Shown: positions 1-64,000 of the stretch, piece by piece
How the letters are laid out: every line of letters begins with the position of its first letter
Position numbering within the stretch: position 1 is the first letter of the stretch
NCBI RefSeq assembly: GCF_053078305.1
Contig: NZ_CP166879.1
Direction: 5' to 3' (one strand)
Length of the DNA stretch: 64,000 bases
The notes under the pieces: model-generated
The model's input: the letters and a program-made list of their open reading frames with translations, nothing else
The model's database searches: none
What the model was told of the DNA's origin: nothing
Translations under genes and position numbers: made by a program

Positions 1-8
1 GTCTTCAA

Positions 9-36
9 GAGCCAGCGCCCGCTGGCTCTTTTTTTA
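9..36 (+). terminator. Rho-independent terminator, presumably the 3' end of the upstream gene (asnS in K-12)
   Basis: GAGCCAGCG-ccc-GCTGGCTC hairpin followed by a run of 8 T, read directly. Confidence 0.6.
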
Positions 37-384
37 TCTTTTCTGTCAAGTTATCTGTTTGTTAAGTCAAGCAATCTATTTGCAACCCCGCCATAACGAT
101 CATCCTGTTACGGAATATTACATTGCAACATTTATGCGCAAAAAATAATCCGCATTCTTATTGCGGATTAGTTTTTTCTTAGCTGATAGCACAATTTTCA
201 TACTATTTTTTGGCGTTCTGGATGTCTGAAAGAGGATTTTGTGCCAGGTTGATAAAGTTTCCATCAGAAACAAAATTTCCGTTTAGTTAATTTAAATATA
301 AGGAAATCATATAAATAGATAAAAATTGCTGTAAATATCATCACGCCTCTATGGAAATATGACGGTGTTCACAAAGTTCCTTAA

Positions 385-448
385 TTTTTACTTTTAGTTA
401 CATATTTTTTCTTTTTGAAACCAAATCTTTATCTTTGTAGCACTTTCA
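385..448 (+). promoter_or_regulatory. ompF promoter-proximal OmpR-binding region (F1-F2-F3-like sites)
   Basis: TTTACTTTTAGTTACATATTT, TTCTTTTTGAAACCAAATCT and TTATCTTTGTAGCACTTTCAC lie 150-210 bp upstream of the ompF ATG and match the remembered K-12 ompF control region. Confidence 0.6.
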
Positions 449-595
449 CGGTAGCGAAACGTTAGCTTGAATGGAAAGATGCCTGCAGACACATAAAGAC
501 ACCAAACTCTCATCAATAGTTCCGTAAATTTTTATTGACAGAACTTATTGACGGCAGTGGCAGGTGTCATAAAAAAACCATGAGGGTAATAAATA

Positions 596-1669
596 ATGAT
601 GAAGCGCAATATTCTGGCAGTGATCGTCCCTGCTCTGTTAGTAGCAGGTACTGCAAACGCTGCAGAAATCTATAACAAAGATGGCAACAAAGTAGATCTG
701 TACGGTAAAGCTGTCGGTCTGCATTATTTTTCTAAAGACAATGGTGTAAACAGTTACGGCGGAAACGGCGACAAAACTTATGCCCGTCTTGGTTTTAAAG
801 GGGAAACACAAATCAATTCCGATCTGACCGGTTATGGTCAGTGGGAATATAACTTCCAGGGTAACAACTCTGAAGGCGCTGATGCCCAGAAAGGTAACAA
901 AACTCGTTTGGCATTCGCAGGTCTGAAATTCGCTGATGCGGGTTCTATCGACTACGGTCGTAACTACGGTGTGGTTTACGACGCACTGGGTTACACCGAT
1001 ATGCTGCCTGAGTTTGGCGGTGACACGGCATACAGCGATGACTTCTTCGTTGGTCGTGTAGGCGGCGTTGCTACCTATCGTAACTCCAACTTCTTCGGTC
1101 TGGTTGACGGCCTGAACTTTGCCGTTCAGTACCTGGGCAAAAACGAACGTGCTGGTATTCCTGAGCGTTCCAACGGCGACGGCGTCGGTGGCTCTATCAG
1201 CTACGAATTCGAAGGCTTTGGTATCGTAGGTGCTTACGGTGCAGCAGACCGTACCGACGCCCAGGAAGCCGAATTCCGCGGTCAGGGTAAAAAAGCTGAA
1301 CAGTGGGCAACTGGTCTGAAGTATGACGCGAACAACATCTACCTGGCAGCGAACTACGGTGAAACCCGTAACGCTACGCCAATTGAAGGCGGCTTCGCCA
1401 ACAAAACGCAAGACGTTCTGTTAGTTGCGCAATACCAGTTCGATTTCGGTCTGCGTCCGTCCATCGCTTACACCAAATCTAAAGCGAAAGACGTAGAAGG
1501 TATCGGTGATGTTGATCTGGTGAACTACTTTGAAGTGGGCGCAACCTACTACTTCAACAAAAACATGTCCACCTATGTTGACTACATCATCAACCAGATC
1601 GATTCTGACAACAAACTGGGCGTAGGTTCAGACGACACCGTTGCTGTGGGCATCGTTTACCAGTTCTAA
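596..1669 (+). CDS. ompF: Outer membrane porin OmpF (loop-variant allele)
   Basis: 357-aa ORF; signal peptide [22 protein letters not shown] and beta-barrel core match remembered E. coli OmpF; divergence is confined to loop segments. Confidence 0.95.
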
Positions 1670-1694
1670 TAGCACACCTCTTTGTTAAATGCCG

Positions 1695-1726
1695 AAAAAA
1701 AAAGGACTTTGGTCCTGTTTTTTTTA
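1695..1726 (+). terminator. ompF intrinsic terminator
   Basis: A-run, AGGAC-tttg-GTCCT hairpin, then T-run immediately after the ompF stop. Confidence 0.55.
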
Positions 1727-1854
1727 TGCCTTCCAGAGCAATCTCACGTCTTGCAAAAACAGCCTGCGTTTTCATCAGTAATAGTTGGAATTTTGTAAAT
1801 CTCCCGTTACCCTGATAGCGGACTTCCCTTCTGTAACCATAATGGAACCTCGTC

Positions 1855-3045
1855 ATGTTTGAGAACATTACCGCCGCTCCTGCCGACCCGATTCTGGGCC
1901 TGGCCGATCTGTTTCGTGCCGATGAACGTCCCGGCAAAATTAACCTCGGGATTGGTGTCTATAAAGATGAGACGGGCAAAACCCCGGTACTGACCAGCGT
2001 GAAAAAGGCTGAACAGTATCTGCTCGAAAATGAAACCACCAAAAATTACCTCGGCATTGACGGCATCCCTGAATTTGGTCGCTGCACTCAGGAACTGCTG
2101 TTTGGTAAAGGTAGCGCCCTGATCAATGACAAACGTGCTCGCACGGCACAGACTCCGGGTGGCACTGGCGCACTACGCGTGGCTGCCGACTTCCTGGCAA
2201 AAAATACCAGCGTTAAGCGTGTGTGGGTGAGCAACCCAAGCTGGCCGAACCATAAGAGCGTCTTTAACTCTGCAGGTCTGGAAGTTCGTGAATACGCTTA
2301 TTATGATGCGGAAAATCACACCCTTGACTTCGATGCACTGATTAACAGCCTGAACGAAGCTCAGGCTGGCGACGTAGTGCTGTTCCATGGCTGCTGCCAT
2401 AACCCAACCGGTATCGACCCTACGCTGGAACAATGGCAGACACTGGCACAACTCTCCGTTGAGAAAGGCTGGTTACCGCTGTTTGACTTCGCTTACCAGG
2501 GTTTTGCCCGTGGTCTGGAAGAAGATGCTGAAGGACTGCGCGCTTTCGCGGCTATGCATAAAGAGCTGATTGTTGCCAGTTCCTACTCTAAAAACTTTGG
2601 CCTGTACAACGAGCGTGTTGGCGCTTGTACTCTGGTTGCTGCCGACAGTGAAACCGTTGATCGCGCATTCAGCCAAATGAAAGCGGCGATTCGCGCTAAC
2701 TACTCTAACCCTCCAGCACACGGCGCTTCTGTTGTTGCCACCATCCTGAGCAACGATGCATTACGTGCGATTTGGGAACAAGAGCTGACTGATATGCGCC
2801 AGCGTATTCAGCGTATGCGTCAGTTGTTCGTCAATACGCTGCAGGAAAAAGGGGCAAACCGCGACTTCAGCTTTATCATCAAACAGAACGGCATGTTCTC
2901 CTTCAGTGGTCTGACAAAAGAACAAGTGTTGCGTCTGCGCGAAGAGTTTGGCGTATATGCTGTTGCTTCTGGTCGCGTAAATGTGGCAGGGATGACACCA
3001 GATAACATGGCTCCGCTGTGCGAAGCGATTGTGGCAGTGCTGTAA
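1855..3045 (+). CDS. aspC: Aspartate aminotransferase
   Basis: 396-aa ORF matching remembered AspC ([20 protein letters not shown]...). Confidence 0.97.
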
Positions 3046-3051
3046 GCGTTA

Positions 3052-3088
3052 AAAACAATGAAGCCCGCTGAAAAGCGGGCTTTTTTAT
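3052..3088. terminator. Bidirectional intrinsic terminator between convergent aspC and gloC
   Basis: AAGCCCGC-tgaaaa-GCGGGCTT hairpin flanked by an A-run and a T-run. Confidence 0.7.
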
Positions 3089-3095
3089 GTGTGCC

Positions 3096-3743
3096 TTACC
3101 AGACGGGCATTTCGTCTTGCAGGAAGGGATTATGCAGGCGTTCATAACCAAGTGTGGATAATGGTCCGTGACCCGGAATAAATGTCACGTCATCCCCCAG
3201 TGGCAGCAATTTATCTTTGATTGAAGAAATCAGTTGATTATGATCGCCACGCGGGAAGTCACTGCGCCCTACTCCGCCTTTGAAAATAACATCGCCAGAA
3301 ATCAGCAGCTTTGCCCGATCATCAAAAAACACGACATGACCCGGCGTATGCCCAGGGCAATGTAACACCTGTAAAGTCACATTCCCTATGCTGATGGTAT
3401 CGCCTTCTTTCAGCCAACGATCTGGCGTCAGCGGCTGACACTCTTCCAGACCAAACATACGACTTTGCGCAGGCAAGCCTTGCAGCCAGAACTCATCTTC
3501 TTTTTCCGGGCCAAAAACCGGCACGCCGTAATGTTGCGCCAGTTCCGCCGCTGCGCCAACGTGGTCCAGATGACCATGCGTCAGCAGGATCTGCATCAGT
3601 GTCAGGCCGCTGGCATCAACTTCCTGTTTGATTTTTTCCGCATCGCCGCCAGGATCGACCAGTGCGGCCAGTCGGGTTTGTTCACACCAGATCAATGAAC
3701 AGTTCTGGGAGAATGCGGTGACCGGAATAATACGATAGTTCAT
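3096..3743 (-). CDS. gloC: Hydroxyacylglutathione hydrolase GloC (YcbL), metallo-beta-lactamase fold
   Basis: 215-aa ORF with THGHLDH metal-binding motif; position after aspC. Confidence 0.9.
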
Positions 3744-3769
3744 ACTGCCCCTGTTTCGTTAAGCAATTA

Positions 3770-4318
3770 CTACCAGTGCCGTGCTGGCCCGGTATCAATA
3801 TGCACAAAGTTACTACGTGGGTAATATCCTACACCACCTGCGCGCATAGATAACGCGGCTTTGCGAATATTGCTTAACGCGATACCTTCAATATGGAAAT
3901 CCATCGCCTGGCCTTTAGTGTGATAGCTTTTCTTCGCTACTCCACGGCTGCGGGCGCGTAGTTCATTGTTGGTATCAATGGAACGATAACCGGAAATGAG
4001 TTGCACCGGTTTGCGGGTGCCTAATAACCCTTGCAGGCGATACAACTGGTCGAATAATCCTGGGTCGATGGACTTTATTTTGTTCGCGCGGTAATCGCGG
4101 AAAAAATGGTTAAGTTTTGCCAATTCTTCCTGAATATAGCCTCTGCCATCGAAAAACTCCGCTTTGATTGACTCTCCGGTATGAAGATTATTGAGTGTCA
4201 AAATGCGCGGGCGTGGGGTAGAGAGTGTTGCAAACGCAGGGGTCGGCAGGATGGCGGCACCGAGTGCAACGCCACCAAGCGCCAGCAATTTGCGGCGATT
4301 AGCGTCGAATTTGTCCAT
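3770..4318 (-). CDS. mepK: Peptidoglycan L,D-endopeptidase MepK (YcbK), Tat-exported
   Basis: 182 aa from MDKFDANRRKLLALGG (twin-arginine signal); the ORF-track start 3 codons upstream is rejected. Confidence 0.9.
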   Translation of the reverse strand: MDKFDANRRKLLALGGVALGAAILPTPAFATLSTPRPRILTLNNLHTGESIKAEFFDGRGYIQEELAKLNHFFRDYRANKIKSIDPGLFDQLYRLQGLLGTRKPVQLISGYRSIDTNNELRARSRGVAKKSYHTKGQAMDFHIEGIALSNIRKAALSMRAGGVGYYPRSNFVHIDTGPARHW

Positions 4319-4498
4319 GATAATCAAGTCTACAGGTCAATGTTATCGTTTATATGCACTTCTGGCGCACAAGAGGCACCTTAACCGCCCGTAAAGCAGA
4401 CGTCAAGATGACTCAACCCCAGCAGTGACGGGGGCTGCAGAGAACCACCCCCAATCATGCTAATTATTACGACAACTGATTTCCCCGAACTACTTCAT

Positions 4499-6346
4499 TT
4501 ACCTGATTAATTGTTCCGCTTTCGATACGATTTGCGAGCTGGATCGCGCAGGCAGATCATAATTGTAAATATCTGTACGATACTGGGTACGACCATCTGC
4601 ACCAACAAAGGCCGTCAGGTAGTAGAGATTCACCGGAATCGACTGCCGAATATTGACGTAACGTGTATCACCCTGCTTCAGCGCATCAGAAATACGTTTG
4701 TCATTCCAGCCTGCATCCTGCAACAGCATATTCGCCAGATCGGAAGCTTTATTCACTCGTACACAGCCTGAGCTCAATGCGCGTGTATCACGCTTGAACA
4801 GATTGTGGTTCGGCGTGTCATGCAAATAAATGGCCTCTGAACTCGGCATATTGAATTTATAGCGCCCCAGCGAGTTCCGTGGGCCTGGAGCCTGCTGGAA
4901 GCGAAACGGTAAATTCGAGGCCGTGATTGTAGACCAGTCAACCTGCCATGGGTCAATCGCTTCTCTGCTGTTCCAGCCGCGCATCACCGTATAGCCATGG
5001 CTTTCGAGATATCCCGGATCGTTGCGCACTTTCGGCAGAATATCTTTGCGTGCCAGAGTTGGTGGTACGTTCCACGGCGGGTTTACCACTACGTTGTTAA
5101 GTGCACTGCTCATCATCGGCGTTTTGCGATCGGGGCGACCGACAATGACTCGCGAATCCAGCACCTGATTGCCGTTCTGATAGTAGACCAGCGAATAGGC
5201 CGGAATGTTAACCATGATCCCGGTAGAAAGCTCTGTTGGCAGCAAGCGCAATCGCTGGATGTTGAGTGCCAACACGCCAGCACGCTGGGCGGGCGTTACG
5301 TTTAACCAGTCACGCGTTGCCGGGCCAATAGCACCATCTGCCCCCAATCCTTGCCATGCCTGAAAACGTTTAACGGCTTCCACCAGTTCATTATCGTAGG
5401 CGGCGCGAACGGCAGGCGCAGGTTTACTACGAGACGTCGTTTGCTTATCCATCGGCTTAGTTTCTGCTGTTTCAACAGTAACAGCGGATGGACTGACTAC
5501 CGCGTCAGTTGGCGTGTCATCGCCAGGTAGAGTAATTTTCGGCCCCCCGTCCAACATGCCTGTGCGTTGCAATATTTCACGCAACGCCGGTACGTCGTTA
5601 CTCCACTGCCCTGGGCGCAACGTTGCTTTGCCGGTCAGTTGGGGCCACGGTTTGGTGTCACTGAGTAAGGCCAGTAACGATTGATGCATCGCCGCATATT
5701 GCGGATGCTGCGGTGCCAGTCCTGCAACAAACGTAGGCAATTGACCTTTATCCAGCGCCTGCTGCCATTGGTTAATCACCGAAAGCGGCGGCGTTGCAAG
5801 CGCATAAGGTTTACTGCTATATAGCCAGCGAGTGCCTTTGACCGGAATATTTGCAATGAAATGGAGATAGCCCATCATCGCATCAGAGAGCACCACGTCG
5901 CGTGCCATCCCGTTAACACCAGGATCGGTCAGTAACTCTACCCATTTATTAAACTGCGGCTGGAAACCGGCAATCGCCACCTCTGCCAGCTGTTGCTGGA
6001 AGGCTTTAACAGCATCACGGTTTTCCCACATGGGTTGCATATCGCGTGCGGCATACAACAGTTGAAGCTGGTTAAGATAAACCGGCTTGTAACCTGCGGG
6101 TAATTGAGATTCGATTTGCGTGCGGGCTTTTTCTGCCGCACCTTCAGGCAATGGCTGGATCCCCGCCATTATTGCCGTGGCTTGCGCCTGCGGCAGTGCC
6201 TCGCCCTGTTCACTGACAGCCACCGGGCTGTCGCCAGGGATTACTTCAGGCTCATCGGCCTGCGCATTGAACAGTGGAGCGAATGTTACGGCCAGGCACA
6301 AACTGATTGCCGACAGCCGACGACCACACATCATATTAAGCAACAT
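4499..6346 (-). CDS. ldtD: L,D-transpeptidase LdtD (YcbB)
   Basis: 615-aa ORF with N-terminal signal peptide and YkuD-type catalytic region (HDTPNHNLF...SSGCVRV). Confidence 0.9.
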
Positions 6347-6567
6347 CCCTTGCCCCCTGTTTTTATCATACTCTGAATAGCCAGGCTGTTATTTTACGAC
6401 TTGCCTGTACAACGCCAATACTCACGAAAGTATGACGAGCAAGCCTGTTACTCATCAGGCTTATTTTCAGTATATAAACGCCGATACGTTTTTACATAAC
6501 CTAATGTAAAGAAGTTTAAAGAAAAGCGCGCCGTAATGTGCCACTTTTTTAGTGCAGAAACGGAGTT

Positions 6568-6602
6568 TTCGGAAAAAGAAAAGGCGGCATTGCTGCCGCC
6601 TT
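6568..6602 (-). terminator. Intrinsic terminator after mukB
   Basis: AAGGCGGCA-ttgc-TGCCGCCTT hairpin with a U-run on the minus strand. Confidence 0.6.
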
Positions 6603-6606
6603 AATT

Positions 6607-9600
6607 TTAACTCGCCTGAGAAGGCGCTTCGTCACTTCCTGGAAGCGTTTCAGGGAGTTGCGGCGCAAATCCTCGCAGGCCGACGACGTGAACGTGTTCG
6701 GTATTCTGGAAGACTTTACGCACCAGTTTATAGGTGGTGCCTTTCTCCGGGCTGATATTTTCCGGCGCTGCGATGATGAGCTGCATTTGCAAACGCTCAC
6801 ACAATTCAAACAGCGTGGCGATAGAACGAGCATCCAGTCGCGCTGCTTCATCGAGGAACAGCAGGCGGCAAGGAGAGATATCTTTACCGCGCAGGCGGCG
6901 AGATTCATCTTCCCAGCTTTGTACCACCATCACCAGAATCGACATACCGGTACCAATCGCCTCACCGGTCGACAATGCACCAGACTCTGCGCGCAACCAG
7001 CCATCGGAACCACGGTTAACCTCAACTTCCATTTCCAGATAGTTGCGGTAATCCAGCAGTTCTTCGCCAATGGTCTGCGGCGTGCGCTGCCCCATATCAA
7101 TCTGCGGATTAAGACGCTGATACAATTTCGCCAGCGCTTCCGAGAAGGTCAGACGGTTGCTGTTAAACAGATCCTGATGCTGCTCATGCTGTTCAGAGAG
7201 CACATCCAGCAGCATGGCGTGTGTTTCACGCACGTTCACGTTGAGGCGCACGCTGTTCACCTGACCAAACGATACGTTCTGCAACCCCTGGTTGAGCATA
7301 CGGATACGGTTCTGCTCGCGCTGAATGGTTTTGCGAATGATGTTCGCCACGCTGCGGGAACTGATCGCCAGTTTCTGTTCACGGGAGGTTAATTCTTCGG
7401 TCAGACGGCTAAGTTCGATCTCCATCTGTTCGATAGCTTCCACCGGATCATCGGTACGAATAATATCCTGACGAATACGTTCACGCAGATGCTGATAAAC
7501 CGCCACGAAGAACTGAATTTTACGCTCCGGACGTTTCGGATCTTCCGACATGCGCAGCACGTCGCGCAGATGTTCGTTATCCGCCACCGCCAGACGCAGC
7601 GCACCTAACGCCTTATCCGACATGGAACGCAAATCATCAGCGGAGAGATAAGCCAGCTCACGACGGTGTAAGCGCCGTTCAACGCCGTTATCTTTCACCA
7701 TGCGCATGACTGCACACCAGCCCGCTTTCGCGGTCACTACCTGCTCGCGCATCTCAAAGTAATCACGCTCCAGCTTGCGCAGTTTGCGGGTCAGGTTGTC
7801 CATCTCCGCTTCGCAGAAGGTGAGCGCTTTTTCCAGTTGATTGCGGCGCGAACGGTTATTGCTCAGTTGTGCATGCAGCTCGTCACGGCGAATACGTGCC
7901 CGCTCTTCTGCCCCGCTATCAGCACGCACGCCGATATCCTGCAATTCACGTTGCAGATCGTTGAGTAGCTCTTTTTTGGTGTCGTAAGAACTTTTCAGCG
8001 AAGCCAGCACCTGGTTGTACTGACTCAACTGCGCTGCGTGACCGCGCAACGCTTCGCGAGCGCGGGTACGCTCCGCTTCCGCCTGTTCCAGACGTTCACG
8101 CAGTTTTTCGTTGAGATCGTTGTTACCGCTAAGCATTTCTGCCGAGTCAGAGTAGCTAAAGTGCGCACGACGCTGCACCACTTCCGTCAGGGCAAACGCC
8201 TGCTGACGGGCATCGCGCTGCATCTGCTGAGAGTACGCGTAATCTTCTTTTAACTGTTCGAACTGTTCCGGGTCGCTCTGCAATACCGAAACGATCGGTT
8301 CCAGTTTCGCCAGTTGATTGCCAAACTGCTGAACAAAACGCGCGGCTTCCTGGGCTTCATCCAGACGTTCGCGGATTTCATCGACGCGATCCGCCAGGCT
8401 GTCATCAGCCAACAGGTTGAGACGCGGCAGAATGCGGTTCAGCGCCGTAACGCCCTCTTTCGCCTGCTCAAACTGAATACGCTGCTGCTGGTTATCATTT
8501 TCATGATTACTCAACGCCCGCTCCAGTTCGACGCGACGGCTGTTCAGTTGACGGATTTCTGCTTCCGGGTCAGACTCAAACGCCACCGCCAGATGACTAC
8601 CGATAAAGCGGCTGAACGCCTGATGCAAACGCTGGGTTTTCTGTACATCAAAGGAGAGCGTGGCGAAGCGTTCGGAAAGCACTTCACGCTCGGCATGGAG
8701 ACTTTCAATACGGCTTTCACGCGCAGCACGACCAAACAGCGGCACTTCCGGGAAACGTGAATAACGCCACTGACGATCGGCGATTTTCACCACCACCGCT
8801 TTTTCCAGCTCATCAACGCTGAACACGCTGTCATCGAATGACTGCGGATCCCCTTCGATCAAATAGAGATCTTCCGGGCAATCGGTCAAGCCTTCCAGGT
8901 GTTCAGTTACCTGTGATAGATCTGGCACCACGATGGCGTGGCGTGACGGGCCATACAGCGCTGAGAAGTACGGCGCATCTTCCAGGCTAACGTCGTCATA
9001 AATTTCTGACAGCAGCACACCACCAAAACGCTCCGCCAGCGCGTTCAGACGCTGATCTTCAGAGCCGCCAGGCTGGCTTAAACGTTCGATCTCTTCATCG
9101 ACGGCGTTTTTGCGCGCGCCTACTTCATCGCGTTCAACAATGGCCTCGCGCTCACGCTCCAGCAACTGTTGCAGATATTCAGTGACGTCCTGGCTGGAGG
9201 TGAACTCTTCGCCGCATTGTTCGCTCAACTGGTTGAGACTGTTTTGCGCTGCCAGCCAAACCGGTGCACGCTGCATCAAACTCTGAATGCGAGACTGCAG
9301 CTGTTCCTGCTCCTGGCGCAGTGCCATACGCTCTTCGCGGGCGTTAGACACGCTATCGGAAAGAGAGGCAATACGCGCTTCCAGCTCCTGATGCAGGGCT
9401 TCCAGTTCGTCGATATCAAAATTCTTGCCCTGACGTTTGCAGAAATCTGCCAGCAGACGCTCAGCTTCTTGCTGCTCGCGCAGACGCTGTTCCAGTTCAC
9501 TTAAGCGCATCCGCAACGGTTGAACCTGATCTGCCAGGTGACGCTGCTCGACCCCTTCGCGCAGCAGTTCGCGGGCGACATCCCACGCCTCGTTACGCGC

Positions 9601-11067
9601 CAGCGGGCCGTTGATTGCCATCACCAGCTGATAAGCCTGCTCAAACTGGCTGTGCGCGGTTTGCGCCATGCTCATTTTCTGCTCAAGAGAGAGCATTTTT
9701 TCAGTCGCTTCCAGCTCTTTCGCCTGGAAGGTTTCCAGCCATTCGGCGGCGCTGTCGGCGGTTAAGTCCGGCAGATGGCACAGTTCTTTGGCACGATTAA
9801 GCGCAGCAATCGCCTGGTTATACTGGATCGCGCGCGTTTGCTGGACGTCCAGCGCCTGCTGGTAGTCAGCAAGCTGGCTTTTCAGCTCGTCCACTTCCAG
9901 TTCGGCAGCTTCCGCACGAGCCTCGTTCTCTTCCTGGCGTTCGATGGCTTCTGCCACCACTTCGTTTTGCTCTTCCAGACGGATCTGCAGCTCATCGAGA
10001 TCCGCTTCGTAGCGTTCGATCTTCTCCTGCTGACGCAGTGCGGTTTGCACCAGATTCAGGTGATCGCTGGCCGCCTGATAATCCGCTTCCAGATCGCCTT
10101 CGGCACCGTTGTGCTCTGCCAGCTCACGCGCCATATCGACGTGTTTGTACTGCTCAGCCGCCAGTTGCTGACGCGAAGTATGTAGCTCGCGACGAAACTC
10201 CAGCGCTTTGTCGAGATGGACACGGCGCTCGTTGGCGTGACGCATGTAGTCCGCCGCCACGTAGTTGGTAGCTTCGCTGATCAGATGCTTAAACAGGTCA
10301 CGGTCCGACTGGGTGACACGAATCGCTTCCAGCGTCATGCGGTTTTCACGCAGCGCCGCTTCCATGTCCTGGAACGCTTTACGCACGCCGCTGTTTTCCG
10401 GCAACAGGTAGTCGCGCAGAGAACGGGTAATGGCACTGGAGATCCCGCCATACAGCGAAGCTTCGATCAGACGATAGAATTTGCTACGGTCAGATGCGGA
10501 GCGCAGACGACGCGCGATGATGCCCAGATCGAACATCAGCGAGTGGTAATCGGTAATGGAGTTGAACTGTTTAAACTGCACGCCTTCCATCGCCTCGAGC
10601 TTGTCTTTCAGCTCGTTAAGCGGCAGCACGCGCGCCTGGCGTTCGTTCAGAGTTTCGGTCACCAGCTGTGTCGGCTGCACCGACATCGGCAGTCCCTGAA
10701 TGGCAAATGGTTTGATATCCACTTTACGATCGCGTCCGGCAACCTGTTGCAGACGCACACCGACCACCACGCGCTGGTGGCGCGAGTTAATGGTGTCGAG
10801 CATCGAATAACAGACACCCGCTTTCAGCTTACCGTGCAGACCTTTATCGCGCGAACCGCTGGTGGCCCCGGCTTCCGTAGTGTTACGGAAATGCAGCAGG
10901 GTCAGGTCGGGGATCAGCGCCGTAACGAACGCCGCCATGGTGGTGGATTTACCCGCCCCGTTACCGCCAGAAAGCGTCGTGACCAGCTCGTCAAGGTCAA
11001 AAGTTCGGGCAAAAAAGCCGTTCCAGTTAATCAGCGTCAGTGAGCGAAATTTACCGCGTTCAATCAT
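6607..11067 (-). CDS. mukB: Chromosome partition condensin subunit MukB (SMC-like ATPase)
   Basis: 1486-aa ORF; N-terminal Walker [10 protein letters not shown], long coiled coils, C-terminal ABC signature. Confidence 0.97.
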
Positions 11068-11771
11068 TATTGTTCCTCTCCGCTATCTGGCTGATTCTCT
11101 TCGGTTTCATCGTTGAGTTGCAGATGATTTTCAATCGGCATTGCTTCGCCATCACGAATCAGGCGACGCTGTGCTTCACGGGGATCGTCGCCAGCACGCA
11201 CATCGGCTCCGAAGCGGAACACCGATTCGGTAATGCGGAACTTGCTGCTGTCGTGGCCCATAAACCACACCATGCCTAAACGACGCAGACGGTTGAGCGA
11301 AGAACGTACTTTCTCCTGCAACTTCTGACGGTCAACGTCTGAACCGGTTGAACGGTTGTTCACCAGTTTCAGCAGTTTCGCTTCATCGGCCAGGGTGAGC
11401 AGTTCGTCGTACAGTTCCTGTTGAGTAAAAATCCCCTCATTCGCCAGCCGTTCCGGGCTGAGATAGAGATAGCAGAGGATTTTCCCGACCATCATATCCA
11501 GTTCCGACAAGACGGAACGAGGGATCAGCGTGGTGGAACGTGGACGTAAATAGAAGAACCCTTCCGGTGCACGAATAAGCTCAACGTTATAACGCGCGTA
11601 AAACTCTTCCAGATATTCCTGAAAATCCATCAGGAATGCATGATTATCCAGTTCGTCGAGGCCAATATGGCGGCCTGAACGTAAGGCGCTGTCCAGCGCC
11701 GGAAATAACGGATTCGCCAGCGCCTGCGCCAGCTTAACCGGCAACACTTGTTCAATATTTGTCGATGACAT
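11067..11771 (-). CDS. mukE: Condensin subunit MukE
   Basis: 234 aa from MSSTNIEQV; stop overlaps the mukB start; the ORF-track start is 9 codons longer. Confidence 0.9.
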
Positions 11772-13074
11772 GCGCCTGTACCTTGGCTCCGTAATCATTA
11801 ATCGGCTGCCATTTCGCTGGCAGTCCGGTGAAATCTGCTTGCGCTACGCCAAGACGTACCGCCTGATCAATAACAATGCGCGCAACGTCAAAGTGACGTG
11901 CACGCGGATACTGTGACAGATATTCGCGTACCACCAGACCAAGATCCAGCGGCACTTGTCTGGTTTTGTACACAGCAAGTTGTTCTTCGATGATCGCCGC
12001 CAGCTGTTCGCGGATCTCGTTAAACTCTTCGTATTCCAAATCTGGCGGAAGTTCCCCAGTCACTTCTTCATCGCGCAGTGCCATCTCTTCGTCACGCATA
12101 TCCAGCAGACGATCGGCATTGGCATAAGTTAGCGCCCACGGCTCATCAAAATAGGTTTGTACCGACTGACGTAACCGCTGAGCAAAGACGCGGTTTTTAT
12201 CCATATCGATCGCGGTACGAATAAATTTGTGTACGTGGCGGTCGTAGCCAATCCACAAGTCGATGGATTGCTGGCCCCAACTGATAATACGGTCGAGTTT
12301 GCTCTGCAGATCGAACACCAGACGATCGACAAAATGCAGATCGTCATGAGTCATCGTCGCATCCTGAATGCGCAACAGATTAGCCTGCAATTTGTCGCCT
12401 GCCGCTTCCAGTGTATCCTGCAATTCACGCAGCGTTCCGGAAGTTTCCGAAAGCAACAATTCACAGCTGGAAATCGCCGCCCGCCAGTCTTTGTTCAGCA
12501 ACTGGGCGATATCGTCCTTCACCTGCTGCTGCTGTTCGTCCATCAGACGTTGCGTCAGGTCGATACTGTCGAAAATTTCTGCTACCGAATATTTCAGTGG
12601 CGCATAGACATTACGGTGCCAGTGAAATTCATCACCGCCCTCTTCGGCGGCATCTGCTGCGCGTTTGAGCTCACCCGCCACAATCGACAACTGCATAGAA
12701 AGGCGCAGCGTAGAAAACTCGCGCTGACGGATGTAATAGTCAGTAATGCCGATGCCGAGCGGCGTCAGACGGTAAATTGCGTTCCCTTCTGCCTGCTCGC
12801 TGGTAAAGCGGTTCAGCAGACGTTGACGCACCATGTCGTTGATCGCGTTATTGGCGCGCACGCCGATGGTTTCGCTGGTTTGCTCAAACGCATCACTCAC
12901 ATGGCGGAATGCATCCACCAGCTCGCCTTCACTCATCTCACCATCCAGACGCTCGCCGTTCAGCGTGGCAACCGCCAGCAGAAAAGAGAGTCGGTCTACC
13001 GGCAGCGAGATGGAGAAGTCATTTTTTCTGGCCCAGGCAACCAGTTCGGGGACTGTCTGGGAAAATTCACTCAT
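11752..13074 (-). CDS. mukF: Condensin kleisin subunit MukF
   Basis: 440-aa ORF; overlaps the mukE start; conserved muk operon order. Confidence 0.95.
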
Positions 13075-13856
13075 ACTTTATCCTTGCTCTGCGGTTTGCG
13101 CGCGGTGACATGAATATAACGCCCCAGGGTAATATACGGTTCCTGACGGCAATAACGCGTTTCTAATTCAAGTAATGCTTCATAGCAGTCGCGCTGCTGG
13201 TGCTTCTCGCGCAGATAATCATGAAACACGCGAACGCCTGTCTTACCCATAATTTGCCAACCAGCTTCTTCCAGCCACAGATAAACCTGCGCCGGGTCGC
13301 GTGGATAATCTGGCGAAAGCGTCCGTTTTTTCTTTTTCGGCATTCCCGCCTGCACGTAATCAAAATTCCCGGCGACCATGTTATGCATCAACAAACCATG
13401 CGCATTGTAGAACATTAACGACAACACGCCGCCTGGACGCAACACTGACCACAGGGTCTGCAATACGCTGCGGGGATCAGCCACCCACTCGAGCACCGCA
13501 TGGAACAATATCAGATCAACGGGCGTTTCCAAATGCGAAGCAACATCCTGAGCGGCGCAATGTATAAATTGCATGTTGTCGCTCACACCTTTTGCTTCTG
13601 CCGCCTGTTTTGCGCGGTCGATCATCTGCGCAGAAAGATCGCATAAAATGACCTGATGCCCGCGCTCGGCCATTTTGATTGCGGTCTGCCCTTCTCCACC
13701 GCCCGCATCCAGCACACGCAGTTTTTGCGGACCCATTTCCGCCAGCACGCGATCGAGATCCTGCCACAGAATAGCCTGTCGAAGCTGCCCTTTGGTGGTG
13801 CCGTAAATGTTACGGGAAAACTTTTCCGCAATATCATCAAAATTGCGATCCTGCAT
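13071..13856 (-). CDS. cmoM: tRNA cmo5U34 methyltransferase CmoM (SmtA), SAM-dependent
   Basis: 261 aa from MQDRNFDD; SAM-binding motif VLDAGGGEG; 4-nt overlap with mukF. Confidence 0.9.
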
Positions 13857-13991
13857 TGCTTTCTCCACCGGTTGGCTAAGACGTTTTCTGATAAAGACGC
13901 TATTTTGTCACAGCCACGGCGAGAATGAACCCGTCTGGTGTAATATCGCTGGCGATCCCTTGCTATATGGTTAAAAAAGGAACCAGAAAGG

Positions 13992-14771
13992 ATGCTTTTT
14001 ACACTGAAAAAAGTGATTGGCAATATGTTGCTGCCACTTCCGCTGATGTTGTTAATTATTGGCGCTGGCCTGGCGCTGCTGTGGTTTAGCCGTTTTCAAA
14101 AAACCGGGAAGATTTTTATTAGCATTGGGTGGCTGTCACTCTTGTTATTGAGTTTGCAACCGGTAGCCGACCGCCTGCTGCGTCCCATCGAAAGCACCTA
14201 TCCGACATGGAATAATTCGCAAAAAGTGGACTATATCGTGGTGCTCGGAGGTGGTTATACCTGGAACCCGCAGTGGGCACCGAGCTCTAATTTAATCAAT
14301 AACAGTCTGCCACGCCTGAATGAGGGTATCCGTTTATGGCGCGATAATCCGGGTTCAAAACTGATCTTCACGGGAGGCGTAGCAAAAACCAATACGGTGA
14401 GTACAGCGGAAGTAGGTGCCAGAGTTGCGCAATCGCTGGGCGTACCGCGCGAGCAAATTATCACCCTGGATTTGCCAAAAGATACCGAAGAAGAAGCTGC
14501 GGCAGTGAAACAGGCGATTGGTGACGCCCCTTTCCTGCTGGTGACCTCCGCATCACATCTGCCGCGGGCGATGATCTTTTTTCAGCAGGAAGGGTTAAAT
14601 CCGCTACCAGCCCCGGCGAATCAGTTGGCCATCGACTCGCCGCTTAATCCGTGGGAACGGGCAATCCCTTCTCCGGTCTGGCTGATGCATAGCGATCGTG
14701 TTGGCTATGAAACGCTTGGCCGCATCTGGCAGTGGCTGAAAGGTCCGTCAGGCGAGCCACGGCAAGAGTGA
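13992..14771 (+). CDS. elyC: Envelope biogenesis factor ElyC (YcbC), DUF218 family
   Basis: 259-aa ORF with N-terminal transmembrane segment; conserved position. Confidence 0.85.
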   Translation: MLFTLKKVIGNMLLPLPLMLLIIGAGLALLWFSRFQKTGKIFISIGWLSLLLLSLQPVADRLLRPIESTYPTWNNSQKVDYIVVLGGGYTWNPQWAPSSNLINNSLPRLNEGIRLWRDNPGSKLIFTGGVAKTNTVSTAEVGARVAQSLGVPREQIITLDLPKDTEEEAAAVKQAIGDAPFLLVTSASHLPRAMIFFQQEGLNPLPAPANQLAIDSPLNPWERAIPSPVWLMHSDRVGYETLGRIWQWLKGPSGEPRQE

Positions 14772-15641
14772 TTTTGATGCCAGATCGAAGTTGCGCCGAC
14801 TAAATCGTCCGGTATTAACCAGTTGCGCAACTTCATCCCATAACACATACAACCAACGCCGCCAGATGAACGACTCCGCCACTGGCGCGCGTTGCAGGTA
14901 ACTCCAGAGCAAATCTTCCGCCAGAGAATTATCCATTAGTCGGAACAGTTCGTATTCTCGCGGTGCCCAAAGCATTAGTCCCGGCCCGACCATCGCCAGT
15001 AACTGATCGCTGCGCGAATCTTTCAGCATGCTGCGTAAACAGAAGTTACCGTGAATCAACACACAATTGTCGTTAAAGCCTTCAAATAATGCCGGGAGAC
15101 ATTCGCGAGTGCGAAACAGGATCCGCTTATCCTGCATCGTCAGACCGGTGTTATTGAACTGATTGAGCGTGGTCCATAGCACTTCAACATGTTGCCGGTA
15201 CCATGAGGGCCAGAAATTTTCCTGAGTATTGTCGACCGCGCCGACGCAACCGCGACTGTCCTGACGGTGCCAGGCCAGTAAGGCTTCAACGATTTGGTCT
15301 TTGAGCTGTTCCCAGCGTTCTGGTGTTCGGGCTGGTGCCTCCACCGAAACACCACGCATCCGCTCCAGTAGCAGGACATCAGGGCCGGGGTGTTCTTCAT
15401 GCGTCATCACACCATAAATAGTCGGCATACGGACAGTCCCACTTCTTGCCAGCATGGTGGTTTTCCATGCCAGTTGTCGGGCTTTTCCGGGCGTACTAAA
15501 GCTTCTTGCCATTAGCGGCATTGGGTTTCCCTGGCTGTCATACAAAGCCCACAACGCCGTATCCGCTTTTTCATTGACGCACTCAATACGACTGAGTTTT
15601 TCGCCCAGTAAATGGCTTAATTCGGCACGCAGCTGTTCCAT
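14748..15641 (-). CDS. ycbJ: Putative phosphotransferase/kinase-like protein YcbJ
   Basis: 297-aa ORF; 3' end overlaps the elyC 3' end by 24 nt (convergent). Confidence 0.85.
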   Translation of the reverse strand: MEQLRAELSHLLGEKLSRIECVNEKADTALWALYDSQGNPMPLMARSFSTPGKARQLAWKTTMLARSGTVRMPTIYGVMTHEEHPGPDVLLLERMRGVSVEAPARTPERWEQLKDQIVEALLAWHRQDSRGCVGAVDNTQENFWPSWYRQHVEVLWTTLNQFNNTGLTMQDKRILFRTRECLPALFEGFNDNCVLIHGNFCLRSMLKDSRSDQLLAMVGPGLMLWAPREYELFRLMDNSLAEDLLWSYLQRAPVAESFIWRRWLYVLWDEVAQLVNTGRFSRRNFDLASKSLLPWLA

Positions 15642-15794
15642 TCAGATTACCCTCATAAAAGCTACTGCTTTCATAATGAGCGCCAATATAAAAGATGTCA
15701 CCTGAATGAGATCAATTGTTGAAAAGAAAAATTGAGGAAAATCGTAACGGTACGACACTCCTCCCAAAATTGGCTGGAGTGTCGTGAAGTGAAA

Positions 15795-16720
<926 letters not shown>

Positions 16721-16771
16721 AGTTCCTCCAGATGGATCGGGTTATGAATGCATAAATCTTATCATAATCAT

Positions 16772-18004
16772 TTATGCGACGGGGTCTATTTCCCAGCCGG
16801 TGCGGCAATCCGTAAAGAGACCTTGCGGGCAGTGTCCTAATGTCACCCGCGTTGCCTGCTGCCAGTTAGCGAAATCAGTAATCGCCTGACGTAACCCTTT
16901 TTGCAGCGTTGTCGTTGGTTTAATACCTTCCTGTAACCACAGAGAGATAACTTCAAGGATGCCTGTCTGGCGATGCATTTTGGCATCCATTCGCCCAACT
17001 AATTGCCCACGATGTAATAACGGCAGAACAAAATAGCCATACTGGCGTTTCGGCGCTGGGGTATAGCACTCCAGCCGGTAGCTAAAATCAAAAAGCTGCT
17101 CTGCGCGTTTGCGATCCCAGACAACAGGATCAAAAGGCGAAAGTACCGCGCTGTGCGTTGCAGTGAGCTTTCCGGCCAGCGCTCGCTCGAGTAGCGGCAG
17201 CAAATCAGCATGCAGCCAAAGATTGCCCAATTTTTCAACATGCACAGCAATGATTTGCCGCTGTTCAGCCCTCGCTTCGCGCCACGCTGCCAGTGCCGGA
17301 CGTTTCAGCCGATAGTAATCTGCCAGCCACTGTTCGCGGAATATTCCCAGGCTACGCGCACTGTTATCCAGCATGATGATTTCTGCTTCTGTTTGCGAAA
17401 CGAGATCGCGCTCATCATCCCAGTCAGGCATGACACGGTGGGTTAAATCATAAACGCGCTGGAAGTTGCGCCGTTCAATCACCATCACCTTTCCGGCAGT
17501 AAATAAACCTTCCAGATGCCGTTTATGCGGCTTCCATTCCCACCAGCCGCTTGCACCTTTACGAGGATGCTCAAAATCGGCTGAACGTACCGGCCCCTTA
17601 TCATGAATATGCTGAATTAACTGTGCAATTTCCGCCTCATGTTCCTGCATCCAGGCGTCTTTGTATTTCCAGCCCATTTTTTCAGGTGCCAGCATGCGGT
17701 GGCGAATAAGACGAAAGTCGCTGCGTGGCATAAAGCAGGCTTCATGCGCCCAGTATTCCATTAATTCGCCACGCGCCAGAGACTCATCCAGCCACTGGGC
17801 AGGATAATTTCCCAGACGACTGAAAAGCACCAGATATGGACTACGGGCAACAATATTAATGGTATCGATTTGCAGCAAGGACATGCGGGAGATCGTTGCC
17901 GGAATATCCTCCAACGACGCTCGACGGCGGGGTTTGTTTAACAGGCCTTGCGCGGCAAGGTGAAGATTACGCGCATCAGCAAGGGAGAGGTGCGGCAGCG
18001 ACAT
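16772..18004 (-). CDS. ycaQ: Winged-helix DNA glycosylase YcaQ (interstrand cross-link repair, AlkZ-like)
   Basis: 410-aa ORF in the conserved position upstream of kdsB/ycaR. Confidence 0.85.
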   Translation of the reverse strand: MSLPHLSLADARNLHLAAQGLLNKPRRRASLEDIPATISRMSLLQIDTINIVARSPYLVLFSRLGNYPAQWLDESLARGELMEYWAHEACFMPRSDFRLIRHRMLAPEKMGWKYKDAWMQEHEAEIAQLIQHIHDKGPVRSADFEHPRKGASGWWEWKPHKRHLEGLFTAGKVMVIERRNFQRVYDLTHRVMPDWDDERDLVSQTEAEIIMLDNSARSLGIFREQWLADYYRLKRPALAAWREARAEQRQIIAVHVEKLGNLWLHADLLPLLERALAGKLTATHSAVLSPFDPVVWDRKRAEQLFDFSYRLECYTPAPKRQYGYFVLPLLHRGQLVGRMDAKMHRQTGILEVISLWLQEGIKPTTTLQKGLRQAITDFANWQQATRVTLGHCPQGLFTDCRTGWEIDPVA

Positions 18005-18040
18005 TCATGACTCCATCAATCGAACGCTGCCGCGGCGTAA

Positions 18041-19027
18041 CTAGTTGCCAGAAGCCAGCGAGGTTAGTTGCGCAAGCAGTTTCGCTGGTTCATCACCTGA
18101 AAGCTGTGCGTCAACGGGCAAATACCACCAATTTTCTTCTGCAAAGGCCCGGCATTTCACCGCATCTTTTTCAGTCATTACCAGCGTTTGCCCGGTGCTT
18201 ACCAACGCGCTGACATCCGCATGGTTCAAAGACTGATGATCGGCCAGCGGTACACATTTTTCCGGTTGTACGCCGCACATCTTCAGCGTGGCAAAAAAGC
18301 GCGGCGGATGCCCAATCCCTGCCATCGCCACCACATGTTCAAGCTGAGCAACGTCACAACGCGTACCGGTACGTAAATTCACCGCCTGACCCGGCAGCAG
18401 ATGCATGGGGATTTCACCGCTGCGGGGGACACCGCCGTTGACGATTACCGCATCAACTGACTTTAAGCGCCCCGCTCGCTCACGCATTGGCCCCGCCGGC
18501 AACCACCAGCCATTGCCAAAGCGACGCACACCATCAATAACGACAATTTCCACATCACGCGCCAGACGGTAATGCTGTAAACCGTCGTCGGTTACGATGA
18601 TCTGCACATCAGGGTGTTGCGCCAGAATGGCTTTTACCGCATCAAAACGAACGGGAGAAACCGCAACAGGCGCATCAGTGCGTTGATAAATCAACACAGG
18701 TTCATCACCCGCCTGTGCTGTGGTGGTATCTGCCGACAATAACAGCGGATAAGATTCAGCCTTACCACCATATCCCCGCGATACGACCCCCACGCGAATA
18801 CCGCGCTGTTGCAACTGTTCCACCAGCCAGACAACGACCGGGGTTTTTCCGTTGCCGCCTGCGGTGAGATTACCAACCACGACAACCGGTACGGGGGCAC
18901 GCCAGGCGCGCTTCAGTTTTAGTTTATAGCAAAGACGGATCGCGCCACTCACCAGGCCATACAACCAGGAGAGTGGCAGCAATAGCCGCCACAAAGGGGA
19001 TTCACCAGACCAGATTTTTTCGATCAT
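18041..19027 (-). CDS. lpxK: Tetraacyldisaccharide 4'-kinase
   Basis: 328-aa ORF; P-loop [15 protein letters not shown]; overlaps the msbA stop. Confidence 0.95.
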
Positions 19028-20772
19028 TGGCCAAACTGCATTTTGTGAAGTTGCGCGTAAACGCCGCGGTGCTCAAGCAAATCGTTATGCGTACCGCGTT
19101 CCACAATGACACCATCCTCGACGACCACGATTTCGTCTGCCTTTTCAATGGTAGACAAGCGGTGGGCAATCACCAGAGAGGTACGGTTTTTCTGCAACTC
19201 ATCCAGTGCCGCCTGAATCGCACGTTCGGATTCGGTATCCAGAGCCGAGGTAGCTTCATCCATAATCAGAATCGGGCTATCACGCAGCAAGGCTCGAGCG
19301 ATAGCAATACGCTGACGCTGACCGCCAGAGAGCAGCACGCCGTTTTCACCAATCACTGTATCGAGACCGTTATCCATCTTATTGATGAAGTCCATGGCGT
19401 AGGCCATACGCGCCGCTTCTTCAATTTGCTCACGGCTGTACTGTTCAGTCCGTGCGTAAGCAATGTTGTTAGCAACCGTATCGTTAAACAGATGGACATT
19501 CTGCGACACCAGAGCAACCTGGTTACGTAACGACGCCAGGGTATACTCGCGCAGATCGTGACCATCCATCAGGATTTCGCCTTCATCAATATCGTAAAAA
19601 CGCGTGATCAGGCTGGCGATGGTTGATTTACCTGAACCAGAGCGTCCAACCAGAGCAACCGTCTTCCCTGCCGGAATTTTCAGGTTGATGTTACGCAAGG
19701 CGGGTACGTCACGTCCCGGATAAGTAAAGGTGACATTGCGGAATTCCACGTCGCCAGTCGCACGCTCGATCACGCGCTTACCTTCGTCTTTCTCCTGCTC
19801 ACTGTCCAGAATGGTAAACAGCGTCTGACAAGCCGCCATACCGCGCTGGAACTGGGCGTTAACGTTAGTCAGCGATTTCAGCGGACGCATCAGTGCAATC
19901 ATTGAAGAGAAAACAACGGTAATCGTACCGGCAGTCAGGCTATCCATGACACTTGGGAAGCTCGCCGCATACAGAACAAACGCCAGCGCCAAAGAGGCGA
20001 TCAGCTGAATGATCGGATCAGAGATGGAAGAGGCTGAAACCATTTTCATCCCCTGAAGACGCATTCGGTTGCTGACTTTATCGAAGCGTTTCGTTTCCAC
20101 TTCCTGACCACCGAAAATCAATACTTCTTTATGGCCTTTCAGCATTTGTTCAGCGCTGGTGGTCACCTGCCCCATGGTGTTCTGCATGTTTTTACTGATG
20201 TTGCGAAAACGCTTCGATACTACGCGAATCGCAATCGAAACAATCGGTGCCAGCACAATCAAAATGATCGACAATTGCCAACTGTAATAGAACATCATGA
20301 TGAACAGGCCGATGATCGACGCACCTTCACGCACAACAGTAATCAGTGCGCCAGAAGAGGAAGAAGCAACCTGTTCGGAATCGTAGGTGATACGTGACAA
20401 CAGCGTACCCGTTGACTGTTTGTCAAAGAATGAAACCGGCATTCCCATCATGTGACCAAACAGGCGGCGACGCATGGTCATTACCACCTTTCCTGATACC
20501 CAGGAGATACAGTAGCTGGAGACATAGCTGGTGATACCACGCAAAATCATCAGCCCGATCACCACCAGCGGCATCCACACCAGCACGGAGCGATCTGTTT
20601 TACCAAAGCCATCATCAAGAAGTGGCTTAAGGAGCGATAACATGAAGGTATCGCTGGCTGCGTTGAGGATTAACGCTACGCCCGCCACGATCAGACCCGC
20701 TTTAAAAGGCGCAATGGTTGGCCACAGTCGGCGGAATGTCTGCCACGTAGAGAGATCTTTGTCGTTATGCAT
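19024..20772 (-). CDS. msbA: Lipid A export ABC transporter MsbA
   Basis: 582-aa ORF; six-TM domain plus ABC ATPase ([17 protein letters not shown]). Confidence 0.97.
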
Positions 20773-20808
20773 TCAAAAAACCAGCATTTGTTGAAATAGC
20801 CGCATATT

Positions 20809-23073
20809 CTACCCGTTATCCACTGGCACGCCAAACCACTGATGATACCAACGAGGTAAAATTTGCTCCCTGAGGCTGCTAATCCGCCAGCCTTGCGCTG
20901 AAAAATCGACCGTTACTTGCCCCTGATGAGGAGTATCAAGCCACGTATAACCTTGCTGTTGATAGCGATGCTTAACTTTGTTAGAGGGCAGTCGCCATGC
21001 GTTATAGCGCGATGCCGATGCGAGTGCCACTTTTCCATTCACTCGCTGAATTAATGGCAACGATGATGAGGTATTACTGCCATGGTGAGGTACCTGAAGC
21101 AATGTTGCCTGCACTTGCTGCCAGTAACGGCTTAGCATCTTTTGTTCAGCTGGGGCTTCAATATCACCGGTTAGAAGAATGCTATTCGTCCCGTCATCAA
21201 CCTTAACCACACAGGAATGGTTATTTCCTTTATCGTTGCTACCTTGTAAAGGCCAGTGCGCGCTGAAACGCAATCCTTGCCATTGCCACGCTTCGCCACG
21301 CACACAGGGCTGATGATGTTCCCAGTTTAACGGACTTCTGATCCATAACATCGGCCATATATGCAATATTGAATCCAGCCCTCCCCGGTGATCCAGATGT
21401 TCATGGCTCAGAATAACGCCTTCCGGTTCAAGATTATGCCAGTGGAGCCAGGGGATAATCAGTTGTTGCCCACTATCCCCTTCGGGCCAGGCCAGTCCCG
21501 TGTCATAGAGAATCGCTTTGCCGTTTCTGGCTATCACCATTGCCAGCCCTTGCCCGACATCAAGCATGTACACTTGCCACTCGTCAGGTCGAGGTTTTTG
21601 CCACAGCGGCCAGCACATCAGCAAGCCTACAGCCACACACATTGCTGGCAACGTTCGCCAGGCGTTTAATCGCCATACCACCAGTAAGAACCATGGGGAA
21701 AATGATAGCCATTGCCAACGTTCAGCAATGTTGATCCACCCTTCTGGCAAACTCTTTAACCCCCAGAAAAGTAAAGCCAAAGACCGGTCGGCAAGAAACC
21801 ATAACCCTTGCTCCAGGATTAACGGCCCGCTTAAATGCACAACCATCGCGGCGAGGATCAACGGAACCGTGATAAATGTCACCAAGGGAATTGCTAATAG
21901 ATTTGCAATAAACGAGGTCAGACTAATGCCATGAAATATGACGATTTGCACGGGCATAAGCAGAAGTGTGATTCCCAGTTGCAGATGGATGAGGGAAACA
22001 ACTGCACGCAATACCGGCGGCAGTTGCCACTCAGGACAGGGAAACCACTGATACCAAAATATCAATGCCGCGACCGCAGCGGCAGAGAGCCATAAACTTT
22101 GCGAGAGAATGGCAACAGGATCCATCAGCAAAATTGCCGCCAGACAACATATCCATACATCCCAGCCACTCCACTGTCGCCCACTTAACTTAAGCATTCC
22201 CCACGTAGCAAGCGCCACAACGGTACGCAATGCAGGAGGTTGCATTCCCGTCAGCCAGGCATAAAAAGCAGCACAGCAGATTCCGCCAATTAATGGCATT
22301 TGCCAGTGGATCCAGCGCCCAGGCAGAAAAATTTGTCCACTGCGAATGAGTCCGGCAGCCAGCAACGCCGCAAAAGCGATGTGCAATCCCGATATCGCCA
22401 TTAAATGCGCCGTTCCAGTATCACGCATGATATTTTTGATTTCTTTAGGGACGGATAACCGTTCCCCCATACCTAAACCAAGAATAACCGCATTCCACGG
22501 ATAGGGTTGCAGCGTTGTTTGTAGTGACGCCAGATACTGTGCACGCAGGCTACAATTCGGTTCAATAACACTTGCCTGCAGAAAGCGGCCGGTGAGCGGC
22601 TGATGCTGGGCAATGGCATAACGCTGGCTATCAAAGCCGCCATCATTAAGTTGACCATGAACGGCACGAACTTTGAGTTTCATTGACCACAGTTGTCCGG
22701 CACAAACCGCTTGCGGAAGATATTCGCCATACAGCACAAGGCCTGGCGCAGGGAATATACGTCGACCTTGTAGATAAGTAATTTGACCGTAATGAGTGGT
22801 CATGCCGTCAGTAGCAGTGATCTCAACAATTGCATCCTGCGTCGCGCCAGTTAAGGTTTCTCCTGCCAACAAAATTTGCTTTGCTGATAATATGCCCCAA
22901 ACGAAAAACAGCAACGTCAGCGCGATATAACGGACGGTTTTAACAGGGATAAATGCCAGTACGCAGGCGAAGAGAGTCAGAAACGCAAGGGTTAATGTCC
23001 CAGGCAATTGGGGCAAAATCAGCAACGGAAAAATTCCGCAAATTATGCATACGCCGACTGTCGTTATTTTCAT
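20809..23073 (-). CDS. ycaI: ComEC/Rec2-family inner membrane protein YcaI
   Basis: 754 aa from MKITTVGV; polytopic membrane domain plus C-terminal metallo-beta-lactamase-like region (HEHLDH). Confidence 0.85.
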   Translation of the reverse strand: MKITTVGVCIICGIFPLLILPQLPGTLTLAFLTLFACVLAFIPVKTVRYIALTLLFFVWGILSAKQILLAGETLTGATQDAIVEITATDGMTTHYGQITYLQGRRIFPAPGLVLYGEYLPQAVCAGQLWSMKLKVRAVHGQLNDGGFDSQRYAIAQHQPLTGRFLQASVIEPNCSLRAQYLASLQTTLQPYPWNAVILGLGMGERLSVPKEIKNIMRDTGTAHLMAISGLHIAFAALLAAGLIRSGQIFLPGRWIHWQMPLIGGICCAAFYAWLTGMQPPALRTVVALATWGMLKLSGRQWSGWDVWICCLAAILLMDPVAILSQSLWLSAAAVAALIFWYQWFPCPEWQLPPVLRAVVSLIHLQLGITLLLMPVQIVIFHGISLTSFIANLLAIPLVTFITVPLILAAMVVHLSGPLILEQGLWFLADRSLALLFWGLKSLPEGWINIAERWQWLSFSPWFLLVVWRLNAWRTLPAMCVAVGLLMCWPLWQKPRPDEWQVYMLDVGQGLAMVIARNGKAILYDTGLAWPEGDSGQQLIIPWLHWHNLEPEGVILSHEHLDHRGGLDSILHIWPMLWIRSPLNWEHHQPCVRGEAWQWQGLRFSAHWPLQGSNDKGNNHSCVVKVDDGTNSILLTGDIEAPAEQKMLSRYWQQVQATLLQVPHHGSNTSSSLPLIQRVNGKVALASASRYNAWRLPSNKVKHRYQQQGYTWLDTPHQGQVTVDFSAQGWRISSLREQILPRWYHQWFGVPVDNG

Positions 23074-23228
23074 GCACCCCTCCCTGTTTATGGAAAGTGT
23101 GCAACTTTGTTGAGCGGTTGTCTGGTGGGAATTTTGCGTTCCCCGAGGCACATTCAGAAGAATTTAACGAAAGGGTGAAAACTGCTCAAAACTCTGCGAG
23201 GCAGCTTCCAGTTCCTGATTAGAGAAAT

Positions 23229-23256
23229 GAAAAAAGCACCCGACAGGTGCTTTTCT
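23229..23256 (-). terminator. ihfB intrinsic terminator
   Basis: GCACC-cgaca-GGTGC hairpin with flanking A/T runs downstream of ihfB. Confidence 0.55.
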
Positions 23257-23279
23257 CGCGTTCAAGTTTGAGTAAAAAC

Positions 23280-23564
23280 TTAACCGTAAATATTGGCGCG
23301 ATCGCGCAGTTCTTTACCAGGTTTAAAGTGAGGAACGTATTTTCCTTCCAGTTCTACTTTATCGCCAGTCTTCGGATTACGTCCGGTACGTGGTGCGCGG
23401 TAGTGCAAAGAGAAACTGCCGAAACCGCGGATTTCAATACGCTCGCCCTGCGCAAGAGTCGAGGCCATATGCTCCAGCATCTCTTTTACTGCATCTTCAA
23501 CCGTCTTGGCGGGAATGTGCGATTGCTGGGTGGCAAGTCTTTCTATCAATTCTGACTTGGTCAT
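23280..23564 (-). CDS. ihfB: Integration host factor beta subunit
   Basis: 94-aa [39 protein letters not shown]... Confidence 0.97.
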
Positions 23565-23618
23565 GATTCCTCCGGTTCCTTAAAGGCAAATTAAGCGGCT
23601 GCTGTTGCTGCATTGATT

Positions 23619-23640
23619 AAGGGCGGCCGTAGCCGCCCTT
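23619..23640 (-). terminator. Hairpin downstream of rpsA (weak terminator or processing structure)
   Basis: AAGGGCGGC-cgta-GCCGCCCTT 9-bp stem without a clear U-run. Confidence 0.35.
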
Positions 23641-23723
23641 AGTGCTTGATTACAGGACGAAACCTGCAATCTGTCAAGTAAACTCAACAAACTTCGGAAT
23701 AAAAATCCCGAAGAGTCAGAGAA

Positions 23724-25397
23724 TTACTCGCCTTTAGCTGCTTTGAAAGCTTCAGCCATTGCGTTGTTGGAGAAGTTTGCATCTTCCTGTTTGTTAACAG
23801 TTGCGATTGCATCTTTCTCGTCAGCTTCGTCTTTCGCACGAACAGACAGGCTGATTGCACGGTTTTTACGATCAACGCCGGTGAATTTAGCTTCAACTTC
23901 GTCGCCAACGCTCAGAACCAGGGTAGCGTCTTCAACGCGGTCACGGGATGCTTCAGAAGCACGCAGGTAACCTTCAACGCCGTCAGCCAGTTCTACGGTT
24001 GCGCCTTTAGCGTCAACTGCAGTTACTTTACCGGTTACGATAGCGCCTTTCTTGTTCAGAGCAACCCAGTTGTTGAACGGATCTTCTGCGAGCTGTTTAA
24101 CGCCCAGGGAGATACGTTCACGTTCTGCGTCAACCTGCAGAACAACTGCAGCGATTTCGTCGCCTTTTTTGTATTCACGAACTGCTTCTTCGCCTGCAAC
24201 GTTCCAGGAGATGTCAGACAGGTGAACCAGGCCGTCGATGCCGCCGTCCAGGCCGATGAAGATACCGAAGTCAGTGATAGACTTGATTTTACCTTCAACA
24301 CGGTCGCCCTTATTGTGGGTTTCCGCGAACTGCTGCCACGGGTTAGCTTTGCACTGTTTCAGACCCAGGGAGATACGACGACGTTCTTCGTCGATATCCA
24401 GAACCATAACTTCCACTACATCGCCAACGTTAACAACTTTGGACGGGTGGATGTTTTTGTTGGTCCAATCCATTTCGGAAACGTGTACCAGGCCTTCAAC
24501 GCCTTCTTCGATTTCAACGAAGCAGCCGTAGTCGGTCAGGTTGGTCACGCGACCAGTCAGTTTGGTACCTTCCGGATAACGTTTAGCGATAGCTACCCAC
24601 GGATCTTCGCCCAGCTGTTTCAGGCCCAGGGATACACGGGTACGTTCGCGGTCGAACTTCAGCACTTTAACAGTGATTTCGTCGCCCACGTTGACGATTT
24701 CGCTCGGATGCTTAACGCGTTTCCAAGCCATGTCAGTGATGTGCAGCAGGCCGTCAACGCCGCCCAGATCAACGAATGCACCGTAGTCAGTGAGGTTCTT
24801 AACGATACCTTTAACTTCCATGCCTTCCTGCAGGTTTTCCAGCAGCTGATCGCGCTCTGCGCTGTTTTCGGATTCGATAACGGCACGACGAGAAACAACA
24901 ACGTTGTTGCGCTTCTGATCCAGCTTGATTACTTTAAATTCAAGCTCTTTGCCTTCCAGGTGCAGAGTGTCACGCACCGGACGAACGTCTACCAGAGAAC
25001 CTGGCAGGAACGCACGAATACCGTTCAGCTCAACAGTGAAGCCGCCCTTAACTTTGCCGTTGATAACACCGGTAACAGTTTCAGCATCTTCGTAAGCTTT
25101 TTCCAGCGTGATCCAGGCTTCGTGACGTTTAGCTTTCTCACGGGACAGCAGAGTTTCACCGAAGCCGTCTTCTACTGCGTCCAGAGCAACGTCAACTTCG
25201 TCACCTACCTGGATTTCCAGCTCGCCCTGGGCGTTTTTGAACTGCTCAGCCGGGATGGCGGACTCAGATTTCAGACCAGCGTCAACCAGTACTACATCTT
25301 TGTCGATAGCAACAACAACGCCACGAACGATAGAACCCGGGCGGGTTTCGATTTCTTTTAAGGACTCTTCAAAGAGTTGAGCAAAAGATTCAGTCAT
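23724..25397 (-). CDS. rpsA: 30S ribosomal protein S1
   Basis: 557-aa ORF with six S1 repeats. Confidence 0.98.
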
Positions 25398-25507
25398 GTT
25401 TAATCTTCAGGTTTATATTTAACGTCCACCTGGCTCCATGCCGGATGGGGTTGTTTAACATACCCGCTGTCATTCCATTGCAACGGGGGTACTGCAAATT
25501 CGGTCGC

Positions 25508-26191
25508 TTATGCGAGAGCCAATTTCTGGCGCGCGTATTGTAGCGTTTTTTCAATCACTTGCTCAATGCTTAAGGTGGTGGAATCCAACACTAAAGCATC
25601 GGCTGCCGGAACCAGTGGCGCTACCGCTCGGTTACGATCGCGGTCGTCGCGTTCTTTGATCTCGGCCAAAAGGCGTTCAAAGTTAACACTAAAGCCCTTC
25701 TCCTGCAACTGTAGCATGCGGCGATGCGCACGTTCTTCCGAGGAGGCGTCAAGGAAAATTTTCACTGGCGCATCAGGGAATACCACCGTTCCCATGTCGC
25801 GGCCATCGGCAATCAGGCCTGGTAATTCGCGAAACGCGCGTTGGCGACGCAATAATGCTTCACGAACGCGTGGGAATGCCGCGACTTGTGAAGCAGCATT
25901 CGCCACTTCCTGAGTACGAATTTCGCCGCTGACATCTTCCCCTTCGAGGATCACTTCCAGATTGCCATTGGTCGACACAAAACGTACATCCAGATGGGAT
26001 GCCAGCGGCACCAGCGCATCTTCCGAAGCAACATCAACATGGTGATGTAATGCCGCTAGTGCCAGTACGCGATAAATTGCACCCGAGTCCAGCAGATGCC
26101 ATTGCAACGCTTCCGCCATAGCCTTACACAAGGTGCCTTTCCCTGCACCGCTTGGGCCATCAATGGTAATAACCGGGGCAATTGCCGTCAT
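25508..26191 (-). CDS. cmk: Cytidylate kinase
   Basis: 227-aa ORF; P-loop GPSGAGKGT. Confidence 0.97.
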
Positions 26192-26363
26192 CTTTATCTC
26201 CTTAAAACAGGCGTACCGTTAACATAACCGCGCGCATTATACGCGCCGACGCCACAAATCGTTAACGTTGTGTGCAAAAACCAGTTTTGTCTGTATTCAG
26301 ATGGGGATTTATTGCGCAATTATAGCGGGCTGGCAGAAGACCAGCCCGAAAGATGACAATGAT

Positions 26364-27128
26364 TTACTTACCAGAGGCGATACGATCACGGATGTGTTGC
26401 GCACGCTCTGTTGATGGTGGGTGAGAGTCAAACATGGACTGGGTGCGACCGCCATCCAGGCTAGCCAGTTTTTCAAAGCTGCCAACCAGCCCCTGGGTGC
26501 TGATGCCACGTTTCTTCAACAGATCAAAGGAGAAATCATCTGCTTCGGACTCTTTATCACGGGAGTATTTAGCATTGATAGCGCCTTCTGCGATATCGCC
26601 TAATTGTGAGCGGGAAAGCTGGGAAGCCACACCGCTGGTAGCTGAAATGGCATCGCGTGCGGCAACGATCGCATAAGAAGCTTTCATTTCAGCCAGCGAG
26701 TGACCCAACGCGACGTGGCCCAGTTCATGGCCCAGAACGCCTTCAATTTCGTTATCGTTCATCATGTCCATCAGGCCACTGTAAACACGAACACAGCCGT
26801 TCGCCATCGCCCATGCGTTGACGTCGCTGGTCATATAAACCTTATAGTTGACCGGCGTGCCATTAATATTGTTACCCAATGCTTTGGCGATTTTTGCCAG
26901 ACGTTTACCGTACTTGCTGGATTTACTTGCGACTTGATTGCCGCTGTCCATTTCGGCACAGCCCTGATTGGCAATCGCTTTTGCATCGGCATCGCTTAAC
27001 GTTGCTGCTTTATAGGCATTTAAACCGGAGCTGATAGCCATATTGGTATCAATACCGTGGGTATTTTGACACCCTGTCAGTAATGCTGCAGAGGTCGCAA
27101 TCGCCAGCAGTAATTTAGTATTCTTCAT
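26364..27128 (-). CDS. ycaL: M48-family metalloprotease lipoprotein YcaL
   Basis: 254 aa from MKNTKLLLAIATSAALLTGC (lipobox); HELGH zinc motif. Confidence 0.9.
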   Translation of the reverse strand: MKNTKLLLAIATSAALLTGCQNTHGIDTNMAISSGLNAYKAATLSDADAKAIANQGCAEMDSGNQVASKSSKYGKRLAKIAKALGNNINGTPVNYKVYMTSDVNAWAMANGCVRVYSGLMDMMNDNEIEGVLGHELGHVALGHSLAEMKASYAIVAARDAISATSGVASQLSRSQLGDIAEGAINAKYSRDKESEADDFSFDLLKKRGISTQGLVGSFEKLASLDGGRTQSMFDSHPPSTERAQHIRDRIASGK

Positions 27129-27225
27129 GTGAATCATCCGTTGATTAATCATATATAAATATTATGTATCAACAACTTACATTGACAAGCGACGCTACCA
27201 TTAATCAAAATGACTCACAAGGTCC

Positions 27226-27259
27226 GAAAAAAAACGCCGGCAATGTGCCGGCGTTTTGA
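27226..27259 (-). terminator. Intrinsic terminator after aroA
   Basis: ACGCCGGC-aatgt-GCCGGCGT hairpin flanked by A-run and T-run. Confidence 0.65.
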
Positions 27260-27296
27260 TAAAGAAAGATTTGGCTATTTATTGCCCGTTGCTCAT

Positions 27297-28580
27297 TCAG
27301 GCTGCCTGGCTAATCCGCGCCAGCTGCTCGAAATAATCCGGAAATGTTTTGGCCGTACATTTGGGATCAAGAATCGTCACTGGTGTATCTGACAACGCCA
27401 CCAGCGAAAAACACATCGCCATCCGGTGATCATTGTATGTCGCGATCTCGGCAAAGTTCAGTTTTTCCGGTGGAGTGATACGAATGTAATCGTGCCCCTC
27501 TTCTACTTCCGCACCGACTTTACGCAGTTCTGTTGCCATCGCAAACAGGCGATCGGTCTCTTTAACACGCCAGTTATAGATATTGCGCAGCGTGGTGGTG
27601 CCTTTTGCAAATAACGCCGCGGTGGCAATGGTCATCGCCGCATCGGGAATATGGTTCATATCCATATCAATAGCGTTCAGTTCACCACGCGTACAGGAAA
27701 TATAATCATCGCCCCAGCAAATGGTCGCGCCCATTTTTTCCAGCACATCAGCAAAGCGAATATCACCCTGCATACTGTTACGTCCAATACCGGTCACTTT
27801 TACAGTGCCGCCTTTGATTGCTGCTGCTGCCAGAAAGTAAGAAGCCGAAGATGCATCGCCTTCGACCAAATAAGTACCCGGAGACTGATAAGACTGCCCG
27901 CCTTTTACGACAAATTGTTGATAGTGCTGATTTTCAATTTCAACACCAAACGTCTTCATCAGATTGAGTGTGATGTCGATATAAGGTTTAGAAACCAGAT
28001 CGCCTTTAATACGAATCACCGTATCTTCCGGCGCAAGAGGCGCAGTCATTAACAGTGCGGTGAGGAATTGGCTGGAAACGGAGCCATCAACGTCAACGTT
28101 GCCGCCAGTAAAGCCGCCCTGTAAACGCAACGGCGGATAATTTTCTTGTTCCAGGTAAGTGATCTTCGCCCCGCCCAGGCGCAGCGCATCCACCAGATGA
28201 CCAATCGGGCGCTCTTTCATACGCGGCTCACCGGTCAGCACAATATCATTGCTACCCAGACAAAGAGCTGCCGCCAGCGGGCGCATTGCCGTTCCGGCAT
28301 TTCCGAGGAACAACTCCAGGGCACCTTCTGCGTGTAATGGACCGCCGTTACCGATAATTTCGCAACGCGTACGATCGGCTGAAAGCGTATAGCTTACCCC
28401 TAACGCTGCTAATGCATTCAGCATATGGCGCACGTCATCGCTATCCAGCAGATTGGTTAATACTGTTTTGCCGTGTGCTAATGCCGCCAGCAATAAAGCG
28501 CGGTTAGAAACGCTCTTGGAACCGGGCAGATTAATAGTGCCATCGACACGAGCGATGGGTTGTAACGTCAGGGATTCCAT
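27297..28580 (-). CDS. aroA: 3-phosphoshikimate 1-carboxyvinyltransferase (EPSP synthase)
   Basis: 427-aa [26 protein letters not shown]... Confidence 0.97.
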
Positions 28581-28600
28581 GAACTCAACTCTCTACAACA

Positions 28601-28631
28601 GAAATAAAAACCCCACAGGCTGGCTGTGGGG
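28601..28631 (-). terminator. serC-aroA intercistronic hairpin (attenuator-like)
   Basis: On the minus strand CCCCACAG-ccagc-CTGTGGGG followed by a U-run, between the serC stop and the aroA start. Confidence 0.5.
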
Positions 28632-28650
28632 ATTAAGCAAAATTTCGGCA

Positions 28651-29739
28651 TTAACCGTGACGGCGTTCGAACTCAACCATGAAGTCTGTCAGCGCTTTAA
28701 CGCCTTCCAGCGGCATGGCATTATAAATAGACGCGCGCATTCCGCCGACCACACGGTGACCTTTCAGTGCATGAAGGCCTGCAGCAAAAGACTCTTCAAG
28801 GAACAATTTGTCAAGCGCACTGTCCGCCAACTGGAACGGCACGTTCATCCGCGAACGGTTAGCTTTCGCCACGTCATTGCGGTAGAAATCGCTGTTATCA
28901 ATCACCCCATATAGCAGTTCTGCTTTTTGCTGATTGATTTTATCCATTTCAGCTACACCGCCGTTCGCTTTCAGCCATTTAAAGACCAGACCAGACAGAT
29001 ACCAGGCAAATGTCGGCGGCGTGTTAAACATGGAGCCATTATCGTTGAGGATGGAATAATCCAGAATCGACGGACACGCGACATTCGCTTTGCCCAGCAA
29101 ATCTTCACGGACGATGACGATTGTCAGGCCTGCCGGGCCGATATTTTTCTGCGCGCCAGCGTAAATCACGCCATAACGGCTGACGTCAATCGGACGGGAA
29201 AGAATGGTTGAAGAGAAGTCGGCGGCAACCACCACATCTTTGCCGAAGTCTGGCGTTTCGTCGATGGCGATACCGTCGATGGTTTCATTCGGGCAGTAAT
29301 GCATATAAGCAGCATTATCAGAGAGTTGCCATTCACGCATTGGCTTAACCGCGCGCAGACCATCAACAGTCACTTTGGCGTCAAAGACATTAGGCGTGCA
29401 GTATTTTTTCGCTTCTTTAATGGCACTTGCCGCCCAGTAACCGGCATCAACATAATCTGCGGTGGTTTTATCACCGAGAATATTCAGCGGTACCGCAGCA
29501 AACTGACCGCGACCACCGCCATGGCAGAATAATACCTTGTAGTTGGAGGGGACATTAAGAAGATCGCGAAAATCCTTCTCGGCTTCCTCTGCAACCTGAA
29601 TGAACTCTTTGCCACGGTGACTCACTTCCATCACCGACGTACCAAGACCGTTCCAGTCGCGCAGTTCCTGTTGAGCCTGTTTAAGCACCTCTGCCGGTAG
29701 CATTGCCGGACCAGAACTAAAATTGAAGATTTGAGCCAT
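28651..29739 (-). CDS. serC: Phosphoserine aminotransferase
   Basis: 362-aa [18 protein letters not shown]... Confidence 0.97.
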
Positions 29740-29937
29740 TTCCCCTCACCACGTTGCGTTGCTATTAACCCGCGGTCAATCGATTGCGACCACAGGTAAT
29801 ACATTATTCCTGTGGCTATCGGTTTTATCATTCAGTGACACACATCGCAATGAGTAAAACCGTTGAGGGCAAAAATGTGGCTTGCATCACACAAAAGAAT
29901 CTCTCGGATTATTAGCAAAAAGCCGATGTTTTTACTG

Positions 29938-30630
29938 TCAGGTCACCCGTTTTGCCCGACTTGCCTTCGTCCATTCTGGATTTGCACAGCGCGGACATAA
30001 TTGTTTTTCCCCCGCTTTCATATGAATGATTTCACTACAACGAATACAGGCATAGTCCGCCGACTCCGGCACCACTTTGTAACGCTGCGTACAATCACTG
30101 GGTAAAATAAGTAAACCCGGTTTCACCTTGTCATCTTCAAAGAAATAGACACTGATTTGCCCGTTGGTTTCGAGAATCGCCAGACGTACTTGCCCCAACT
30201 GCTCTACACCGCGCAATCGTAGCTCCATAAAGAACTCAAATTCCGTCATGTTGGAGTTATTGAGTTTCGACCAGGCCAGCTCGCCATCTTCAATAATGAC
30301 AACCGGCTTACCTTCCAGAAGATCTTCCAGTTTTTCACTGTGTGCCATCAACCACATTACCAGGCGGTATAACAACGCCAGAGTGATAAAGACGATAAGT
30401 ACCGGGACCATCGGCACATCATCATAAAACGCCACATCTCCCGCCGCTGACCCCAGCGTCAGAATGATTAACACTTCAAACAGCGACATCTGCCGCACTC
30501 CGCGTCTTCCGGTCATTTTGAGGAACAAAAAAACCAGTACAAAGGTGTACAGACTACGTAGTGCAACTTCGCCAAGGAAATCAAAAGGCACTTTATCAAA
30601 TGCCATACGGTGGAGATCGAACGCCTTCAT
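29938..30630 (-). CDS. ycaP: Inner membrane protein YcaP (DUF421 family)
   Basis: 230-aa ORF with transmembrane segments and a C-terminal CxxC pair; conserved position. Confidence 0.85.
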   Translation of the reverse strand: MKAFDLHRMAFDKVPFDFLGEVALRSLYTFVLVFLFLKMTGRRGVRQMSLFEVLIILTLGSAAGDVAFYDDVPMVPVLIVFITLALLYRLVMWLMAHSEKLEDLLEGKPVVIIEDGELAWSKLNNSNMTEFEFFMELRLRGVEQLGQVRLAILETNGQISVYFFEDDKVKPGLLILPSDCTQRYKVVPESADYACIRCSEIIHMKAGEKQLCPRCANPEWTKASRAKRVT

Positions 30631-30759
30631 TTTTATGCTCTTAACGTGGTTTATCCGCTAAAAGCATAGTCAACAGTTCATCGGCATGGCGGCGGTGATA
30701 GCGCCTTTGAGATAAAACCCGTATTATTGCGCGCTTTCCGTACGACTAAAGTGATTTTC

Positions 30760-32520
30760 ATGACGCAAACATTTATCCCCGGCAAAGATGCCGCACTGGA
30801 AGATTCCATCGCTCGCTTCCAGCAAAAACTTTCAGACCTCGGCTTTCAGATTGAAGAGGCCTCCTGGCTGAATCCCGTGCCTAACGTCTGGTCTGTACAT
30901 ATTCGCGACAAAGAGTGCGCACTGTGTTTTACCAACGGTAAAGGCGCAACCAAGAAAGCGGCGCTGGCTTCTGCACTCGGTGAATATTTCGAGCGTCTCT
31001 CAACCAACTACTTTTTTGCTGATTTCTGGCTGGGCGAAACCATCGCCAACGGTCCATTTGTGCATTATCCCAACGAAAAATGGTTCCCACTGACCGAAAA
31101 TGACGATGTGCCAGAAGGGCTGCTCGATGACCGTCTGCGCGCATTTTACGATCCGGAGAATGAATTGACCGGCAGTATGCTGATTGACCTACAATCCGGT
31201 AACGAAGATCGTGGTATTTGCGGTCTGCCGTTTACGCGCCAGTCCGACAATCAGACCGTTTATATTCCGATGAATATCATTGGTAACCTGTACGTTTCTA
31301 ACGGTATGTCTGCTGGCAATACCCGTAACGAAGCACGCGTTCAGGGGTTGTCCGAAGTTTTCGAACGCTACGTGAAAAACCGCATTATTGCTGAAAGCAT
31401 CAGCTTGCCGGAAATCCCGGCAGACGTGCTGGCGCGTTACCCAGCGGTGGTTGAAGCGATCGAAACACTGGAAGCAGAAGGTTTCCCGATCTTCGCATAT
31501 GATGGTTCCCTTGGCGGCCAGTATCCGGTGATTTGCGTGGTACTGTTTAATCCTGCTAACGGCACCTGCTTTGCCTCTTTCGGTGCGCATCCTGATTTTG
31601 GCGTAGCACTGGAACGTACAGTGACCGAGCTGCTGCAAGGTCGTGGCCTGAAAGATTTGGATGTGTTTACTCCGCCAACCTTCGATGATGAAGAAGTCGC
31701 TGAACATACCAACCTCGAAACGCACTTTATCGATTCCAGCGGTTTAATCTCCTGGGACCTGTTCAAGCAGGATGCCGATTATCCGTTTGTGGACTGGAAT
31801 TTCTCCGGCACCACGGAAGAAGAGTTTGCTACGCTGATGGCTATCTTCAACAAAGAAGATAAAGAAGTTTATATTGCCGATTACGAGCATCTGGGCGTTT
31901 ATGCTTGCCGTATTATCGTGCCTGGCATGTCCGATATTTATCCGGCTGAAGATCTGTGGCTCGCGAATAACAGTATGGGCAGCCATTTACGTGAAACGAT
32001 TCTTTCGCTACCAGGCAGCGAGTGGGAAAAAGAAGATTACCTGAACCTCATCGAGCAACTGGATGAAGAAGGTTTTGATGACTTTACCCGCGTGCGTGAG
32101 CTGTTGGGTCTGGCGACCGGGTCGGATAACGGTTGGTACACCCTGCGTATCGGTGAATTAAAAGCCATGCTGGCGCTGGCTGGTGGCGATCTGGAACAGG
32201 CTCTGGTCTGGACCGAATGGACGATGGAGTTTAACTCATCGGTATTCAGCCCGGAACGCGCCAACTATTATCGCTGCCTGCAAACGTTGTTATTACTGGC
32301 ACAGGAAGAAGATCGCCAGCCGCTGCAATATCTGAATGCGTTTGTTCGCATGTACGGCGCAGATGCCGTGGAAGCCGCCAGTGCGGCAATGAGCGGCGAA
32401 GCGGCGTTTTATGGCTTGCAACCAGTAGATAGCGATCTGCACGCGTTTGCTGCACATCAGTCGCTGTTGAAGGCCTACGAAAAGCTGCAGCGCGCCAAAG
32501 CAGCATTCTGGGCAAAATAA
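30760..32520 (+). CDS. ycaO: YcaO-domain protein (ribosomal protein S12 methylthiotransferase accessory factor)
   Basis: 586 aa from MTQTFIPGK; the ORF-track start 11 codons upstream is rejected. Confidence 0.9.
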   Translation: MTQTFIPGKDAALEDSIARFQQKLSDLGFQIEEASWLNPVPNVWSVHIRDKECALCFTNGKGATKKAALASALGEYFERLSTNYFFADFWLGETIANGPFVHYPNEKWFPLTENDDVPEGLLDDRLRAFYDPENELTGSMLIDLQSGNEDRGICGLPFTRQSDNQTVYIPMNIIGNLYVSNGMSAGNTRNEARVQGLSEVFERYVKNRIIAESISLPEIPADVLARYPAVVEAIETLEAEGFPIFAYDGSLGGQYPVICVVLFNPANGTCFASFGAHPDFGVALERTVTELLQGRGLKDLDVFTPPTFDDEEVAEHTNLETHFIDSSGLISWDLFKQDADYPFVDWNFSGTTEEEFATLMAIFNKEDKEVYIADYEHLGVYACRIIVPGMSDIYPAEDLWLANNSMGSHLRETILSLPGSEWEKEDYLNLIEQLDEEGFDDFTRVRELLGLATGSDNGWYTLRIGELKAMLALAGGDLEQALVWTEWTMEFNSSVFSPERANYYRCLQTLLLLAQEEDRQPLQYLNAFVRMYGADAVEAASAAMSGEAAFYGLQPVDSDLHAFAAHQSLLKAYEKLQRAKAAFWAK

Positions 32521-32851
32521 AATCAAATAGCCTACGCAATGTAGGCTTAATGATTCGTCTGAGTTATATTACGGGGCGTTTTTTTAATGCCCCGCTTTAC
32601 ATATATTTGCATTAATAAAATAATTGTAATTATAAGGTTAAATATCGGTAATTTGTATTTAATAAATACGATCGATATTGTTACTTTATTCGCCTGGTGC
32701 TCCCTTTTAATTAACTGTTTTAGCGGAGGATGCGGAAAAAATTCAACTCATTTGTTAATTTTTAAAATTTATTTTTATTTGGATAATCAAATATTTACTC
32801 CGTATTTGCATAAAAACCATGCGAGTTACGGGCCTATAAGCCAGGCGAGAT

Positions 32852-32880
32852 ATGATCTATATCAATTTCTCATCTATAAT
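32852..32880 (+). promoter_or_regulatory. focA-pflB promoter: FNR site (aTGAT-ctat-ATCAA) with downstream TATAAT -10
   Basis: Near-consensus FNR dyad at 32852-32865 and TATAAT at 32875-32880 in the AT-rich focA upstream region. Confidence 0.6.
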
Positions 32881-32925
32881 GCTTTGTTAGTATCTCGTCG
32901 CCGACTTAATAAAGAGAGAGTTAGT

Positions 32926-33783
32926 GTGAAAGCTGACAACCCTTTTGATCTTTTACTTCCTGCTGCAATGGCCAAAGTGGCCGAAGAGGCGGGTGTCTAT
33001 AAAGCAACGAAACATCCGCTTAAGACTTTCTATCTGGCGATTACCGCCGGTGTTTTCATCTCAATCGCATTCGTCTTCTATATCACAGCAACCACTGGCA
33101 CAGGCACAATGCCCTTCGGCATGGCAAAACTGGTTGGCGGCATTTGCTTCTCTCTGGGGCTGATTCTTTGTGTTGTCTGCGGAGCCGATCTCTTTACTTC
33201 CACAGTGTTGATTGTTGTTGCTAAGGCGAGTGGGCGCATCACCTGGGGTCAGTTGGCTAAAAACTGGCTAAATGTCTATTTTGGCAACCTGGTCGGCGCA
33301 CTGCTGTTTGTACTTTTAATGTGGCTTTCCGGCGAGTATATGACCGCAAATGGTCAATGGGGACTAAACGTCCTACAAACCGCCGACCACAAAGTGCACC
33401 ATACTTTTATTGAGGCCGTCTGCCTTGGTATCCTGGCAAACCTGATGGTATGTCTGGCAGTATGGATGAGTTATTCTGGCCGCAGCCTGATGGACAAAGC
33501 GTTTATCATGGTGCTGCCGGTCGCGATGTTTGTTGCCAGCGGTTTTGAGCACAGTATCGCAAACATGTTTATGATCCCGATGGGTATTGTAATCCGCGAC
33601 TTCGCATCTCCGGAATTCTGGACCGCTGTCGGTTCTGCACCGGAAAATTTTTCTCACCTGACCGTGATGAACTTCATCACTGATAACCTGATTCCGGTTA
33701 CGATCGGTAATATTATCGGCGGTGGTTTGTTGGTTGGGTTGACATACTGGGTCATTTACCTGCGTGAAAACGATCACCATTAA
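32926..33783 (+). CDS. focA: Formate channel FocA (GTG start)
   Basis: 285 aa from V/MKADNPFDLLLPAAMAK, GTG at 32926 in frame; the 398-aa ORF-track version runs through the AT-rich promoter region. Confidence 0.9.
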   Translation: MKADNPFDLLLPAAMAKVAEEAGVYKATKHPLKTFYLAITAGVFISIAFVFYITATTGTGTMPFGMAKLVGGICFSLGLILCVVCGADLFTSTVLIVVAKASGRITWGQLAKNWLNVYFGNLVGALLFVLLMWLSGEYMTANGQWGLNVLQTADHKVHHTFIEAVCLGILANLMVCLAVWMSYSGRSLMDKAFIMVLPVAMFVASGFEHSIANMFMIPMGIVIRDFASPEFWTAVGSAPENFSHLTVMNFITDNLIPVTIGNIIGGGLLVGLTYWVIYLRENDHH

Positions 33784-33837
33784 TGGTTGTCGAAGTACGC
33801 AGTAAATAAAAAATCCACTTAAGAAGGTAGGTGTTAC

Positions 33838-36120
<2,283 letters not shown>

Positions 36121-36159
36121 TTAGATTTGACTGAAATCGTACAGTAAAAAGCGTACAAT

Positions 36160-36189
36160 AAAGGCTCCACGAAAGTGGGGCCTTTTTTA
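36160..36189 (+). terminator. pflB intrinsic terminator
   Basis: GGCTCCAC-gaaa-GTGGGGCC hairpin (GNRA loop) followed by TTTTTT. Confidence 0.65.
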
Positions 36190-36311
36190 GCACGAGAGCC
36201 TTTTTTGTCAGCTATCTATACTTTAAGGTGACTGCCAAAACAGACTCGACGTAGCCTTCGAGCTGCGCACCAACACGGCCTCAGATGGGCCACATCTGGA
36301 GAAACACCGCA

Positions 36312-37052
36312 ATGTCAGTTATTGGTCGCATTCACTCCTTTGAATCCTGTGGAACCGTAGACGGCCCAGGTATTCGCTTTATCACCTTTTTCCAGGGCTG
36401 CCTGATGCGCTGCCTGTATTGTCATAACCGCGACACCTGGGACACGCATGGCGGTAAAGAAGTTACCGTTGAAGATTTGATGAAGGAAGTGGTGACCTAT
36501 CGCCACTTTATGAACGCTTCCGGCGGCGGCGTTACCGCATCCGGCGGTGAAGCAATCCTGCAAGCTGAGTTTGTTCGTGACTGGTTCCGCGCCTGTAAAA
36601 AAGAAGGCATTCATACCTGTCTGGATACCAACGGTTTTGTTCGTCGTTACGATCCGGTGATTGATGAACTGCTGGAAGTAACCGACCTGGTAATGCTCGA
36701 TCTCAAACAGATGAACGACGAGATCCACCAAAATCTGGTTGGAGTTTCCAACCACCGCACGCTGGAGTTCGCTAAATATCTGGCGAACAAAAATGTGAAG
36801 GTGTGGATCCGCTACGTTGTTGTCCCAGGCTGGTCTGACGATGACGATTCAGCGCATCGCCTCGGTGAATTTACCCGTGATATGGGTAACGTTGAGAAAA
36901 TCGAACTTCTCCCCTACCACGAACTGGGCAAACACAAATGGGTGGCGATGGGTGAAGAATACAAACTCGATGGTGTTAAACCACCGAAGAAAGAAACTAT
37001 GGAACGCGTGAAAGGCATTCTTGAGCAGTACGGTCATAAGGTAATGTTCTAA
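36312..37052 (+). CDS. pflA: Pyruvate formate-lyase activating enzyme (radical SAM)
   Basis: 246 aa from [20 protein letters not shown]; radical-SAM CxxxCxxC motif (CLYCHNRD). Confidence 0.97.
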
Positions 37053-37057
37053 TTTCC

Positions 37058-37096
37058 CCGTAAAGCGGCAACTTTATTGAGTTGCCGCTTTTTTAT
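37058..37096 (+). terminator. pflA intrinsic terminator
   Basis: AAGCGGCAAC-tttattga-GTTGCCGCTT 10-bp stem followed by a T-run. Confidence 0.7.
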
Positions 37097-37261
37097 TCCG
37101 CGCTGCATAAATAATTCAGAGCTCTATTTCTCACGCCCTTACAGCACAGCTTCCAAATGTATTACCCAAACCGCCAGTATATGTCCTGCGGCTTGCGCGC
37201 ATTTCTCGATTATGTAAAAACGGGTCAGATCTGCCAGAGTCAGCATCACCGACCACAATAA

Positions 37262-38692
37262 TTATTTACTATTCGCTTTACGCGCCAGCAGCGGGAATAT
37301 CAGTCCTAATCCTACCAGCACAAACGGCGTTGCAACATTCAGCGCCAACTGGAAGGTCCACTCTGCAGTGAAGGCTTCCATTTTCGGGAAGATCCCCGTC
37401 AAACAGGCAAAGGCGGTAAAGGCAAAACACCAAATCCCGACGGTCATTGCCAGAGGCTTATTACGAATAAAGACATATTCTGGTTTATATTTCTGCGCCA
37501 GGCGAACGACTGCAATAAATGCAACAAATACCCATAAATAACGCAGCGGCATCACTACCGAGTTAAGATTCAACAGCCATTTATAGAGATTGTTCATATC
37601 ACCGATGCCGAGAGTCGGCAGCATAATCAGAATTGCCACCAGCACCAGGGTCAGAAAATAGCCATTAACGGGCGTACCAGAAGCGTTGGTACGACATAAA
37701 CTGGCTGGAATATATTTGCTGTCAGCATCACCTAATAGCACTTTAAGCGGGGCATCAATCGAGAATACCAGCGCAGCTACTTGTCCCAGGGTATTCGCAA
37801 TGGCGTAAATCACCATTAAAGTATTACCCATGTTGTAATACTCGCCCAGCTTCTGAAAAGCGTAATATTGACCGTTAGTCATTAAGTCATCCGGGATATT
37901 ACGCGAGTCAAACATCATCCCCATCGCCAGTGAGCCCAGAATGGCACAAACCGCAACCATCACCGCCAAGCATAGCATCCCTTTTGGAAATTCTTTTCCT
38001 GGGTTGCGCGTTTGATTAACGTAAGGAGAAATCTTCTCTGCTCCGCCAACCGCGAAAACCAGCATTGAAATAGTGGTAATGTAGGTAAAGTCGATATGAG
38101 GAATGAACGTTTCCCAGGTAATGTTTGTGGTCGCAATATGCACTTCAGTAATCGCAGGCGCGGTTACCGCCATCGCCACATACAGGAGCGACATAACAAA
38201 CATCGCAATCCCTGCCACAGAACCGACGATTTTCAGCGATTTCATACCGCGTGAAGCAACCCACATAAAGAAGATAAACAGCACCAGCGTTAACCCCTGT
38301 AACGCTACGACTGAATATTCTTTGATTAGCGAACCGTCGCCTTTCATCGCCCAACCGAGCGCAATCAGTATTGCCTGGGGTTTTTGTGCCAGATAGGGAA
38401 TATGCACCACCCAGTAGGTCCACGCGGCGAGGTAAGCCAGTCCGGGTCCCATCGTGTGTTTAATCCAAGTACTGACCCCGCCTTTCCCATCTTTGAAGGT
38501 CGAGCCTAACTGACCAACAATTAGCGCATAAGGTGTGAAATAGAGCGCAAAGATAAACACCCATGAAAAAACAACCACCAGCCCCTGGTTGGCATAGTTA
38601 TTAACAACGTTGCCAAAACCCCAGACAGTGATAAAAGACATCAGCGCAATGTTGTACCATCGCAGCTGTTTTTCCTGAACATTCCCAGCCAT
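37262..38692 (-). CDS. ycaM: APC-family amino acid transporter YcaM
   Basis: 476 aa from MAGNVQEKQLRWYNIAL; polytopic membrane protein; the ORF-track start is 64 codons longer. Confidence 0.85.
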   Translation of the reverse strand: MAGNVQEKQLRWYNIALMSFITVWGFGNVVNNYANQGLVVVFSWVFIFALYFTPYALIVGQLGSTFKDGKGGVSTWIKHTMGPGLAYLAAWTYWVVHIPYLAQKPQAILIALGWAMKGDGSLIKEYSVVALQGLTLVLFIFFMWVASRGMKSLKIVGSVAGIAMFVMSLLYVAMAVTAPAITEVHIATTNITWETFIPHIDFTYITTISMLVFAVGGAEKISPYVNQTRNPGKEFPKGMLCLAVMVAVCAILGSLAMGMMFDSRNIPDDLMTNGQYYAFQKLGEYYNMGNTLMVIYAIANTLGQVAALVFSIDAPLKVLLGDADSKYIPASLCRTNASGTPVNGYFLTLVLVAILIMLPTLGIGDMNNLYKWLLNLNSVVMPLRYLWVFVAFIAVVRLAQKYKPEYVFIRNKPLAMTVGIWCFAFTAFACLTGIFPKMEAFTAEWTFQLALNVATPFVLVGLGLIFPLLARKANSK

Positions 38693-38901
38693 AGACAAAT
38701 CCTTCGCCAAAATTAAAGGGGCATCTGTAAAACGAGGGATTATGCGCGGCAAATAAGAAGTGCGGAAATAGCGAAATGCAAAATTATAACCTGCTGCACA
38801 TTTTATTTTTAAACGAATAAAATTTGGAAAAAAGCAAGTCAGATAGAAGAAACAAAAAAGCAGAGTGTGAAACAGTAAGTTCACACTCTGCTTGAATTCA
38901 T

Positions 38902-40050
38902 TTACACGTGAGCAACGGGTTTCGGCGTATGACCGGCGTTGCGAAGCAGCATCAGCAAATAGATAAACGATACGCTGGCGATCATGATAAACAATAAATT
39001 ATCGGAGAAATTCTGCATTAGCATAGCGGTAAATGACGGGCCAAGCAGACTTCCCACGGTATAGCTCAACAGTAAGGCCTGGTTCATCGCCACCAGTTGA
39101 TGATGTTCAACTTTCTCGCAAGCCCAGGCCATCGCCACCGGATATAGCGTAAAGCCAGCGGCACCGAGGATGAATAACGCTGGGGCCATCGCCGCCTGGC
39201 TAAGCATCGCGATACTGCCGAGAATGACGACAAAGACCTGAACACGCAACACCAGCAGTCGACCAAACTTATCCGCCAGACGTCCAATCGGCCATTGTCC
39301 GAGGATACCCGCACTGACCAGTACCGCCATCCAGAAACCAATGCTGGCATTGCTCACCCCTTTGTGATTGAGGTACAACGGCATCAGGCCATATAGAGAT
39401 CCCAGAACGATTCCTGAGATAATGCAGCCATTCACGCCAAGCCGCGCCTGACGGAGTTTTAGCATTGACGTAATTGACGTCGAATCATGGTTTTCAGCCT
39501 GCTGATTCAGGACACGCGTAAACAACAGCGGTAAGATCCCTGCCAACGTCAAACCTGTAACCCACGGCAATACGCTCATCAGCTCGGTTGAGACTTTGCT
39601 GACCAGTAACTGGCCTAAAAACGTTCCCACGTAATAAACCATCATATACGCAGCAAGCAAACGCCCACGGTTACGTGACGTCCCACTGCACATCAGCGCG
39701 CTCTCAACGACTACCCAAATCATGGCACAGCCGACGCCCGCGACAAAACGCCACGCCAACCAGCTCCAGAAACCAATCATCAGGCCAAGGCCGGCACAGC
39801 CAGCGGCAAAAATGAAGGAGGCCAGATAATAGCTGCGGTTAAAGCCAATGCGTTTAATGACATACCCTGTCAGCAATGTACCGACAAGGTTGCCGGTAAA
39901 ATAGGATGAGCTGACAACGCCTACCTGCCATGTGGACATGTGTTCCTGGGCGAGCCAAAGCGGCACGAGTGTATTTAACACCGCGATCGCCAGAGTCAAC
40001 AAAAGCAGGCCAGACAGCAAAAGCATGACAGGCCGGGTATACGTGGACAT
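38902..40050 (-). CDS. ycaD: MFS transporter YcaD
   Basis: 382-aa ORF with 12 predicted transmembrane segments. Confidence 0.9.
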
Positions 40051-40364
40051 GAATTAAAACCGTGAGGAAGTTCAAATTTCATGCGCATCATGCCACCGCC
40101 AAAAACATTGTCAATGGGTGAAAATACGCGCATATCGCAGCGGCGGTATTATCGATTTATATTACTCATTCATAACGCTAATACTGAAGAGATGATTAAT
40201 CTCATCTGATTGTTTTTATTGATCTAACACAAATTTCATACGCTTCGTTCAGTCGAAAAATTTCATGGTCACAGCAAACTCATATTTCCCGTCTATGCTT
40301 TCAGAGCAATGCATCGCGTCTGACCGATTTCAGACGTACCACTGACTCTCGAAAGGAGAAGAGG

Positions 40365-40991
40365 ATGACCAAACCGTATGTTCGTCTTGATAAAAATGAT
40401 GCTGCCGTTTTGCTTGTTGATCACCAGGCTGGTTTACTTTCCCTTGTACGGGATATCGAACCCGATAAGTTTAAAAATAACGTGCTGGCGCTGGGTGACC
40501 TGGCTAAGTATTTCAACTTACCAACTATTCTTACCACCAGTTTTGAAACCGGTCCTAACGGCCCATTAGTTCCAGAACTGAAAGCACAATTCCCCGATGC
40601 ACCTTACATTGCTCGCCCGGGCAATATTAATGCCTGGGATAACGAAGATTTTGTAAAAGCAGTCAAAGCGACAGGTAAAAAACAGTTAATTATTGCCGGT
40701 GTGGTAACCGAAGTTTGCGTGGCATTCCCGGCGCTTTCAGCCATTGAAGAGGGGTTTGATGTGTTTGTCGTGACTGACGCATCAGGGACCTTTAATGAAA
40801 TTACCCGGCATTCGGCGTGGGATCGCATGTCGCAAGCTGGTGCGCAATTGATGACATGGTTCGGCGTGGCTTGCGAGCTACACCGTGACTGGCGTAATGA
40901 TATTGAAGGACTGGCGACGTTGTTCTCTAACCACATTCCTGATTATCGTAATTTGATGACCAGTTATGACACGTTAACGAAGCAGAAATAA
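40365..40991 (+). CDS. ycaC: Isochorismatase-family hydrolase YcaC
   Basis: 208-aa ORF MTKPYVRLDKNDAAVLLVDHQAGLL... Confidence 0.93.
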   Translation: MTKPYVRLDKNDAAVLLVDHQAGLLSLVRDIEPDKFKNNVLALGDLAKYFNLPTILTTSFETGPNGPLVPELKAQFPDAPYIARPGNINAWDNEDFVKAVKATGKKQLIIAGVVTEVCVAFPALSAIEEGFDVFVVTDASGTFNEITRHSAWDRMSQAGAQLMTWFGVACELHRDWRNDIEGLATLFSNHIPDYRNLMTSYDTLTKQK

Positions 40992-40995
40992 AAGA

Positions 40996-41018
40996 GAACC
41001 GGGGCCGAAACCCCGGTT
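40996..41018. terminator. Bidirectional terminator between convergent ycaC and dmsC
   Basis: AACCGGGG-ccgaaa-CCCCGGTT perfect hairpin. Confidence 0.6.
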
Positions 41019-41026
41019 GTTACTGA

Positions 41027-41890
41027 TTAGCTTGCGACGGCCATCCCCACGGTCATATGCAAACCATAGAATACGCCGCGACCGATTAATTCCCCTGCCA
41101 GAAGCAGAATGAATGAGACGGATAGTAGCGGAACCGCAGGCTGATAACCTTTTAGCTGTGGTGCAATCCACAAGCACAGGGCAACGGCCAAAAGCACGAT
41201 CCGCCAGGACATCAGCGCACCATAGTCCGGCACCAGCGCTGCGGCCTGCTGCACAGAACTATGAATAGTCGCCAGCTCTGCGCCCTGCATCACTGACATC
41301 ACGCCACTCACTACCAGTGCAAGTACAGAAATGGCTGGCAGCAGACGCATCGCCCAGCCATCGACGCCAGCCAGACTCAGCAACAGGTAACCCAGTAACG
41401 GGCCGCCCATAAACATTGTCAGGAAGAAGCCCATCGGCGTCCAGATGCTGTACCAGGTCGGAACGGTATCAATGCTGTTATAGACACGCACCATCATCCA
41501 GACAAAGACTACGCCAAGAACCATCGTCACTACCAGCCACAGCGTACGCAATGCCGGTGACAGCTTTTTCAGCATTGCCAGCAACCAGCCGATGCCGCCT
41601 ACAGCAAAAAAGATCGAACCGCTGGCGATTTCGTTACTGAGTGCTGAAGCCCCTACCCGGTTGAGCGAGTTAAAGGCGCGCATCGGTGAACCAAGATGGA
41701 GCATAGAGGCGATAAAGCCAATGCCCATCAGCACCCATAAGCCAAACATGCAGGCGATAACACGCTGCTGGGTTTCTGCTCGCAGGTCGCCTTTGAGCAG
41801 CGCCAAAGCCAGAACGATAAAACCACCCGCCACACATTGCCCGAAGACCGTGAAGATCATCAGCGGCCATTCATGCCATCCACTTCCCAT
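41027..41890 (-). CDS. dmsC: DMSO reductase membrane anchor subunit
   Basis: 287 aa from MGSGWHEWPLMIFT; the ORF-track start is 21 codons longer. Confidence 0.93.
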   Translation of the reverse strand: MGSGWHEWPLMIFTVFGQCVAGGFIVLALALLKGDLRAETQQRVIACMFGLWVLMGIGFIASMLHLGSPMRAFNSLNRVGASALSNEIASGSIFFAVGGIGWLLAMLKKLSPALRTLWLVVTMVLGVVFVWMMVRVYNSIDTVPTWYSIWTPMGFFLTMFMGGPLLGYLLLSLAGVDGWAMRLLPAISVLALVVSGVMSVMQGAELATIHSSVQQAAALVPDYGALMSWRIVLLAVALCLWIAPQLKGYQPAVPLLSVSFILLLAGELIGRGVFYGLHMTVGMAVAS

Positions 41891-41891
41891 C

Positions 41892-42509
41892 TCACACCTC
41901 CTTCGGGTTTGCCAGATAGCCAGTGGTATCCCCGGTCGGGCGGCTATTGGCATTGGGTTTGATCACAATATTCGGTTTGGTAAAGTGAGCTCGCGGCAAC
42001 GGCGCAACGGCCGCCAGATCGCCATGTTTTTTACGCAGCTCGTCGATAGGGCCGAAATCCAGCGCCCGCAGCGGACAAGATTCAACACAGATCGGCTTTT
42101 TACCCTCCGCAACACGGTCATAACAACCATCGCATTTGGTCATATGGCCTTTCGTTTCGTTATATTGCGGTGCGCCATACGGGCAAGCCATATGGCAGTA
42201 GCGGCAACCAATGCACACATCTTCATCGACCACAACAAAACCATCTTCACGTTTATGCATCGCACCGCTCGGGCAGACTTTAGTACAAGCCGGATCTTCG
42301 CAGTGGTTGCACGAAATCGACAGATAGTAGGCAAACACGTTCTGGTGCCAGACACCGTTATCTTCCTGCCAGTCGCCACCAGCATATTCATAAATGCGGC
42401 GGAAGCTGACTTCTGGTGTCAAATCTTTGTAGTCTTTACAAGCCAGCTCGCAGGTTTTGCAACCGGTGCAACGGCTGGAATCAATAAAAAATCCATACTG
42501 GGTTGTCAT
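41892..42509 (-). CDS. dmsB: DMSO reductase iron-sulfur subunit (4x [4Fe-4S] ferredoxin)
   Basis: 205-aa ORF with four CxxCxxC...CP clusters. Confidence 0.97.
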   Translation of the reverse strand: MTTQYGFFIDSSRCTGCKTCELACKDYKDLTPEVSFRRIYEYAGGDWQEDNGVWHQNVFAYYLSISCNHCEDPACTKVCPSGAMHKREDGFVVVDEDVCIGCRYCHMACPYGAPQYNETKGHMTKCDGCYDRVAEGKKPICVESCPLRALDFGPIDELRKKHGDLAAVAPLPRAHFTKPNIVIKPNANSRPTGDTTGYLANPKEV

Positions 42510-42519
42510 CGGTTACTCC

Positions 42520-44964
42520 TTACACCTTTTCAACCTGAACAAGGTTTGTATGTGACGGATTCCCCTTAGCGAGAGGAGACGGACGTTGAGTGGTCAGTAC
42601 GTTAATACAACCACCCTTATCGACACGTTTTGCATCCGGGTCATACCAGGCACCTTCACCCAGTGCGACCACACCCGGCATCATTCGTGGCGTCACTTTC
42701 GCCTCAATATGAACCTCACCACGATCGTTAAAGATCCTGACTTTATCGCCGTTGTGGATACCGCGTTTTTGGGCATCAAGCGGGTTGATCCACATTTCCT
42801 GACGGCAAGCCGCTTTCAGCACATCAACGTTGCCGTAAGTTGAGTGAACGCGAGATTTATAGTGGAAACCCGTAAGCTGCAGCGGATACTGTTTGTTCAG
42901 CGGATCCTGATAACTTTCAAAGCCCGGCGTGTAGATCGGCAGTGGATCGATCACATCGCCTTCTGGCAATTCCCAGGTAGCGGCAATGTCAGCCAGCGCC
43001 TGCGAATAAATCTCAATTTTGCCCGATGGCGTAGTCAGTGGGTTTGCCTGCGGATCTTCACGGAAGGCTTTATAAGCAACGTGATGCCCTTGTGGGTCGC
43101 GCTTTTTAAAGATCCCCTGCTTGCGGAACTCTTCAAACGTTGGCAGTTCAGGAATCGCTTCCCGCGACTGGGCATACAGATGCCGCATCCACTCTTCCTG
43201 TGTACGACCTTCAGTAAACTGTTGCTCAACGCCAAGACGTTTTGCCAGTTCGCTGGTCATCTCATAGATGGTCTTACATTCAAAGCGCGGTTTAATCACC
43301 TGATCGTTGAAAATCACGTAAGACATATTCCCGCAGGATGCATCCAGCGCAAAGTCCATCTGTTCGGAAGCGGTGCAGTCAGGCAGCAGGATGTCAGCAT
43401 ATTTCGCCGATGAAGTCATGTGGCAGTCGATAACCACAATCAGCTCGCACTTCTTATCATCCTGGAGGATTTCATGGGTACGGTTGATTTCAGAATGCTG
43501 GTTAATCAGGCAGTTACCGGCATAGTTCCAGATCATTTTGATCGGCACATCCAGCTTATCTTTCCCGCGCACACCATCACGCAGCGCCGTCATTTCCGGG
43601 CCACGTTCAATGGCATCGGTCCACATAAACATCGAAATGCTGGTCTGGATCGGGTTTTCCAAGGTCGGCATACGGACAAACGGTAAGCTGTATGAACCTT
43701 CACGCGCGCCGCTGTTCCCTCCATTAATACCAACGTTACCGGTCAGAATCGCCAGCATCGAGATAGCGCGAGTCGCGATTTCGCCGTTGGCGTGGCGCTG
43801 CGGCCCCCATCCCTGGCTGATAAACGCCGGTTTGGTACTGCCGATTTCACGAGCCAGTTTGATGATTTTGTCTGCCGGAACACCGGTGATTTGCGAGGCC
43901 CATTCCGGTGTTTTAGCCACGCCATCTGGCCCTTCACCCAGAATATAAGCTTTATAGTGGCCATTTTTCGGCGCACTGGCTGGCAGGGTTTTCTCGTCAT
44001 AGCCAACGCAATATTTATCGAGGAATGCCTGATCCACCAGGTTTTCGGTGATCATGACATACGCCAGACCGTTAACCAGTGCGGCATCTGTTCCTGGACG
44101 AATAGGGATCCACTCATCTTCGCGCCCGGCACCGGTGTCGGTATAGCGCGGATCGATGATGATCATGCGGGCATTAGATTTCTGGCGTGCCTGTTCAAGA
44201 TAGTAAGTCACCCCACCGCCACTCATTCGCGTTTCGCCAGGGTTATTACCAAACAGCACTACCAGCTTACTGTTTTCGATATCCGACGGGCTGTTGCCAT
44301 CTGCCCAGCCGCCGTAGGTATAGTTCAGACCTTCCGCAATTTGCGCGGAAGAGTAGTCACCGTAATGGTTCAGATAACCGCCGCAGCAGTTCATCAGCCG
44401 CGCGACCAGGGTATTTCCCGGCGGCCAGGAGCGGGTCATGGTGCCACCCAGCGTACCGGTGCCATAGTTAAGATAGATGGATTCGTTGCCGTACTCTTTG
44501 ATCAGGCGCTGCATATTGGTCGCGATGATGTCGTAGGCTTCTTCCCAGCTAATGCGCTCGAATTTGCCTTCACCGCGCGCCCCGACTCGTTTCATCGGAT
44601 ATTTCAGGCGGTCCGGATTATAGACACGGCGACGCATGGAACGCCCACGCAAACAGGCGCGAACCTGGTGCAGGCCGTCGTAATTGTCATCGCCGGTATT
44701 GTCCGTTTCGACATATTTGATTTCACCGTCCACGACGTGCATACGTAGCGGGCAGCGACTACCACAGTTAACTGTACAGGCGCTCCAGATAACCTTTTCG
44801 TCTGATTTTGTTGGAATGGCGCTATCGACAGCGTGCGCAATCCGACTAAAAGGTAATGTTAATGCGCTGCTGGCCATTGCCAGGCCGCCGATCGCTGTCG
44901 TTTTTACCAAACCACGGCGACTCACCTCAGCAGCCAATACCGCATCAGGGATTTTCGTTTTCAT
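42520..44964 (-). CDS. dmsA: DMSO reductase catalytic subunit (molybdopterin, Tat-exported)
   Basis: 814-aa ORF; twin-arginine signal (EVSRRGLVKT); molybdopterin oxidoreductase family. Confidence 0.97.
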   Translation of the reverse strand: MKTKIPDAVLAAEVSRRGLVKTTAIGGLAMASSALTLPFSRIAHAVDSAIPTKSDEKVIWSACTVNCGSRCPLRMHVVDGEIKYVETDNTGDDNYDGLHQVRACLRGRSMRRRVYNPDRLKYPMKRVGARGEGKFERISWEEAYDIIATNMQRLIKEYGNESIYLNYGTGTLGGTMTRSWPPGNTLVARLMNCCGGYLNHYGDYSSAQIAEGLNYTYGGWADGNSPSDIENSKLVVLFGNNPGETRMSGGGVTYYLEQARQKSNARMIIIDPRYTDTGAGREDEWIPIRPGTDAALVNGLAYVMITENLVDQAFLDKYCVGYDEKTLPASAPKNGHYKAYILGEGPDGVAKTPEWASQITGVPADKIIKLAREIGSTKPAFISQGWGPQRHANGEIATRAISMLAILTGNVGINGGNSGAREGSYSLPFVRMPTLENPIQTSISMFMWTDAIERGPEMTALRDGVRGKDKLDVPIKMIWNYAGNCLINQHSEINRTHEILQDDKKCELIVVIDCHMTSSAKYADILLPDCTASEQMDFALDASCGNMSYVIFNDQVIKPRFECKTIYEMTSELAKRLGVEQQFTEGRTQEEWMRHLYAQSREAIPELPTFEEFRKQGIFKKRDPQGHHVAYKAFREDPQANPLTTPSGKIEIYSQALADIAATWELPEGDVIDPLPIYTPGFESYQDPLNKQYPLQLTGFHYKSRVHSTYGNVDVLKAACRQEMWINPLDAQKRGIHNGDKVRIFNDRGEVHIEAKVTPRMMPGVVALGEGAWYDPDAKRVDKGGCINVLTTQRPSPLAKGNPSHTNLVQVEKV

Positions 44965-45134
44965 AATGGCTCACTCAAGCTTGCTCACGATTGATTCCAG
45001 TAACAAACCGTATTGTGTAATTATTTCTATAGCAGATCGCTATATAGGCTTGTATACATCGAATAATTTGAAAATCAAAGAGATAGGTAGATTTTCACTC
45101 GAAAGTAGTATTACGTGTAAGTGAGGAGTAATTA

Positions 45135-45148
45135 TTGTTCGGTATCAA
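45135..45148 (-). promoter_or_regulatory. FNR binding site of the dmsA promoter (TTGAT-accg-AACAA on the dmsA strand)
   Basis: Consensus FNR dyad ~175 bp upstream of the dmsA start codon; dmsABC is a classic FNR-activated operon. Confidence 0.7.
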
Positions 45149-45191
45149 AGGGAGACAAAAAAAGCGCCCGCAGGAGGTTTAACGCTACTTA

Positions 45192-45253
45192 CTCCCCTTG
45201 ATGATTTGCTTATTTTTCAATGAGTAAATCAAAACAAGGGGAGCAAATAAGCA
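45192..45253. repeat. Interleaved inverted repeats immediately 3' of int: candidate prophage attL core / Int binding region
   Basis: CTCCCCTTG (45192-45200) and TGCTTATTT (45207-45215) are each repeated in inverted form as CAAGGGGAG (45235-45243) and AAATAAGCA (45245-45253). Confidence 0.4.
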
Positions 45254-45263
45254 CAAGTTACAA

Positions 45264-46256
45264 CTAATCGATGGACAGTTTATGGACACTTTCAGCCAGC
45301 GGATTAAAGCTGATTGCATCCTGTAAAAAGTCCGGCGAAAAATGCGCATACGTCATCGTTTGTTGAATCGTGGCATGGCCCAGGATTCGTTGTAGCGTAA
45401 CGATATTTCCGCCATTCATCATGAAATGTGTAGCGAATGTATGACGCATGACATGGGTGGCCTGCCCTTTCGGTAAGTCCGGCTTCACCTCCTGAAGGAT
45501 CTCCCGAAATCTGAGGTAATCAGCCTGGTACAACAATCCGGTTCTGCGGGTTTTAATTAACGCAAGTACCGCATCAGAAACGGGAACGGCGCGAGATTTT
45601 CCGTTCTTGGTGTTAAAGAACATCACGCGGTTACCTACAATATGTTCCCCACGTAAACCAGCTGCTTCACCCCACCTTGCCCCCGTGGAAAGACACAGAA
45701 TGGCAACACGCCGCGCATCTCCATCGAGTCGTTCAAGCAGTCGTTCAATCTCCTCATCTGAAAGAAAGGCCATCTCTGTGTTCCTGACTTTCAGCTTACG
45801 TATTCCCCGAACCGGGTTTTCGTTATGGAACACCTCACCCTCAATCAGCGAGCTGAACATTGCAGACAAGGCACACAAATCGCGGTTAATGCTGGAAGGC
45901 ATTAACCCGGCCTGTAATTTGTCGGACCGGTACCCGAGCATAAATTTTCGCGTCATCTGACTGGCACGAGGATCACCCATCTCACGGTTTATCTTTTCCA
46001 GTCTGACCCTGTAGGTATCCCCGTAATCCTGGTTACGACCATCAAGCAACCACCAGGCCTCTATCAGTTCGGATAACCGACGCTGATCTGCTGGCTTAGC
46101 CTGCCATGGCTTATCATGAAAATTCTGCAAAACATACCTTTCAAACTCCTGCGCCTTTGACTTCAGGGTAAAAATCTTACGAATCCGCTTTCCTTCCGTC
46201 CCTTGTGGCCTTACATCAACCTTATAACGTCCGTCTTTGAGTTGCTTAATCGACAT
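45264..46256 (-). CDS. int: P2-type tyrosine integrase
   Basis: 330 aa from MSIKQLKDGRYKVDVRP; strong similarity to remembered P2 Int (LSTGARWGEAA, HxxRHTFATHF, ILGHATIQQTMTYAHF); ATG with GGAGGGG Shine-Dalgarno. Confidence 0.9.
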   Translation of the reverse strand: MSIKQLKDGRYKVDVRPQGTEGKRIRKIFTLKSKAQEFERYVLQNFHDKPWQAKPADQRRLSELIEAWWLLDGRNQDYGDTYRVRLEKINREMGDPRASQMTRKFMLGYRSDKLQAGLMPSSINRDLCALSAMFSSLIEGEVFHNENPVRGIRKLKVRNTEMAFLSDEEIERLLERLDGDARRVAILCLSTGARWGEAAGLRGEHIVGNRVMFFNTKNGKSRAVPVSDAVLALIKTRRTGLLYQADYLRFREILQEVKPDLPKGQATHVMRHTFATHFMMNGGNIVTLQRILGHATIQQTMTYAHFSPDFLQDAISFNPLAESVHKLSID

Positions 46257-46325
46257 GATTAGCCCCTCCAACGGATAAATTAACCAAACACTCCCTGCGG
46301 GATGAAACCCGCTCGATGTGTAACG

Positions 46326-46673
46326 TCAGCCAGCATTGCGGCCTGATCGGGATGATTTTTGGGTAACGTCGATTGAAGCCAGATCGCCCTCCGACTGAGA
46401 AGATCCATCAAGAGAGAGAGCCGGGGCAATTTGACCCCCAGCTTCAAACGTTTCATCAGTTGTTAACCAAAGTGCATATTTTTTAAAACGTAAATTTTTT
46501 GTGATCTTTAATAAGATCTCACTTCCGATTCCATCTTGCCTTCCCGTTTCGTAATACCTCTGCGTATTAACAGGAATCCCTGTAAGCTCAAAGAATTGCT
46601 TCCTTGTAAGCCTCTCACTTTTCCGGATCATCAAGATTTTTTCACCGATACTTATTGACAGTGTCGAATTCAT
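46326..46673 (-). CDS. P2 C-type immunity repressor (HTH)
   Basis: 115 aa from MNSTLSISIGEKILMIRKSERLTRKQ; resembles remembered P2 C (EKIVLMRKSEYLSRQQLADLTG, GQIAPAL); upstream of int on the same strand. Confidence 0.8.
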   Translation of the reverse strand: MNSTLSISIGEKILMIRKSERLTRKQFFELTGIPVNTQRYYETGRQDGIGSEILLKITKNLRFKKYALWLTTDETFEAGGQIAPALSLDGSSQSEGDLASIDVTQKSSRSGRNAG

Positions 46674-46774
46674 ACCACTAAAATCCTCGCAAAAGTGTCG
46701 TAATTTCGACATTAAACAAACCAAAACAAACCTTCATAAGGTGCAATAGGCGCACCTGTGCGAGAGGATAACAA

Positions 46775-47299
46775 ATGCGGGACTTCATTGCCGATAAAGA
46801 GTTATCTGACACCGATCACACAACTGGAGCGGCGTACATCAACGCCGATACCAGTCAACAAGAAGCAACAGATAACAACGACGAACAAAAGCCACAGCGC
46901 ACATATAAAAAAGGGGCAACCCTGCGGCTGGATGGCCCAATAGCCGGGCTTTGCTCACTTGAAAAAGGGGCCGCCTACATCGGATTAACAAAAACAGCAT
47001 TACGCGCAGCTCTCCAGCGTAACCAGATGCCAGGGCATAAAACCCGCTCAAACCCTGAAGATGAGAATTCGGATGGTGTTTGGTGGTTTAACGTCAGAGA
47101 GTGGGACAAGCTGGCCGACGAACTCCCGGAATGTGAGCCACCAGAATGGCACAACTGGAAAAGCTACTGGACATACGACCGCCAGAAAAGAAAGTTTACC
47201 CCGGCTGATAAGGAAGATTGCCAGACCGTCAATGGAAAACGGGTTTACAAAGGCAGAAAGTCAAAGCTGGAACAGAGCCAGGATGTAAACGAACGGTGA
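46775..47299 (+). CDS. Cox-like excisionase/early regulator with N- and C-terminal extensions; start uncertain
   Basis: The central segment ATLRLDGPI...AAYIGLTKTALRAAL...DGVWWFNVREWD aligns by eye with P2 Cox; first gene of the rightward early operon, divergent from C. Confidence 0.55.
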   Translation: MRDFIADKELSDTDHTTGAAYINADTSQQEATDNNDEQKPQRTYKKGATLRLDGPIAGLCSLEKGAAYIGLTKTALRAALQRNQMPGHKTRSNPEDENSDGVWWFNVREWDKLADELPECEPPEWHNWKSYWTYDRQKRKFTPADKEDCQTVNGKRVYKGRKSKLEQSQDVNER

Positions 47300-47305
47300 T
47301 GAACG

Positions 47306-47701
47306 ATGAGCGGCAAAAATAAGTCAGAAAAAAACACAACCGTCCTTAAGCAGTTAAGCCTCCTGAAAGAGGAACACAAGGACGCCACGATACTGATGCA
47401 TCTGGAAGGCTCACCGAAAATAACAATCACAACAACCTATAGCGAGTTACACAAAGAGCTTGAAGGATTAATTAACTTTTGTTCAAAGCTAAAAGCGAAT
47501 GAAAACATTGATGACCTGATACTTAAACCAGAAGCAGAGTTCGGGCACTTTTGCGAAAGTAGAGAAAATGGATGCATCGGAATAATGCTATACGCAACCC
47601 GCGGAATAATGATTAATCTGCCCGTTGAGCAGGCTGTGGATATATTCGGAGAAATGGCACTTAATAAAACCACTATTTACAAAAGAAAAATGCCGGAGTA
47701 A
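47306..47701 (+). CDS. Hypothetical phage early protein (lower-GC moron candidate)
   Basis: 131-aa ORF starting 7 nt after the cox-like stop; GC ~40% by hand count against ~55-60% in the rest of the prophage. Confidence 0.5.
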   Translation: MSGKNKSEKNTTVLKQLSLLKEEHKDATILMHLEGSPKITITTTYSELHKELEGLINFCSKLKANENIDDLILKPEAEFGHFCESRENGCIGIMLYATRGIMINLPVEQAVDIFGEMALNKTTIYKRKMPE

Positions 47702-47714
47702 CCCGGCATGGTTA

Positions 47715-47909
47715 TTAGTATGTTGGTCCCTTAGAAAAGTTCCAGGAACTCTTGCGAGGGTATTTATGAAGTACTTTTTCGCGGACATCGTTAGCCAGAT
47801 CTCTGATTTGATCGTGCTTATCATCAGAAGACGGAGGAACTTCGGGGATTTTATCCACGATTTCAATTACTGATTTAAGCATTTTTATTAATTCATCGTC
47901 GTAAGACAT
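47715..47909 (-). CDS. Hypothetical small protein, reverse-oriented inside the early operon
   Basis: 64 aa from MSYDDELIKMLKS with a perfect AGGAG Shine-Dalgarno 6 nt upstream; convergent with the 47306 gene; lower GC. Confidence 0.5.
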   Translation of the reverse strand: MSYDDELIKMLKSVIEIVDKIPEVPPSSDDKHDQIRDLANDVREKVLHKYPRKSSWNFSKGPTY

Positions 47910-48016
47910 TGTTATCTCCTTTTTCTGGTTGTGTGGAAACACCAGAATACCACGCGCCGGGCGTGGTTAAACATCCCGGCACTGATTTTCATTTAACTTA
48001 AACGGGGTTTTCCGAT

Positions 48017-48355
48017 ATGACACAGCGACGCAGCTTCCGCACTGGCGCAGAACGCCACGCAGCCCGTTTCTCAACCAGCGCATCACGCAGCAACTCGCAC
48101 TACAGCCTGCAGGAAACGCACGCCACACCTGACGGGCATCCGGTTAAACAAACCGGTAAACACACCTGGCTGATTAATGATGCCGGAATTGTCATTCACC
48201 GGGGCGCACGCAACCCGATTACCGGAAATACCTGTTACTCCCTGACTCGCGGAGATGAGCAGTTCGGGCAGGATTTCACCCTGCACGAAGCATTAAGAAC
48301 GGCAGACCGGTTAATCAGCGGTCGCAGTTTTCAGCACCCGGAACATCGCCGCTGA
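48017..48355 (+). CDS. Hypothetical phage early protein
   Basis: 112-aa ORF in the early operon; no recognisable motif. Confidence 0.45.
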   Translation: MTQRRSFRTGAERHAARFSTSASRSNSHYSLQETHATPDGHPVKQTGKHTWLINDAGIVIHRGARNPITGNTCYSLTRGDEQFGQDFTLHEALRTADRLISGRSFQHPEHRR

Positions 48356-48374
48356 TAAATAAAAGGATTCAGCC

Positions 48375-48617
48375 ATGATCGAAGCCTACAAAATACTTAT
48401 TAATAATGCGTTGCAGCGTTATCACTTCGAACTCGCAAACCGGGGGGTAACCCGGGACGAAGGACTTCGTAACTCACTGCGGGGCGCAATTATGGGACTG
48501 TATAACTGCGCACTGGGCAGCGATGACCGCGAAGCACTGGAAGAATTAAAAGTTATTGTGGCCGAACTGTTTGAAGGTGAAATCGTTGAGCCTTATTTCA
48601 CAGAGGTGGCAGCATGA
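48375..48617 (+). CDS. Hypothetical phage early protein
   Basis: 80-aa ORF with AAGGAT Shine-Dalgarno; stop overlaps the next start (ATGA). Confidence 0.5.
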   Translation: MIEAYKILINNALQRYHFELANRGVTRDEGLRNSLRGAIMGLYNCALGSDDREALEELKVIVAELFEGEIVEPYFTEVAA

Positions 48618-48739
48618 GCGTATTTCTTTCATGGGTGATTCTGATTATTTCCGTGCTTATGGCGATTGGCATTATGCGAATTATCGAAGCGCTGAAAAAT
48701 ATCGAATCTTTATTTACTGGCGAAGAACGCCGTAAATAA
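48614..48739 (+). CDS. Small hydrophobic (single-TM) peptide, translationally coupled
   Basis: 41 codons MSVFLSWVILIISVLMAIGIMRIIEALKNIESLFTGEERRK; absent from the ORF track (<60 aa); ATGA overlap with the upstream gene. Confidence 0.4.
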   Translation: MSVFLSWVILIISVLMAIGIMRIIEALKNIESLFTGEERRK

Positions 48740-48818
48740 ATAACCAACCGGACAGAAAACATTAAAACCATCCGCATCTGCGGAGGGCTTCACTCAATCC
48801 AGAAACGGAGAAACAGCT

Positions 48819-49097
48819 ATGAGCACCAATACACCTACAGAAATAAACAAACTATTTACCGACCCGGCGCATATTGAATTGACGCAAAAAACGCTGACTG
48901 AAATAACCAATGTACTGGATGAAAGAATATCAGAAATAGATAAAGACAAGCATTTTGCTACTTACATGGCCCTGCAAATGCAAAGCATGGCAATGGTGAC
49001 AGCAAAACAGACCATCAGTGAACTCTATATGAAAAACCTGCGCCTTGAGCACGAACTGGCAGAACTCCGGGCACAGTCCGGCCAGTTTTCAGCGTGA
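48819..49097 (+). CDS. Hypothetical phage early protein
   Basis: 92-aa ORF with ACGGAG Shine-Dalgarno; helical C-terminus. Confidence 0.5.
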   Translation: MSTNTPTEINKLFTDPAHIELTQKTLTEITNVLDERISEIDKDKHFATYMALQMQSMAMVTAKQTISELYMKNLRLEHELAELRAQSGQFSA

Positions 49098-49108
49098 GGG
49101 GCAGGACG

Positions 49109-49360
49109 ATGAACAGCATATTTACCGCCACAAGACGAACCCTGCTGACGCATTTCACCGATGCCGCGGGCCGCGAATTCATGGTGGAAAGTTATTTAAT
49201 CACAACGACCACGCCGTGCCCGTCAGACGCTGATTATCTCTACATCCATCTGGCTGACGGAACACAAATCACCGCGATTGCCAGTACCGTTCGCGAAGTA
49301 ATGACCATCAGAGGGGCATGGAAATCAGAAACACAAGCCCACGGAGAGCTGCGGCCATGA
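49109..49360 (+). CDS. Hypothetical phage early protein
   Basis: 83 aa from MNSIFTATRR with GAGGGG Shine-Dalgarno; stop overlaps the next start. Confidence 0.5.
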   Translation: MNSIFTATRRTLLTHFTDAAGREFMVESYLITTTTPCPSDADYLYIHLADGTQITAIASTVREVMTIRGAWKSETQAHGELRP

Positions 49361-49569
49361 TCAGCAAGTACACCACCAACGCACGTAAACCCGGTAAAGA
49401 CGCACGCCACCACATCGCCGTACTCCGCAATCTGTTACTGGAGGAAATCGACGACTTCACGGCGACGCTGAGCGGTCCGGGCGCACCAGTAACACCAGGT
49501 GAGATCCACCGGGACCTTAAACGCCGTATTGAAAACGCCATTGATTACACCCTGAACCCGACCGAATAA
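49357..49569 (+). CDS. Hypothetical phage early protein
   Basis: 70 aa from MISKYTTNARKPGK; ATGA coupling to the upstream gene. Confidence 0.45.
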   Translation: MISKYTTNARKPGKDARHHIAVLRNLLLEEIDDFTATLSGPGAPVTPGEIHRDLKRRIENAIDYTLNPTE

Positions 49570-49595
49570 CCGGAACAGTAACGGAGGTTATCGCG

Positions 49596-50150
49596 ATGAG
49601 ACTTACACCAATGGGAATACCGGGCAAAGCCCCGGCACATGTGAAGGCGTGGACACAGCAGGAAGATCGGTTACTCATCTCGCTTTATCAGGAACACAAC
49701 ACACATCAGATGGCTGAACGAATTCAGCGAACCCGTAAAGCAGTTATGCACCGGATTCGTTTTTTACGTAATCGTGGGCTGATTGGCCGCAAGAGAAAAG
49801 CACCACTGAGTACAGAAGCCATAGCCTTTCTTATTAAAAACCGTCATGTAAAAACCGCACAGGAAATGGCTCTGGAAGTGGGATGTAGTGAGTGCACAGT
49901 GAGGTACACACTGCGTAAACGGGGTTACAACCTGAAAAAATGCGGTGAGAACCACCATTGCGCCAGATACAGCGATCATCTGGTTGAGCTGGTCACGGAG
50001 CTACGCGACATACACAACATGACGTTCTGCATGATCGCTGAACACATCAACAGCACGATACAGATGCACATTAACGACGATGCGGCGTTTCATCTCTACC
50101 ACCGCCGCACAGCGGCTGACGCCGCGCTCTGTGAACTGTTACCGGGCTGA
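49596..50150 (+). CDS. Putative DNA-binding early protein with two HTH-like segments
   Basis: 184-aa ORF with GGAGG Shine-Dalgarno; two helix-turn-helix-like stretches judged by eye; no family assigned. Confidence 0.5.
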   Translation: MRLTPMGIPGKAPAHVKAWTQQEDRLLISLYQEHNTHQMAERIQRTRKAVMHRIRFLRNRGLIGRKRKAPLSTEAIAFLIKNRHVKTAQEMALEVGCSECTVRYTLRKRGYNLKKCGENHHCARYSDHLVELVTELRDIHNMTFCMIAEHINSTIQMHINDDAAFHLYHRRTAADAALCELLPG

Positions 50151-50269
50151 GTGATCATCATGCACACACAAAAAAACCGCTTGCCATGCCGCAATCAGTC
50201 AGGTTACATTCCCACTGCACCTCATAAAACGGGTGCCGGGATTACCACCCCGCCGACTACACAAGCGCA

Positions 50270-50291
50270 CAACCGCGCCAGCGGTTTTTTT
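50270..50291 (+). terminator. Intrinsic terminator inside the prophage early region
   Basis: AACCGC-gcca-GCGGTT hairpin followed by TTTTTTT. Confidence 0.5.
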
Positions 50292-50470
50292 GTGCGTACT
50301 GTATCGCCACGTCTTTTTCGCGTCAGAATTATGGCGGGGCGTACGGGGCCGACTTCGGTCGGGCCGGGGTCTTGTGTAGCCGGTTGTGGTAACCCTGTAC
50401 GTCTCGCCACCCTGAGATTACCGCCTCGGGTTGGTGAGTTTTCACAACTTACTACACAAGGGGCCACACC

Positions 50471-50698
50471 ATGGCAAACCGCAAACAACAGCGCGTCCGC
50501 GCTGAGCGTCTTCACATCCGCACCGAAATCAACCGCAGACTCTGGCGCGCATCACGCGTCGCGCAAATCATGTACATCAACATGCTGCATGAACACGCAC
50601 ACGCGCTGTCAGACCGTTACTGTGCCGCCGTCTTCAGCTACCTGGCGGATGACCTGGCAGAGCTGCAGGACCTTATCAACCAGCAACACCACCACTAA
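50471..50698 (+). CDS. Hypothetical phage protein
   Basis: 75-aa ORF with AAGGGG Shine-Dalgarno; basic N-terminus, His-rich C-terminus. Confidence 0.45.
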   Translation: MANRKQQRVRAERLHIRTEINRRLWRASRVAQIMYINMLHEHAHALSDRYCAAVFSYLADDLAELQDLINQQHHH

Positions 50699-50766
50699 AC
50701 AACATCCTGAAGCCATCCCGCACCCGTGCGCGGGAGGCTTCCGCACGTCTGTTACCGGAGGTTCTC

Positions 50767-51189
50767 ATGAAGAACGTTAAGGGACTTTCAGATATTCAGG
50801 ATTTTTTTAACTGGATGTGGGCAGTGGATCCCCGGCTGGCTTCCCGCCTGAACGACTGGCACGACTATTACCGCCGCGCCTGTAAACAGGCCGCCAGACG
50901 CGTCACCACATACGGGGATTTCTCCTTCACCGTTGACGGCAGTTACCGCGTGGACGTGAAAGGCGATGGTGATGGTTTTGGTTTTGGTTTATTTCACATC
51001 AACGGAACCGACAGCACCGCCATCAGCTGGTCGTCGTCAGAGATGACGCTTGTTCTGGAAATGACAAACCACAGCGTGGCCGTGAAAGGTATATACACCG
51101 CAGAAGACTTTATCGGTGAATACCAGCGCCTTCTCGTGCTGTACCGGGCAGCGTTTCAGGCGGCAACTGCCGGGGAGTGCGACGCATGA
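50767..51189 (+). CDS. Hypothetical phage protein
   Basis: 140-aa ORF with GGAGG Shine-Dalgarno; stop overlaps the gpA start (ATGA). Confidence 0.5.
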   Translation: MKNVKGLSDIQDFFNWMWAVDPRLASRLNDWHDYYRRACKQAARRVTTYGDFSFTVDGSYRVDVKGDGDGFGFGLFHINGTDSTAISWSSSEMTLVLEMTNHSVAVKGIYTAEDFIGEYQRLLVLYRAAFQAATAGECDA

Positions 51190-53705
51190 GCGACCATAAC
51201 GCACAACTGGCGTACCCGTGGAACGCCCCGCTGCCGGTTATCGATCCTGAAACGTTCGGCAGAGCGCAACCAACCGCATTACGCCAGGCCATTCAGAGCT
51301 ACATCAACGAAGACATTCGCACTGACGCCAGACTGGATGAAGAAACCGTCGCCTTCCTGACAACCACAGACGAAGGGAAGCGAATTAATTCGCATCTTCA
51401 CCACGACGAAGAGCGTCGGATCAGACTGGAAAAACTGACGCGACACAAACGCGAAAATCCACCCACGCTGGTATCTGAAGCCATGGCAGAGCTGCGCGCC
51501 CTGCCGCCGTTTCTTGCCGGTCCGCTCATCCGTGACCTGGCCCGCCTGAGCCGCAAACAGGAGAGCGCACGCCGGGAAGGGCTTAAGAATAACAGCGCAT
51601 ATGCGGCGGATAACTTCGTTCGTCACGGCCTGCGTGCCCGCCTGAAACGTATCGCCCGTGTGAATGAACGCTTTGCCACCCCGGCCTTTAAGGCCACCGC
51701 CGCCCGCGAACGGCTGGATGAACTGCTTATGCTGCCGCAGCTGAGCCGTGACGAAATCCAGCGCCTTGCCACCCTGACCGCCACCGCGTTTTCCGCCGCA
51801 CTGGAGCGCGCATGTGATGAGGTCATCGAAAAGACCGGCAGGGGTGACGATGACCTGTTCACCTGGTTACTGACCTACCAGCCACTGGCACGCATGGCGT
51901 TAAAACTGGGTATCACACCACCCTGCTGGCCGTCGCTGGAAATCAGACCCGACCGCCGCACCGCCCCCGACCCGGAACAGGTGCCGGGTGCGGTCATGCG
52001 CCTTTCCTGTGCGACATGGTGGAACAGTCAGTTAAGACACCTCCGGGACATCTGGCGTGAAGAGCTGTTACGCGCCGCAGGTCTGGTGTCACGTAAGACA
52101 TCGGTATATATCAGCCATGAAGCGTTACTGGACTGGCGCGAAAAACGCCAGCGCACCCGCGATTTTCTGAAGGCCTGGGACATCGAGAACGAAGAGGGAG
52201 AACGGTTCAGCCTTGAGGATATCTACTGGGCAGGTCTCTCTAATCCGCGTAACCGCCGTAACGAGATGATGGCCTGCGTCCGGGGAATGGAGCAGGTCGC
52301 CGAAGCACGCGGCGACCTGGCGTTTTTCGTCACCGTCACAGCCCCTTCCCGTTTTCACAGCGTGAACGATGACGGCAGCCTGAACCCGAAATACTGCGGA
52401 GCAACGGTACGTGATGCCAGTGATTATCTGGTTTACCGCTTTTTCGCCGCCGTCCGCAGGGCCATCAACAAGGCCGGGCTGGGCTGGTACGGCGTGCGCA
52501 CAGTGGAGCCCCACCACGACGGTACACCGCACTGGCACATGCTGGTATTCACCAGCCCGGAAAACGAAGCCCGTATCACTGAAATCATGCGCAACGCCGC
52601 CATCAGGGAGGACCGCGCAGAGCTGGGTGATGATATCTCCCCGCGTTTTAAATGCGAAAAAATCGACCCGGCAAAAGGCACACCGGCGAGCTATATCGCG
52701 ACCTATATCGGTAAGAACCTGGACGCCAGCGCCTTCATGGGGAATGACCCGAAAACCGGCAAACCTTACGTCGATAAGGAATCAGGCAAAACCATGGCCG
52801 AAACCGTGGAGAACGCCATCGGCTGGGCGGCCCTTCACCGCATCCGCCAGTTCCAGTTCTTCGGTATCCCTCCCCGCCAGGTATGGCGCGAACTCCGCCG
52901 CCTTGCCGGGCAGATGGCCCGTAACCCGGCTGCCCCGCAGCGTCTGGACCATGACGACATTGACGCCATACTGGCCGCCGCCGACGTGGGATGTTTTGCC
53001 ACCTATATCACCCGCCAGGGTGGTGTGCTCATTCCCCGCAACACGTACCTGGTCCGCACCGCATACGAAACTGCCGAAGAGGCCAACGACTACGGCGAAT
53101 TCCCGCAACGCATTTACGGCGTCCGCGCCCCGTCACTCGGGGAGCGCTACACCATATGCACCCACCCGGACACCTGGAAACTGGTCAGACGTAAGCCGGA
53201 AAACGAAGACCGCACGGACGAGGGTTTTGACGTTGAGTGCGGCTTTGCCGCACCTTGGACTCGTGGCAATAACTGTCCCCCTGACCAGAATCTGACCATA
53301 AACGACCCGCCAGAAAGGCAGCCGGACGGACGCAGGGAGCAGCGACTTACCCTGCCGGAAGGTGATTTGGGTGAATGGTTAAGGTCACTGACCCCCACAG
53401 AGCGAAAACAACTCACCAGGCAGCTGAAAAACCCGCCACCTGACACGGAAACCGTGAAAAACGGCGGCATCAGTGCGCCCGCTGGCGGCGTTCGCGTGAG
53501 TGTCGCACTGACCGCTGAGCCACACATCACCGCACAAATCACCCGTGAGCTTGATGCGCTGGGCGTGCAGCTGCATGAAAGCGCCGTCGTTTCCGTCCGG
53601 CACGGTGCCCGCGTGCGCCTGGCTGACGGGCGCACCGCGTACTGGAATGACAGCACCCGCCGCATTGATATCACCCCCGCACCGAATACGGAGGCGCCAC
53701 AATGA
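51186..53705 (+). CDS. Rolling-circle replication initiator endonuclease (P2 gpA-like)
   Basis: 839 aa from MSDHNAQLAYPW (ATG with GGGGAG Shine-Dalgarno; the ORF track uses a GTG 9 nt upstream); HUH motif GTPHWHMLVF; size and position as in P2/186. Confidence 0.85.
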   Translation: MSDHNAQLAYPWNAPLPVIDPETFGRAQPTALRQAIQSYINEDIRTDARLDEETVAFLTTTDEGKRINSHLHHDEERRIRLEKLTRHKRENPPTLVSEAMAELRALPPFLAGPLIRDLARLSRKQESARREGLKNNSAYAADNFVRHGLRARLKRIARVNERFATPAFKATAARERLDELLMLPQLSRDEIQRLATLTATAFSAALERACDEVIEKTGRGDDDLFTWLLTYQPLARMALKLGITPPCWPSLEIRPDRRTAPDPEQVPGAVMRLSCATWWNSQLRHLRDIWREELLRAAGLVSRKTSVYISHEALLDWREKRQRTRDFLKAWDIENEEGERFSLEDIYWAGLSNPRNRRNEMMACVRGMEQVAEARGDLAFFVTVTAPSRFHSVNDDGSLNPKYCGATVRDASDYLVYRFFAAVRRAINKAGLGWYGVRTVEPHHDGTPHWHMLVFTSPENEARITEIMRNAAIREDRAELGDDISPRFKCEKIDPAKGTPASYIATYIGKNLDASAFMGNDPKTGKPYVDKESGKTMAETVENAIGWAALHRIRQFQFFGIPPRQVWRELRRLAGQMARNPAAPQRLDHDDIDAILAAADVGCFATYITRQGGVLIPRNTYLVRTAYETAEEANDYGEFPQRIYGVRAPSLGERYTICTHPDTWKLVRRKPENEDRTDEGFDVECGFAAPWTRGNNCPPDQNLTINDPPERQPDGRREQRLTLPEGDLGEWLRSLTPTERKQLTRQLKNPPPDTETVKNGGISAPAGGVRVSVALTAEPHITAQITRELDALGVQLHESAVVSVRHGARVRLADGRTAYWNDSTRRIDITPAPNTEAPQ

Positions 53706-54106
53706 CCCGCTTTTATTGCGCCATGCAGCGCCAGCGTTTTGACGAAATGATGCGCCAGCGCACGCCCTTACTGACCCTGAACAACATTGCCACGGGGCCA
53801 CAACCGGGCGATGAGCTGGAAATCACGGTCGTCAGTCCCGATCGCACCACCACGGCCATCATCACCGACATACTCAACGGACGACCGGACAGCACCAACC
53901 GCAGCTGGCTTGTCGCCGTTCGTCCGCGCCGTCCGCCCGGAGAGCCGGAGCCGCTCACGCCTGCCGGAAAAATCATGCGGCAGTACCACGAAGAGCAGGA
54001 ACACAAACACAACGCAGAACTGACCAGAACACTGGCATCGATTAACCGCAAAGCGGCAATTGCCCGCTATGTGCATTCAGCCGCAGGCAGACAATCACGC
54101 AGGTAA
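53702..54106 (+). CDS. Hypothetical protein, first gene of the accessory cassette after gpA
   Basis: 134-aa ORF; ATGA overlap with the gpA stop; ACGGAGG Shine-Dalgarno; Pro-rich central segment. Confidence 0.55.
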   Translation: MTRFYCAMQRQRFDEMMRQRTPLLTLNNIATGPQPGDELEITVVSPDRTTTAIITDILNGRPDSTNRSWLVAVRPRRPPGEPEPLTPAGKIMRQYHEEQEHKHNAELTRTLASINRKAAIARYVHSAAGRQSRR

Positions 54107-54154
54107 ACAAAGACCATGAACATAACCAGAAACAGCCAACTAAAGGAGCGCACC

Positions 54155-54325
54155 ATGAACAGCACCAGGAGGATCAGCGACAGAGAGCTTACGAAAATGA
54201 TTGAGTCGGCACAGCAGCTGCTTTCACGACAAAACCCGGTCGTGGAAGAAACATGGTGGGAGAATTTACTGGCAGCACTGACCGAACTCCGGGAACGCCG
54301 GAACAACGAAGGAGCCGCCAAATGA
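54155..54325 (+). CDS. Hypothetical small helical protein
   Basis: 56 aa from MNSTRRISDRELTKM with AAGGAG Shine-Dalgarno; the ORF-track start at 54116 lacks one. Confidence 0.45.
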   Translation: MNSTRRISDRELTKMIESAQQLLSRQNPVVEETWWENLLAALTELRERRNNEGAAK

Positions 54326-54648
54326 AGACCCCAGGAATGACCGGAAAGGAAATCATTTTACGCTACCTGGAAACGCACACACGTTTCAGCGCCCCAGAAC
54401 TGGTAGAAAAACTGGGCGTGAAAAGAACCGTCATTAATCAGGCCGCCGGGAAAATGGTACGGGAAGGCCTGCTGGTTGTGGATGGATACACGGACAAGAT
54501 AACGCATTACCGGAAGCCAACGGAAAAGGAACGACAGGAACTGGCGCAACGGGCTGAACGGCAGCAGGAAAAATCAGTCATCGAAGCCTGCAAGCGCAGC
54601 GAAATCATGAAGCGAATTCTGTTTATCTACGGCGCTGCATTCCGTTAA
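54322..54648 (+). CDS. Putative winged-helix DNA-binding protein
   Basis: 108 aa MKTPGMTGKEIILRYLETHTRFSAPELVEKLGVKRTVINQAAGKMVREGLLV...; ATGA overlap with the upstream gene; AAGGAG Shine-Dalgarno. Confidence 0.5.
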   Translation: MKTPGMTGKEIILRYLETHTRFSAPELVEKLGVKRTVINQAAGKMVREGLLVVDGYTDKITHYRKPTEKERQELAQRAERQQEKSVIEACKRSEIMKRILFIYGAAFR

Positions 54649-54661
54649 AGGAGCTGGTGAG

Positions 54662-54688
54662 TCGGGGCAAAAATTCTTTTTGCCCCGG
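54662..54688. terminator. Bidirectional terminator between the accessory cassette and the ogr-like gene
   Basis: Perfect palindrome CGGGGCAAAAA-ttc-TTTTTGCCCCG. Confidence 0.7.
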
Positions 54689-54713
54689 CGAAGCAGCAGA
54701 CAAGCGAAGCGCG

Positions 54714-54977
54714 TCAGGAACGCCGCGACAGTAGTTCAAGCGCATACCGGCGATCTTCCGGGCGCATGGCATCAACAAGAAACTTCACCATATTGCGACC
54801 GGAGCGGGCGCCGGGGCTGAGGGTATGGGAAAAGGTCATCGTACAGACGAAGGTGTGCCCGCATTCGACATCACTGCATGCACAGTACAGATCCGCAAGT
54901 TCAGGGGTTTTCCAGTCTGTCTTCCGGATGACAGCAGGTGCGCCACAGTCAGGACACCGGGCTTTAAAAATCCGCAT
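54714..54977 (-). CDS. Ogr/Delta-family zinc-finger late-gene transcription activator
   Basis: 87 aa from MRIFKARCPDCG...YCACSDVECGHTF, matching the remembered Ogr pattern CPxC...YxCxNxxCxxTF; GGGAGG Shine-Dalgarno. Confidence 0.75.
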   Translation of the reverse strand: MRIFKARCPDCGAPAVIRKTDWKTPELADLYCACSDVECGHTFVCTMTFSHTLSPGARSGRNMVKFLVDAMRPEDRRYALELLSRRS

Positions 54978-55014
54978 CTTACCTCCCGATAACACGTATC
55001 CCGGGGAAGACATT

Positions 55015-56067
55015 TTACCCGACCGGCACCACTTTTTCTTCCGCCACATGCCCGGCTTCCACATCAAAACGAAGATAAAGGTGTTCCGGTATATCGGGAT
55101 CGCTGTTCACGGCGTTCATGATTTTACGCTGAAGCGGTATCACCTCATCCTTGCGGTACGTTTCACGCGTCGTTTCCGGGTTAGGGATGGTGGCCCCGTT
55201 CGTGGGGATGATCCCCGCAAGACCGGCAGGAAAGCGGTGTGCCGTAAACACATCCTGGGCGCTGATCCCCTTGATGTTTGAAAATTCATCCTTGGCGCTC
55301 ACCTCACCAATCGGAATAATTTTCACCCCATCCGGCGAACCTTTGGGGATGTTGATGTACAGATTGCGGAAATTTCCCAGCCCCTTAGACTCCGCCACCT
55401 TCTCGCGGATCTCATCCTCCATCTCCGTGGTGATCCCAGGGTCGTTCGTATACAGCAAAAAGCCCATATGCGCCCCGTTGTTGTAGTAACGGCGACGAAA
55501 AAGGCTGGCCTCGCTGTTCAGCAGCGCCGAGTGAATGCCACCGATATAATCCGGCAGCCCGTAAATTTGCTGACGCGGATCATACATCCGCAGAAAGATA
55601 ATATCTTCCGGCGTATAGACCAGCGCGGGACCTTCCTGAAGCACCACGAACTCACCGGTTTTGCGGCGCCGGAGATACAGCGACGGAAGCGGCTCAAGTG
55701 CCACGACGTCGCCGAATACGTTACGCACCTTGAGCAGGGCGAGATCGCCGAACAACAGGTAGTCAAATACCGCCTGTTCCATCTGGTCCGTTGTGAGGCC
55801 ACCACCGGTATAGCCCCCCGCCACCATGTTACGGCGGGCATACAGCACCCCACCGTGCTGGGCGTTAAGGTTCGGGAGCTGCGCCAGTGCCAGGCGGTTA
55901 ATCGGCAGCTGCCAGTGGTTGTGTTCGTTGTCATACCAGATGTTATGGTAGTCCGTGCCGGTGGTCAGCACCGGTTCCGGCTGACCAAACGTGATTGTGC
56001 TGCCACGTGCGGGCGTGAATGCTTTTTTCGTCACGCGTGACGTTTTGTTTCTGCGTTTCTTGCTCAT
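55015..56067 (-). CDS. Portal protein (P2 gpQ-like)
   Basis: 350 aa from MSKKRRNK, ATGA-coupled to the terminase stop; size and position as P2 Q. Confidence 0.75.
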   Translation of the reverse strand: MSKKRRNKTSRVTKKAFTPARGSTITFGQPEPVLTTGTDYHNIWYDNEHNHWQLPINRLALAQLPNLNAQHGGVLYARRNMVAGGYTGGGLTTDQMEQAVFDYLLFGDLALLKVRNVFGDVVALEPLPSLYLRRRKTGEFVVLQEGPALVYTPEDIIFLRMYDPRQQIYGLPDYIGGIHSALLNSEASLFRRRYYNNGAHMGFLLYTNDPGITTEMEDEIREKVAESKGLGNFRNLYINIPKGSPDGVKIIPIGEVSAKDEFSNIKGISAQDVFTAHRFPAGLAGIIPTNGATIPNPETTRETYRKDEVIPLQRKIMNAVNSDPDIPEHLYLRFDVEAGHVAEEKVVPVG

Positions 56068-57890
56068 GCGGCTTTCCCGAAGGCCCATGTGGACGGGCGT
56101 TCATAGTCATAATCTACAGGCTCATTAATCACGGCGTGCGAAATGGCAAAAAACACATCCGCATGCCCCGTAACATCCGACCGTTCCGCCACGAACGTCA
56201 GCGCGTTACCGCTTTTTGTGGTGGTGCGGCGTATGGACATGAACGACGCGGGGATCTCCGTGCGTTCACGGCTGGCCTCATCAATGGCGTCTTTCGCCCA
56301 CTCGATACGCTTATGGGCCACCACGTCTATCATTTTCATCACCAGGCGGTTTTTGCTCTCCACGCTGTAAAGAATGGCGTTAGCCTCACGTGGCGCAAAG
56401 CGACTGACGATATCAAACACCCCTTTCCCGATACCGGTGATATCTATGCCGATATAGGTAATGTTAAAGCGCTGCATCAGTTCGCGGATCTGATCGGCCT
56501 GCCAGGTGAAGTTAAATCCCTGCCACTGCCAGACGGCGAGTACACGGAACCGCTCGCCCTCATGGACAGGCGGAGCCACAATCACAAACGTGGAATTATC
56601 CCCGGACCTTGACGGGTCAAAGCCCGCCCATACCTCACGATTGCCGAACGGACGTGCCGCCGTGGGATCGTAGTCACCCCACGTCTCCATCTCCACCTCG
56701 CACCTGACCAGTTCGGAGAACTTAAATACCGCATCCTTGCTGTCAACAAACTCGCAGCCGTACAGCATCGCATAGGTGGTCGGGTTGTAGCGGTTCCTGA
56801 TACGTTCAATATCAACCCGTGCAGACAGGCCACCCGCCACCGCCTCTTCCAGCCGGATAATGTAGCGCCAGATCCCGTCAGGGCATTCACAGCCCACACG
56901 CATCGCGCTTTCTTTCGGAAACTCAACCGCACGACGCGCCGGGTCATCCCCGCGCCAGTCGTCACCATTCCAGACCAGATAAGCCTGGTGGGTTTTGGCG
57001 CTGGGTGTGGAAAAATACGTCGTGCGGTATTTGTCGTGGGTCGCCATTGCCGAGGCCACTTCATGCAGTCGCGTGAATTTTGGGATCCAGAACACCTCAT
57101 CGCCGTAAAGGTGGCCGTTAAATCCCTGGGCGGTGCTGACATTGGTGGACAGGAAGCGCAGCATTGCACCATTGCTCAGACGGATATGCTTACCCGTGAG
57201 CGTGATCCCAAACTGCAGGGCGAAGTTAATAATATATTCACGAAAGATTTCCGCCTGTACCCGTGACGCAGAAAAGAAAATCTGGTTATCACCGGTCACC
57301 ACCGCATCTTCGAACGCTTCCCATGCAAAATACCAGGTCATGCCGATCTGGCGGCTCTTGAGGATGAAACGGCGCTCACGGTGCCGGTTCTCGCGGCAGT
57401 GCAGCTGGTAGGCATAAAGATTTTTACGCGCCCATTCATCCAGCATTTCAGCAGTCAGTCCGGAAACGTCGTTTTTCCGGTAGCGCCGCTTTTTCCCTTC
57501 TCCCCCGCCGCAGGTCCCCGCAGCCGCGCCGTCCTCATACCCTGCCGGACGCAGGGCGGCAATTTCCGCCATCCTTTCAGCGTGTTTGTTTTTCTGGGCG
57601 ATGATCTTCACGTGCTGCGCGATAAGTTCACGCAGTTCGGCAAGTTCACACTCTGTCTTGCCCTCCCGTCCGGTCAGCACATCAATACGCCGGGCGATCA
57701 CGTCCTCAACGGATTCAGCGGGCAGCAGGGCGGCCCACTGCCCCACATCACACCAGTGGTAAACCGTGCGCGGCGGAATACCGAGTTCCGCCGCAATATC
57801 GCGGGGGTGCCACCGCTTCAGGTAAAGCGATCGCGCCGCCTCTTTGATTTCGTCAGAATATTTAGCCATGCGCCCATTATGGCGGCGCAT
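56064..57890 (-). CDS. Terminase large (ATPase) subunit (P2 gpP-like)
   Basis: 608-aa ORF directly upstream of the portal gene, divergent from the scaffold/capsid genes as in P2; exact start uncertain. Confidence 0.8.
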   Translation of the reverse strand: MRRHNGRMAKYSDEIKEAARSLYLKRWHPRDIAAELGIPPRTVYHWCDVGQWAALLPAESVEDVIARRIDVLTGREGKTECELAELRELIAQHVKIIAQKNKHAERMAEIAALRPAGYEDGAAAGTCGGGEGKKRRYRKNDVSGLTAEMLDEWARKNLYAYQLHCRENRHRERRFILKSRQIGMTWYFAWEAFEDAVVTGDNQIFFSASRVQAEIFREYIINFALQFGITLTGKHIRLSNGAMLRFLSTNVSTAQGFNGHLYGDEVFWIPKFTRLHEVASAMATHDKYRTTYFSTPSAKTHQAYLVWNGDDWRGDDPARRAVEFPKESAMRVGCECPDGIWRYIIRLEEAVAGGLSARVDIERIRNRYNPTTYAMLYGCEFVDSKDAVFKFSELVRCEVEMETWGDYDPTAARPFGNREVWAGFDPSRSGDNSTFVIVAPPVHEGERFRVLAVWQWQGFNFTWQADQIRELMQRFNITYIGIDITGIGKGVFDIVSRFAPREANAILYSVESKNRLVMKMIDVVAHKRIEWAKDAIDEASRERTEIPASFMSIRRTTTKSGNALTFVAERSDVTGHADVFFAISHAVINEPVDYDYERPSTWAFGKAA

Positions 57891-58035
57891 CCGGCCCGCA
57901 TTCAGGCAGAAAATTTCGGCTGTGTTCGGCTATCCCGCGTTATCCGAAGACAGCCGAATTCAGCCAGTAGCCCCCCGCTGTAAAAATCCCGACACTCACC
58001 GGAGTTCTTCAGATTTTCACGTAAAAGAGGCCACG

Positions 58036-59085
58036 ATGCCGCAGCCAACGTTGATGACCGACTGGATATGTATCGCCACATCAGGACCGACCGTTGACGG
58101 CCGCGAAATTGATCCGCAGTGGCTGACTGATGCCGCTGAAACCTATTCCCGCAACACCTACACGGCGATGCTGTGGCCCTGGCATGAGGAAGAAATCGGA
58201 CACCGCCAGTACACCAGTAATCTGGGTGAAGTGGACTCACTGAAAGCGGAAACCGGCGAGGACGGTAAAACCCGCCTCTACGCACGGCTGGTCCCTAACC
58301 AGTACCTGATTGAAGCCAACAGACTGGGGCAGAAGCTGTTCACATCCGCCGAGATAGTGGAGAACTTCGCCCGGAGCGGACGCGACTATCTCCTGGGCGT
58401 GGCGGTGACGGATATCCCCGCCAGTCTGGGGACGGAAAAAATCCGCTTCACCCTGAACAACGAGGAATACACGGCACAGCGGGCGAACTGCCAGACGTTC
58501 ACGCTGGGCAGCCTGTCACCGGACACCTCCCCGCCCCCCCGTAAACCTGAATCATTCCTGAAACGCCTGTTCAGCGCAGGACAGACCGACAACACCGACA
58601 CCAGTAAGCCTGATACAGGCGAGGACGCAAAAATGGACGAAATTAAAGCACTGCTTGAAAAGCTGATCACCCTGGTGGAAGGCGGCAGCGCCGCTGCCGC
58701 TGGCGAGGGCACAGCAGACACACCGGAAGAAGCAAAAGCCGAAGTCGCGGAAATCGCCGCCGAAATCGCCGATGCCGCCGCAGAGGTGGCAGAACTGGCA
58801 GAAGAAGTGGAAGCCGCCCCGGAAGATGAGGTTAAGGCTGAAGCCTTCAGCGCCGCGAAAGCGAAGCTGGAAGACGCGATTAAAGCGTTCAGTGCCATCA
58901 CACCGGAAAAAGGCGAACGTTACCGCCGCTTTGCCGCCCGTCGCCGGGACGACACCGACAAAGAAGAAATCAAAGCTATTGCCGAAAAACTTAACGACCT
59001 GACCACGAAGCTGTCAGCAACCGGCATCACGCCACGACCGGCTGGCACACCGGCAGAAAGCGAAAAACCGTTTGACTTTGTTTAA
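58036..59085 (+). CDS. Capsid scaffolding protein (P2 gpO-like)
   Basis: 349 aa from MPQPTLMTDW with AAGAGG Shine-Dalgarno; LLGVAVTDIPASLGTE resembles P2 gpO LVGLAVTDDPASLGTE; Ala/Glu-rich helical C-terminal half. Confidence 0.75.
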   Translation: MPQPTLMTDWICIATSGPTVDGREIDPQWLTDAAETYSRNTYTAMLWPWHEEEIGHRQYTSNLGEVDSLKAETGEDGKTRLYARLVPNQYLIEANRLGQKLFTSAEIVENFARSGRDYLLGVAVTDIPASLGTEKIRFTLNNEEYTAQRANCQTFTLGSLSPDTSPPPRKPESFLKRLFSAGQTDNTDTSKPDTGEDAKMDEIKALLEKLITLVEGGSAAAAGEGTADTPEEAKAEVAEIAAEIADAAAEVAELAEEVEAAPEDEVKAEAFSAAKAKLEDAIKAFSAITPEKGERYRRFAARRRDDTDKEEIKAIAEKLNDLTTKLSATGITPRPAGTPAESEKPFDFV

Positions 59086-59096
59086 GGACACGCAAC

Positions 59097-60125
59097 ATGC
59101 AACTGAACCAGAAAACCGAATCACTGCTTCGTAAGTACGCTGCCGGACTGGGCGCGGCAAACGGGGTTGACGACGTCACACGCTATTTTGCGCTGTCTGA
59201 CCCGAAGGAGACCGCGCTGCGTGACGCCATCATGCACTCCGACGAGTTTTTATCAAAACTGCCGAACGTGCTGGATGTTGAACAGGTGACAGGCCAGGTG
59301 GTTACCACCGGCGTTCCGGGCCTCCATACCGGACGTAAAAAAAATGCCCGTTTCACCCTTCCGCTGGGTGTTACCGGGAATGAATACAAGCTGGCTGAAA
59401 CCGATTCCGGTGCCCACCTCCTGTACACCACACTGGTCACCTGGGCAAACGCAGGCGGTGAAAACGAGTTCTTTAACCGCATTCAGAATTTTGTTAACAG
59501 ACAGATCGCGCTGGATATCCTGCGCATCGCCTTTAACGGTACCAGCGTGGCCGAAGATACCGACCCGGTAACCAACAAAAACGGCGAGGACGTCAACACC
59601 GGCTGGCATGCCATCGTCAAAGGCCGCAGCGCAAAACAGATCGTGGAGGCTGGCCCGACGCTGGGCAAGGGTGGCGACTTTATCGGGCTGGATGCAGCCG
59701 TGGCAGACCTCGTGCACACCCTCATTGATGAGTCGTATCGCGGTCATCCGGATCTGGTGGTACTGGTTGCGCCCGATCTTGTGGCACAGGACAAGGTGAC
59801 GCTGCTTAACGCCATCGACGCCCCCACGGAAAAAGTGGCCGCGCAGCTTATCGGTCGCCAGATCGCCGGGCTGACAGCATACACCCCGCCGTTCATGCCG
59901 GAAGGACGCCTGATTGTCACCACGCTGGCAAACCTTCACATCTACACGCAGCGCGGCACCCGTCAGCGCCGTGCGGAGTGGAACGACGATCGCAAGCGTT
60001 TTGAAAACAACTATCTGCGCATGGAAGGTTACGCCGTGGAGCACGACGAAATTTACGCGGCCTACGACAAGCTGACCATCAAGGGCGCAGAAGCGGCAGA
60101 AGAGCCCGCATCTGGCGGCGCATAA
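59097..60125 (+). CDS. Major capsid protein (P2 gpN-like)
   Basis: 342-aa ORF; GKGGD...LDA and HPDLVVLV motifs resemble P2 gpN; position after the scaffold gene. Confidence 0.8.
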   Translation: MQLNQKTESLLRKYAAGLGAANGVDDVTRYFALSDPKETALRDAIMHSDEFLSKLPNVLDVEQVTGQVVTTGVPGLHTGRKKNARFTLPLGVTGNEYKLAETDSGAHLLYTTLVTWANAGGENEFFNRIQNFVNRQIALDILRIAFNGTSVAEDTDPVTNKNGEDVNTGWHAIVKGRSAKQIVEAGPTLGKGGDFIGLDAAVADLVHTLIDESYRGHPDLVVLVAPDLVAQDKVTLLNAIDAPTEKVAAQLIGRQIAGLTAYTPPFMPEGRLIVTTLANLHIYTQRGTRQRRAEWNDDRKRFENNYLRMEGYAVEHDEIYAAYDKLTIKGAEAAEEPASGGA

Positions 60126-60142
60126 GCACAGAGGGCGGCGCA

Positions 60143-60841
60143 ATGACACCCTGCCAGCGACACCGGGCGAAAATCCGCACACAGGAGGCACTCGAACGCC
60201 GGGAGGCGCTGACGGCCTCCCCGGTCAGCTTCCACCTGTTACGCGCGGAGCTTGATCGCGATGTGGCACGGCTGCGCAGTCTTCCGGTCCGTGAAGAGCG
60301 GCTGGCGTTCAAGCGCGACATTCTCCTGCCGCGCTGGCTGCCCGTCGCGGAGCGCTATATCGCTGACGGAAAGCGCCACGCCTGCCCGGTACTGGTGTAC
60401 TGCATCATCTGGCTGTTCGACACGGGCGACCTGAGTCGCGCCCTTGACTGGGCAGACATTGCCATCAGTGAAGGCCAGGCCACGCCGGACAACTTCCGCA
60501 GCACCCTGCCCGCCTTCGTGGCAGACACGGTGCTGCAGTGGGCCACCGACAACAGCGAGGCCGGACACAGCATAGAACCGTATTTTTCGCGCACCTTCAG
60601 GAACGTCACCACCTCGTGGCGGCTGCATGAGGAAATCCGCGCGAAGTGGTTCAGATTTGCCGGGCTGTATCTTCTGCGCGACGAGGCGGGCAAACCGAGA
60701 GCCACCGCGATTAATGATACTGCCGTACTGGAAAAGGCAGACGCATACCTGGCACAGGCGGCAGCACTGAGCCGTACCGCTGGCGTAAAAAGTATCAGGG
60801 CGCGCATCAGGGCACGCATCAGCGCCCTTAATGCAGCGTAA
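60143..60841 (+). CDS. Terminase small (endonuclease) subunit (P2 gpM-like)
   Basis: 232-aa ORF after the capsid gene with AGAGGG Shine-Dalgarno; gene order. Confidence 0.7.
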   Translation: MTPCQRHRAKIRTQEALERREALTASPVSFHLLRAELDRDVARLRSLPVREERLAFKRDILLPRWLPVAERYIADGKRHACPVLVYCIIWLFDTGDLSRALDWADIAISEGQATPDNFRSTLPAFVADTVLQWATDNSEAGHSIEPYFSRTFRNVTTSWRLHEEIRAKWFRFAGLYLLRDEAGKPRATAINDTAVLEKADAYLAQAAALSRTAGVKSIRARIRARISALNAA

Positions 60842-60948
60842 ACGACTACCCGCAGGGCCGGGCGGGCGCGGGAGGAGGCATCAGTGACGGAAACTGTATG
60901 GCCGTGGAATCCCGGACAGCCCGCCTTTTTATTCATATGAGGCACGTC

Positions 60949-61422
60949 ATGAGCGAACCGAGCTTCAGCGTCAGCGGTAAACCGCTGAAATCCACACCGC
61001 AGACGGTGACAAACGGCGAGCCGTTCTGGCCGGACCTTAATCTGGCTGAGCTTCAGGGGTCACGCACGCTTCCGGCTGATTTACCCGACGACACGGCGGC
61101 CATGGCGCTACTTGCCGCAGTGGCCGAGGTAAACACCACGCTGGCGCCGGTTGTGGCGCACTGGAAGGCGCAGGGGCATGAACGCGCCGCAGACGTACCG
61201 GGGGCCAGGCTGGGCGATGAAACCCAGCTGGTCGCACAGTACAAAAAGGCCGTTTATGCCCGTGCCAAGGCCGATCTTATGGGCGAGTTCGCCACCATTG
61301 GTCGCCGTGAAACCTATCCGGGGCAGGAAAGCGAGGACACACGCGCCACCTTACTGGCTGAAGCCTCGCTGGTCATGCGTAACATGCTGGGGCACAGACG
61401 CGCGGGAGTGCACATTATATGA
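60949..61422 (+). CDS. Head completion/stabilisation protein (P2 gpL-like)
   Basis: 157 aa from MSEPSFSVSG; WPDLNLAEL...AVAEVN...YKKAVYARA resembles remembered P2 gpL. Confidence 0.65.
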   Translation: MSEPSFSVSGKPLKSTPQTVTNGEPFWPDLNLAELQGSRTLPADLPDDTAAMALLAAVAEVNTTLAPVVAHWKAQGHERAADVPGARLGDETQLVAQYKKAVYARAKADLMGEFATIGRRETYPGQESEDTRATLLAEASLVMRNMLGHRRAGVHII

Positions 61423-61892
61423 ACCAGCTGGAAAGCCTGACCGCCTTCATTACCGAAAATCTGCCGCCTGACGCCATGCAGTTCTTCATGAGCAGTCAGG
61501 AAGACGCGCAGCTTATCCGCAGTCAGAAGGCGCTGGGTAACGACCAGATCCGCATGGGCGTGATGACGTACACCGGCGTGATTGCATGGGATAACTTCCC
61601 GTTCCGCAAATACTCACCGGGGCTGGTTTACGCGCTGGTCATGGCCTGGCTGGAAGAGCACGCGGACCCGCTGAGGGAGGAATTCCGCCCGGAGGATGTG
61701 AACGTCGACCCGCAGTTTAACGATGAGGACTCGTGCCTTCTCGATATCACGGTGGGACTGGCTGACCCGCTGATCATCCGGGTTCAGGAAGACGGCCCCG
61801 TTCCGTACAGGGGGAAACGCTGGACACTGGTTAACCCTGAAATCTGGACGGCGGAAACCATGGATCTGTTTGTCAGCAGGAGCCGCGAATGA
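61419..61892 (+). CDS. Putative tail completion protein (gpR-like)
   Basis: 157-aa ORF ATGA-coupled to gpL; weak by-eye resemblance to P2 gpR (LVYALVMAWLEEHADP). Confidence 0.4.
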   Translation: MNQLESLTAFITENLPPDAMQFFMSSQEDAQLIRSQKALGNDQIRMGVMTYTGVIAWDNFPFRKYSPGLVYALVMAWLEEHADPLREEFRPEDVNVDPQFNDEDSCLLDITVGLADPLIIRVQEDGPVPYRGKRWTLVNPEIWTAETMDLFVSRSRE

Positions 61893-62599
61893 TAAGCGGC
61901 CAGCTGAACCCGCAGCAGCTGGCAGAAGCACAGGCGATGCTTCAGTCGCTGGATCTGCCCCCGAAAAAACGCCGTCGCCTGTTATGGCGTATTGCCCGGC
62001 ACGGCATTATCGCCGCTGCCAGACGCCATCAGCGCGATCAGGCCGCACCGGACGGTACAGCATGGGCACCCCGGAAACGCGGTAAGGGGAAAATGTTCAG
62101 AAAGCTGCCGCGTCTTCTGGCGGTCCGTGAGATGCCCGGACAGGATGCCGTAAAGGTTTATTTCCGTAACGGCAATCACACCAGTGGCAGGAGCCGCATC
62201 AGTGCCGGTGCCGTGGGCTGGGTTCACCACAACGGCGCAGAAATCCGGGTCAGTGCTGACAGCTTCAGCGGTCAGGACCAGAACGGGCAGACCGCCACCC
62301 GCCGACAGGCAAAACGACTGCGGGAGCTGGGCTTTAAGGTACGCCAGAAGGGGCGCTGGCGGAAAGCATCCATGAAATACCTGTTAACGCTTTCGCGGGC
62401 GCAGGCCGGGTTGCTGATCACCATTATGGAAGATCAGATTATCGCCGGACCACGCCAGCAGAAGGCCCGGACATGGACCATTACCCTTCCGTCGCGCGTC
62501 TTTCTGGGGGTAACAAACGAAGAATTTTCACACATCCTGGCACGCCAGATGAACGCAATGGGCTACGGCCTGGACGTTGACGCACAGGATATCAGATAA
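61889..62599 (+). CDS. Putative virion morphogenesis / tail completion protein (gpS / Mu G-like)
   Basis: 236-aa ORF ATGA-coupled to the upstream gene; position in the head-tail joining module. Confidence 0.4.
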   Translation: MISGQLNPQQLAEAQAMLQSLDLPPKKRRRLLWRIARHGIIAAARRHQRDQAAPDGTAWAPRKRGKGKMFRKLPRLLAVREMPGQDAVKVYFRNGNHTSGRSRISAGAVGWVHHNGAEIRVSADSFSGQDQNGQTATRRQAKRLRELGFKVRQKGRWRKASMKYLLTLSRAQAGLLITIMEDQIIAGPRQQKARTWTITLPSRVFLGVTNEEFSHILARQMNAMGYGLDVDAQDIR

Positions 62600-62610
62600 G
62601 GAGTCACACC

Positions 62611-63756
62611 GTGAGCTGGCCGAATGTAACCGTAAGCCATCAGAACCGTTTCAACGGTGCCACCCGTGAAGTGGAGCGCACGCTGCTTTTTGTGGGCTAT
62701 GGCAAAAAGAACACAGGTAACACCCTTTCCGTCTCCCCTGAGACCGACCTGGACGACGTGCTGGGACCGGATGAAAGCCTGCTTAAATCCACGCTTACCG
62801 CCGCAATCGCCAACGGTGGCCAGAACTGGTTTGCCTATGTTCACGTTCTGTCTGAACCCAAACCCCCGGCACCGGAGGGTGGCGACGCTAACGCCGCATG
62901 GGTGGACGCGGTGAAAAAAGCGCAGACCATTGCTTCTGCCGAGGGCGTGGTGATTGCCATTGACATCACGGCCAAAGATGCCGTTAACCGCGCCACCGAA
63001 ACCCGCGCCCTGCTTCAGTCCGCTTATGGCCGCTTTGTCTGGTTCATGCTGTGCGTGGCCGGACCGGGCAAGGATGAAGCATGGGCGGCATACGTCACCC
63101 GCATCAGTGCCATACAGGACGGCGTGGCAGCACCTGGCGTGATGGTGGTTCCCCGCTTATGGGGAAATGAGCCCGGCGTACTGGCGGGCCGTCTCTGTAA
63201 TCCTTCCGTCACCGTTGCGGACAGTCCGGCACGTGTGGCAACCGGTGCCCTGGTGGCGATGGGTAACGATGAGATCCCGCAGGACGGCAAGAAACAGCCC
63301 CTTGAGCTGGCCACGCTGCGCTCGCTGGAAGGCAAACGCTTCAGCGTGCCCATGTGGTATCACGATTTCGACGGGCTCTACTGGTCAGACGGACGCACCC
63401 TTGATGTGGAGGGGGGCGATTACCAGGTCATCGAAAACGTGCGCGTGGTGGATAAGGTCTCCCGCCGTGTACGTCTGCGCGCCATTGCCCGCCTTGCGGA
63501 TCGCGCACTCAACAGCACACCGGGCAGCATTGCCGCCAGCCAGACATATTTCAGCCGCACGCTGCGTGAAATGGCGCTCGCCACGGAGATTAACGGCGTA
63601 CCGTTCCCCGGCGAGGTTAAACCGCCACAGGACGGGGATATCACCATCGTCTGGACCAGCAGTACACACGTGCAGATTTACATTGTGGTACGCCCCTACG
63701 AGAGCGCAAAAGCCATTGGCGTAAGTATTGAACTCGACACAGCACTGGAGATCTGA
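62611..63756 (+). CDS. Putative tail sheath-type structural protein (GTG start)
   Basis: 381-aa ORF with TAAGGAG Shine-Dalgarno, followed immediately by a small structural ORF; assignment by position only. Confidence 0.35.
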   Translation: MSWPNVTVSHQNRFNGATREVERTLLFVGYGKKNTGNTLSVSPETDLDDVLGPDESLLKSTLTAAIANGGQNWFAYVHVLSEPKPPAPEGGDANAAWVDAVKKAQTIASAEGVVIAIDITAKDAVNRATETRALLQSAYGRFVWFMLCVAGPGKDEAWAAYVTRISAIQDGVAAPGVMVVPRLWGNEPGVLAGRLCNPSVTVADSPARVATGALVAMGNDEIPQDGKKQPLELATLRSLEGKRFSVPMWYHDFDGLYWSDGRTLDVEGGDYQVIENVRVVDKVSRRVRLRAIARLADRALNSTPGSIAASQTYFSRTLREMALATEINGVPFPGEVKPPQDGDITIVWTSSTHVQIYIVVRPYESAKAIGVSIELDTALEI

Positions 63757-63757
63757 C

Positions 63758-64000
63758 ATGGCCGGAAATGAACGTATCAGCGGCGGCGCGTTTGATATCA
63801 ACTACGACGGGATCATGATCCACGTGGAAAGCGCCACCGTCACCATCACCGACAACAGCGCCGTGGCACAGACGCGCGGCGTGCCGAACGGCTACACCCG
63901 TGGTTCTGTTTCTGCCGATGTGGAGGTGGAAGTCGACGCGCAGAACTTTAAAAAGTTTGGTGCCGTGGCCCGCTCTGCGGGGTCGTGGCGTGCCATTCCT
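63758..64000 (+). CDS. Putative tail tube-type structural protein (partial, runs off the window end)
   Basis: ATG at 63758 with GGAG Shine-Dalgarno; open frame to the window end (MAGNERISGGAFDINYDG...). Confidence 0.3.
   Translation, partial: MAGNERISGGAFDINYDGIMIHVESATVTITDNSAVAQTRGVPNGYTRGSVSADVEVEVDAQNFKKFGAVARSAGSWRAIP

Follow-up and report, generated by a model that had tools for sequence, protein, structure and literature searches.

Convergent genes of matched allelic types in a variable slot after cox of P88-type prophages

The window analysed here, a stretch of 64,000 nucleotides of E. coli, is occupied from about 45.2 kb by a P88-type prophage (Xuanwuvirus) of the P2 family, which is integrated beside dmsA. 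The integrase and the C-type repressor are encoded leftward, and the early operon is read rightward from cox, continuing beyond the DUF4754 gene to gpA (51177-53705). A strong promoter, Pe, was found upstream of cox by a promoter scan, which gave no second consensus promoter between Pe and the DUF4761 gene. By eye, no rightward promoter was evident for DUF4761. The best reading is that Pe drives cox, ORF131 and the downstream early genes. The cox gene on the left and the DUF4761 gene on the right are the conserved flanks of a variable slot that lies upstream of gpA and not at the gpA-portal or Z/fun hotspot. In the window, the slot holds two genes, ORF131 ('large') and ORF64 ('small'), whose coordinates are given together with the neighbouring features in Table 1.

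Table 1. Genes and signals around the slot after cox, in positions of the window
Feature	Position	Strand	Remark
Integrase	45264-46271	-	
C-type repressor	46326-46724	-	
Early promoter Pe	46655-46684	+	TTGACA-18-TAAAAT, 11/12 (promoter scan)
Cox-family regulator/excisionase, 174 aa	46775-47299	+	phrog_23196 3e-95; annotated Cox family
ORF131 ('large')	47306-47701	+	alpha/beta, early-operon gene
Terminator-type hairpin	47680-47709	-	ATGCCGG-GTTACT-CCGGCAT, then TTTTCTTTTG
ORF64 ('small')	47715-47909	-	64 aa from ATG
Shine-Dalgarno AGGAG	47920-47916	-	6 nt ahead of ORF64 ATG
Conserved upstream block	47941-47984	-	candidate leftward promoter/regulatory element
DUF4761 early gene	48017-48355	+	
DUF4754 gene	48375-48617	+	

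ORF131 starts 6 nt after the stop codon of cox. It is convergent with ORF64, tail to tail, and the two stop codons are 13 nt apart. A preliminary description of this DNA had reported a 131-aa ORF after the cox-like gene and a reverse 64-aa ORF with an AGGAG Shine-Dalgarno sequence, and these were all present at the expected places. Its end of the reverse ORF at 47942, however, corresponds to an upstream GTG in the same frame, from which 75 residues would be made. The ATG start of ORF64 is supported by its homologues, since they all begin at the equivalent residues MS(Y/E/H)D or MN(S/E) and have a Shine-Dalgarno sequence.

The segment 47306-47942 had a GC content of 0.400 and belongs to the lowest 1.1% among all 637-nt segments of the window. 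Gene by gene, the values were 0.402 for ORF131, 0.385 for ORF64, 0.503 for cox and 0.572 for DUF4761. At third codon positions, ORF131 reached 0.447 and ORF64 0.369, compared to 0.526 and 0.593 in the flanking genes. The earlier hand count of about 40% against 55-60% stands for the pair (40.0%) and for the late region (50-64 kb, 0.55-0.61 in 2-kb bins), but not for cox with its 50% or for other early segments. The repressor gene (0.416) and the stretch from 48.5 to 49.0 kb (0.40-0.44) are also AT-rich, so that low GC marks several early segments and not the pair alone. Still, the composition of the pair is unlike that of the rest of the phage, as is described for morons (PMC3594210). The sole other stretches of the window that are equally AT-rich, with at most about 40% GC in 637-nt segments, are 1-937 and 32301-33237.

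The content of the slot was studied in loci that were retrieved via the neighbouring Cox protein and compared from cox to DUF4761. In phage P88, DUF4761 follows directly after cox and the slot is empty. In the relatives, 104 to 1354 nt separated the matches to cox and to DUF4761, and at least nine kinds of content were distinguished; additional DNA between neighbouring genes of related phages is another feature of morons (PMC3594210). Other contents of the slot, besides the pair, were the gene of a 68-aa membrane protein, a forward gene of 64-69 aa, or a reverse gene of 151 aa together with a forward gene of 87 aa. The IMG/VR loci found via Cox carried the pair in 17 of 35 cases and the large gene only in 2 of 35. 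A query with the region from cox to DUF4761 matched 326 E. coli genomes. The allele of the window is rare: among 5426 complete E. coli genomes, 7 had the full pair and 3 more the large gene alone. The preliminary description had asked for the presence or absence of the pair in syntenic relatives and had named two observations that would speak against it, a pair that is universal at this position and a reverse ORF that is not conserved. Neither was found, since the slot differs among P88-like prophages, with P88 having no insert at all, and the reverse ORF is conserved. As a side observation, the 68-aa protein (phrog_14475), which is apparently hydrophobic and possibly spans the membrane twice, is encoded directly after cox in many relatives, alone or with other cargo (L018-L021, L019, L035-L037, L039, L040, L043).

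When the slots were compared, both proteins proved to have diverged homologues that are encoded in the same convergent arrangement. Direct searches found near-identical E. coli proteins only. A profile of the small protein recovered members in E. coli, E. albertii and Yersinia enterocolitica, and scanning genome contigs with a profile of a sub-alignment gave one locus, in E. albertii. In the recovered contexts, the order was always cox, sometimes the 68-aa gene, the large gene, the reversed small gene and DUF4761. The pair-bearing prophages are P88-like and have unrelated Cox and repressor types, with Cox proteins of 95, 153, 161 or 174 aa, and they occupy three attachment sites besides the dmsA-side site of the window. 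The large proteins have 131-146 residues and are 15-33% identical to ORF131. The small proteins have 59-64 residues, are 25-40% identical to ORF64 and share their length, their start and an invariant K-Y-P near the C-terminus. After Nei and Gojobori, the large gene had a dN/dS of 0.13-0.23 and the small gene one of 0.13-0.63 that fell to 0.13-0.14 at higher divergence, which indicates that both genes are under purifying selection. What had been described as an insert is not an isolated one and is better described as two co-diverging families that form five matched allelic pairs in three species.

ORF64 is short, and some of its relatives are irregular. In NZ_CP148318.1 (L001), a 1-base deletion in the GGGG run that corresponds to 47844-47847 of the window frameshifts the gene, which has no RefSeq annotation there, and database variants of the small protein continue for 55, 74 or 106 aa beyond the KYP. 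A chance ORF in a region of low GC that arose by local drift could show such a length, such a frameshift and such tails. This explanation is contradicted by the conservation, namely by a family in three species at 25-40% identity with dN/dS down to 0.13 and with conserved Shine-Dalgarno sequence and hairpin, and its probability is practically negligible. Judged from the sequence comparisons, ORF131 and ORF64 are real genes and make up a conserved two-gene accessory cassette.

The association of the two genes was then followed in 71 sequences, i.e. 70 fetched loci and the window, many of which are near-identical and some of which are the same place fetched twice. Matched pairs were found in 23 loci of the L006 type, 12 of the L016 type, 7 of the window type and 4 of the L017 type, and a fifth type was found in L041. 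Mixed types of large and small gene did not occur in any of the 47 pair-bearing loci, and a small gene without the large gene was not observed. Across the types, the two stop codons range from 13 nt apart to an overlap of 4 nt. The small gene was swapped for unrelated reverse genes three independent times with the large gene retained. In L003, 172 aa forward and 107 aa reverse are encoded instead, with breakpoints at 47708 and 47920 of the window; the replacement in L034 and L038 has 78 aa and that in L052 about 156 aa. The 78-aa and 107-aa proteins were considered as relatives of the small family and rejected as unrelated. Between the window and L050, the large genes differed with a dS of 0.38 and the small genes with a dS of 0.03, which indicates recombination inside the module. 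In L041, cox and the large gene are separated by an extra 131-aa gene (975-1370, plus strand), which encodes a protein whose residues 5-65 matched the N-terminus of head scaffolding/maturation-protease PHROGs (phrog_73, 1.9e-5), which is odd for an early-region gene.

The co-divergence, the matched types, the interlocked 3' ends and the survival of the large gene only make a cognate pair the most likely relationship of the two proteins. The alternative is that they are independent neighbours, with ORF131 as an accessory early gene for host takeover or counter-defence and ORF64 as the commonest cargo of a leftward 'moron socket', whose matching of types reflects nothing but physical linkage. 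The exchange of the small gene while the large gene stays would also fit two independent genes. In the three replacements, the new reverse genes stand behind the upstream block of the old one, and recombination did occur inside the module. The strict matching could likewise come from tight linkage, and many of the loci are near-identical and not independent. Against independence speaks that the five pairs have diverged in proportion, with 15-33% identity for the large and 25-40% for the small proteins, and that no mixed pair arose although recombination is frequent on either side of the pair and where the large gene meets the small one. We regard independent neighbours as unlikely, but as an explanation to be taken seriously.

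Searches for function returned nothing for either protein. Neither the single proteins nor the family profiles had a match in Pfam, PHROGs, PADLOC, NCBIfam or the PDB sequences, which bears out the earlier statement that no recognisable motif is present; the other alleles tested and the alternative cargo showed no resemblance in the same searches either. With tblastn, the window-type and L016-type proteins had no match in 50,697 phage records. An exhaustive phmmer search of ORF131 against 1.84 billion representatives found the protein itself and one family member (P0020, 2.6e-12), and two long proteins matched in multiple stretches were discounted. No defence family was assigned by PADLOC-DB 2.0 to the pair, to the other types tested or to the alternative cargo, and the sole hits were a Cas7f-like match for the L052 cargo (E 0.008) and mad1 for Cox (E 0.024). 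ORF131 and ORF64 showed no homology to the toxin and antitoxin families of PADLOC, NCBIfam and Pfam.

The AlphaFold model of ORF131, computed with an 11-sequence alignment, was of moderate quality (pLDDT 70.9, pTM 0.68). It predicts the order helix, two strands, helix, three strands, helix and strand, with no helix-turn-helix. A Foldseek search with this model found only its own uncharacterised family in AFDB50 and nothing in BFVD; a Knr4/Smi1-like match with an E value of 0.75 was treated as noise, so that ORF131 was given no fold assignment. A C-terminal excisionase-like helix-turn-helix ending in TTIYKRK was also considered for ORF131 and rejected, since the family does not conserve this motif and the region is modelled as strand-helix-strand. 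For ORF64, a two-helix hairpin is predicted with low confidence, and a relation to the lambda CIII protein was dismissed at an hhalign probability of 1.2%. When the large and the small protein were modelled as a fusion with a linker, the result was of such low quality (pLDDT 54, small part 49-59) that binding could not be judged from it; it showed no confident complex, which would be in line with two independent neighbours.

The signals on the leftward strand suggest that ORF64 is a unit of its own. The hairpin behind the gene (47709-47690, then TTTTCTTTTG) had -11.9 kcal/mol with a z of -4.3; it begins 5 nt past the ORF64 stop and lies within the last codons of ORF131. A GC hairpin directly 3' of the small gene and within the last codons of the large gene was present in 4 of the 4 allelic types examined, with a weak T-tract in some types. 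With this hairpin, ORF64 has a terminator of its own, as do morons (PMC3594210). The second signal is the upstream block, which reads GTGCCGGG...CCAYGC-CCGGC-GCRTGG-T(T/A)TT(G/C)TGGTA on the minus strand. It holds an inverted repeat CCACGC-N5-GCGTGG (47950-47966) with the alternative arms GCCGGG/CCCGGC and, by eye, an extended -10-like TGgTATTCT (47952-47944) about 35 nt ahead of the ATG, which appears as TGgTAT(T/C)T across different cargo. The block is common to 4 of the 5 allelic types, is kept in loci with unrelated reverse cargo (L003, L034, L004) and is missing from loci without a reverse gene. In the window type, the 6-bp inverted repeat carries a compensatory change from T-A to C-G. 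The motif CCAYGC-N5-GCRTGG did not occur elsewhere in the window, where the block is unique, so that there is no sign of a regulon. In L004 (2892-3043), the block persists although the adjacent gene is forward, and it is followed by a Shine-Dalgarno sequence and a 13-codon remnant ORF that resembles the remains of a former reverse gene.

No consensus leftward promoter of at least 9/12 was called by the promoter scan, and none farther upstream of the block was convincing by eye. As the scanner called nothing at the block itself, the leftward promoter is a candidate only. The preliminary description had ascribed an upstream region of its own to the reverse gene; the gene has its Shine-Dalgarno sequence, its terminator-type hairpin and, in 4 of 5 types, the conserved block upstream.

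With the block conserved rather than the cargo, and with an early transcript that has to cross the reverse unit, the leftward transcription could itself be the function, either as an antisense or interference brake or as an establishment transcript like pE of phage 186, with ORF64 being secondary. For this related phage, both interference between convergent promoters and a leftward promoter activated by CII have been described (PMC6593788, PMC7708051). A leftward unit is indeed present, but the hairpin and T-tract after ORF64 precede the repressor and int genes, and because a hairpin follows the small-gene stop in the four types examined, read-through to cox, C and int is not favoured. In addition, purifying selection acts on the small ORF, whose start, Shine-Dalgarno sequence and KYP are conserved, and ORF131 has no predicted helix-turn-helix and no similar phage protein in the 50,697 records. 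We consider a function of the transcription alone very improbable.

How a cognate pair might be expressed can be read from the layout. ORF131 would be read together with cox from Pe and hence be made on infection or derepression. ORF64 would be a separate leftward, moron-like unit with its own Shine-Dalgarno sequence, upstream block and terminator hairpin. Since there is no evident rightward promoter before DUF4761, the Pe transcript must cross ORF64 in antisense to reach the replication genes, and therefore ORF64 would most likely be made when Pe is repressed, i.e. in the lysogen. Firing of Pe would shut ORF64 down by convergent-transcription interference and antisense pairing. From the behaviour of the convergent promoters of phage 186 (PMC6593788), mutually exclusive expression of ORF131 and ORF64 is predicted. 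We infer the leftward promoter, that the two genes alternate in time, that their products bind each other, and any role in exclusion or self-immunity. In the favoured assignment, the small protein would act as an inhibitor in the lysogen and would be neutralised, in an allele-specific manner, by the early protein. For the whole cassette, a reciprocal early and lysogenic expression of a cognate binding pair is our tentative reading, somewhat short of an even chance.

The reverse assignment is that ORF131 has a host-toxic early function and that ORF64 neutralises leaky ORF131 in the lysogen, as in a toxin-antitoxin-like safety catch. The predicted reciprocal expression and the matched pairs would fit this, and a small protein predicted to be helical would be typical of stoichiometric inhibitors. 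Yet ORF131 persists without ORF64 in three lineages, which would require that the replacements are analogous antidotes, the arrangement is convergent and not an operon, and no similarity to a toxin-antitoxin family was detected. This makes the safety catch improbable. More generally, a toxin, exclusion or host-fitness function had been suggested for the pair at the outset; no result of the analysis shows one, and no PADLOC, toxin-antitoxin family or structural match was obtained.

The favoured assignment could be extended to a new allele-specific exclusion or self-immunity system, in which the roughly 60-aa protein of the lysogen blocks the lytic development of incoming P88-like phages and the 131-146-aa protein of the matching allele neutralises it. 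If this were true, only the resident phage or a phage with the same allele could grow, and selection to escape and to discriminate would explain why the five alleles are diverged and always matched, as in colicin-immunity or heteroimmunity groups. We give this extension little probability.

Morons are separately transcribed units that have been added to phages between conserved genes (PMC3594210). ORF64 resembles them in its place between genes that are adjacent in P88, its deviating GC content, its Shine-Dalgarno sequence, hairpin and upstream block and its presence or absence among relatives. It differs from the classical single-gene morons by being interlocked and co-diverging with an early-operon neighbour and by having a leftward promoter that is only a candidate. 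The first view of a moron-like insert holds in that the pair is accessory, of distinct composition and with ORF64 reversed, but ORF131 is an ordinary member of the early operon of Pe. As a kind, such moron or accessory cargo of a variable slot is known from P2-family prophages (PMC3594210, PMC9122126, bioRxiv 10.64898/2026.02.27.708500).

P2-like phages have hotspots with old/tin, Z/fun and many defence systems (PMC9122126; bioRxiv 10.64898/2026.02.27.708500; bioRxiv 10.1101/2024.10.15.618418). Like these, the slot is bounded by conserved core genes and its cargo is rapidly swapped. Unlike them, it is an early-operon site immediately behind cox and not one at gpA-portal, in the tail genes or at tail-CI, and its cargo matches no known defence family. 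One preprint lists only a broad 'integrase to primase' interval with 8% of the P2 defence systems (bioRxiv 10.64898/2026.02.27.708500), and the slot falls within this minor interval.

The logic of the favoured pair would be analogous to the prophage defence BstA with its cognate self-immunity element aba (PMC8585504), where a factor active in the lysogen is combined with a cognate element that spares the phage's own lytic cycle. There is no sequence relationship to BstA, however, and its self-immunity element is DNA and not a protein. The CII/pE arrangement of phage 186 is similar in that a gene follows an excisionase-like gene and a leftward promoter, here a candidate, faces the early operon. 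Unlike CII, ORF131 has no CII similarity and no predicted helix-turn-helix (PMC7708051), and unlike pE, the ORF64 unit has a coding sequence of its own and a hairpin at its end. The pair shares with type II toxin-antitoxin systems that two small, co-inherited and allele-matched proteins are encoded on a mobile element, but it is convergent and not co-transcribed, has no homology to a known family, and its larger partner survives the loss of the smaller one.

No description of the two protein families or of the slot directly after cox was found in the searchable literature. Two 'hypothetical proteins' have thereby become two defined families with five allelic pairs and a conserved candidate element for leftward control. 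If the proposed action is true, a layer of allele-specific phage-phage competition by protein-protein contacts would exist beside the classical C/Cox immunity switch, and the slot directly after cox would be a further P2-family cargo site in which to look for conflict genes. As to annotation, the small gene of 59-64 aa is a real gene that is not always called, for example not in NZ_CP148318, where it has a frameshift.

RNA families were searched with Rfam, and none was found within the interval of ORF131 and ORF64. Farther into the early region of the prophage, the Hfq-binding RNA isrK (50217-50291, plus strand, 63.6 bits) lies beside a C4 antisense RNA (50327-50414, plus strand, 79.6 bits). 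C4 is the RNA that controls the antirepressor in P1/P7-type phages. On the dmsA side, just outside the prophage at its integrase end and near the attachment site, a full-length match to the sRNA STnc130 was found at 45055-45189 on the plus strand (122 bits, E 1.6e-20).

Follow-up and report, generated by a model that had tools for sequence, protein, structure and literature searches.

An ORF of 41 codons at positions 48614-48739 raises the question whether so short a frame, set at the very end of a DUF4754 gene, is a gene at all, and if it is, what its hydrophobic product may do for the phage. The window, to which all positions refer, is the whole stretch of 64,000 nucleotides that was analysed. 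The ORF and its parts are as follows.

48614..48739, plus strand: small-protein gene, homologue of P88 gp07, with ATG, 41 codons and TAA, encoding MSVFLSWVILIISVLMAIGIMRIIEALKNIESLFTGEERRK.
48620..48676, plus strand: predicted transmembrane helix, codons 3-21, VFLSWVILIISVLMAIGIM, from hydropathy, positive-inside count and conservation in 17 homologues.
48677..48736, plus strand: predicted cytoplasmic tail, codons 22-41, RIIEALKNIESLFTGEERRK, basic and amphipathic, helical to about residue 34.
48603..48617, plus strand: translational-coupling junction, with an SD-like GAGGTG at 48603-48608 within the end of the DUF4754 gene and ATGA at 48614-48617.

Re-translation of the frame matched exactly the peptide given in the first-pass annotation. 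The overlap with the upstream stop which that annotation had described was likewise confirmed, the ATG (48614) being joined as ATGA to the TGA (48615-48617) of the DUF4754 ORF, and the SD-like GAGGTG ends 5 nt ahead of the ATG. Over residues 3-21 the Kyte-Doolittle hydropathy averages 2.74 and the Hessa dG sums to -3.3 kcal/mol, values which bear out the single hydrophobic helix proposed earlier. The six frames of the window contain 220 ATG ORFs of 30-60 amino acids; no other of these reaches a Kyte-Doolittle value of 2.5 in any 19-mer, and only four have an ATGA overlap with a long upstream frame. An antisense ORF of 59 amino acids (48598..48777, minus strand) was considered and rejected, its frame being interrupted by stops in P88-type loci and its start not conserved. 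An Rfam search of the region 47900-49400 matched zero families.

The gene lies in a P2-like prophage, the insertion of which adjoins dmsA. The prophage is recognised as P2-like by its integrase, C-type repressor, Cox, GPA replicase, P2-family capsid and gpP-like terminase; portal, terminase and capsid genes are of the P2 type. Its nearest phages are those of the genus Xuanwuvirus (P88 group, Peduoviridae) and not P2 or 186 themselves. The features that define the early region are these.

45264-46271, minus strand: integrase.
46326-46724, minus strand: C-type HTH repressor.
46655-46684, plus strand: Pe-like early promoter TTGACA-18-TAAAAT, an 11/12 match, placed, like that of P2, between the C repressor and cox.
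46775-47299: long Cox, 174 amino acids.
48017..48355, plus strand: DUF4761 gene, usually upstream of the DUF4754-peptide pair and absent in one locus (L025).
48375..48617, plus strand: DUF4754 gene (PF15946, E 1.3e-15), 80 amino acids, predicted soluble three-helix bundle, with the small gene always directly 3' of it.
50471-50698: gene of the 'derepression protein' family (PF25738).
51177-53705: GPA replicase.

The first-pass annotation had placed the peptide in an early operon, and this is supported by the Pe-like promoter and by the flanking genes, which are those of a P2-like prophage; the operon including the small gene is presumably transcribed from this promoter. Downstream of the peptide gene several small genes precede the 'derepression' gene. 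The small gene has cox upstream and gene A downstream of it, and the lysis cassette is far away.

Several further features of this early region were observed. The Cox protein of the window has 174 amino acids, about twice the length of P2 Cox (91 amino acids); the Pfam Cox domain is limited to residues 59-130, and the match to phrog_23196 runs over the full length, including the N- and C-terminal extras outside the Pfam domain. Between cox and DUF4761 there is a variable insert (47306-47942), which carries a plus strand ORF of 131 amino acids with no family match followed by a convergent ORF of 75 amino acids (47715-47942, minus strand), and a good minus strand terminator hairpin (47690-47709) is found beside the latter. 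A related prophage (L001) has a different insert in the same slot, roughly 630 nt longer. Transcripts from Pe must cross the convergent unit (47715-47942) before they reach the peptide gene. Further downstream, the PF25738 gene is preceded in L001 by an ash-family pseudogene, and in the window it is overlapped in another frame by a GTG ORF of 209 amino acids (50151-50780), which is probably spurious.

Downstream of the small gene there is a short palindrome.

48771..48784: 5-bp inverted repeat TCCGC-N4-GCGGA, motif context 48759-48800, 157-159 nt past the peptide ATG.

It is embedded in the pattern GAAAAC..TCCGC....GCGGAGG.ATTC and occurs exactly once in 22 of 33 loci, being missing in one lineage (L002 type) and in P2 and 186. 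The loop is variable, and one locus carries a compensatory TCCGT/ACGGA change. On the plus strand the repeat has no U-run; on the minus strand it is extended by G-U pairs, with a U-rich stretch after it (z -3.0), which makes it more terminator-like there than on the plus strand. Since the gene 3' of the repeat differs among loci, the repeat marks the boundary between the conserved DUF4754-peptide module and a variable region. It may act as a leftward terminator or a processing site, or it may be a recombination joint. In the window the gene which follows (48819-49097, 92 amino acids) has weak PADLOC matches to the candidate-defence models PDC-M64B (E 3.5e-4) and PDC-M64C (E 3e-3), and the gene content of this slot differs among related prophages.

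The comparison of related loci gives the clearest answer to the first part of the question. Thirty-one loci were assembled, drawn from RefSeq genomes, IMG/VR contigs, isolated phages and those assemblies whose DUF4754 proteins diverge most. All but one retain the frame, the ATGA overlap and a purine-rich SD-like motif; the exception is phage record 503458, a visibly fragmented entry of low quality with a deletion of 5 nt. The ORF is found in 14 of 14 phage records with DUF4754, one of them frameshifted, and in 10 of 10 IMG/VR loci; two of the 31 loci have no gene call for it, though the ORF is present. Substitutions in the peptide frame give a pN/pS of 0.38 (four independent pairs; binomial P 3.4e-6), and those in the two other frames 0.99 and 2.36. 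When summed over pairs the ratio is 0.36 for the transmembrane part, 0.41 for the tail and 0.55 for DUF4754, and the constraint on the peptide is at least equal to that on DUF4754. From window to P88 the identity is 63% for the peptide, over 41 amino acids (tblastn, E 6e-9), and 42% for DUF4754; with the RefSeq homologues included, peptide identities range over 63-100%. In codons 1-24 the variable sites per codon position number 16/5/19, so that second positions are protected, which is the signature of selection for hydrophobic NTN codons. The ORF is a true gene, under purifying selection in the peptide frame only, and we regard it as highly probable that it encodes a membrane protein. Loss of the frame in homologous prophages, which the first-pass annotation had named as the observation that would count against the peptide, was seen in that one low-quality record only, and the frame is under purifying selection.

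The databases already list the gene, whose product is a small membrane protein of the usual conserved hypothetical kind, limited to a narrow lineage of phages. Its description as unannotated therefore does not hold: the window protein is identical to RefSeq WP_000110304.1 ('hypothetical protein'), called by PGAP in E. coli genomes, PGAP also calls the variants WP_016232595.1 and, in O157:H7, WP_000021655.1, and the P88 homologue gp07 (SF19_gp07, YP_009113050.1) is listed as 'membrane protein'. UniRef names include 'Prophage membrane protein' (E. coli, Salmonella); these names were assigned automatically. As had been stated earlier, the ORF is below common ORF-size cutoffs, but public annotation includes it all the same; some gene callers skip it, and Shae_phiSM is among the phage records with no call for it. 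The papers on P88 and PhiSM pass over the gene, and a literature search on DUF4754, DUF4761 and the accessions or strings of the peptide found nothing.

By sensitive blastn with DUF4754 plus peptide as query, matches were found in 1,389 of 5,426 complete E. coli genomes, about a quarter; in 1,352 of the 1,389 only the peptide portion of the query (positions 238-365) is aligned. An exhaustive HMM search of 1.84 billion representative proteins returned 20 sequences, all of the P88 gp07-like family, and DUF4754 is equally narrow (82 clusters, almost all from Escherichia). The named hosts of the peptide family are E. coli, Shigella, Salmonella and Citrobacter, and the family does not extend beyond P88-like (Xuanwuvirus) prophages of Enterobacteriaceae. 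The window gene belongs to it by its similarity to P88 gp07, its ATGA position after DUF4754 and the invariant residues S6, W7, L10, A17 and I24. Megablast against phage genomes gave nothing for the small gene, the phage homologues being found only with tblastn, and a scan of the early operons of P2 and 186 revealed no hydrophobic small ORF and no counterpart. Sequence searches of Pfam, NCBIfam, PADLOC and PDB gave no significant match to the peptide (0 Pfam families at E <= 1); the sub-threshold matches to phrog_5315 (E 0.045), TatA (E 0.11) and peptidyl-tRNA hydrolase (E 0.22) were treated as noise. One assembly, GCA_946062945.1, has two different P88-like prophages (L020 and L025), each with its own diverged DUF4754-peptide pair, and L025 is without DUF4761.

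Which part of the product matters is indicated by natural variation at its C-terminal end. The versions of P88 and O157:H7 stop at codon 38 and have 37 amino acids (P88 gene, L004 2931-3044), that of Chuche stops at codon 31 and has 30 (L007 3001-3093), and in PhiR44_2, P0024, P0027 and P0033 the tail is frameshifted, the +1 frame being read to a total of 45-59 amino acids (for example L006 3001-3138 in PhiR44_2 and L024 4001-4180). Across loci the stop is thus found at codon 31, 38, 42, 46 or 60. The phages with shortened or frameshifted tails include viable isolates, which shows that the tail is dispensable and leaves as functional core the transmembrane helix and the juxtamembrane MRII...K segment. 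Read in the +1 frame, the tail region also shows recognisable conservation (LLTxLKPSNxYLL...).

Conservation per column was determined from 17 distinct homologous sequences. M1, S6, W7, L10, A17 and I24 are invariant and I11, G19, I20, M21, R22 and I23 nearly so. One helical face holds the conserved S/N2, S6, L10, S/A13, A17, I20, I24, K28 and E31, and on the opposite face hydrophobic residues vary freely. All 17 variants share the pattern [IV]9-L10-xx-[SA]13-[VI]14-xx-A17-[IV]18-xx-M21, that is, a small-xxx-small arrangement ([SA]13-xxx-A17) with V or I at 14 and 18 and I/V-L at 9-10. The glycophorin-A packing motif is LIxxGVxxGVxxT. The pattern of the peptide is similar, with Ser/Ala where glycophorin A has Gly, a resemblance of motif only. 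To judge from the residues alone, the conserved small-residue face suits tight packing against another transmembrane helix; small-xxx-small arrangements are common in transmembrane helices generally, so that the pattern names no partner and fits self-association equally well.

An AF2 model of the peptide has residues 1-34 as a single continuous helix. K and R are absent ahead of the hydrophobic segment and number five behind it (R22, K28, R39, R40, K41), from which hydropathy and the positive-inside rule predict an inner membrane protein with its N-terminus out and its C-terminus in. The peptide was not taken for a signal peptide or a lipoprotein, since a basic n-region is missing and the Cys16 found in P88-type sequences, which has no proper lipobox around it, is replaced by Met in the window. 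In its layout, with an amphipathic helix behind the transmembrane one, the peptide recalls TatA, but the score to NF003393 (TatA) is 12.4 bits against a cutoff of 104 (E 0.11), and the peptide is not a Tat component.

From these observations we propose that the gene encodes a single-pass inner membrane microprotein of 41 amino acids of P88-like (Xuanwuvirus, Peduoviridae) prophages, with an N-terminus of two residues that would lie in the periplasm, roughly residues 3-21 in the membrane and an amphipathic basic tail in the cytoplasm. Its translation would be coupled to that of the upstream DUF4754 on the Pe early-lytic transcript. Because the gene is on that transcript, the peptide would be produced after infection or induction and not in the repressed lysogen, a timing suggested by analogy with P2, where C represses Pe. 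It would act through the transmembrane helix and not through the tail, the conserved face packing against another transmembrane helix, and so would bind and modulate a host inner membrane protein as a non-essential accessory of host takeover. Target, timing, packing and topology are inferred, and we give a probability of about 0.4 to a modulator of the host acting through packing of its transmembrane helix. The leading candidate target would be the division or envelope-synthesis machinery, and division specifically is a doubtful choice taken by itself. A bolder version, held tentatively and at clearly less than even odds, is that these peptides form a new family of phage host-takeover microproteins which inhibit, early in the lytic cycle, a specific inner membrane machine of E. 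coli through a glycophorin-like transmembrane interface; the machine may be the divisome, envelope synthesis, a transporter or a membrane protease.

The same conserved face could also serve self-assembly, and the peptide would then be a pore or toxin-like product, an oligomer along the Ser/Ala/Gly face which leaks ions or depolarises the inner membrane and slows the host early. The single transmembrane helix, in which several small or polar residues are conserved (S6, S/A13, A17, G19), the heptad-like hydrophobic repeat which runs into the tail at I23/I24, L27, I30 and F34, the one long helix of the AF2 model and the basic C-terminus, as found in many small membrane toxins, are all consistent with this. 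Type I toxins (Hok/Gef, TisB, LdrD, IbsC) and holins resemble the peptide in having a single hydrophobic helix, a charged end and 20-50 amino acids, but the peptide gene is coupled in a polycistronic early operon and has no profile match to them. More precisely, no match was found to Hok/Gef, TisB, Ldr, Ibs, holin or other Pfam, NCBIfam or PHROG families, nor to ShoB, and the gene does not form a stand-alone locus: there is no promoter of its own and no antisense RNA, promoter-like matches are at chance level (two antisense ones, 9/12, included) and the antisense ORF is not conserved. For a holin or antiholin there is neither a Pfam or PHROG match nor an endolysin neighbour, the lysis cassette being distant. 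Early depolarisation would moreover be harmful to a phage which needs an energised cell. We consider a pore or toxin rather unlikely.

The constant association with DUF4754 suggests another explanation, in which the peptide is the membrane anchor or partner of DUF4754 and forms with it a stoichiometric pair, tethering or regulating it, for example in replication or DNA handling. The two genes are adjacent with the 4-nt overlap at every locus, even where DUF4761 is missing, their taxonomic range is the same and narrow, and the C-terminal segment of DUF4754 is disordered and acidic and could bind the basic tail of the peptide. However, this tail is the sole cytoplasmic part of the peptide and is truncated or frameshifted in viable phages. 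In an AF2 fusion of DUF4754, linker and peptide, run with a paired alignment, the two parts were not docked with confidence (pTM 0.48, peptide pLDDT 57-78), which is weak negative evidence, as the test gave no output of contacts. A natural recombinant bears on the point as well. The locus of E. coli N51 (L003, 3332-3696) combines a P88-type DUF4754, with about 43% identity to that of the window, and a peptide gene of the window type (100%), so that a mosaic joint falls exactly at the ATGA junction between the two genes; such a mixed pair argues against tight co-evolution of DUF4754 and peptide. A physical partnership is possible, but as the explanation of the gene it appears unlikely.

Small inner membrane proteins of phages are a known kind of exclusion factor, and superinfection exclusion, in which a second phage is kept from passing its DNA through the inner membrane (T4 Imm and HK97 gp15 do this), was suggested in the first-pass annotation beside division inhibition and a toxin-like effect; the peptide matches no known family of these three kinds. 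A product made early would fit exclusion in the course of lytic growth. In a lysogen such a role is disfavoured, since the Pe lytic operon to which the gene belongs is under C repression and the gene, to judge from P2, is probably silent there. Against exclusion in general, only two residues of the peptide are periplasmic and there is no PADLOC, Pfam or PHROG match to exclusion proteins (T4 Imm, HK97 gp15, P22 SieA). The gene is also outside the P2 defence hotspots described in PMC9122126. Overall this role seems quite improbable.

It could also be supposed that translation alone matters, the ORF being a coupling or anti-polarity spacer which leads up to the conserved hairpin and the peptide itself having no function. 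The constant distance from ATG to hairpin (157-159 nt) and the variable C-terminal end of the ORF are in accordance with this, but the purifying selection acts at the level of amino acids, with conservative replacements and the invariant S6, W7, L10, A17 and I24, and as the stop is found at five different positions (31, 38, 42, 46 and 60) there is no fixed geometry between ribosome and hairpin, all of which makes a spacer very improbable. A chance ORF without function, for which its shortness and lack of a domain match would speak, is effectively refuted by the conservation of the locus and the pattern of selection, given a frame, start and coupling kept across lineages with flanking genes diverged to about 40% identity, a pN/pS of 0.38 (P 3e-6) and a position as the sole strongly hydrophobic ORF of 220 in the window.

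Small membrane proteins are under-studied, and those encoded by phages have repeatedly exposed weak points of bacterial membrane machines. The peptide described here is noteworthy mainly for its prevalence and for its conservation relative to its neighbours: it is widespread in E. coli, O157:H7 included, better conserved than the adjoining genes, and has neither a family assignment nor a publication, so that it offers, in phages as tractable as P88 and PhiSM, a well-defined target at little cost. Should it prove to inhibit a host membrane protein, it would be a new tool or lead of 41 residues; if it has no phenotype, it would be an ordinary accessory gene.

The reading as a modulator of the host draws on two known systems. 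One is phage 186, which keeps at the analogous position of its early operon the genes fil ('overexpression blocks cell division') and dhr. Fil, a division inhibitor, and Dhr, an inhibitor of host replication, are products of small, non-essential, overlapping genes placed after the switch genes and before the first terminator. They have no sequence similarity to the peptide and, in distinction to it, no transmembrane segment (best 19-mer Kyte-Doolittle values 1.26 and 0.49), so that the link between the peptide and fil is one of position only. The other system is given by SPO1 Gp56 and Caulobacter SidA (29 amino acids), which are very small proteins that stop division by binding membrane proteins of the divisome. 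In SPO1, gp56 is an early host-takeover gene which inhibits division (PMC6873191). Homology of the peptide to small membrane division inhibitors is absent, the exhaustive profile search having given only its own family, and the hosts are different. The comparison with Gp56 and SidA is one of mode of action only, both being small membrane proteins which act on the host in the way proposed here for the peptide.

Follow-up and report, generated by a model that had tools for sequence, protein, structure and literature searches.

What occupies the 320 bp that interrupt the early operon of this prophage? Within the window, the 64,000-nucleotide stretch of contig NZ_CP166879.1 analysed here, the stop codon of a 184-aa ORF lies at 50150 and the ATG of the next supported ORF at 50471, leaving a gap of exactly 320 bp (50151-50470). 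A first-pass annotation had described this gap as structured and devoid of a credible protein gene, with an intrinsic terminator and a second GC-rich hairpin, and had suggested that it divides the operon into two separately transcribed parts and might encode a small RNA or an antitermination or other regulatory element. Rfam matches, fold z-scores and checks of the ORFs against protein profiles upheld the description of a structured gap without a supported protein gene, and the suggestions of small-RNA content and of a regulatory nature were both supported; genes for two RNAs, IsrK and C4, were found. In our judgement the early operon of this prophage, which is P88-like (Xuanwuvirus, P2-type), is probably interrupted by an antisense-RNA immunity cassette of the IsrK-C4 (P4/P1) type.

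The folding and the covariance search that had been proposed as checks were both run. The 274-nt region gave a fold z-score of -4.55; for C4 the value was -4.28, and 0/200 shuffled sequences were as stable. Rfam covariance models for isrK and C4 both matched the plus strand above their gathering scores. The IsrK / P4-seqA-type family (RF01394) matched 50217-50291 over its full model (1-77) with 63.6 bits (gathering 50, E 3e-12), and the C4 / P4-CI-type antisense RNA family (RF01695) matched 50327-50414 over model positions 1-87 of 87 with 79.6 bits (gathering 45, E 5e-15). IsrK is made up of hairpin 1 (50217-36), hairpin 2 (50237-52), a single-stranded linker and an intrinsic terminator, while C4 comprises a 17-bp closing stem (50332-48/50393-409), a UUCG hairpin (50349-62) and hairpin 2 (50363-84), which has a 12-nt loop. 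Both hairpins of the first-pass annotation were recovered within these structures. The canonical terminator (AACCGC-gcca-GCGGUU plus U run, encoded with a run of seven Ts) was detected by a terminator scan at 50271-50291 on the plus strand and folds as predicted, and the GC-rich UUCG-tetraloop hairpin folds at 50349-50362. By comparison with the two families they are not independent elements: IsrK ends with the terminator, and C4 contains the UUCG hairpin as one of its inner helices.

Conservation of these helices was assessed in 31 distinct homologues. The IsrK helices were 99.5-100% paired, with 99.5% for the terminator helix, and in C4 27/27 helix pairs were 100% paired, four of them with compensatory two-sided changes; the long closing stem around two hairpins that is expected of C4 members is present, compensatory changes included. 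Taken over the 31 IsrK-C4 modules, internal helices were 99.8% paired, compared with 36-48% when partners were slid.

A candidate IsrK promoter was located at 50181-50210 (plus strand), consisting of a -35 element TTGCCA (50181-86), an 18-nt spacer and a -10 element TACATT (50205-10), with a 9/12 match to the consensus and a predicted start at ~50217. Its hexamers are invariant in 48/48 epsilon-class modules, always 6 nt from the IsrK 5' end. The same geometry is seen in P4, at a promoter-like site upstream of its IsrK-like match that we take to be the PLE promoter, and in lambdoid phages too. This conservation suggests that the internal promoter may be active. No LexA box was seen by eye within the gap.

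Downstream of IsrK, a 35-nt spacer (50292-50326, plus strand) that is conserved in the homologue alignment leads into C4 and would be part of its precursor. In the minimum-free-energy fold of 50217-50490 it pairs with the 5' strand of C4, an alternative pairing that may act in the unprocessed read-through RNA. RNase P processes P1 c4 and P4 CI, making their 5' ends. Given this processing, together with a U|G that is conserved 5' of the stem and an ACC 3' of it, mature C4 is likely to extend from about 50333 to about 50412, which would imply its excision from a longer precursor. The split of the operon into two transcription units, as first proposed, was not substantiated. In Gifsy-1, part of the transcripts pass the homologous IsrK terminator and serve as precursor for the RNA encoded downstream (PMC4825925), so the terminator is probably better viewed as leaky and regulated than as an operon boundary. 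An antitermination element as such found no support.

The defining feature of the cassette, missed in the first-pass annotation, is a pair of antisense sites in C4, a' and b', with four target sites, all on the plus strand. Complementarity and covariation identify a' (CUUGUGUAG, 50371-50379) in the loop of C4 hairpin 2 and b' (GUGGUAA, 50386-50392) in the single strand 3' of that hairpin. Upstream, b1 (UUACCAC, 50242-50248), in the loop of IsrK hairpin 2, is the exact complement of b', and a1 (CUACACAAG, 50257-50265), also inside IsrK, is an exact 9-nt complement of the a' loop. Downstream, sequence and predicted fold place b2 (UUACCGC, 50418-24) in the loop of a small hairpin at 50410-50430, where it can form six Watson-Crick pairs and one G-U pair with b'. 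The last site, a2 (CUACACAAG, 50452-60), is again an exact 9-nt complement of a' and overlaps a Shine-Dalgarno-like AAGGGG (50458-63; the two together 50452-50463) located 7 nt upstream of the ATG at 50471. The predicted duplex between the a' loop and this target spans 50451-66 with -16.4 kcal/mol. As in C4 family members, antisense elements match sites both up- and downstream, and the downstream target lies at the translation start of a gene. An 8-nt match between C4 50381-88 and CACAACCG at the foot of the terminator (50268-75) was considered as b1 and rejected, this sequence being merely conserved; comparison of homologues places the truly covarying b sites in the hairpin loops at 50242-48 and 50418-24.

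The long-range complementarities covary. Across the 31 distinct P88-like modules, a'/b' were 99.0% paired with a1/b1, and 11/16 pairs had changed on both sides (7/9 for a'-a1 and 4/7 for b'-b1); the covariation score was 0.645 versus 0.126 after shuffling and was reached by 0/500 shuffles. Pairing with a2/b2 was maintained at 98.6%, with double-sided changes at 10/16 pairs (6/9 for a'-a2 and 4/7 for b'-b2, the latter 100% paired) and a score of 0.633 versus 0.120, likewise reached by 0/500 shuffles. A wider sample of 125 modules contained 40 a'/b' combinations, and the longest perfect a'-a2 run averaged 8.45 nt within a module versus 4.28 nt when a' was taken from other modules. The 48 epsilon-class modules sampled had 13 variants of a' and six of b'; the distance from the end of a2 to the ORF ATG was 9-11 nt in this class and 8-15 nt in most lambdoid types. 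The a'/b' pair of the window was absent from the other 124 modules sampled: the switch is of a type already known, and its a'/b' specificity is new among the modules sampled.

The gene behind a2, the presumed regulated target, encodes 75 aa (50471-50698, plus strand). It matched the Pfam family PF25738 'Derepression' with 30.6 bits (gathering 27), a family in which P4 epsilon (E) itself scores 170 bits, and it shares 33% identity over 66 aa with P4 epsilon (E 1e-7). Variation in its frame is enriched at the third codon position. From these similarities, the 75-aa ORF is a homologue, albeit a distant one, of P4 epsilon. As an anti-repressor, P4 E binds the P2 C repressor (PMC2995052). The window encodes a member of the protein class that P4 epsilon inactivates, a P2 C-family immunity repressor of 131 aa (46326-46724, minus strand), matching the PDB 'C protein' chains 2L49/2XCJ with E 6.5e-18 and P88 C with 37% identity; by analogy, this P2 C-type repressor would be the target of the epsilon-like protein. 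Replication gene A (51177-53705, plus strand; Pfam Phage_GPA, 356 bits) lies downstream in the same orientation, where polarity arising in the cassette may reach it. A 140-aa ORF had no Pfam or NCBIfam family and no similarity to P4 orf151, its sole match being a PHROG of unknown function. The prophage carries gpA, Cox, the C repressor, an integrase and Q/P/O/N/M genes, with P2-type portal, terminase, scaffold, capsid and small terminase among its structural genes. A P4-like satellite, with alpha primase, delta, sid, psu and alpA as core genes and no structural genes, was considered and rejected, since gpA is found instead of alpha and P2-type structural genes are present; judged by its gene content, the element has only the immunity-epsilon cassette in common with P4 and is otherwise a complete P2-type phage.

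We propose the following model. The conserved internal promoter (about 50181-50210) would give rise to transcripts from ~50217, most of which would end at the terminator (50271-91) as short IsrK, with b1 displayed in a hairpin loop and a1 single-stranded. Read-through RNAs, and RNAs from the upstream early promoter, would carry C4 (50327-50414), from which it would be excised, the 5' end being made by RNase P in P1 and P4. Its a' site, in the 12-nt loop, and its b' site, in a single strand, would then pair with a2 and with b2, in the hairpin loop just 3' of C4. Since a2 overlaps the Shine-Dalgarno sequence of the 75-aa gene, a'-a2 pairing would block translation of the epsilon-like anti-repressor, and the 140-aa ORF and gene A would probably be expressed less as well, owing to polarity or premature termination. 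As b1/a1 present the same sites as the target, IsrK would compete for C4 in cis and in trans as a decoy, setting the threshold of the switch. Upon failure of repression, the epsilon-like protein would inactivate the P2 C-type repressor, leading to induction or derepression, and the hypervariable a'/b' sequences would define immunity specificities. Translational repression of the 75-aa gene by C4 is the most likely output suggested by the arrangement of the sites, while by analogy the molecular output here could instead follow the P4 (termination) or the Gifsy-1 (orf45) model.

The termination model deserves the most weight among the alternatives. It states that C4 acts on nascent a1/b1 and a2/b2 to cause premature termination, at the IsrK terminator and/or at downstream Rho-dependent sites, shutting off epsilon, the 140-aa ORF and gene A jointly and so adding a further layer of immunity at the RNA level, with occlusion of the ribosome-binding site being secondary. 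The identical order of the P4 module, upstream of epsilon and a replication gene, speaks for it, as does the location of gene A downstream in the same orientation; moreover, P4 CI RNA terminates transcription by pairing with seqA and seqC, according to the passage of PMC4825925 that summarises it. However, a2 lies on the Shine-Dalgarno sequence of the first gene, 56 nt after C4, whereas P4 epsilon begins 245 nt after CI. That P4 interval presumably holds nested leader ORFs and the timm terminator. From C4 to epsilon in the window, the terminator scan found no terminator-like site. We hold this account, which is compatible with translational repression, to be possible but somewhat less than an even prospect. 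A predominantly trans-acting role of IsrK, as an Hfq-bound sRNA on host mRNAs with only incidental C4 contacts, would fit the Rfam family label 'Hfq binding RNA' and the terminator with its U tail, typical of Hfq-bound sRNAs, but the variable parts of IsrK (b1, a1) follow the linked C4 and not host sequence, making such a role improbable. A plain operon boundary, in which a terminator and an unrelated stable hairpin sit in inert spacer DNA, would account for the terminator-like hairpin and its T run. We give it hardly any credence: two curated RNA families match over their full length, conserved elements account for all 320 bp, the long-range complementarities covary, and the module recurs in P4 and in lambdoid phages, with homology starting from exactly 50217.

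The gap could also code for an 'Ash family protein' (PF10554) through a 209-aa frame, which is open in the window and in 31/31 aligned homologues of the 260-nt module. PGAP has placed 'ash family protein' pseudogene calls at the position of the gap, and PF10554 (Phage_ASH) gives weak scores here, 18.2 bits for the window and 26.6 bits for an E. coli P88-like homologue, which thereby reaches the gathering threshold of 26. In addition, a conserved AUG within C4 begins an ORF that is free of stop codons for 130-149 codons in 45/48 modules, and synonymous resampling gave P ~0.06 for a frame to be open across epsilon by chance. Against coding, the window score falls below the gathering threshold, and the best PF10554 match tested was the obsolete 'cI ORF' of P4 (59.7 bits), the real product of which is the CI RNA. 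Base-pairing rather than codons governs conservation. IsrK-C4 spacers of 35, 24, 21 and 107 nt, depending on the subfamily, differ by non-multiples of 3, and in many modules the ORF from the C4 AUG ends at codons 8-65. Over the epsilon overlap the 209-aa frame also accumulates the most amino-acid differences (10316, versus 7134 in the frame of epsilon and 9432 in the remaining one). Because of this substitution pattern and because no Pfam or NCBIfam family matched it at curated thresholds, the frame is best read as non-coding, in agreement with its initial dismissal as a gene, and we rate an Ash protein as very improbable, only a little less so than an inert boundary. The openness of the frame from the C4 AUG beyond the resampling expectation leaves a small residue without explanation.

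This has a consequence for databases. Hits to Pfam 'Phage_ASH' and the PGAP label 'ash family protein' correspond to translated sequence of the IsrK-C4 RNA locus: PF10554 matches translations of CI/C4 RNA loci, and P4 epsilon belongs to PF25738. Surveys of P4-like satellites have nevertheless relied on PF10554 to mark 'epsilon' (PMC8628076). As a P88-like homologue reaches the gathering score, this profile can also flag the RNA locus in prophages that are not satellites. In 1178/5426 complete E. coli genomes there is homologous DNA, about 76-95% identical, which carries no annotation or is labelled an 'ash family protein' pseudogene or a hypothetical protein. An un- or mis-annotated stretch is thus replaced by two RNA genes and a predicted target. 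P2-like phages of the helper type share an immunity and epsilon cassette with their satellite P4, which bears on the origin of the P4 immunity system and on the induction of prophages with a P2-type C repressor. More speculatively, the cassette of P88-like P2-type phages might, besides guarding an anti-repressor, provide an additional level of immunity based on RNA and control gene A as well, much as P4 immunity gates its replication gene, with the reassorting a'/b' 'barcodes' forming a combinatorial recognition code. We regard this as unlikely; if true, the ability of co-resident helpers, satellites and lambdoid prophages to silence or derepress one another would hinge on this code, and about 16 nt of RNA would carry the helper-satellite cross-talk.

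Comparison with P4 shows the same order of parts: seqA, which corresponds to the isrK match (8692-8615), then CI, corresponding to the C4 match (8507-8420; both Rfam matches on the minus strand), then epsilon. P4 has its own matched a/b sites up- and downstream, and its next supported downstream gene family is also epsilon / PF25738. The differences are that P4 is a satellite with the alpha primase whereas the window element is a complete P2-type phage with gpA, that the IsrK-C4 spacer is 35 nt here and 107 nt in P4, and that here a2 lies on the Shine-Dalgarno sequence of the epsilon-like gene while the a2-type site of P4 precedes a different ATG, not that of epsilon. A further difference is the 140-aa ORF, which shows no relationship to P4 orf151.

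[quoted passage not shown] Equivalent modules are found in Stx and other lambdoid phages, and the case compared most closely is isrK-orf45(STnc1160)-anrP of Salmonella Gifsy-1 (Hershko-Shalev et al. 2016), with an IsrK promoter, a leaky terminator, a processed RNA downstream and an anti-repressor as the controlled gene (PMC4825925). There, IsrK is described as a structural homologue of P4 seqA followed by the processed RNA; it activates translation of the downstream anti-repressor in trans, and the published model uses the small orf45, which overlaps the C4 region (PMC4825925). The long Gifsy-1 RNA pairs the middle of IsrK with the C4 region, as does the predicted fold of the window, and DNA homology to lambdoid modules covers exactly 50217-50455. 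The downstream gene is of the epsilon type here and an AnrP/Rha-type anti-repressor in Gifsy-1, and the host phage here is P2-type. Relative to C4, b1 and a1 lie at -85 and -70, compared with -76 and about -60 in lambdoid modules. The window lacks the 45-codon uORF of the Gifsy-1 and lambdoid modules, whose end coincides with the start codon of the anti-repressor; here the frame extends for 149 codons.

The c4 RNA of P1/P7 (immI: c4-icd-ant) belongs to the same Rfam family, RF01695, which is named after P1 c4, and the genes that follow it, icd/ant, bear no relation to epsilon. In the work of Citron and Schuster from 1990, P1 c4 is said to carry a' and b' sequences complementary to upstream a1/b1 and downstream a2/b2 sites, the downstream site reportedly covering the ribosome-binding site of the anti-repressor operon's first ORF; differences in specificity are likewise said to lead to heteroimmunity. 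The cassette described here is a known kind of phage switch, the same module as P4 seqA-CI and Gifsy-1 isrK-STnc1160, to which P1/P7 c4 is related.

The first-pass annotation had described a 320-bp gap (50151-50470) in the early operon, and our analysis confirmed it: the 184-aa ORF stops at 50150 and the next supported ORF, of 75 aa, starts at ATG 50471. The terminator reported within it (AACCGC-gcca-GCGGTT plus seven T, 50271-50291) was recovered by a terminator scan and folds as predicted, and the GC-rich UUCG hairpin was found at 50349-50362. The covariance search that had been suggested returned two Rfam matches above the gathering score in the gap, using 47000-53000 and, in a repeat, the whole window: isrK (RF01394) at 50217-50291 (63.6 bits, gathering score 50) and the C4 antisense RNA (RF01695) at 50327-50414 (79.6 bits, gathering score 45). 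The 3' hairpin of the isrK model is the terminator, and the first inner helix of C4 is the UUCG hairpin. Upon folding, C4 by itself adopted the model structure (z = -4.28), and the 274-nt region gave z = -4.55. Given these matches and z-scores, the terminator and the UUCG hairpin are not chance features.

A hexamer scan identified a promoter-like site, TTGCCA-18-TACATT (50181-50210, +), whose predicted start at ~50217 coincides with the first base of the isrK match. Its hexamers are invariant and their distance fixed in 48/48 related modules, and an equal geometry lies 5' of the IsrK-type sequence in P4 and lambdoid phages. In IsrK (+), a single-stranded linker joins two hairpins to the terminator; a 35-nt spacer separates IsrK from C4 (+), which has a closing stem of 17 bp, the UUCG hairpin, a hairpin 2 whose loop is 12 nt long, and a single strand of 8 nt. 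The antisense element a' (CUUGUGUAG, 50371-79, +), in the loop of the second C4 hairpin, is the exact complement of a1 (50257-65) in the IsrK linker and also of a2 (50452-60), which overlaps a Shine-Dalgarno-like AAGGGG 7 nt 5' of ATG 50471. The second element, b' (GUGGUAA, 50386-92, +), in the single strand of C4, has its complement in b1 (UUACCAC, 50242-48), within the IsrK hairpin 2 loop, and pairs, one G-U pair included, with b2 (UUACCGC, 50418-24), within the loop of a small hairpin directly 3' of C4. The order of sites on the RNA, b1-a1-[a'-b']-b2-a2, is collinear with antiparallel pairing on both sides. Together, these parts account for the whole 320 bp.

Rfam placed isrK and C4 next to each other in 8/8 related loci and in satellite phage P4, and each compared locus had its own a'/b', with the four target sites differing accordingly. 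BLASTN detected the module in the lambdoid phages Stx2a, Stx2c, 1720a-02, PhiR49_2 and Lys8385Vzw, where it sits between an anti-repressor gene and genes of the cro/roi type; the DNA homology covers exactly 50217 to ~50455 of the window. An exact-pattern search for the conserved 5' end of C4 in IMG/VR yielded 120 loci which, with the other loci, gave 125 parsed modules. These contain 40 combinations of a' and b', with 30 distinct a' loops; the window's own combination was absent from the rest of this sample. The longest perfect complement to the downstream site averaged 8.45 nt with a module's own a' and 4.28 nt with a' taken from other types of module. Base pairs were then counted in an alignment of 31 distinct P88-like modules, in which internal helices were 99.8% paired, as against 36-48% in a slid-partner control. 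Pairing of a'/b' with a1/b1 reached 99.0%, with 11/16 pairs changed on both sides and a covariation score of 0.645 (0.126 when shuffled; reached by 0/500 shuffles); with a2/b2 it was 98.6%, with 10/16 pairs double-sided and a score of 0.633 (0.120 when shuffled). The P88-like class held 13 a' and 6 b' variants in 15 combinations; a' and b' therefore reassort. Rare pairing exceptions look like natural recombinants: in L125 (10289-10548, -) the IsrK a1/b1 is mismatched to the neighbouring C4, and in L081 (7381-7640, -) a' has a 1-nt mismatch to a2, a1 still matching. One viral contig (IMGVR_UViG_2910425090_000003) carries two IsrK-C4 modules ~1 kb apart (2410-2497 and 3415-3502), with identical a' loops and different b' elements.

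We considered whether the 209-aa frame across the module, which had been described as looking like a GC-rich artefact, might encode a protein. It is open in 31/31 aligned homologues, and an ORF from a conserved AUG inside C4 (50331-50780, +) runs for 130-149 codons in 45/48 epsilon-class (P88-like) modules, overlapping the entire 75-aa gene in the +1 frame and ending just past the point where the 140-aa ORF begins. Judged by its position, the AUG seems to be the first one of Gifsy-1 orf45. Under synonymous resampling, the frame would remain open across the 75-aa gene with a probability of only ~6%, a mild oddity. Against a protein argue the lack of any Pfam or NCBIfam match at threshold, IsrK-C4 spacer lengths that differ between subfamilies by non-multiples of three, early in-frame stops in many modules, and the substitution pattern: in the overlap, amino-acid differences numbered 10316 in the 209-aa frame, the most of the three, as against 7134 for epsilon and 9432 for the remaining frame. 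We thus rejected the frame as a protein, in agreement with the first-pass annotation.

Translations of the RNA region nevertheless attract protein annotations. Pfam PF10554 'Phage_ASH' matched the obsolete 'cI ORF' of P4, which is the CI RNA locus (59.7 bits; 8584-8171, -), a translated E. coli homologue of the gap (26.6 bits) and, below its gathering score, the window translation (18.2 bits; 50151-50468, + frame), with L002 (4010-4270) among the isrK/C4 loci matched. It did not match P4 epsilon, which matches only PF25738; PF10554 has served as an epsilon marker for P4-like satellites (PMC8628076). The region was also matched by PGAP 'ash family protein' pseudogenes and by several PHROG 'transcriptional regulator' families, which appear to include over-extended anti-repressor CDS calls, as in the lambdoid loci examined.

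The cassette lies in a P2-type prophage adjoining dmsA, with an integrase (45264-46271, -), a repressor (46326-46724, -) matching the solved P2 'C protein' (2XCJ/2L49, E 6.5e-18), Cox (46775-47299), replication gene A at the end of the early operon (Phage_GPA, 356 bits), and P2-type portal, terminase, scaffold, capsid and small terminase genes. A DUF2586 protein (62611-63756, +, 432 bits) follows the P2-type O/N/M genes. Between dmsA (42520-44964, -) and the integrase, and therefore at or beside the prophage attachment site, is Rfam STnc130 (RF02084, 45055-45189, +, 122 bits). Directly 5' of the cassette, the 184-aa gene (49596-50150, +) gave weak Myb/HTH-type matches and matched PHROG 323 ('transcriptional regulator, D5-like'); prophages of E. 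coli and Citrobacter have homologues in the corresponding place that are annotated 'DNA-binding protein'. Among phage records, P88-like Xuanwuvirus genomes come closest; with these, little early-region DNA is conserved besides the gap, the next small gene and part of gene A. P88 has been recovered following mitomycin C treatment (PMC5285337). The gap sequence occurs in 1178/5426 complete E. coli genomes at about 76-95% identity, labelled as nothing, as an 'ash family protein' pseudogene or as a hypothetical protein.

The 75-aa ORF matched PF25738 'Derepression protein family' (30.6 bits, threshold 27; P4 epsilon itself, 170 bits), is 33% identical to P4 epsilon and varies mainly at third codon positions. 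Epsilon, the E protein of P4, binds the C repressor of P2 and thereby acts as an anti-repressor (PMC2995052), and a repressor of this family is encoded in the same prophage. The sequence directly establishes the RNA families, their structure, the four covarying sites, the homologies and the placement of a2 over the ribosome-binding site; the mechanism is drawn by analogy to P4, P1 and Gifsy-1. The internal promoter would yield short IsrK, and read-through a precursor from which C4 would be cut. Pairing of C4 with b2/a2 would block translation of the epsilon-like anti-repressor, and polarity or premature termination may lower the expression of gene A and of the 140-aa ORF as well. The mimic sites in IsrK would compete for C4 and so set a threshold.

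The output in P1 is ribosome-binding-site occlusion, whereas P4 uses termination and Gifsy-1 a route through a uORF. The sequence does not decide between these, but we favour occlusion as the dominant output here, as a2 sits right on the first gene's Shine-Dalgarno. In the predicted fold of the read-through RNA, the a1/b1 region is paired in cis with a'/b', resembling the translationally inactive 'structure A' demonstrated in Gifsy-1, where IsrK in trans switches on translation (PMC4825925).

Two aspects have been described less: the presence in a complete P2-type phage of a P4-type immunity-epsilon cassette directly 5' of gene A, of which term searches of a limited literature found no mention, and how widely a' and b' reassort. 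Current understanding is not overturned by either. The cassette is of a known kind, since both RNAs are Rfam families and the literature already describes the IsrK-C4 pair and equates it with P4 seqA-CI (PMC4825925; PMC3632133). In P4 the isrK match is the seqA leader and the C4 match the CI RNA, followed by epsilon, in the same order as in the window.

Follow-up and report, generated by a model that had tools for sequence, protein, structure and literature searches.

A lambda Ren homolog lies downstream of the gpA replication gene in a P2-like prophage of E. coli

We analysed the three small ORFs between gene A and the ogr/Delta-like gene of a P2-like prophage, which adjoins dmsA in E. coli 04-00955, and found that the last of them, ORF3, is by full-length sequence homology a clear relative of lambda Ren. 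On balance, it seems probable that ORF1-ORF3 are the distal end of the early, A-containing replication operon and comprise lytic-phase replication accessory and anti-exclusion genes, rather than a lysogen-expressed defence cassette. A sequence-only reading of the window (the whole 64,000-nt stretch of DNA that was analysed) had placed the three genes at the P2 accessory hotspot, and this placement agrees with the cos-proximal gpA-gpQ interval, a hotspot of P2 diversity and defence (Rousset et al. 2022, PMC9122126). The ogr/Delta-like gene is the final gene of the P-Q operon and marks the right edge of the interval. The gene A product is 35% identical to P2 A and 53% identical to P88 A, and the peptides encoded by the ori nick regions of the prophage A and P2 A align (Table 1).

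Table 1. Features of the prophage segment, with positions numbered along the window
Feature	Coordinates	Strand	Remarks
Pfam "Derepression" protein	50471-50698		Upstream of A, behind isrK and C4 RNAs
Gene A, rolling-circle replication endonuclease	51186..53705	+	839 aa; RefSeq start and annotation; alternative start GTG 51177
Probable ori nick region, inside A	53249..53275	+	GCACCTTGGACTCGTGGCAATAACTGT; similar to GCGCCTCGGAGTCCTGTCAATAACTGT, annotated as the ori nick region of P2
ORF1	53702..54106	+	134 aa; predicted ASCH/DUF3850-like beta-barrel (residues 1-76) and long C-terminal helix (87-133)
ORF2, small helical protein	54116..54325	+	ATG 54116 gives 69 aa; ATG 54155 gives 56 aa (54155-54325)
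ORF3, lambda Ren homolog	54322..54648	+	108 aa; ATGA overlap with ORF2; winged helix-turn-helix (residues 8-64) and C-terminal helical hairpin
Conserved non-coding element, probably cos region	54646..54719	.	~75 nt; 13-bp hairpin at 54661-54689, then GGCGAAGCAGCAGACAAGC at 54687-54705
ogr/Delta-like zinc-finger gene	54714..54977	-	RefSeq annotation and ORF list

The three ORFs are real genes, as the sequence-only reading had proposed. The same three CDS are present in the RefSeq annotation of NZ_CP035498.1, a genome that is 100% identical; all three are under purifying selection when compared with their homologs (dN/dS 0.12-0.51), and each matches a PHROG family (ORF1 at 4.6e-66, ORF2 at 1.9e-32 and ORF3 at 4.5e-29). 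Every start is preceded by a Shine-Dalgarno sequence, GGAGG or AAGGAG, located 6-7 nt upstream. The proposed chain of ATGA couplings holds for A/ORF1, where the 4-nt overlap is found in every relative, and for ORF2/ORF3, but ORF1 and ORF2 are separated, by 48 nt if ORF2 begins at its 56-aa start and by 9 nt if it begins at the ATG upstream.

Nor do the ORFs form one three-gene cassette. Compared with one relative (L002), protein identity is 57% for the C-terminus of A, 61% for ORF1, 88% for ORF2, 92% for ORF3 and 31% for Q. A sliding nucleotide comparison with another (L022) shows 95-100% identity in A, a drop to 57-71% over positions 53171-54070 and a return to about 90% in ORF2-ORF3, so that the last ~180 codons of A and ORF1 make up one divergent patch. 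GC content is 0.62 in A/ORF1 vs 0.52 in ORF2-ORF3. Judged from these profiles, the three ORFs are two evolutionary units, ORF1 (with A) and an exchangeable, lower-GC ORF2-ORF3 pair. The variability expected among relatives applies to ORF2-ORF3, which are exchanged, but not to ORF1, a backbone gene that follows A in all loci examined. In a locus with a near-identical backbone (L003), other small ORFs replace ORF3. Among 5426 complete genomes, 67 carry ORF1 and 37 carry ORF2-ORF3.

The assignment of ORF3 rests on agreement along its whole length. Its hmmscan match to phrog_142, "Ren-like exclusion protein", aligns residues 4-107 with profile positions 9-111 of 116, and BLASTP against lambda Ren gives 42% identity over the full length (E 3e-27). 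Our Ren alignment (A2) has 13 invariant columns, and ORF3 shares with lambda Ren the conserved motifs MTGKE, TH, INQAA and a C-terminal MKRxL, a similar size, and a start overlapping the gene before it, with both genes placed at the 3' end of a replication operon. Apart from a winged helix in the third protein, no motif had been recognised in the three products; the winged helix is indeed present (AF2 model, pLDDT 80.7), but ORF3 is in addition recognisable as a Ren homolog. With tblastn, ORF3 matched 170 phage records, and 513 relatives were found on viral contigs. Its own clade is distinct, with 84-93% identity within it and ~41-43% to the lambdoid group, without intermediates, and no sequenced P2-like phage in a 50,697-record phage collection carries a Ren of the ORF3 type.

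The genetic setting of ORF3 differs from that of its lambdoid counterparts, which overlap the 3' end of a replication gene, namely lambda P, a DnaC-like loader gene or a DnaB-type helicase gene. Lambda Ren directly follows a replication protein, whereas ORF3 comes after an orf91-like gene and ORF2, and its P2-like (Peduoviridae) prophage encodes gpA, a rolling-circle initiator, instead of an O/P-type initiator-loader module. A Ren homolog thus sits with a mechanistically unrelated replication system, which argues against Ren acting through O or P specifically and makes the P2-like prophage a second, simpler genetic system for the study of Ren.

In the lambda work (bioRxiv 10.1101/2021.04.19.439022), ren is translated together with O and P, ren mutants are excluded by RexAB and so form poor growth on Rex+ lysogens, with suppressor mutations in O and P, and two-hybrid data show interaction of both RexA and RexB with Ren. 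Ren protects its carrier phage and not the host, and escape from Rex is the sole phenotype known for lambda ren. To our knowledge, lambda ren has had a phenotype without a mechanism for more than 40 years, so the analogy lends ORF3 a phenotype but no mechanism. We know of no Rex sensitivity in P2-like phages.

From its predicted structure and its position, ORF1 looks like a diverged counterpart of P2 orf91 and a backbone gene tied to A. The AF2 model has a PUA-like/ASCH beta-barrel fold, an ASCH/DUF3850-type barrel followed by a long helix, and comes from the one confident prediction in five (pLDDT 86 vs about 55), with a shallow alignment as input. Its best PDB match is 3iuw, a solved homolog of P2 Orf91, and Orf91 itself matches 3iuw (5e-11) and the Pfam models DUF3850 (1.6e-16) and ASCH (2e-10). 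P2 orf91 and ORF1 each share 4 nt with the end of A, whereas in 186-like Yersinia and Klebsiella phages a gene of the orf91 family overlaps the start of A. ORF1 also differs from Orf91 in carrying an extra C-terminal helix of ~47 residues.

The link between ORF1 and Orf91 is one of fold and synteny only, because sequence comparison gave nothing significant. BLASTP of ORF1 against P2 Orf91 found nothing, a Pfam search, with the DUF3850 and ASCH models included, returned no match, and hhalign gave E values of 0.47 and, for DUF3850 sequences, 0.059, neither of them significant. The DUF3850 comparison, alignment against alignment, had a probability of 0.9% and placed 41 columns in register around a GD motif. 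In the register set by this alignment and the predicted strands, the DUF3850 signature K..E.R..DR (invariant K23, E26, R28, D31 and R32) has no equivalent in ORF1 segment 20-32. The ORF1 family is very narrow, with 3 true clusters at 50% identity in an HMM search of 1.84 billion representative proteins; its profile found nothing among PDB sequences, and tblastn of ORF1 found no match in the 50,697 phage records. A separate origin, in which the P88-type gpA, longer at 940 aa, would have been split and ORF1 would be its C-terminal part, was rejected because ORF1 has no similarity to that gpA.

ORF2 belongs to phrog_14672, with homologs of 64-69 aa found in E. coli only, and has a dN/dS of 0.15-0.51. 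The choice between its 56-aa and 69-aa forms is uncertain from sequence: the internal ATG has a strong Shine-Dalgarno sequence, and two homologs (L006 and L007) must start at an upstream ATG, giving 64 aa, because the internal Met is missing. No protein of known function was recognised among the relatives found, and tblastn against the same phage records gave only matches of E ~0.1. Five genomes carry ORF2 without the Ren homolog, so a partnership of ORF2 and ORF3 is not obligatory.

All three ORFs lie on the strand of A, and ORF3 is the last plus-strand gene after A, ORF1 and ORF2. A crude consensus search, which weak or non-canonical promoters could escape, found no sigma-70-like promoter in 53000-55200 (0 vs 0.9 expected), and no LexA box (CTGT-N8-ACAG) occurs anywhere in the window. 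The P2 tin/old locus occupies the same interval adjoining cos and is likewise variable in gene content among relatives, but tin and old are transcribed from the other strand, have their own promoter and transcript starts and are expressed in lysogens, whereas ORF1-ORF3 would be an extension of the A operon. The gene behind the Ren homolog in relatives is a short SSB gene of the same orientation, with a toxin-antitoxin or other cargo beyond it; the genes found between the Ren homolog and cos include SSB, DUF4760, a TumE-family toxin-antitoxin, HVO_A0114 and phrog_5091. The true cargo slot is this space, and in the 04-00955 prophage it is empty (0 bp). The gpA-gpQ hotspot is not uniform: its A-proximal genes (an orf91-type gene, then same-strand accessory genes) would belong to the early operon, and hotspot surveys should leave them out of their counts of candidate defence systems. 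The cassette is otherwise ordinary, consisting of phage genes that are catalogued, if unnamed.

In the reading we favour, ORF1-ORF3 would be made during lytic growth as the tail of the A operon. ORF1, which is inherited with the gpA C-terminal tail encoded immediately past the ori nick site and whose predicted ASCH/DUF3850-type barrel has lost the K..E.R..DR signature, would most likely partner gpA. By analogy with lambda, ORF3 would most likely shield the replicating phage from Rex-type exclusion by resident lambdoid prophages, or otherwise aid replication, with ORF2 as a possible partner or adaptor. What the comparisons establish is the homology, the fold, the synteny, the mosaicism and the purifying selection, whereas co-transcription with A, expression timing and a part in anti-exclusion or replication are inferences. 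More speculatively, and in our view rather unlikely in this specific form, two linked possibilities go further: the Ren homolog, with ORF2 as adaptor, could be a replication-coupled counter-defence for a gpA rolling-circle replicon, as Ren is for lambda O/P, while the gpA C-terminal tail and ORF1 could be an allele-specific determinant of replicon specificity or incompatibility among P2-like phages. If the counter-defence part were true, Ren would be a general device at the end of replication operons that keeps replication intermediates from triggering Rex-type abortive infection.

Several other readings were weighed against this one. ORF1, ORF2 and the Ren homolog might be a pure replication accessory module that aids gpA rolling-circle replication, for example in origin handling, membrane tethering or host-factor recruitment, without any evasion of exclusion. 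We give this some weight while thinking it unlikely. Ren genes accompany several types of replication module, ORF1 co-varies with the gpA C-terminus beside the ori nick site, relatives have a short SSB gene behind the Ren homolog, and the Court lab suspects a replication role for Ren (bioRxiv 10.1101/2021.04.19.439022). On the other hand, no phenotype other than Rex escape is known for lambda ren, ORF2-ORF3 are dispensable and swappable in near-identical backbones, as in L003, and the genome counts above mean that most P2-like phages do without these genes. It is improbable that ORF3 is instead a MarR-type transcription factor or antirepressor-type regulator, tuning the early-to-late switch or the choice between lysis and lysogeny with ORF2 as modulator. 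RefSeq names ORF3 "MarR family transcriptional regulator", and Pfam matches MarR_2 (3.5e-5) and GntR (4e-4) over residues 12-53, but this covers only the 40-residue HTH core, and the full-length homology is to Ren, not MarR. A full MarR domain (~140 aa, with the winged helix between N- and C-terminal dimerisation helices) is not present in the 108 residues of ORF3. The prophage moreover already encodes C, Cox, Ogr-like and Derepression proteins plus C4 RNA, and the antirepressor role suggested by the sequence-only reading is already taken by the Derepression protein. Derepression proteins of the 186 Tum and P4 epsilon type, which are also small phage regulators near A in P2-like phages, have no similarity to ORF1, ORF2 or ORF3.

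A lysogen-expressed cassette for superinfection exclusion or anti-phage defence in the tin/old hotspot, also raised by the sequence-only reading, appears very unlikely. It would fit the location inside the gpA-gpQ hotspot and the listing of an ORF2 homolog among hotspot arrangements (PMC9122126, tables), as well as the variability of ORF2-ORF3 among relatives and the PHROG category of the Ren family, "moron/host takeover". However, PADLOC-DB 2.0 gave no significant profile match, with none for ORF1 and ORF2 and only generic winged-helix matches below 20 bits for ORF3 (best MkoB, 1.2e-4, 19.5 bits), and NCBIfam gave nothing above cut-offs. The genes are coupled to A on its strand with no promoter-like site, unlike tin and old, and ORF1 is a backbone gene. 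Ren itself guards the carrier phage and not the host (bioRxiv 10.1101/2021.04.19.439022).

Between ORF3 and the ogr-like gene, a "perfect bidirectional terminator" had been proposed. The 13-bp hairpin exists and is stable as RNA (dG -33.7 kcal/mol, z -4.8), but no T-run follows the stem on either strand (GGCGAAGC on the plus strand and GACTCACC on the minus strand), and a terminator scan made no call. Because U-tails are absent on both strands, we rejected a canonical bidirectional (rho-independent) terminator. The hairpin element is probably part of cos. The 19-nt sequence after the hairpin matches the P2 cohesive end GGCGAGGCGGGGAAAGCAC at 10/19 positions, and the geometry is that of P2-type cos sites, in which the portal operon ends in a conserved element made up of a hairpin and, after it, a GGCGA-type 19-nt cohesive-end sequence. 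The whole element is nearly invariant in phage P88 and all related prophages (loci L001-L012), whatever the flanking genes, with a compensatory A/T swap in the hairpin stem, and it is invariant even across lineages whose Q proteins are only ~31% identical.

We examined the three small genes behind the prophage replication gene A, which encodes the rolling-circle replication endonuclease gpA. The region consists of an orf91-type gene and a Ren-family gene, both of known kinds, in a P2-like setting. ORF1, ORF2 and ORF3 were all found with the positions and lengths that the sequence-only reading had given, and, as it had noted, each has a strong Shine-Dalgarno sequence (GGAGG or AAGGAG, 6-7 nt ahead of the start). 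The ATGA overlaps that it had described exist between A and ORF1 and between ORF2 and ORF3; there is no overlap between ORF1 and ORF2. In pairwise comparisons with homologs, dN/dS is 0.12-0.44 for ORF1, 0.15-0.51 for ORF2 and 0.14-0.31 for ORF3, and each protein matches a PHROG family end to end, indicating that all three are real genes. The start of ORF2 is uncertain. With the ATG further upstream, at 54116, it would be 69 aa long, database homologs are mostly called at 64-69 aa, and the internal Met is absent altogether from ORF2 of the related prophage loci L006 and L007; the strong Shine-Dalgarno sequence in the present genome precedes the internal ATG.

Positions 53600-54800 match E. coli strain 04-00955 (NZ_CP035498.1) at 100% identity, and there a P2-like prophage adjoins dmsA in the RefSeq annotation. 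The annotation runs from integrase, C-type repressor and Cox through about 12 small early genes to A, two hypotheticals and a "MarR family transcriptional regulator", followed on the opposite strand by an ogr/Delta-like gene, the portal gene Q and the terminase gene P. The sequenced phages nearest by gpA are P88-like Xuanwuviruses, with ~53% identity over residues 6-749; an ogr gene beside Q is absent in P2, P88 and relatives of the L002 prophage type.

Features of the gpA-Q region and early region, with the cargo slots of related prophage loci (coordinates without a locus name are positions in the window)
Feature	Position	Strand	Remarks
ORF1	53702-54106	+	134 aa
ORF2	54155-54325	+	56 aa
ORF3	54322-54648	+	108 aa
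Non-coding element	54646-54719		~75 nt; hairpin plus GGCGAAGCAGCAGACAAGC
ogr/Delta-like zinc-finger gene	54714-54977	-	flanked by the cos-like element and Q; final gene of the P-Q operon
isrK	50217-50291		Rfam 63.6 bits; in a 320-nt gap
C4 antisense RNA	50327-50414		Rfam 79.6 bits; in the same gap
Pfam "Derepression" protein	50471-50698		75 aa; 3.1e-7; directly 3' of the isrK/C4 gap
Cargo slot	L002:6896-8982		in relative
Cargo slot	L006:5134-6921		in relative
Cargo slot	L007:5043-7402		in relative

The sequence-only reading recognized no motif in the third protein beyond a winged-helix-like fold. Pfam does detect a winged-helix core, but only a generic one (residues 12-53; MarR_2 3.5e-5, GntR 4e-4), which accounts for the RefSeq name. 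Beyond the fold, residues 4-107 match PHROG 142, "Ren-like exclusion protein" (4.5e-29), and BLASTP aligns ORF3 with lambda Ren, the protein allowing escape from Rex exclusion, at 42% identity (E 3e-27), with Met6 of ORF3 on Met1 of the lambda protein. A tblastn search with ORF3 matches 170 phage records, with 30-41% identity over ~95% coverage, and the annotated records among the matches listed carry a ren or Ren-like gene. These similarities identify ORF3 as a homolog of lambda Ren. In lambda and in lambdoid phages of Klebsiella, Enterobacter and Escherichia, ren overlaps the 3' end of the last replication gene, which is P, a DnaC-like loader or a DnaB-type helicase; of 73 lambdoid viral contigs examined, 70 have lambda P (not the terminase gene P) immediately upstream. 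The P2-type homologs in viral contigs (84-93% identity) are sharply apart from the lambdoid group (~41-43%) and always occur in the order gpA-ORF1-ORF2-ORF3. A Ren homolog behind a rolling-circle initiator is of wider interest, as it loosens the presumed tie of Ren to O/P-type replication.

ORF1 has no match in Pfam, NCBIfam or PADLOC, and tblastn against 50,697 phage records returned nothing. Its family is very narrow, with 35 clusters at 90% identity, each from Escherichia where named, and, in a set of 1.84 billion proteins, three true ones at 50%. In the AF2 model, built on an alignment with 19 homologs, residues 1-76 form a beta-barrel and residues 87-133 a long helix (pLDDT 86 for the best model, ~55 for the remaining four). 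The top PDB match of this model is 3iuw, the solved homolog of P2 Orf91 and the sole significant PDB sequence match of that protein (5e-11), so that ORF1 is matched, in structure, to a homolog of the gene in the equivalent P2 position: in the P2 record, Orf91 overlaps the end of A by 4 nt, as ORF1 does. Orf91 itself falls in DUF3850 (1.6e-16) and ASCH (2e-10) in Pfam. BLASTP of ORF1 against Orf91 found nothing, hhalign gave non-significant E values of 0.47 (Orf91 by itself) and 0.059 (an alignment of seven DUF3850 members), and the invariant DUF3850 residues K..E.R..DR are absent. Because of these sequence results, we describe ORF1 as a predicted counterpart of P2 orf91 at the level of fold and position, rather than as a DUF3850 member. 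In P2 and the present prophage the orf91-type gene lies at the end of A, whereas in 186-like phages a DUF3850 gene overlaps its start (Klebsiella RCIP0057, L099:1201-1482; Yersinia MHG55, L100:1204-1485). Linkage of an ASCH/DUF3850-type fold to gene A, on either side, recurs.

Identity, GC content and synteny divide what had been taken for a single three-gene cassette into two units, ORF1 with A and ORF2-ORF3 apart. ORF1 lies directly 3' of A in 100% of the loci examined (six from E. coli relatives, one on a metagenome contig and seven on contigs from IMG/VR), and gene content after ORF1 varies. Against L002, protein identity is 57% for the A C-terminus, 61% for ORF1, 88% for ORF2, 92% for ORF3 and 31% for Q, and at the ORF1/ORF2 boundary GC content goes from 0.60-0.63 down to 0.51-0.53. 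Nucleotide identity to the IMG/VR locus L022 is 95-100% through A to 53170, 57-71% over 53171-54070 and ~90% over ORF2-ORF3. The sharply bounded divergent patch, comprising the last ~180 codons of A and ORF1, starts just downstream of a probable ori nick site (53249-53275, judged by its resemblance to the nick region annotated in P2) and looks like an exchanged allele. Such a shared patch indicates that ORF1 is inherited as an allele with the gpA tail, which suggests that the two may work together. In five genomes whose backbones are near-identical, ORF2 is retained and other small ORFs stand in place of the Ren homolog; of 5426 complete E. coli genomes, 67 carry ORF1 and 37 carry ORF2-ORF3. 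ORF2-ORF3 is exchangeable separately from ORF1.

The sequence-only reading closed the region with a perfect bidirectional terminator. The inverted repeat at 54661-54689 has a strong predicted fold, but a U-tail is absent on both strands and the terminator scan was silent. The repeat belongs to a non-coding element with the rough consensus "CCGTTAA..GAGCTGG.GAGTCGGGGCA.AAATT.TTT.TGCCCCGGCGAAGCAGCAGACAAGCGAAGCGCGTCAG", which is near-invariant in P88 and PhiR44_2 as well as in every related prophage, across P2-like lineages with portal proteins only ~31% identical. It is kept whether its neighbour is ogr, Q directly or unrelated genes, and a compensatory A/T swap is present in the stem. A 1201-nt query spanning the cassette and the element gave partial matches in 1126 E. 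coli records, 1086 of them in the 90-95% identity band, and in phage records only the ~74-nt element matched at that level. In P2, a hairpin is directly followed by the 19-nt cohesive end; the element has equivalent geometry, and GGCGAAGCAGCAGACAAGC matches the P2 cohesive end at 10 of 19 positions. The element is thus probably this phage group's cos site and may also act as a transcript stop. ORF3 is homologous to its relatives as far as 54637, its last three codons and stop coming from the "CCGTTAA" edge; the element supplies the final codons and stop of any ORF abutting on it.

Placement in the P2 accessory hotspot holds, since Rousset et al. define this as everything from gpA to gpQ beside cos; in their tables an ORF2 homolog appears together with an SSB, under the label "hypothetical". 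The actual variable cargo are the genes between the Ren homolog and the cos-like element. Relatives carry there a short SSB (105 aa), DUF4760, a TumE-family toxin-antitoxin pair with an HVO_A0114 DNA-binding protein, and phrog_5091; in the present prophage this slot is empty. The earlier observation is largely correct, and its interpretation as an unknown accessory or defence cassette is unsupported. Superinfection exclusion or defence had been offered as one function, but the PADLOC check gave no supporting match for lysogen-expressed defence. ORF1-ORF3 lie on the strand of A with overlapping or nearly abutting frames, a scan of 53000-55200 found no promoter-like site and the whole window no LexA box, all of which point to co-expression with A in lytic growth. 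An antirepressor had also been proposed; that role is already filled by the Derepression protein behind the isrK/C4 RNAs. Given the Ren homology and the predicted co-expression, ORF3 would most likely act as Ren does in lambda, shielding the phage from Rex-type exclusion as it replicates, or in an associated replication function. Ren and O both interact with RexA and with RexB, and the authors of that work suspected a replication role for Ren (10.1101/2021.04.19.439022).

Other features were seen elsewhere in the prophage. The isrK/C4 RNAs and the Derepression gene form a P1 immI-like antisense-RNA/antirepressor layout within the P2-like early region, immediately upstream of the A operon segment. 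A strong terminator-like hairpin (52293-52319, +; 10 pairs, 8 of them G-C, then a T-run) lies within the gene A coding sequence on the sense strand, and the enterobacterial sRNA family STnc130 has a full-length match (45055-45189, 122 bits) at the integrase end.

Follow-up and report, generated by a model that had tools for sequence, protein, structure and literature searches.

Why does a gene for an Ogr-type zinc-finger protein lie directly behind the portal gene of a P2-like prophage, when the ogr gene of P2 itself is found next to attP, and what might its product do from there? The locus that raises the question is part of a stretch of E. coli DNA of 64,000 nucleotides (the window) taken from contig NZ_CP166879.1. 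A first, sequence-only reading had interpreted the arrangement as a rearranged regulatory layout, closer to some 186-like or hybrid relatives of P2. Coordinates of the features concerned are collected in Table 1.

Table 1. Features of the ogr-like locus and of the late control region (positions are those of the window)
Feature	Position	Strand	Description
Conserved hairpin, then GGCGAAGCAGCAGACAAGC	54663-54687, then 54687-54705		Probable cos, 8 nt past the stop codon of the ogr-like gene
ogr-like gene (RefSeq WP_001217942.1)	54714-54977	minus	87-aa Cys4 zinc-ribbon protein, K139 Orf13 subfamily of Ogr/Delta
Shine-Dalgarno GGGAGG	54982-54987	minus	4 nt ahead of the ogr-like ATG; read from the sequence
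TAAAAT hexamer	55012-55017	minus	Overlaps the portal stop; candidate -10 of the ogr-like gene's own promoter
Portal gene, Q homologue	55015-56088	minus	Pfam Phage_portal PF04860; RefSeq 'phage portal protein'
Large terminase gene, P homologue	56064-57869	minus	Pfam Terminase_6N/6C/Terminase_5; first gene of the leftward late unit P-Q-ogr
CATAAT hexamer	57876-57881	minus	Candidate -10 for late transcription of P, 6 nt ahead of its ATG
Four-half-site dyad	57913-57960	none	Candidate activator operator common to the divergent P and O promoters
TAAAAAT	57981-57987	plus	Putative -10 element for rightward late transcription of O and the head, tail and lysis genes behind it
Capsid scaffold gene, O homologue	58036-59085	plus	Opens the late cluster that runs rightward; in RefSeq 'GPO family capsid scaffolding protein'

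The claim that the gene encodes an Ogr-type zinc finger holds. Its 87-residue product, with the N-terminus MRIFKARCPDCG... (opening residues also given as MRIFKARCPDCGAPAVIRK), matches the whole of the Pfam Ogr_Delta model PF04606 (positions 1-47 of 47) with 57.4 bits and E=1.3e-15, above the gathering cutoff of 26.3 bits. In MAFFT alignments of 9 and of 32 sequences, both including P2 Ogr, 186 B and P4 Delta, residues C8, C11, C34 and C39 occupy invariant columns together with the zinc ligands C4, C7, C30 and C35 of Ogr, and the spacing CX2CX22CX4C is that of Ogr and aligns with B and Delta. PHROG 603 is common to the window protein, P2 Ogr and K139 Orf13. The setting is that of the family as well, i.e., a small stand-alone protein of a P2-like phage encoded among genes for a GPA replicase, portal, terminase, GPO scaffold and P2-family capsid. 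With one domain, 87 aa and a complete phage as its source, the window protein is not of the P4 Delta type: Delta also carries the Ogr-type zinc-finger domain (23 % identity to the window protein) but is a protein of 166 aa made of two tandem Ogr-like halves and encoded in the satellite operon sid-delta-psu. Against the NCBIfam P2 Ogr equivalog model NF007241, the window protein scores 19.2 bits, below the cutoff of 116, whereas P2 Ogr itself reaches 177.6 bits; functional equivalence to Ogr would therefore be a matter of family and not of orthology. At the level of sequence, the ORF is thus confirmed as a genuine member of the Ogr/Delta family and of its K139 Orf13 subfamily. RefSeq already names the product 'ogr/Delta-like zinc finger family protein', and this annotation is correct.

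The details of the earlier description are accurate too. The ATG (54975-54977) follows the portal stop TAA (55015-55017) on the same strand after a spacer of exactly 37 nt, and the gene has a GGGAGG Shine-Dalgarno sequence of its own; only the orientation needs correcting, the gene being on the minus strand. SD-like GGAG or GGGA elements precede the same MR(V/I) start in the relatives. The suggested search for a second ogr-like gene turned up none: an HMM built from the family alignment, run against six-frame translations of the window and of the entire prophage of strain 2013C-3033, recovers this ORF as the only family match (E=2e-37), the next match having E=0.5.

The protein is 25 % identical to both P2 Ogr and 186 B, as against 43-60 % to its closest relatives. 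The latter were identified by tblastn in a phage collection, where 130 records match and the best matches, over their full length, are those of the Vibrio phages K139 and Kappa (Longwoodvirus), Aeromonas phage phiO18P (Bielevirus), Cronobacter phage ESSI-2 (with its E. coli relatives, Seongnamvirus), the Salmonella phages SI7, SW3 and SW5 (Irrigatiovirus) and Yersinia phage vB_YenM_324. A scan of IMG/VR added at least 566 relatives. K139 Orf13 and the homologues of Smhb1, phiO18P, ESSI-2, SI7/SW3 and YenM_324, which measure 83-89 aa, form one subfamily with the window protein (PMC8537503). Full-length similarity, the YCAC, ECGHTF and SHTLSPS motifs, an extra cysteine (Cys32) and a helical C-terminus are shared throughout, and Y31, C32, G40-V44, H51 and P55 are nearly invariant in the 32-sequence alignment. 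What the window protein has to itself is its C-terminal tail, ..ELLSRRS, which is unlike that of the K139 group.

The sequence-only reading had also noted a C-terminal extension of about 15 aa relative to P2 Ogr. The excess is real (87 aa versus 72 aa), but it is not a pure C-terminal tail: about 4 of the 15 additional residues are N-terminal and about 11 lie past the last cysteine, mostly as an internal block of some 10 residues (RSGRNMVKFL) that is missing from the P2 and 186 proteins in the 32-sequence alignment. K139 Orf13 and the phiO18P protein have 83 aa each, and all 42 distinct subfamily proteins retrieved from IMG/VR fall between 85 and 89 aa; to judge from these lengths, the greater size is the norm for the K139 Orf13-type subfamily. 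P2 tolerates truncation of the Ogr C-terminus, which makes variation at this end unsurprising.

An AlphaFold model computed from the 32-sequence alignment (mean pLDDT 86.4, about 95 across residues 11-50) predicts a zinc ribbon of three strands (14-24, 27-34 and 42-48), with helices 60-70 and 73-85 behind it. In this model the additional block of about 10 residues is the first C-terminal helix, which P2 Ogr lacks, and the two helices together form a C-terminal hairpin. The structure searches turned up no solved member of the Ogr/Delta family and no significant match to it, either by sequence or by fold; the sole sensible, albeit weak, fold match is the DNA-binding zinc ribbon of NrdR (prob 0.98, E 0.46).

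The prophage that carries the gene starts at about 45.2 kb of the window, with a GC content of 55-61 % compared with about 50 % in the flank. Megablast places it between dmsA and serS of E. coli, a host and site that distinguish it from the K139 group, and at least 80 % of positions 44000-64000, the stretch that holds the window's prophage part, is present in 10 of 5,426 complete genomes. Integrase, repressor, Cox and small early genes come first, then a GPA-type replication endonuclease (PF05840, E=2e-106) and a MarR-like gene; next come the ogr-like, portal and terminase genes, which are on the other strand, and after them O, N, M, L and the genes for tail completion, sheath, tube, lysis, tape measure, baseplate and fibres. 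Gene for gene, this is the order of Vibrio phage K139, and it differs from that of P2. In K139, a small orf14 lies between Q and orf13, whereas the window has the 37-nt spacer only. As part of the overall explanation given below, and with the same good confidence, the prophage is taken to be a K139/HP1-type (non-Peduovirus) member of the Peduoviridae.

How the late genes of such a phage may be controlled is best seen in the 166-bp spacer (57870-58035) from which P and O diverge. Anchored on the P start codon, this region aligns without gaps across genera, and the CATAAT hexamer is conserved in ungapped register in all lineages compared. Its distance of 6 nt from the P ATG would put the transcription start at the A of the ATG itself, so that a leaderless P mRNA is predicted; a precedent exists in P2, where gene V is annotated with a start site at its own first base. 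On the other side, relatives have A/T-rich -10-like elements at the place matching TAAAAAT, and O transcription is predicted to start near 57993. A recognisable -35 element was found at neither late promoter.

Between the two candidate promoters lies an 18-nt inverted repeat, TTCGGCTGTGTTCGGCTA (57915-57932) and TATCCGAAGACAGCCGAA (57941-57958), which can be written TTCGG-N5-TTCGG-N14-CCGAA-N5-CCGAA. Its inner pair, TTCGG-N14-CCGAA (57925-57948), is flanked 10 bp farther out by the outer half-sites (57915-57919 and 57954-57958). A TTCGG-N13/14-CCGAA dyad between P and O is common to the K139 group, compared with which the outer half-sites of the window are unusually perfect. The perfect inner dyad occurs once in the 64-kb window, once in the 50-kb prophage locus and once in the 33-kb K139 genome, always in the P-O spacer. 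Among 59 unique IMG/VR loci, 30 have a spacer site with at most one mismatch (N13 or N14), which always ends 55-56 nt ahead of the P start codon; site density amounts to 2.9/kb in the P-O spacers versus 0.027/kb in the rest of the loci, a 110-fold enrichment. About half of the 59 loci are SI7-like, and there the left half TTCGGTTA is kept in register while the right inner half-site is degenerate. A position weight matrix of the P-O control region picks out one site per genome (score 15-32, next unrelated position at most 1.1) and none in P2. The record of Haemophilus phage HP2 describes, at the same place, a 56-bp repeat that 'most likely contains promoters for late genes', and this repeat, GGATATCTTCGGATATAG...CTATATCCGAAGATATCC, carries the same half-site. 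The dyad is absent from P2, 186 and P4, and no secondary operator sites were detected elsewhere in the prophage, in K139 or in P2.

Late promoters of the form TGT-N12-ACA upstream of P and O, which the sequence-only reading had suggested looking for, did not materialise: the P-O spacer contains no exact match. The test is a weak one, because the annotated activator sites of P2 and 186 read TGT-N12-CCA and themselves fit the pattern only at one mismatch. With one mismatch allowed, a single match appears in the spacer (57979), overlapping the predicted O -10, which is about chance level. Whereas P2 has four late promoters with TGT-N12-CCA-type boxes, no TGT-N12-(A/C)CA box is present near -55 in the window, where a single, different conserved dyad occupies the position. 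Relative to the predicted start sites, the centre of the dyad (57936.5) would be at about -56/-57 for O, close to the centre of the P2 Ogr site at -55/-56, and at -67.5 for P. The geometry is therefore asymmetric.

We infer from its conservation and position that the dyad is the operator of the K139-type activator. Binding of the Ogr-like protein to it is a prediction, and the TTCGG half-site is wholly unlike the boxes of P2 and 186; together with the degenerate right half of the SI7-like loci, this leaves some room, perhaps a quarter of the weight, for a different view, according to which the dyad has a function in packaging or replication, or binds another factor, be it Cox, the MarR-like phage protein or a protein of the host, while the Ogr-like protein acts elsewhere or through an unrecognised site. 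However, no other non-coding element of the late control region is strongly conserved, and the dyad is located upstream of two promoters without -35 elements, roughly where Ogr sits in P2. Moreover, from Haemophilus to E. coli phages it is found together with the K139-type protein, and it is missing from P2, 186 and P4. The literature searched contained no experimental work on K139-type operators.

Taken further, the operator assignment leads to a more general and more tentative proposal, to which we give slightly less than even weight: K139/HP1-type Ogr homologues would read one TTCGG/CCGAA dyad per genome, unlike the TGT-N12-CCA boxes, and from it drive both divergent late operons, the terminase mRNA being leaderless and the C-terminal hairpin mediating tetramer-like binding. 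If this is true, the whole late programme hangs on one bidirectional switch with built-in positive feedback.

The ogr-like gene also seems to have a promoter of its own. Of 69 unique upstream sequences, 65 have TAAAAT at a distance of 32-42 nt from the ATG, and it is found in three reading-frame phases, non-coding contexts included. Being kept irrespective of frame, it is presumably a DNA signal, most simply a -10 element, although no conserved -35 partner accompanies it. In three loci the hexamer lies in a hairpin loop. A simple sigma-70 scan of 54200-58300 called no promoter on the minus strand, and missed both TAAAAT and CATAAT because neither has a -35 partner. Terminator-like matches in the same scan stayed at chance level, and the stretch from P to the ogr-like gene showed none on the minus strand; late transcription from P should consequently read into the latter. 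No Ogr-type dyad was seen upstream of TAAAAT. The immunity region carries GTGTCG(A/T)AAT repeats, of which no convincing copy was found upstream of the ogr-like gene, so that direct repression in the style of 186, where the promoter of B is repressed by CI, is not supported.

The same short region bears on the choice of the start codon. At 55011-55013, within TAAAATG, an upstream ATG in the same frame overlaps the stop codon of portal. From it, a 99-aa form translationally coupled to portal could be made, the frame being open still farther upstream (117-aa ORF); the regulators of SW3, ESSI-2 and YenM_324 are annotated as such long forms overlapping the portal stop (ATGA), and many loci have an upstream in-frame ATG. 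We nevertheless consider it improbable that this is the real product. A strong GGGAGG precedes the MRIFK start, the MR(V/I) N-terminus is conserved whereas the peptide ahead of it shows no conservation of length, sequence or phase, and the K139 and phiO18P homologues do without any extension. RefSeq likewise calls the 87-aa form, in which the Pfam domain begins at residue 7. On these comparisons the 87-aa start is favoured, and start codons in several phage records are probably mis-set.

In the scheme that emerges for the 87-aa protein, a weak, activator-independent promoter (TAAAAT, over the portal stop) would supply the first molecules of the Ogr-like protein. These would bind one bidirectional control region, the four-half-site dyad between P and O, and thereby switch on both of the late promoters that lack a -35. 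Transcription from P would then read through Q into the ogr-like gene and close a positive feedback loop. The records of P2 and 186 show an activator promoter of its own and a terminator common to the activator transcript and the late operon, and in P2, too, the activator gene is the last of a late transcription unit; the combination of own promoter and late-operon read-through would hence be the design of P2 and 186 at another map position. Dyad binding, transcription starts and the feedback loop are deduced here from conservation and position. As a whole, the gene is very probably the single Ogr/Delta late activator of a K139/HP1-type prophage, the last gene of a P-Q-ogr unit in its standard position, with its own promoter, the P-O dyad and read-through feedback.

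That the product is the phage's late activator is, on family membership and gene context, almost certain. It is true that the protein is not a P2 Ogr equivalog and that its ribbon weakly resembles the repressor NrdR in fold and sequence, as might be expected of a zinc-ribbon regulator with another role, e.g., a repressor or a factor in helper/satellite cross-talk. Such a role is quite unlikely, however: the protein is the only family member in the prophage, its gene ends the late operon as in P2 and 186, late promoters without a -35 need an activator, and the tested members of the family, Ogr, B (a C4 zinc-finger late activator) and Delta, are all activators according to record annotations and established knowledge.

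There remains the position of the gene. The statement that P2 ogr sits at the opposite end of the genome, beside attP, was right: in the P2 record ogr (24036-24254) directly follows the tail gene D and adjoins attP/int, while Q (187-1221) is found beside cosL. In the window, the ogr-like gene instead comes after portal Q, next to a cos-like block, and not after D. The layout is not 186-like either, since gene B of 186 (20609-20827) also follows D and adjoins attP, the same slot as P2 ogr. In all of the best-matching phages from the tblastn search, the homologue follows portal directly, in the same orientation, and faces the replication module, and Haemophilus phage HP2 and Pseudomonas phage phi3 have a homologue in the same slot after portal Q, although these Ogr-like ORFs lack annotation in both records. 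P, Q and the ogr-like gene are contiguous in 76 of the 80 best IMG/VR loci (of at least 566 relatives); in the other four, an insert of about 3 kb separates Q from the ogr-like gene. For K139 and Smhb1 the position after Q has been stated in print (PMC8537503). Judged by these gene orders, it is the standard, published position of the K139/HP1-type lineage and not a rearrangement, and P-Q-ogr is the ancestral-looking standard order of the lineage to which the prophage belongs.

The idea that the phage is a P2/186-like hybrid or product of rearrangement, its ogr transferred from the vicinity of attP to that of portal, is suggested by the contrast with P2 but can be set aside as highly improbable, given that 186 has the P2 position and not that of the window, that the P-Q-ogr order recurs in at least seven other Peduoviridae genera besides the IMG/VR loci, that the whole genome order and the degree of protein identity point to K139, that DNA similarity to P2 or 186 is absent from positions 53700-56200 apart from the cos-like block common with Xuanwuvirus, and that neither nesting within the P2/186 Ogr clade nor recombination breakpoints flanking 54714-54977 are seen. 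A third map position is known from P2-like phages of Burkholderia (KS5, KL3 and phiE202), whose Ogr proteins are family members matching the N-terminal 57 residues and whose ogr genes precede the replication genes, within the early/regulatory region (PMC3091744). The map position of ogr thus differs between Peduoviridae lineages: P2 and 186 have the gene after D, the K139/HP1 type after Q, and the Burkholderia phages in the early region.

The block bordering the ogr-like gene on its 3' side is probably the cos region. In window positions 53700-56200, the only DNA similarity to phage records is a 74-bp stretch (54646-54719) that is 93 % identical to Xuanwuvirus (P88-like) DNA, where it is sited between the last early ORF and the portal stop. 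Of 5,426 E. coli genomes, 1,110 contain it, in most cases where a P88-like prophage has its portal end. The hairpin contained in it shows a compensatory A/T swap in the stem in P88, and the succession of hairpin and GGCGAAGCAGCAGACAAGC matches the right-end hairpin of P2 and its cos GGCGAGGCGGGGAAAGCAC. In alignment with P2 cos, this architecture (a hairpin, then GGCGA...) and 10 of 19 bases are all that the two have in common, so that the cos assignment is no more than probable. If it is correct, the linear map of the phage would begin with cos, the ogr-like gene, Q and P.

The position of this gene is accordingly ordinary for its lineage, annotated in RefSeq and described in print. Some novelty may lie in the operator and promoter model, drawn from conservation, and in the few annotation gaps noted in public records. 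For the family, the corrected view is that the position of ogr depends on the lineage, and the locus offers a concrete, testable operator/promoter model for the poorly studied late switch of K139/HP1-type phages.

Adjacent to the ogr-like gene lies a 74-bp block that is 93% identical in DNA sequence to P88-like (Xuanwuvirus) phages, while no DNA similarity to these phages was found in the remainder of the searched stretch (53700-56200). The block is carried by 1110 of 5426 E. coli genomes and contains a hairpin directly followed by GGCGAAGCAGCAGACAAGC, which resembles the hairpin and cos arrangement of P2. In addition, the stop codon of the abutting gene falls at an identical position within the block, although this gene is the ogr-like gene in the window and the portal gene in P88. 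The block is probably a shared cos module. On its other side, the final gene of the early strand (54253-54648, +) converges with the ogr-like gene across the block; its MarR/winged-helix-like product gives weak Pfam matches and is named "MarR family transcriptional regulator" in RefSeq.

Coordinates of sequence features in the window and of regulator genes annotated in related phages
Feature	Record	Position	Strand	Remark
Immunity region	window	46655-46711		early promoter candidate TTGACA-17-CTAAAAT and direct repeats
Cos-like block	window	54646-54719		74 bp; DNA match to P88-like (Xuanwuvirus) phages
Hairpin inside cos-like block	window	54663-54687		compensatory change in P88
TAAAAT hexamer	window	55012-55017	-	overlaps portal stop codon
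CATAAT	window	57867-57881 (stretch)	-	exactly 6 nt 5' of P start codon
"Transcriptional regulator" CDS	SW3 (L007)	5941-6267
"Transcriptional regulator" CDS	ESSI-2 (L006)	4950-5270
"Transcriptional regulator" CDS	YenM_324 (L008)	5947-6267

Two short motifs are candidate promoter elements. The hexamer TAAAAT is kept in 65 of 69 unique sequences, 32-42 nt 5' of the ogr-like ATG and in three frame phases, and is a candidate -10 element that is not accompanied by a conserved -35; in three loci having an insert after the portal gene Q, it is located in the loop of a hairpin. The spacing between CATAAT and the start codon of the large terminase gene P is the same in all lineages compared and predicts that the P mRNA would be leaderless. 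In P2, it is the V gene that is annotated as leaderless.

There is a weak resemblance between the zinc ribbon of the Ogr-like protein and the DNA-binding ribbon at the N-terminus of NrdR, a repressor. Neither comparison reached significance, be it the predicted structure (model mb598786001eb) against 9fvr_D in Foldseek (rmsd 2.2 over 49 columns, prob 0.98, E 0.46) or P2 Ogr (L004 24036-24254) against TIGR00244 (E 0.0034). Ogr-like ORFs directly 3' of the portal gene are absent from the public annotation of Haemophilus phage HP2 (AY027935, L093; 3495-3734) and Pseudomonas phage phi3 (L094; 3501-3734). Moreover, the regulators of SW3, ESSI-2 and YenM_324 are annotated from the portal stop, about 20 codons upstream of another ATG. 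The location of the Shine-Dalgarno, together with conservation of MR(V/I) at the N-terminus, suggests that this downstream ATG is the true start.

In the immunity region, the direct repeats AGTGTCGAAT / AGTGTCGTAAT are probably repressor operators; no copy of them was found near the ogr-like gene. Strain 2013C-3033 carries three genes of the Hok/Gef family beyond the window, in the interval from the end of the prophage to serS (L001 48241-49579).

In four IMG/VR relatives (L052, L056, L057 and L059), an insert of ~2.7-3.6 kb separates the portal from the ogr-like gene, and their Ogr-like proteins begin with MSRNLK... instead of MRVFK. In the P88-like prophage of E. coli 1162invT2 (L096 6141-6665), the portal gene is set apart from the cos-like block by a 525-nt hypothetical gene, which shows that the cos-Q slot accepts cargo in another lineage.

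Follow-up and report, generated by a model that had tools for sequence, protein, structure and literature searches.

In a P2-family prophage of E. coli, the terminase and scaffold genes diverge from a gap that carries a 44-bp dyad. This dyad is probably a bidirectional late-promoter activator site bound by the Ogr-like protein of the prophage, and we are more confident still of the broader claim that it is a regulatory site to which some protein binds. The strongest argument for an activator site that depends on the face of the helix and would serve both promoters is that the dyad centre is spaced symmetrically from two predicted -10 hexamers, at distances that differ in ~10-bp steps among relatives. 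An earlier note on this DNA had singled out a 9-bp inverted repeat containing TGT and ACA elements as a candidate late-promoter activator site; our analysis bears out the kind of site and its position, but neither the weight given to the two triplets nor the idea of an Ogr box with stretched spacing. By comparing sequences we infer which protein binds the dyad, where transcription starts, that binding leads to activation and not to another effect, and what role the outer half-sites play.

The dyad and its prophage setting

The window, by which we mean the whole 64-kb stretch that was analysed, is a segment of an E. coli chromosome with a P2-family prophage that begins with an integrase gene (45264-46271) and extends past the right end of the window. 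Over the 1.2 kb compared (57400-58600), the sequence is 100% identical to that of E. coli 04-00955, where the prophage lies between dmsA and serS, and the prophage is present in 11 of 5,426 complete E. coli genomes. Its late genes form two divergent blocks only, both of which flank the single dyad: to the right, the scaffold, capsid, small terminase and head completion genes and all tail and lysis genes run in one direction on the plus strand, and the leftward genes are given in Table 1. The gpP-like and gpO-like genes thus enclose the element in a P2-type prophage that encodes an Ogr/Delta protein, in agreement with the divergent P/O setting that had been proposed. The open reading frame for this protein scores 57.4 bits against PF04606 (Ogr_Delta; cutoff 26.3), has a motif of the type CX2CX22CX4C and is named 'ogr/Delta-like zinc finger family protein' in RefSeq. 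The prophage also encodes C-like, Cox-like and MarR-like regulators.

The start of the terminase gene has to be moved from the position implied by the earlier note (57890), as the RefSeq annotation and all homologues agree on the ATG at 57869 (MAKYSDE...), which is most likely the true start. Together with the scaffold start at 58036 this defines an intergenic region of 166 bp (57870-58035). An in-frame ATG lies at 57888-57890, 21 nt upstream of the accepted start, and a mechanically called open reading frame that includes it would encode 608 aa; this ATG is probably unused, since relatives do not conserve it and transcription is predicted to start downstream of it.

Several further features of the prophage deserve mention in their own right. 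The ogr-like gene directly follows the portal gene (gene order P-Q-ogr), while P2 and 186 have it after gene D, at the late region's far end. Where the ogr homologue of K139 lies has been noted before (PMC8537503), and the K139 record annotates a putative promoter of its own, P13, for that gene. Between the ogr-like gene and the convergent MarR-like gene (~54322-54648, plus strand; replaced by a methyltransferase gene in SI7) lies a perfect hairpin, GGGGCAAAAA-TTC-TTTTTGCCCC (54664-54687), which looks like a bidirectional intrinsic terminator. Moreover, the gap between the small terminase and head completion genes (60842-60948) is GC-rich and unusually conserved with SI7 (AACGACT.CCGCA..CCGGG.CGGGCGCGGG.GGAGGCATCA), has TCAGTGACGG in common with the equivalent M-L gap of P2, and ends with GCCCGCC followed by TTTTTATT.

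Table 1. Coordinates of the dyad, its half-sites, the predicted promoter elements and the flanking genes
Feature	Position in window	Strand	Remarks
Ogr/Delta-like zinc-finger gene	54714-54977	-	87 aa; CPDC-X22-CSDVEC; PF04606
Portal gene, gpQ-like	55015-56088	-	
Large terminase subunit gene, gpP-like	56064-57869	-	N-terminal helix-turn-helix (PF06056, HTH_23)
Predicted leftward transcription start	57869	-	7 nt after CATAAT (P2 spacing); the A of the terminase ATG
Predicted -10 of leftward (terminase/portal/ogr) late promoter	57876-57881	-	CATAAT; by conservation
Full dyad	57915-57958	none	44 bp; 18-nt arms, 8-nt centre; symmetry centre 57936.5
Outer-left half-site	57915-57922	+	TTCGGCTG; 10 bp upstream of inner-left half-site
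Inner-left half-site	57925-57932	+	TTCGGCTA; conserved core
Inner-right half-site	57941-57948	-	TATCCGAA (minus strand TTCGGATA); conserved core
Outer-right half-site	57951-57958	-	CAGCCGAA (minus strand TTCGGCTG); 10 bp outside inner-right half-site
Predicted -10 of rightward (scaffold and following genes) late promoter	57991-57996	+	GACACT; by conservation
Predicted rightward transcription start	58003	+	7 nt after GACACT (P2 spacing); 33-nt leader to scaffold ATG
Capsid scaffold gene, GPO family, gpO-like	58036-59085	+	

The inverted repeat from which the analysis set out is exact: its arms, TTCGGCTGT (57915-57923) and ACAGCCGAA (57950-57958), are separated by a spacer of exactly 26 nt, and the pattern TTCGGCTGT-N26-ACAGCCGAA has a single occurrence in the window and did not arise in 100 shuffles. 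Taken alone, a perfect inverted repeat of 9 nt whose arms lie no more than 40 nt apart is not rare, and the window holds 47 of them against a local-shuffle mean of 10.4. The full element (TTCGGCTGTGTTCGGCTATCCCGCGTTATCCGAAGACAGCCGAA, 57915-57958), whose arms (57915-57932 and 57941-57958) are complementary at 16 of 18 positions, is by contrast the sole inverted repeat of such quality in the 64-kb window, and none was found in 20 shuffles. Each arm is itself an imperfect direct repeat, and the whole element is made up of four copies of TTCGG(C/A)T(G/A), that is TTCGGYTR, which start on the plus strand at 57915 and 57925 and end on the minus strand at 57948 and 57958, with neighbours on the same side placed 10 bp apart. 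Of these, the inner pair, TTCGG-N14-CCGAA (TTCGGCTA-N8-TATCCGAA, 57925-57948), forms the core that evolution has conserved. The 26-nt spacer is a by-product of the four-half-site layout and not an altered Ogr-box spacing. That the spacing is not that of a canonical box was rightly observed, and the intergenic region holds no TGT-N12-ACA, no TGT-N12-CCA and no one-off variant of these; elsewhere between 45001 and 64000, only two matches to TGT-N12-ACA (canonical or relaxed) are present, at 49640 and 55827, both within open reading frames.

Conservation of the core and of the outer half-sites

Terminase/scaffold intergenic regions of relatives were collected from 34 viral contigs found by a search with the scaffold protein, from three further E. 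coli genomes, from 58 genome contigs, spread over many genera of the Enterobacterales, that an alignment of the Ogr-like protein had picked out, and from the isolated phages SI7, ESSI-2 and K139. They comprise ~55 distinct versions of 142-193 bp, the sequences of which are mostly unalignable between genera. The relatives number 477 in IMG/VR; when viral contigs were scanned again with the alignment of the Ogr-like protein, only close relatives came up, and a megablast search of the region against the phage collection gave no matches; a blastn search for distant relatives found SI7, SW3 and SW5, at 66% identity.

Four blocks persist across this divergence, namely ATTATG, the inner dyad, a weak GC-containing block at the rightward -35 position, and AATACT/GATACT/AATAAT. 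The core GG-YTA...TA-CCGAA (inner dyad TTCGG-N14-CCGAA, with N13 in some) is kept in ~55 distinct P/O regions from E. coli, Salmonella phage SI7, Cronobacter phage ESSI-2, Yersinia, Serratia, Xenorhabdus, Providencia and others as well as Vibrio phage K139, in which the core reads TTCGGATATAACCCCATATCCGAA and a second CCGAA follows 10 bp further. The CCGAA of the inner-right half-site is the best-conserved block, being replaced by TCGAA in a single one of the 55 regions. Searches with the exact pattern TTCGGNTA-N8-TANCCGAA or with a weight matrix of the core give one match per genome or locus, always in the terminase/scaffold gap, and an Ogr/Delta zinc-finger gene lies downstream of the portal gene in every dyad-bearing relative with enough flanking sequence. 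Since neither words, nor the weight matrix, nor an IUPAC pattern found further copies at other late genes in the prophage, in SI7 or in the rest of the window, replication of the motif within a genome is not usable as evidence.

The distribution also has its exceptions. The left inner half-site is degenerate (AGTGG) in the SI7 group; an alternative SI7 register, TCGG-N24-CCGA, was set aside, as the broader data favour the N14 core together with a left auxiliary site. Two dyad registers, 11 bp apart, fit the contigs L033-35. Among distant phages chosen by hand, Aeromonas phage phiO18P has a P/O gap of 91 bp without the dyad, despite an Ogr-like gene (44.6% identical) in the same place, and the 68-bp P/O gap of Burkholderia phage phi52237 (L184, 2619-2686) contains TGTACCCGCGTGACCCACA, of the form TGT-N13-ACA. 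The absence of the dyad from phiO18P and the TGT-N13-ACA-like element of phi52237 suggest that the TTCGG-type operator is a feature of the branch formed by the Enterobacterales phages plus K139.

The same comparison shifts attention from the triplets of the original repeat to the pentamers. The ACA is replaced by GCA in the close E. coli relatives L005, 2013C-3033 and N51, and the TGT is absent from its place in the relatives examined (TAAAAAG in the SI7 group, TTGAA in Xenorhabdus); because the triplets vary while the TTCGG/CCGAA cores are kept, TGT and ACA are incidental. More generally, the bases between the outer and inner half-sites differ from phage to phage: the window has CTGTG, Xenorhabdus TTGAA, Yersinia CTACA and K139 TTCAC. 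Among the close E. coli relatives, L005 carries GGCAGCCGAA and both 2013C-3033 and N51 carry GCAACCGAA in place of the right outer arm ACAGCCGAA, with the left arm unchanged; throughout the E. coli group, none of the four TTCGG/CCGAA pentamers varies, although the bases beside them do.

This bears on whether the outer half-sites matter at all. In 36 of the 55 distinct relatives a TTCGG-like word is found 10 bp outward of the inner-left half-site, and in 15 of the 55, among them K139, Pragia and Xenorhabdus, a CCGAA-like word is found 10 bp outward of the inner-right one; the window holds the most complete four-half-site palindrome of the set. It could be argued that the inner dyad alone is functional and that the outer arms are chance or the neutral by-product of a local 10-bp duplication, as the right outer half-site is absent or degenerate in 40 of the 55 relatives, the SI7 group lacks the right outer copy, and the bases beside the outer CCGAA vary among E. 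coli strains. However, outer words resembling TTCGG or CCGAA are found again and again at exactly 10 bp where the surrounding sequence is unrelated (Xenorhabdus, Yersinia, Pragia, Serratia, K139), and the four pentamer cores withstand change in the E. coli group where their neighbours do not, which makes a purely inner site rather improbable. We consider it probable, on the strength of these alignments, that the outer TTCGG cores are real auxiliary sites, which might increase affinity, bring in a second dimer or act on the nearer promoter.

A palindrome of this length might also act through nucleic-acid structure, either as a DNA cruciform or as an RNA hairpin that serves as terminator, attenuator or stabiliser in read-through transcripts. 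The element does fold very stably as single-stranded DNA (-18.6 kcal/mol, z = -6.4; equally stable shuffles 0/200). Yet no T-run follows the stem, and no Rfam family matches even at a permissive threshold. In the E. coli group no pair has changed on both sides and three pairs are disrupted, and among 28 diverse relatives the fraction paired is 66.1%, no different from the mean of shuffles (66.1%; 277 of 500 as high), and covariation does not exceed that of shuffles (136/500). In addition, the outer arms are non-complementary in the SI7 group, and both predicted transcription starts are placed beyond the dyad, directed outward. Given the lack of covariation, T-run and Rfam match, we conclude that the palindrome reflects conserved half-sites and not base pairing, and a structural role is very unlikely.

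Predicted promoter hexamers and their spacing from the dyad

On the terminase side, nearly all relatives have an unchanged ATTATG, which reads CATAAT on the terminase strand; its distance from the dyad centre is 55-58 bp, or else 47-48 or 67 bp. On the scaffold side, the GACACT of the window aligns with AATACT, GATACT or AATAAT, which lie 57 or 47 bp from the dyad centre in ~53 of the 55 relatives; GACACT is invariant in the E. coli group and may be compared with the GAAACT of P2 pO and 186 pV. In relatives from Xenorhabdus, Erwinia and Enterobacter the terminase ATG lies ~31-37 nt from the leftward hexamer, which is nevertheless still 55-56 bp from the dyad. As the hexamer thus stays with the dyad where the ATG has moved, it is better understood as part of a promoter than as part of a start codon.

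Spacings were measured from the dyad centre to the hexamer centre and are given here as terminase side/scaffold side. They amount to 58/57 bp in both the window and K139, 57/57 bp in the SI7 group and ESSI-2, and 56.5/56.5 bp in the N13 variants, and the shorter class is represented by 48/47 bp (L012, L055) and 47/47 bp (L078, L086). Mixed arrangements occur as well, with 57/47 bp in L076 and L077 and 67/47 bp in L033-35, for which the alternative register gives 56/58 bp; P2 and 186 both have 46/46 bp. Values between these ~10-bp classes are essentially absent. With the P2 spacing between hexamer and start, the site centre is predicted at ~-66.5 / ~-67.5 in the window and at ~-56.5 in the relatives of the 47-bp class.

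No sigma-70 consensus promoter was found in 57700-58200, as would be expected of activator-dependent promoters. The sequence TGTAAAAAT (57979-57987), considered as a rightward extended -10, was rejected: 2013C-3033 and N51 have lost its TG, and the SI7 group does not keep the block; the conserved GACACT/AATACT lies 10 bp downstream of it. A terminator scan reported a weak hairpin on the minus strand at 57988-58003, TCCGGTGAGTGTCGGG followed by the T-run ATTTTTAC, which overlaps the predicted rightward -10 and start and, with 6 pairs of which 3 are G-C, is probably due to chance. In the GenBank record of K139, a putative sigma-70 promoter, P16, sits directly on the TTCGG dyad (L101, 1742-1816), which our analysis suggests to be an operator rather than a promoter.

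The assignment of the leftward -10 has an unusual consequence. Only 6 nt, without a Shine-Dalgarno sequence, separate the end of CATAAT from the terminase ATG, so that the terminase mRNA is predicted to be leaderless in the window, and likewise in SI7, the ESSI-2-like phages and K139 (TATGAT-GCGCTC-ATG); the Xenorhabdus and Erwinia relatives have a terminase leader of ~31-37 nt with an AAGGA Shine-Dalgarno sequence. We count the implied leaderless mRNA against our explanation, as we do the degenerate left inner half-site of SI7, the two registers of L033-35 and the absence of the dyad from phiO18P.

The same spacing informs the question of whether some other protein might use the dyad as its operator while the Ogr-like protein acts elsewhere. 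Candidates would be a late-gene repressor, Cox or C, the terminase through autoregulation by its N-terminal helix-turn-helix (PF06056, HTH_23), or a host factor; this possibility draws on the C-like, Cox-like and MarR-like regulators of the prophage and on a motif that is unlike the defined Ogr consensus. The edges of the dyad, however, lie 33 bp from both -10 hexamers, and steric repression is for that reason unlikely. The symmetric spacing to both hexamers, quantised in 10-bp steps, fits activation that depends on the face of the helix, the Ogr-like gene accompanies the dyad wherever the flank permits a check, and the Ogr or B site of P2 and 186 occupies the equivalent position; in P2, C and Cox operate on the early switch. 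The MarR-like neighbour can be dismissed as the binding protein, since its gene is missing from SI7 and the dyad is present there. On balance, we regard a different binding protein as unlikely.

The proximity of the dyad to the terminase gene, the product of which has a DNA-binding N-terminus, could also point to a packaging or replication signal, such as a cos-type terminase recognition site or an origin element. Against this, cos lies beyond the portal gene in P2 and 186 and ori lies inside gene A, the spacing of the dyad is tied to the promoter hexamers, and no GC-rich sequence resembling cohesive ends is present; a role of this kind is extremely improbable.

Known late-control systems and a proposed mechanism

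The activator-site reading is best judged against P2 and 186. The P2 record gives one activator site (3057-3087) for pO and pP, with mapped starts at 3016 (leftward) and 3127 (rightward), and its TGT-N12-CCA element, centred at 3071.5, is equally distant from the two starts (55.5 bp) and from the centres of the two -10 hexamers (46 bp; TAGCCT, GAAACT). Likewise, the 186 record has one B-protein site (3798-3817) for p12 and pV, with 46/46 geometry. Compared with these late promoters, the element occupies the same symmetric position between the promoters as the single Ogr or B site. The systems share a single dyad between divergent terminase and scaffold operons, equidistant from the -10 hexamers, promoters without a good -35, and a small phage-encoded zinc-finger activator of the PF04606 family (in the window the presumed activator). 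They differ in the element, which is TTCGGYTA-N8-TARCCGAA (24 bp) in the window and TGT-N12-(A/C)CA (18 bp) in P2 and 186, and in its distance from the -10 hexamers, which is 57-58 bp in the window compared with 46 bp; the centre is accordingly placed at a predicted -66.5 and not at -55.5, one helical turn further out, whereas the 47-bp relatives match the P2 spacing. Moreover, the window element has extra phased half-sites that the P2 and 186 sites lack, and while P2 has three sites for four promoters, genomes of the window type have one each, so that a single site per genome provides weaker support than the replicated motif of P2.

Closest to the window are K139, ESSI-2 and SI7, which have the same operator core and P-Q-ogr gene order, with 58/57 geometry in K139; the K139 record lists putative sigma-70 promoters only, the ESSI-2 and SI7 records list none, and no protein-binding feature is annotated in any of them. 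The Delta-dependent promoters of P4 and phiR73 (Psid, PLL) rely on the same activator family, but their consensus is TGT-N12-ACA, unlike the window. Delta is a tandem duplication of the Ogr fold, and P4 late promoters have more than one activator site, which would parallel the multiple half-sites described here. A further analogy, of mechanism only, is offered by class I activation of the CRP type, in which sites lie at -61.5, -71.5 and so on, in steps of whole helical turns. Like CRP sites, the dyads of the window family lie upstream and at positions that differ by whole turns (47, 57 and 67 bp among relatives), but protein family and motif are unrelated. The published Ogr-type consensus is TGT-N12-ACA, and in Smp131 one 18-bp box has been reported for both PP' and PO' (PMC3931495).

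We propose that the dyad would be the upstream activating sequence common to two divergent late promoters, of which the leftward one would transcribe terminase, portal and ogr and the rightward one scaffold, capsid and the remaining late genes. The Ogr/Delta-type protein would bind TTCGGYTR half-sites, with TTCGGCTA-N8-TATCCGAA as the core, and the outer half-sites, which lie a helical turn away from the core on the same DNA face, would be auxiliary. From a site centred ~66 bp upstream of the predicted starts, the activator could then recruit host RNA polymerase to both weak promoters, which have no -35, as P2 Ogr does from -55.5, most likely via the alpha C-terminal domain. If the ogr-like gene is co-transcribed from the leftward promoter, positive feedback would follow. 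The specificity of the Ogr-like protein for the dyad is extrapolated, given that TTCGG/N14 differs from TGT-N12-ACA and that the protein has only 32% identity to P2 Ogr over the zinc finger.

It is quite possible, though we would not yet call it probable, that a large subfamily of Ogr-type phages, with ogr downstream of the portal gene, uses its own and so far undescribed phased TTCGGYTR operator as a bidirectional enhancer acting from ~-66 or ~-56, with one of its promoters giving both a leaderless terminase mRNA and feedback on the activator. This subfamily would range over K139-, ESSI-2- and SI7-type Peduoviridae and many Enterobacterales prophages. The P2-type design of late control is already known, and its general picture would remain unchanged; what would be new is the half-site sequence, the layout with several half-sites and the position one turn further upstream. 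The relatives offer a natural series in which one site lies 47, 57 or 67 bp from the -10 hexamers and carries two, three or four half-sites, with one activator and two divergent promoters, and the element may also be of use as a compact activator-dependent bidirectional promoter for engineering. If confirmed, our findings would provide a recognition sequence and a promoter architecture for a widespread branch of the Ogr/Delta family, of which only the TGT-N12-ACA type is documented, and would allow late promoters to be annotated in many prophages of Enterobacterales and Vibrio, including K139 of V. cholerae.
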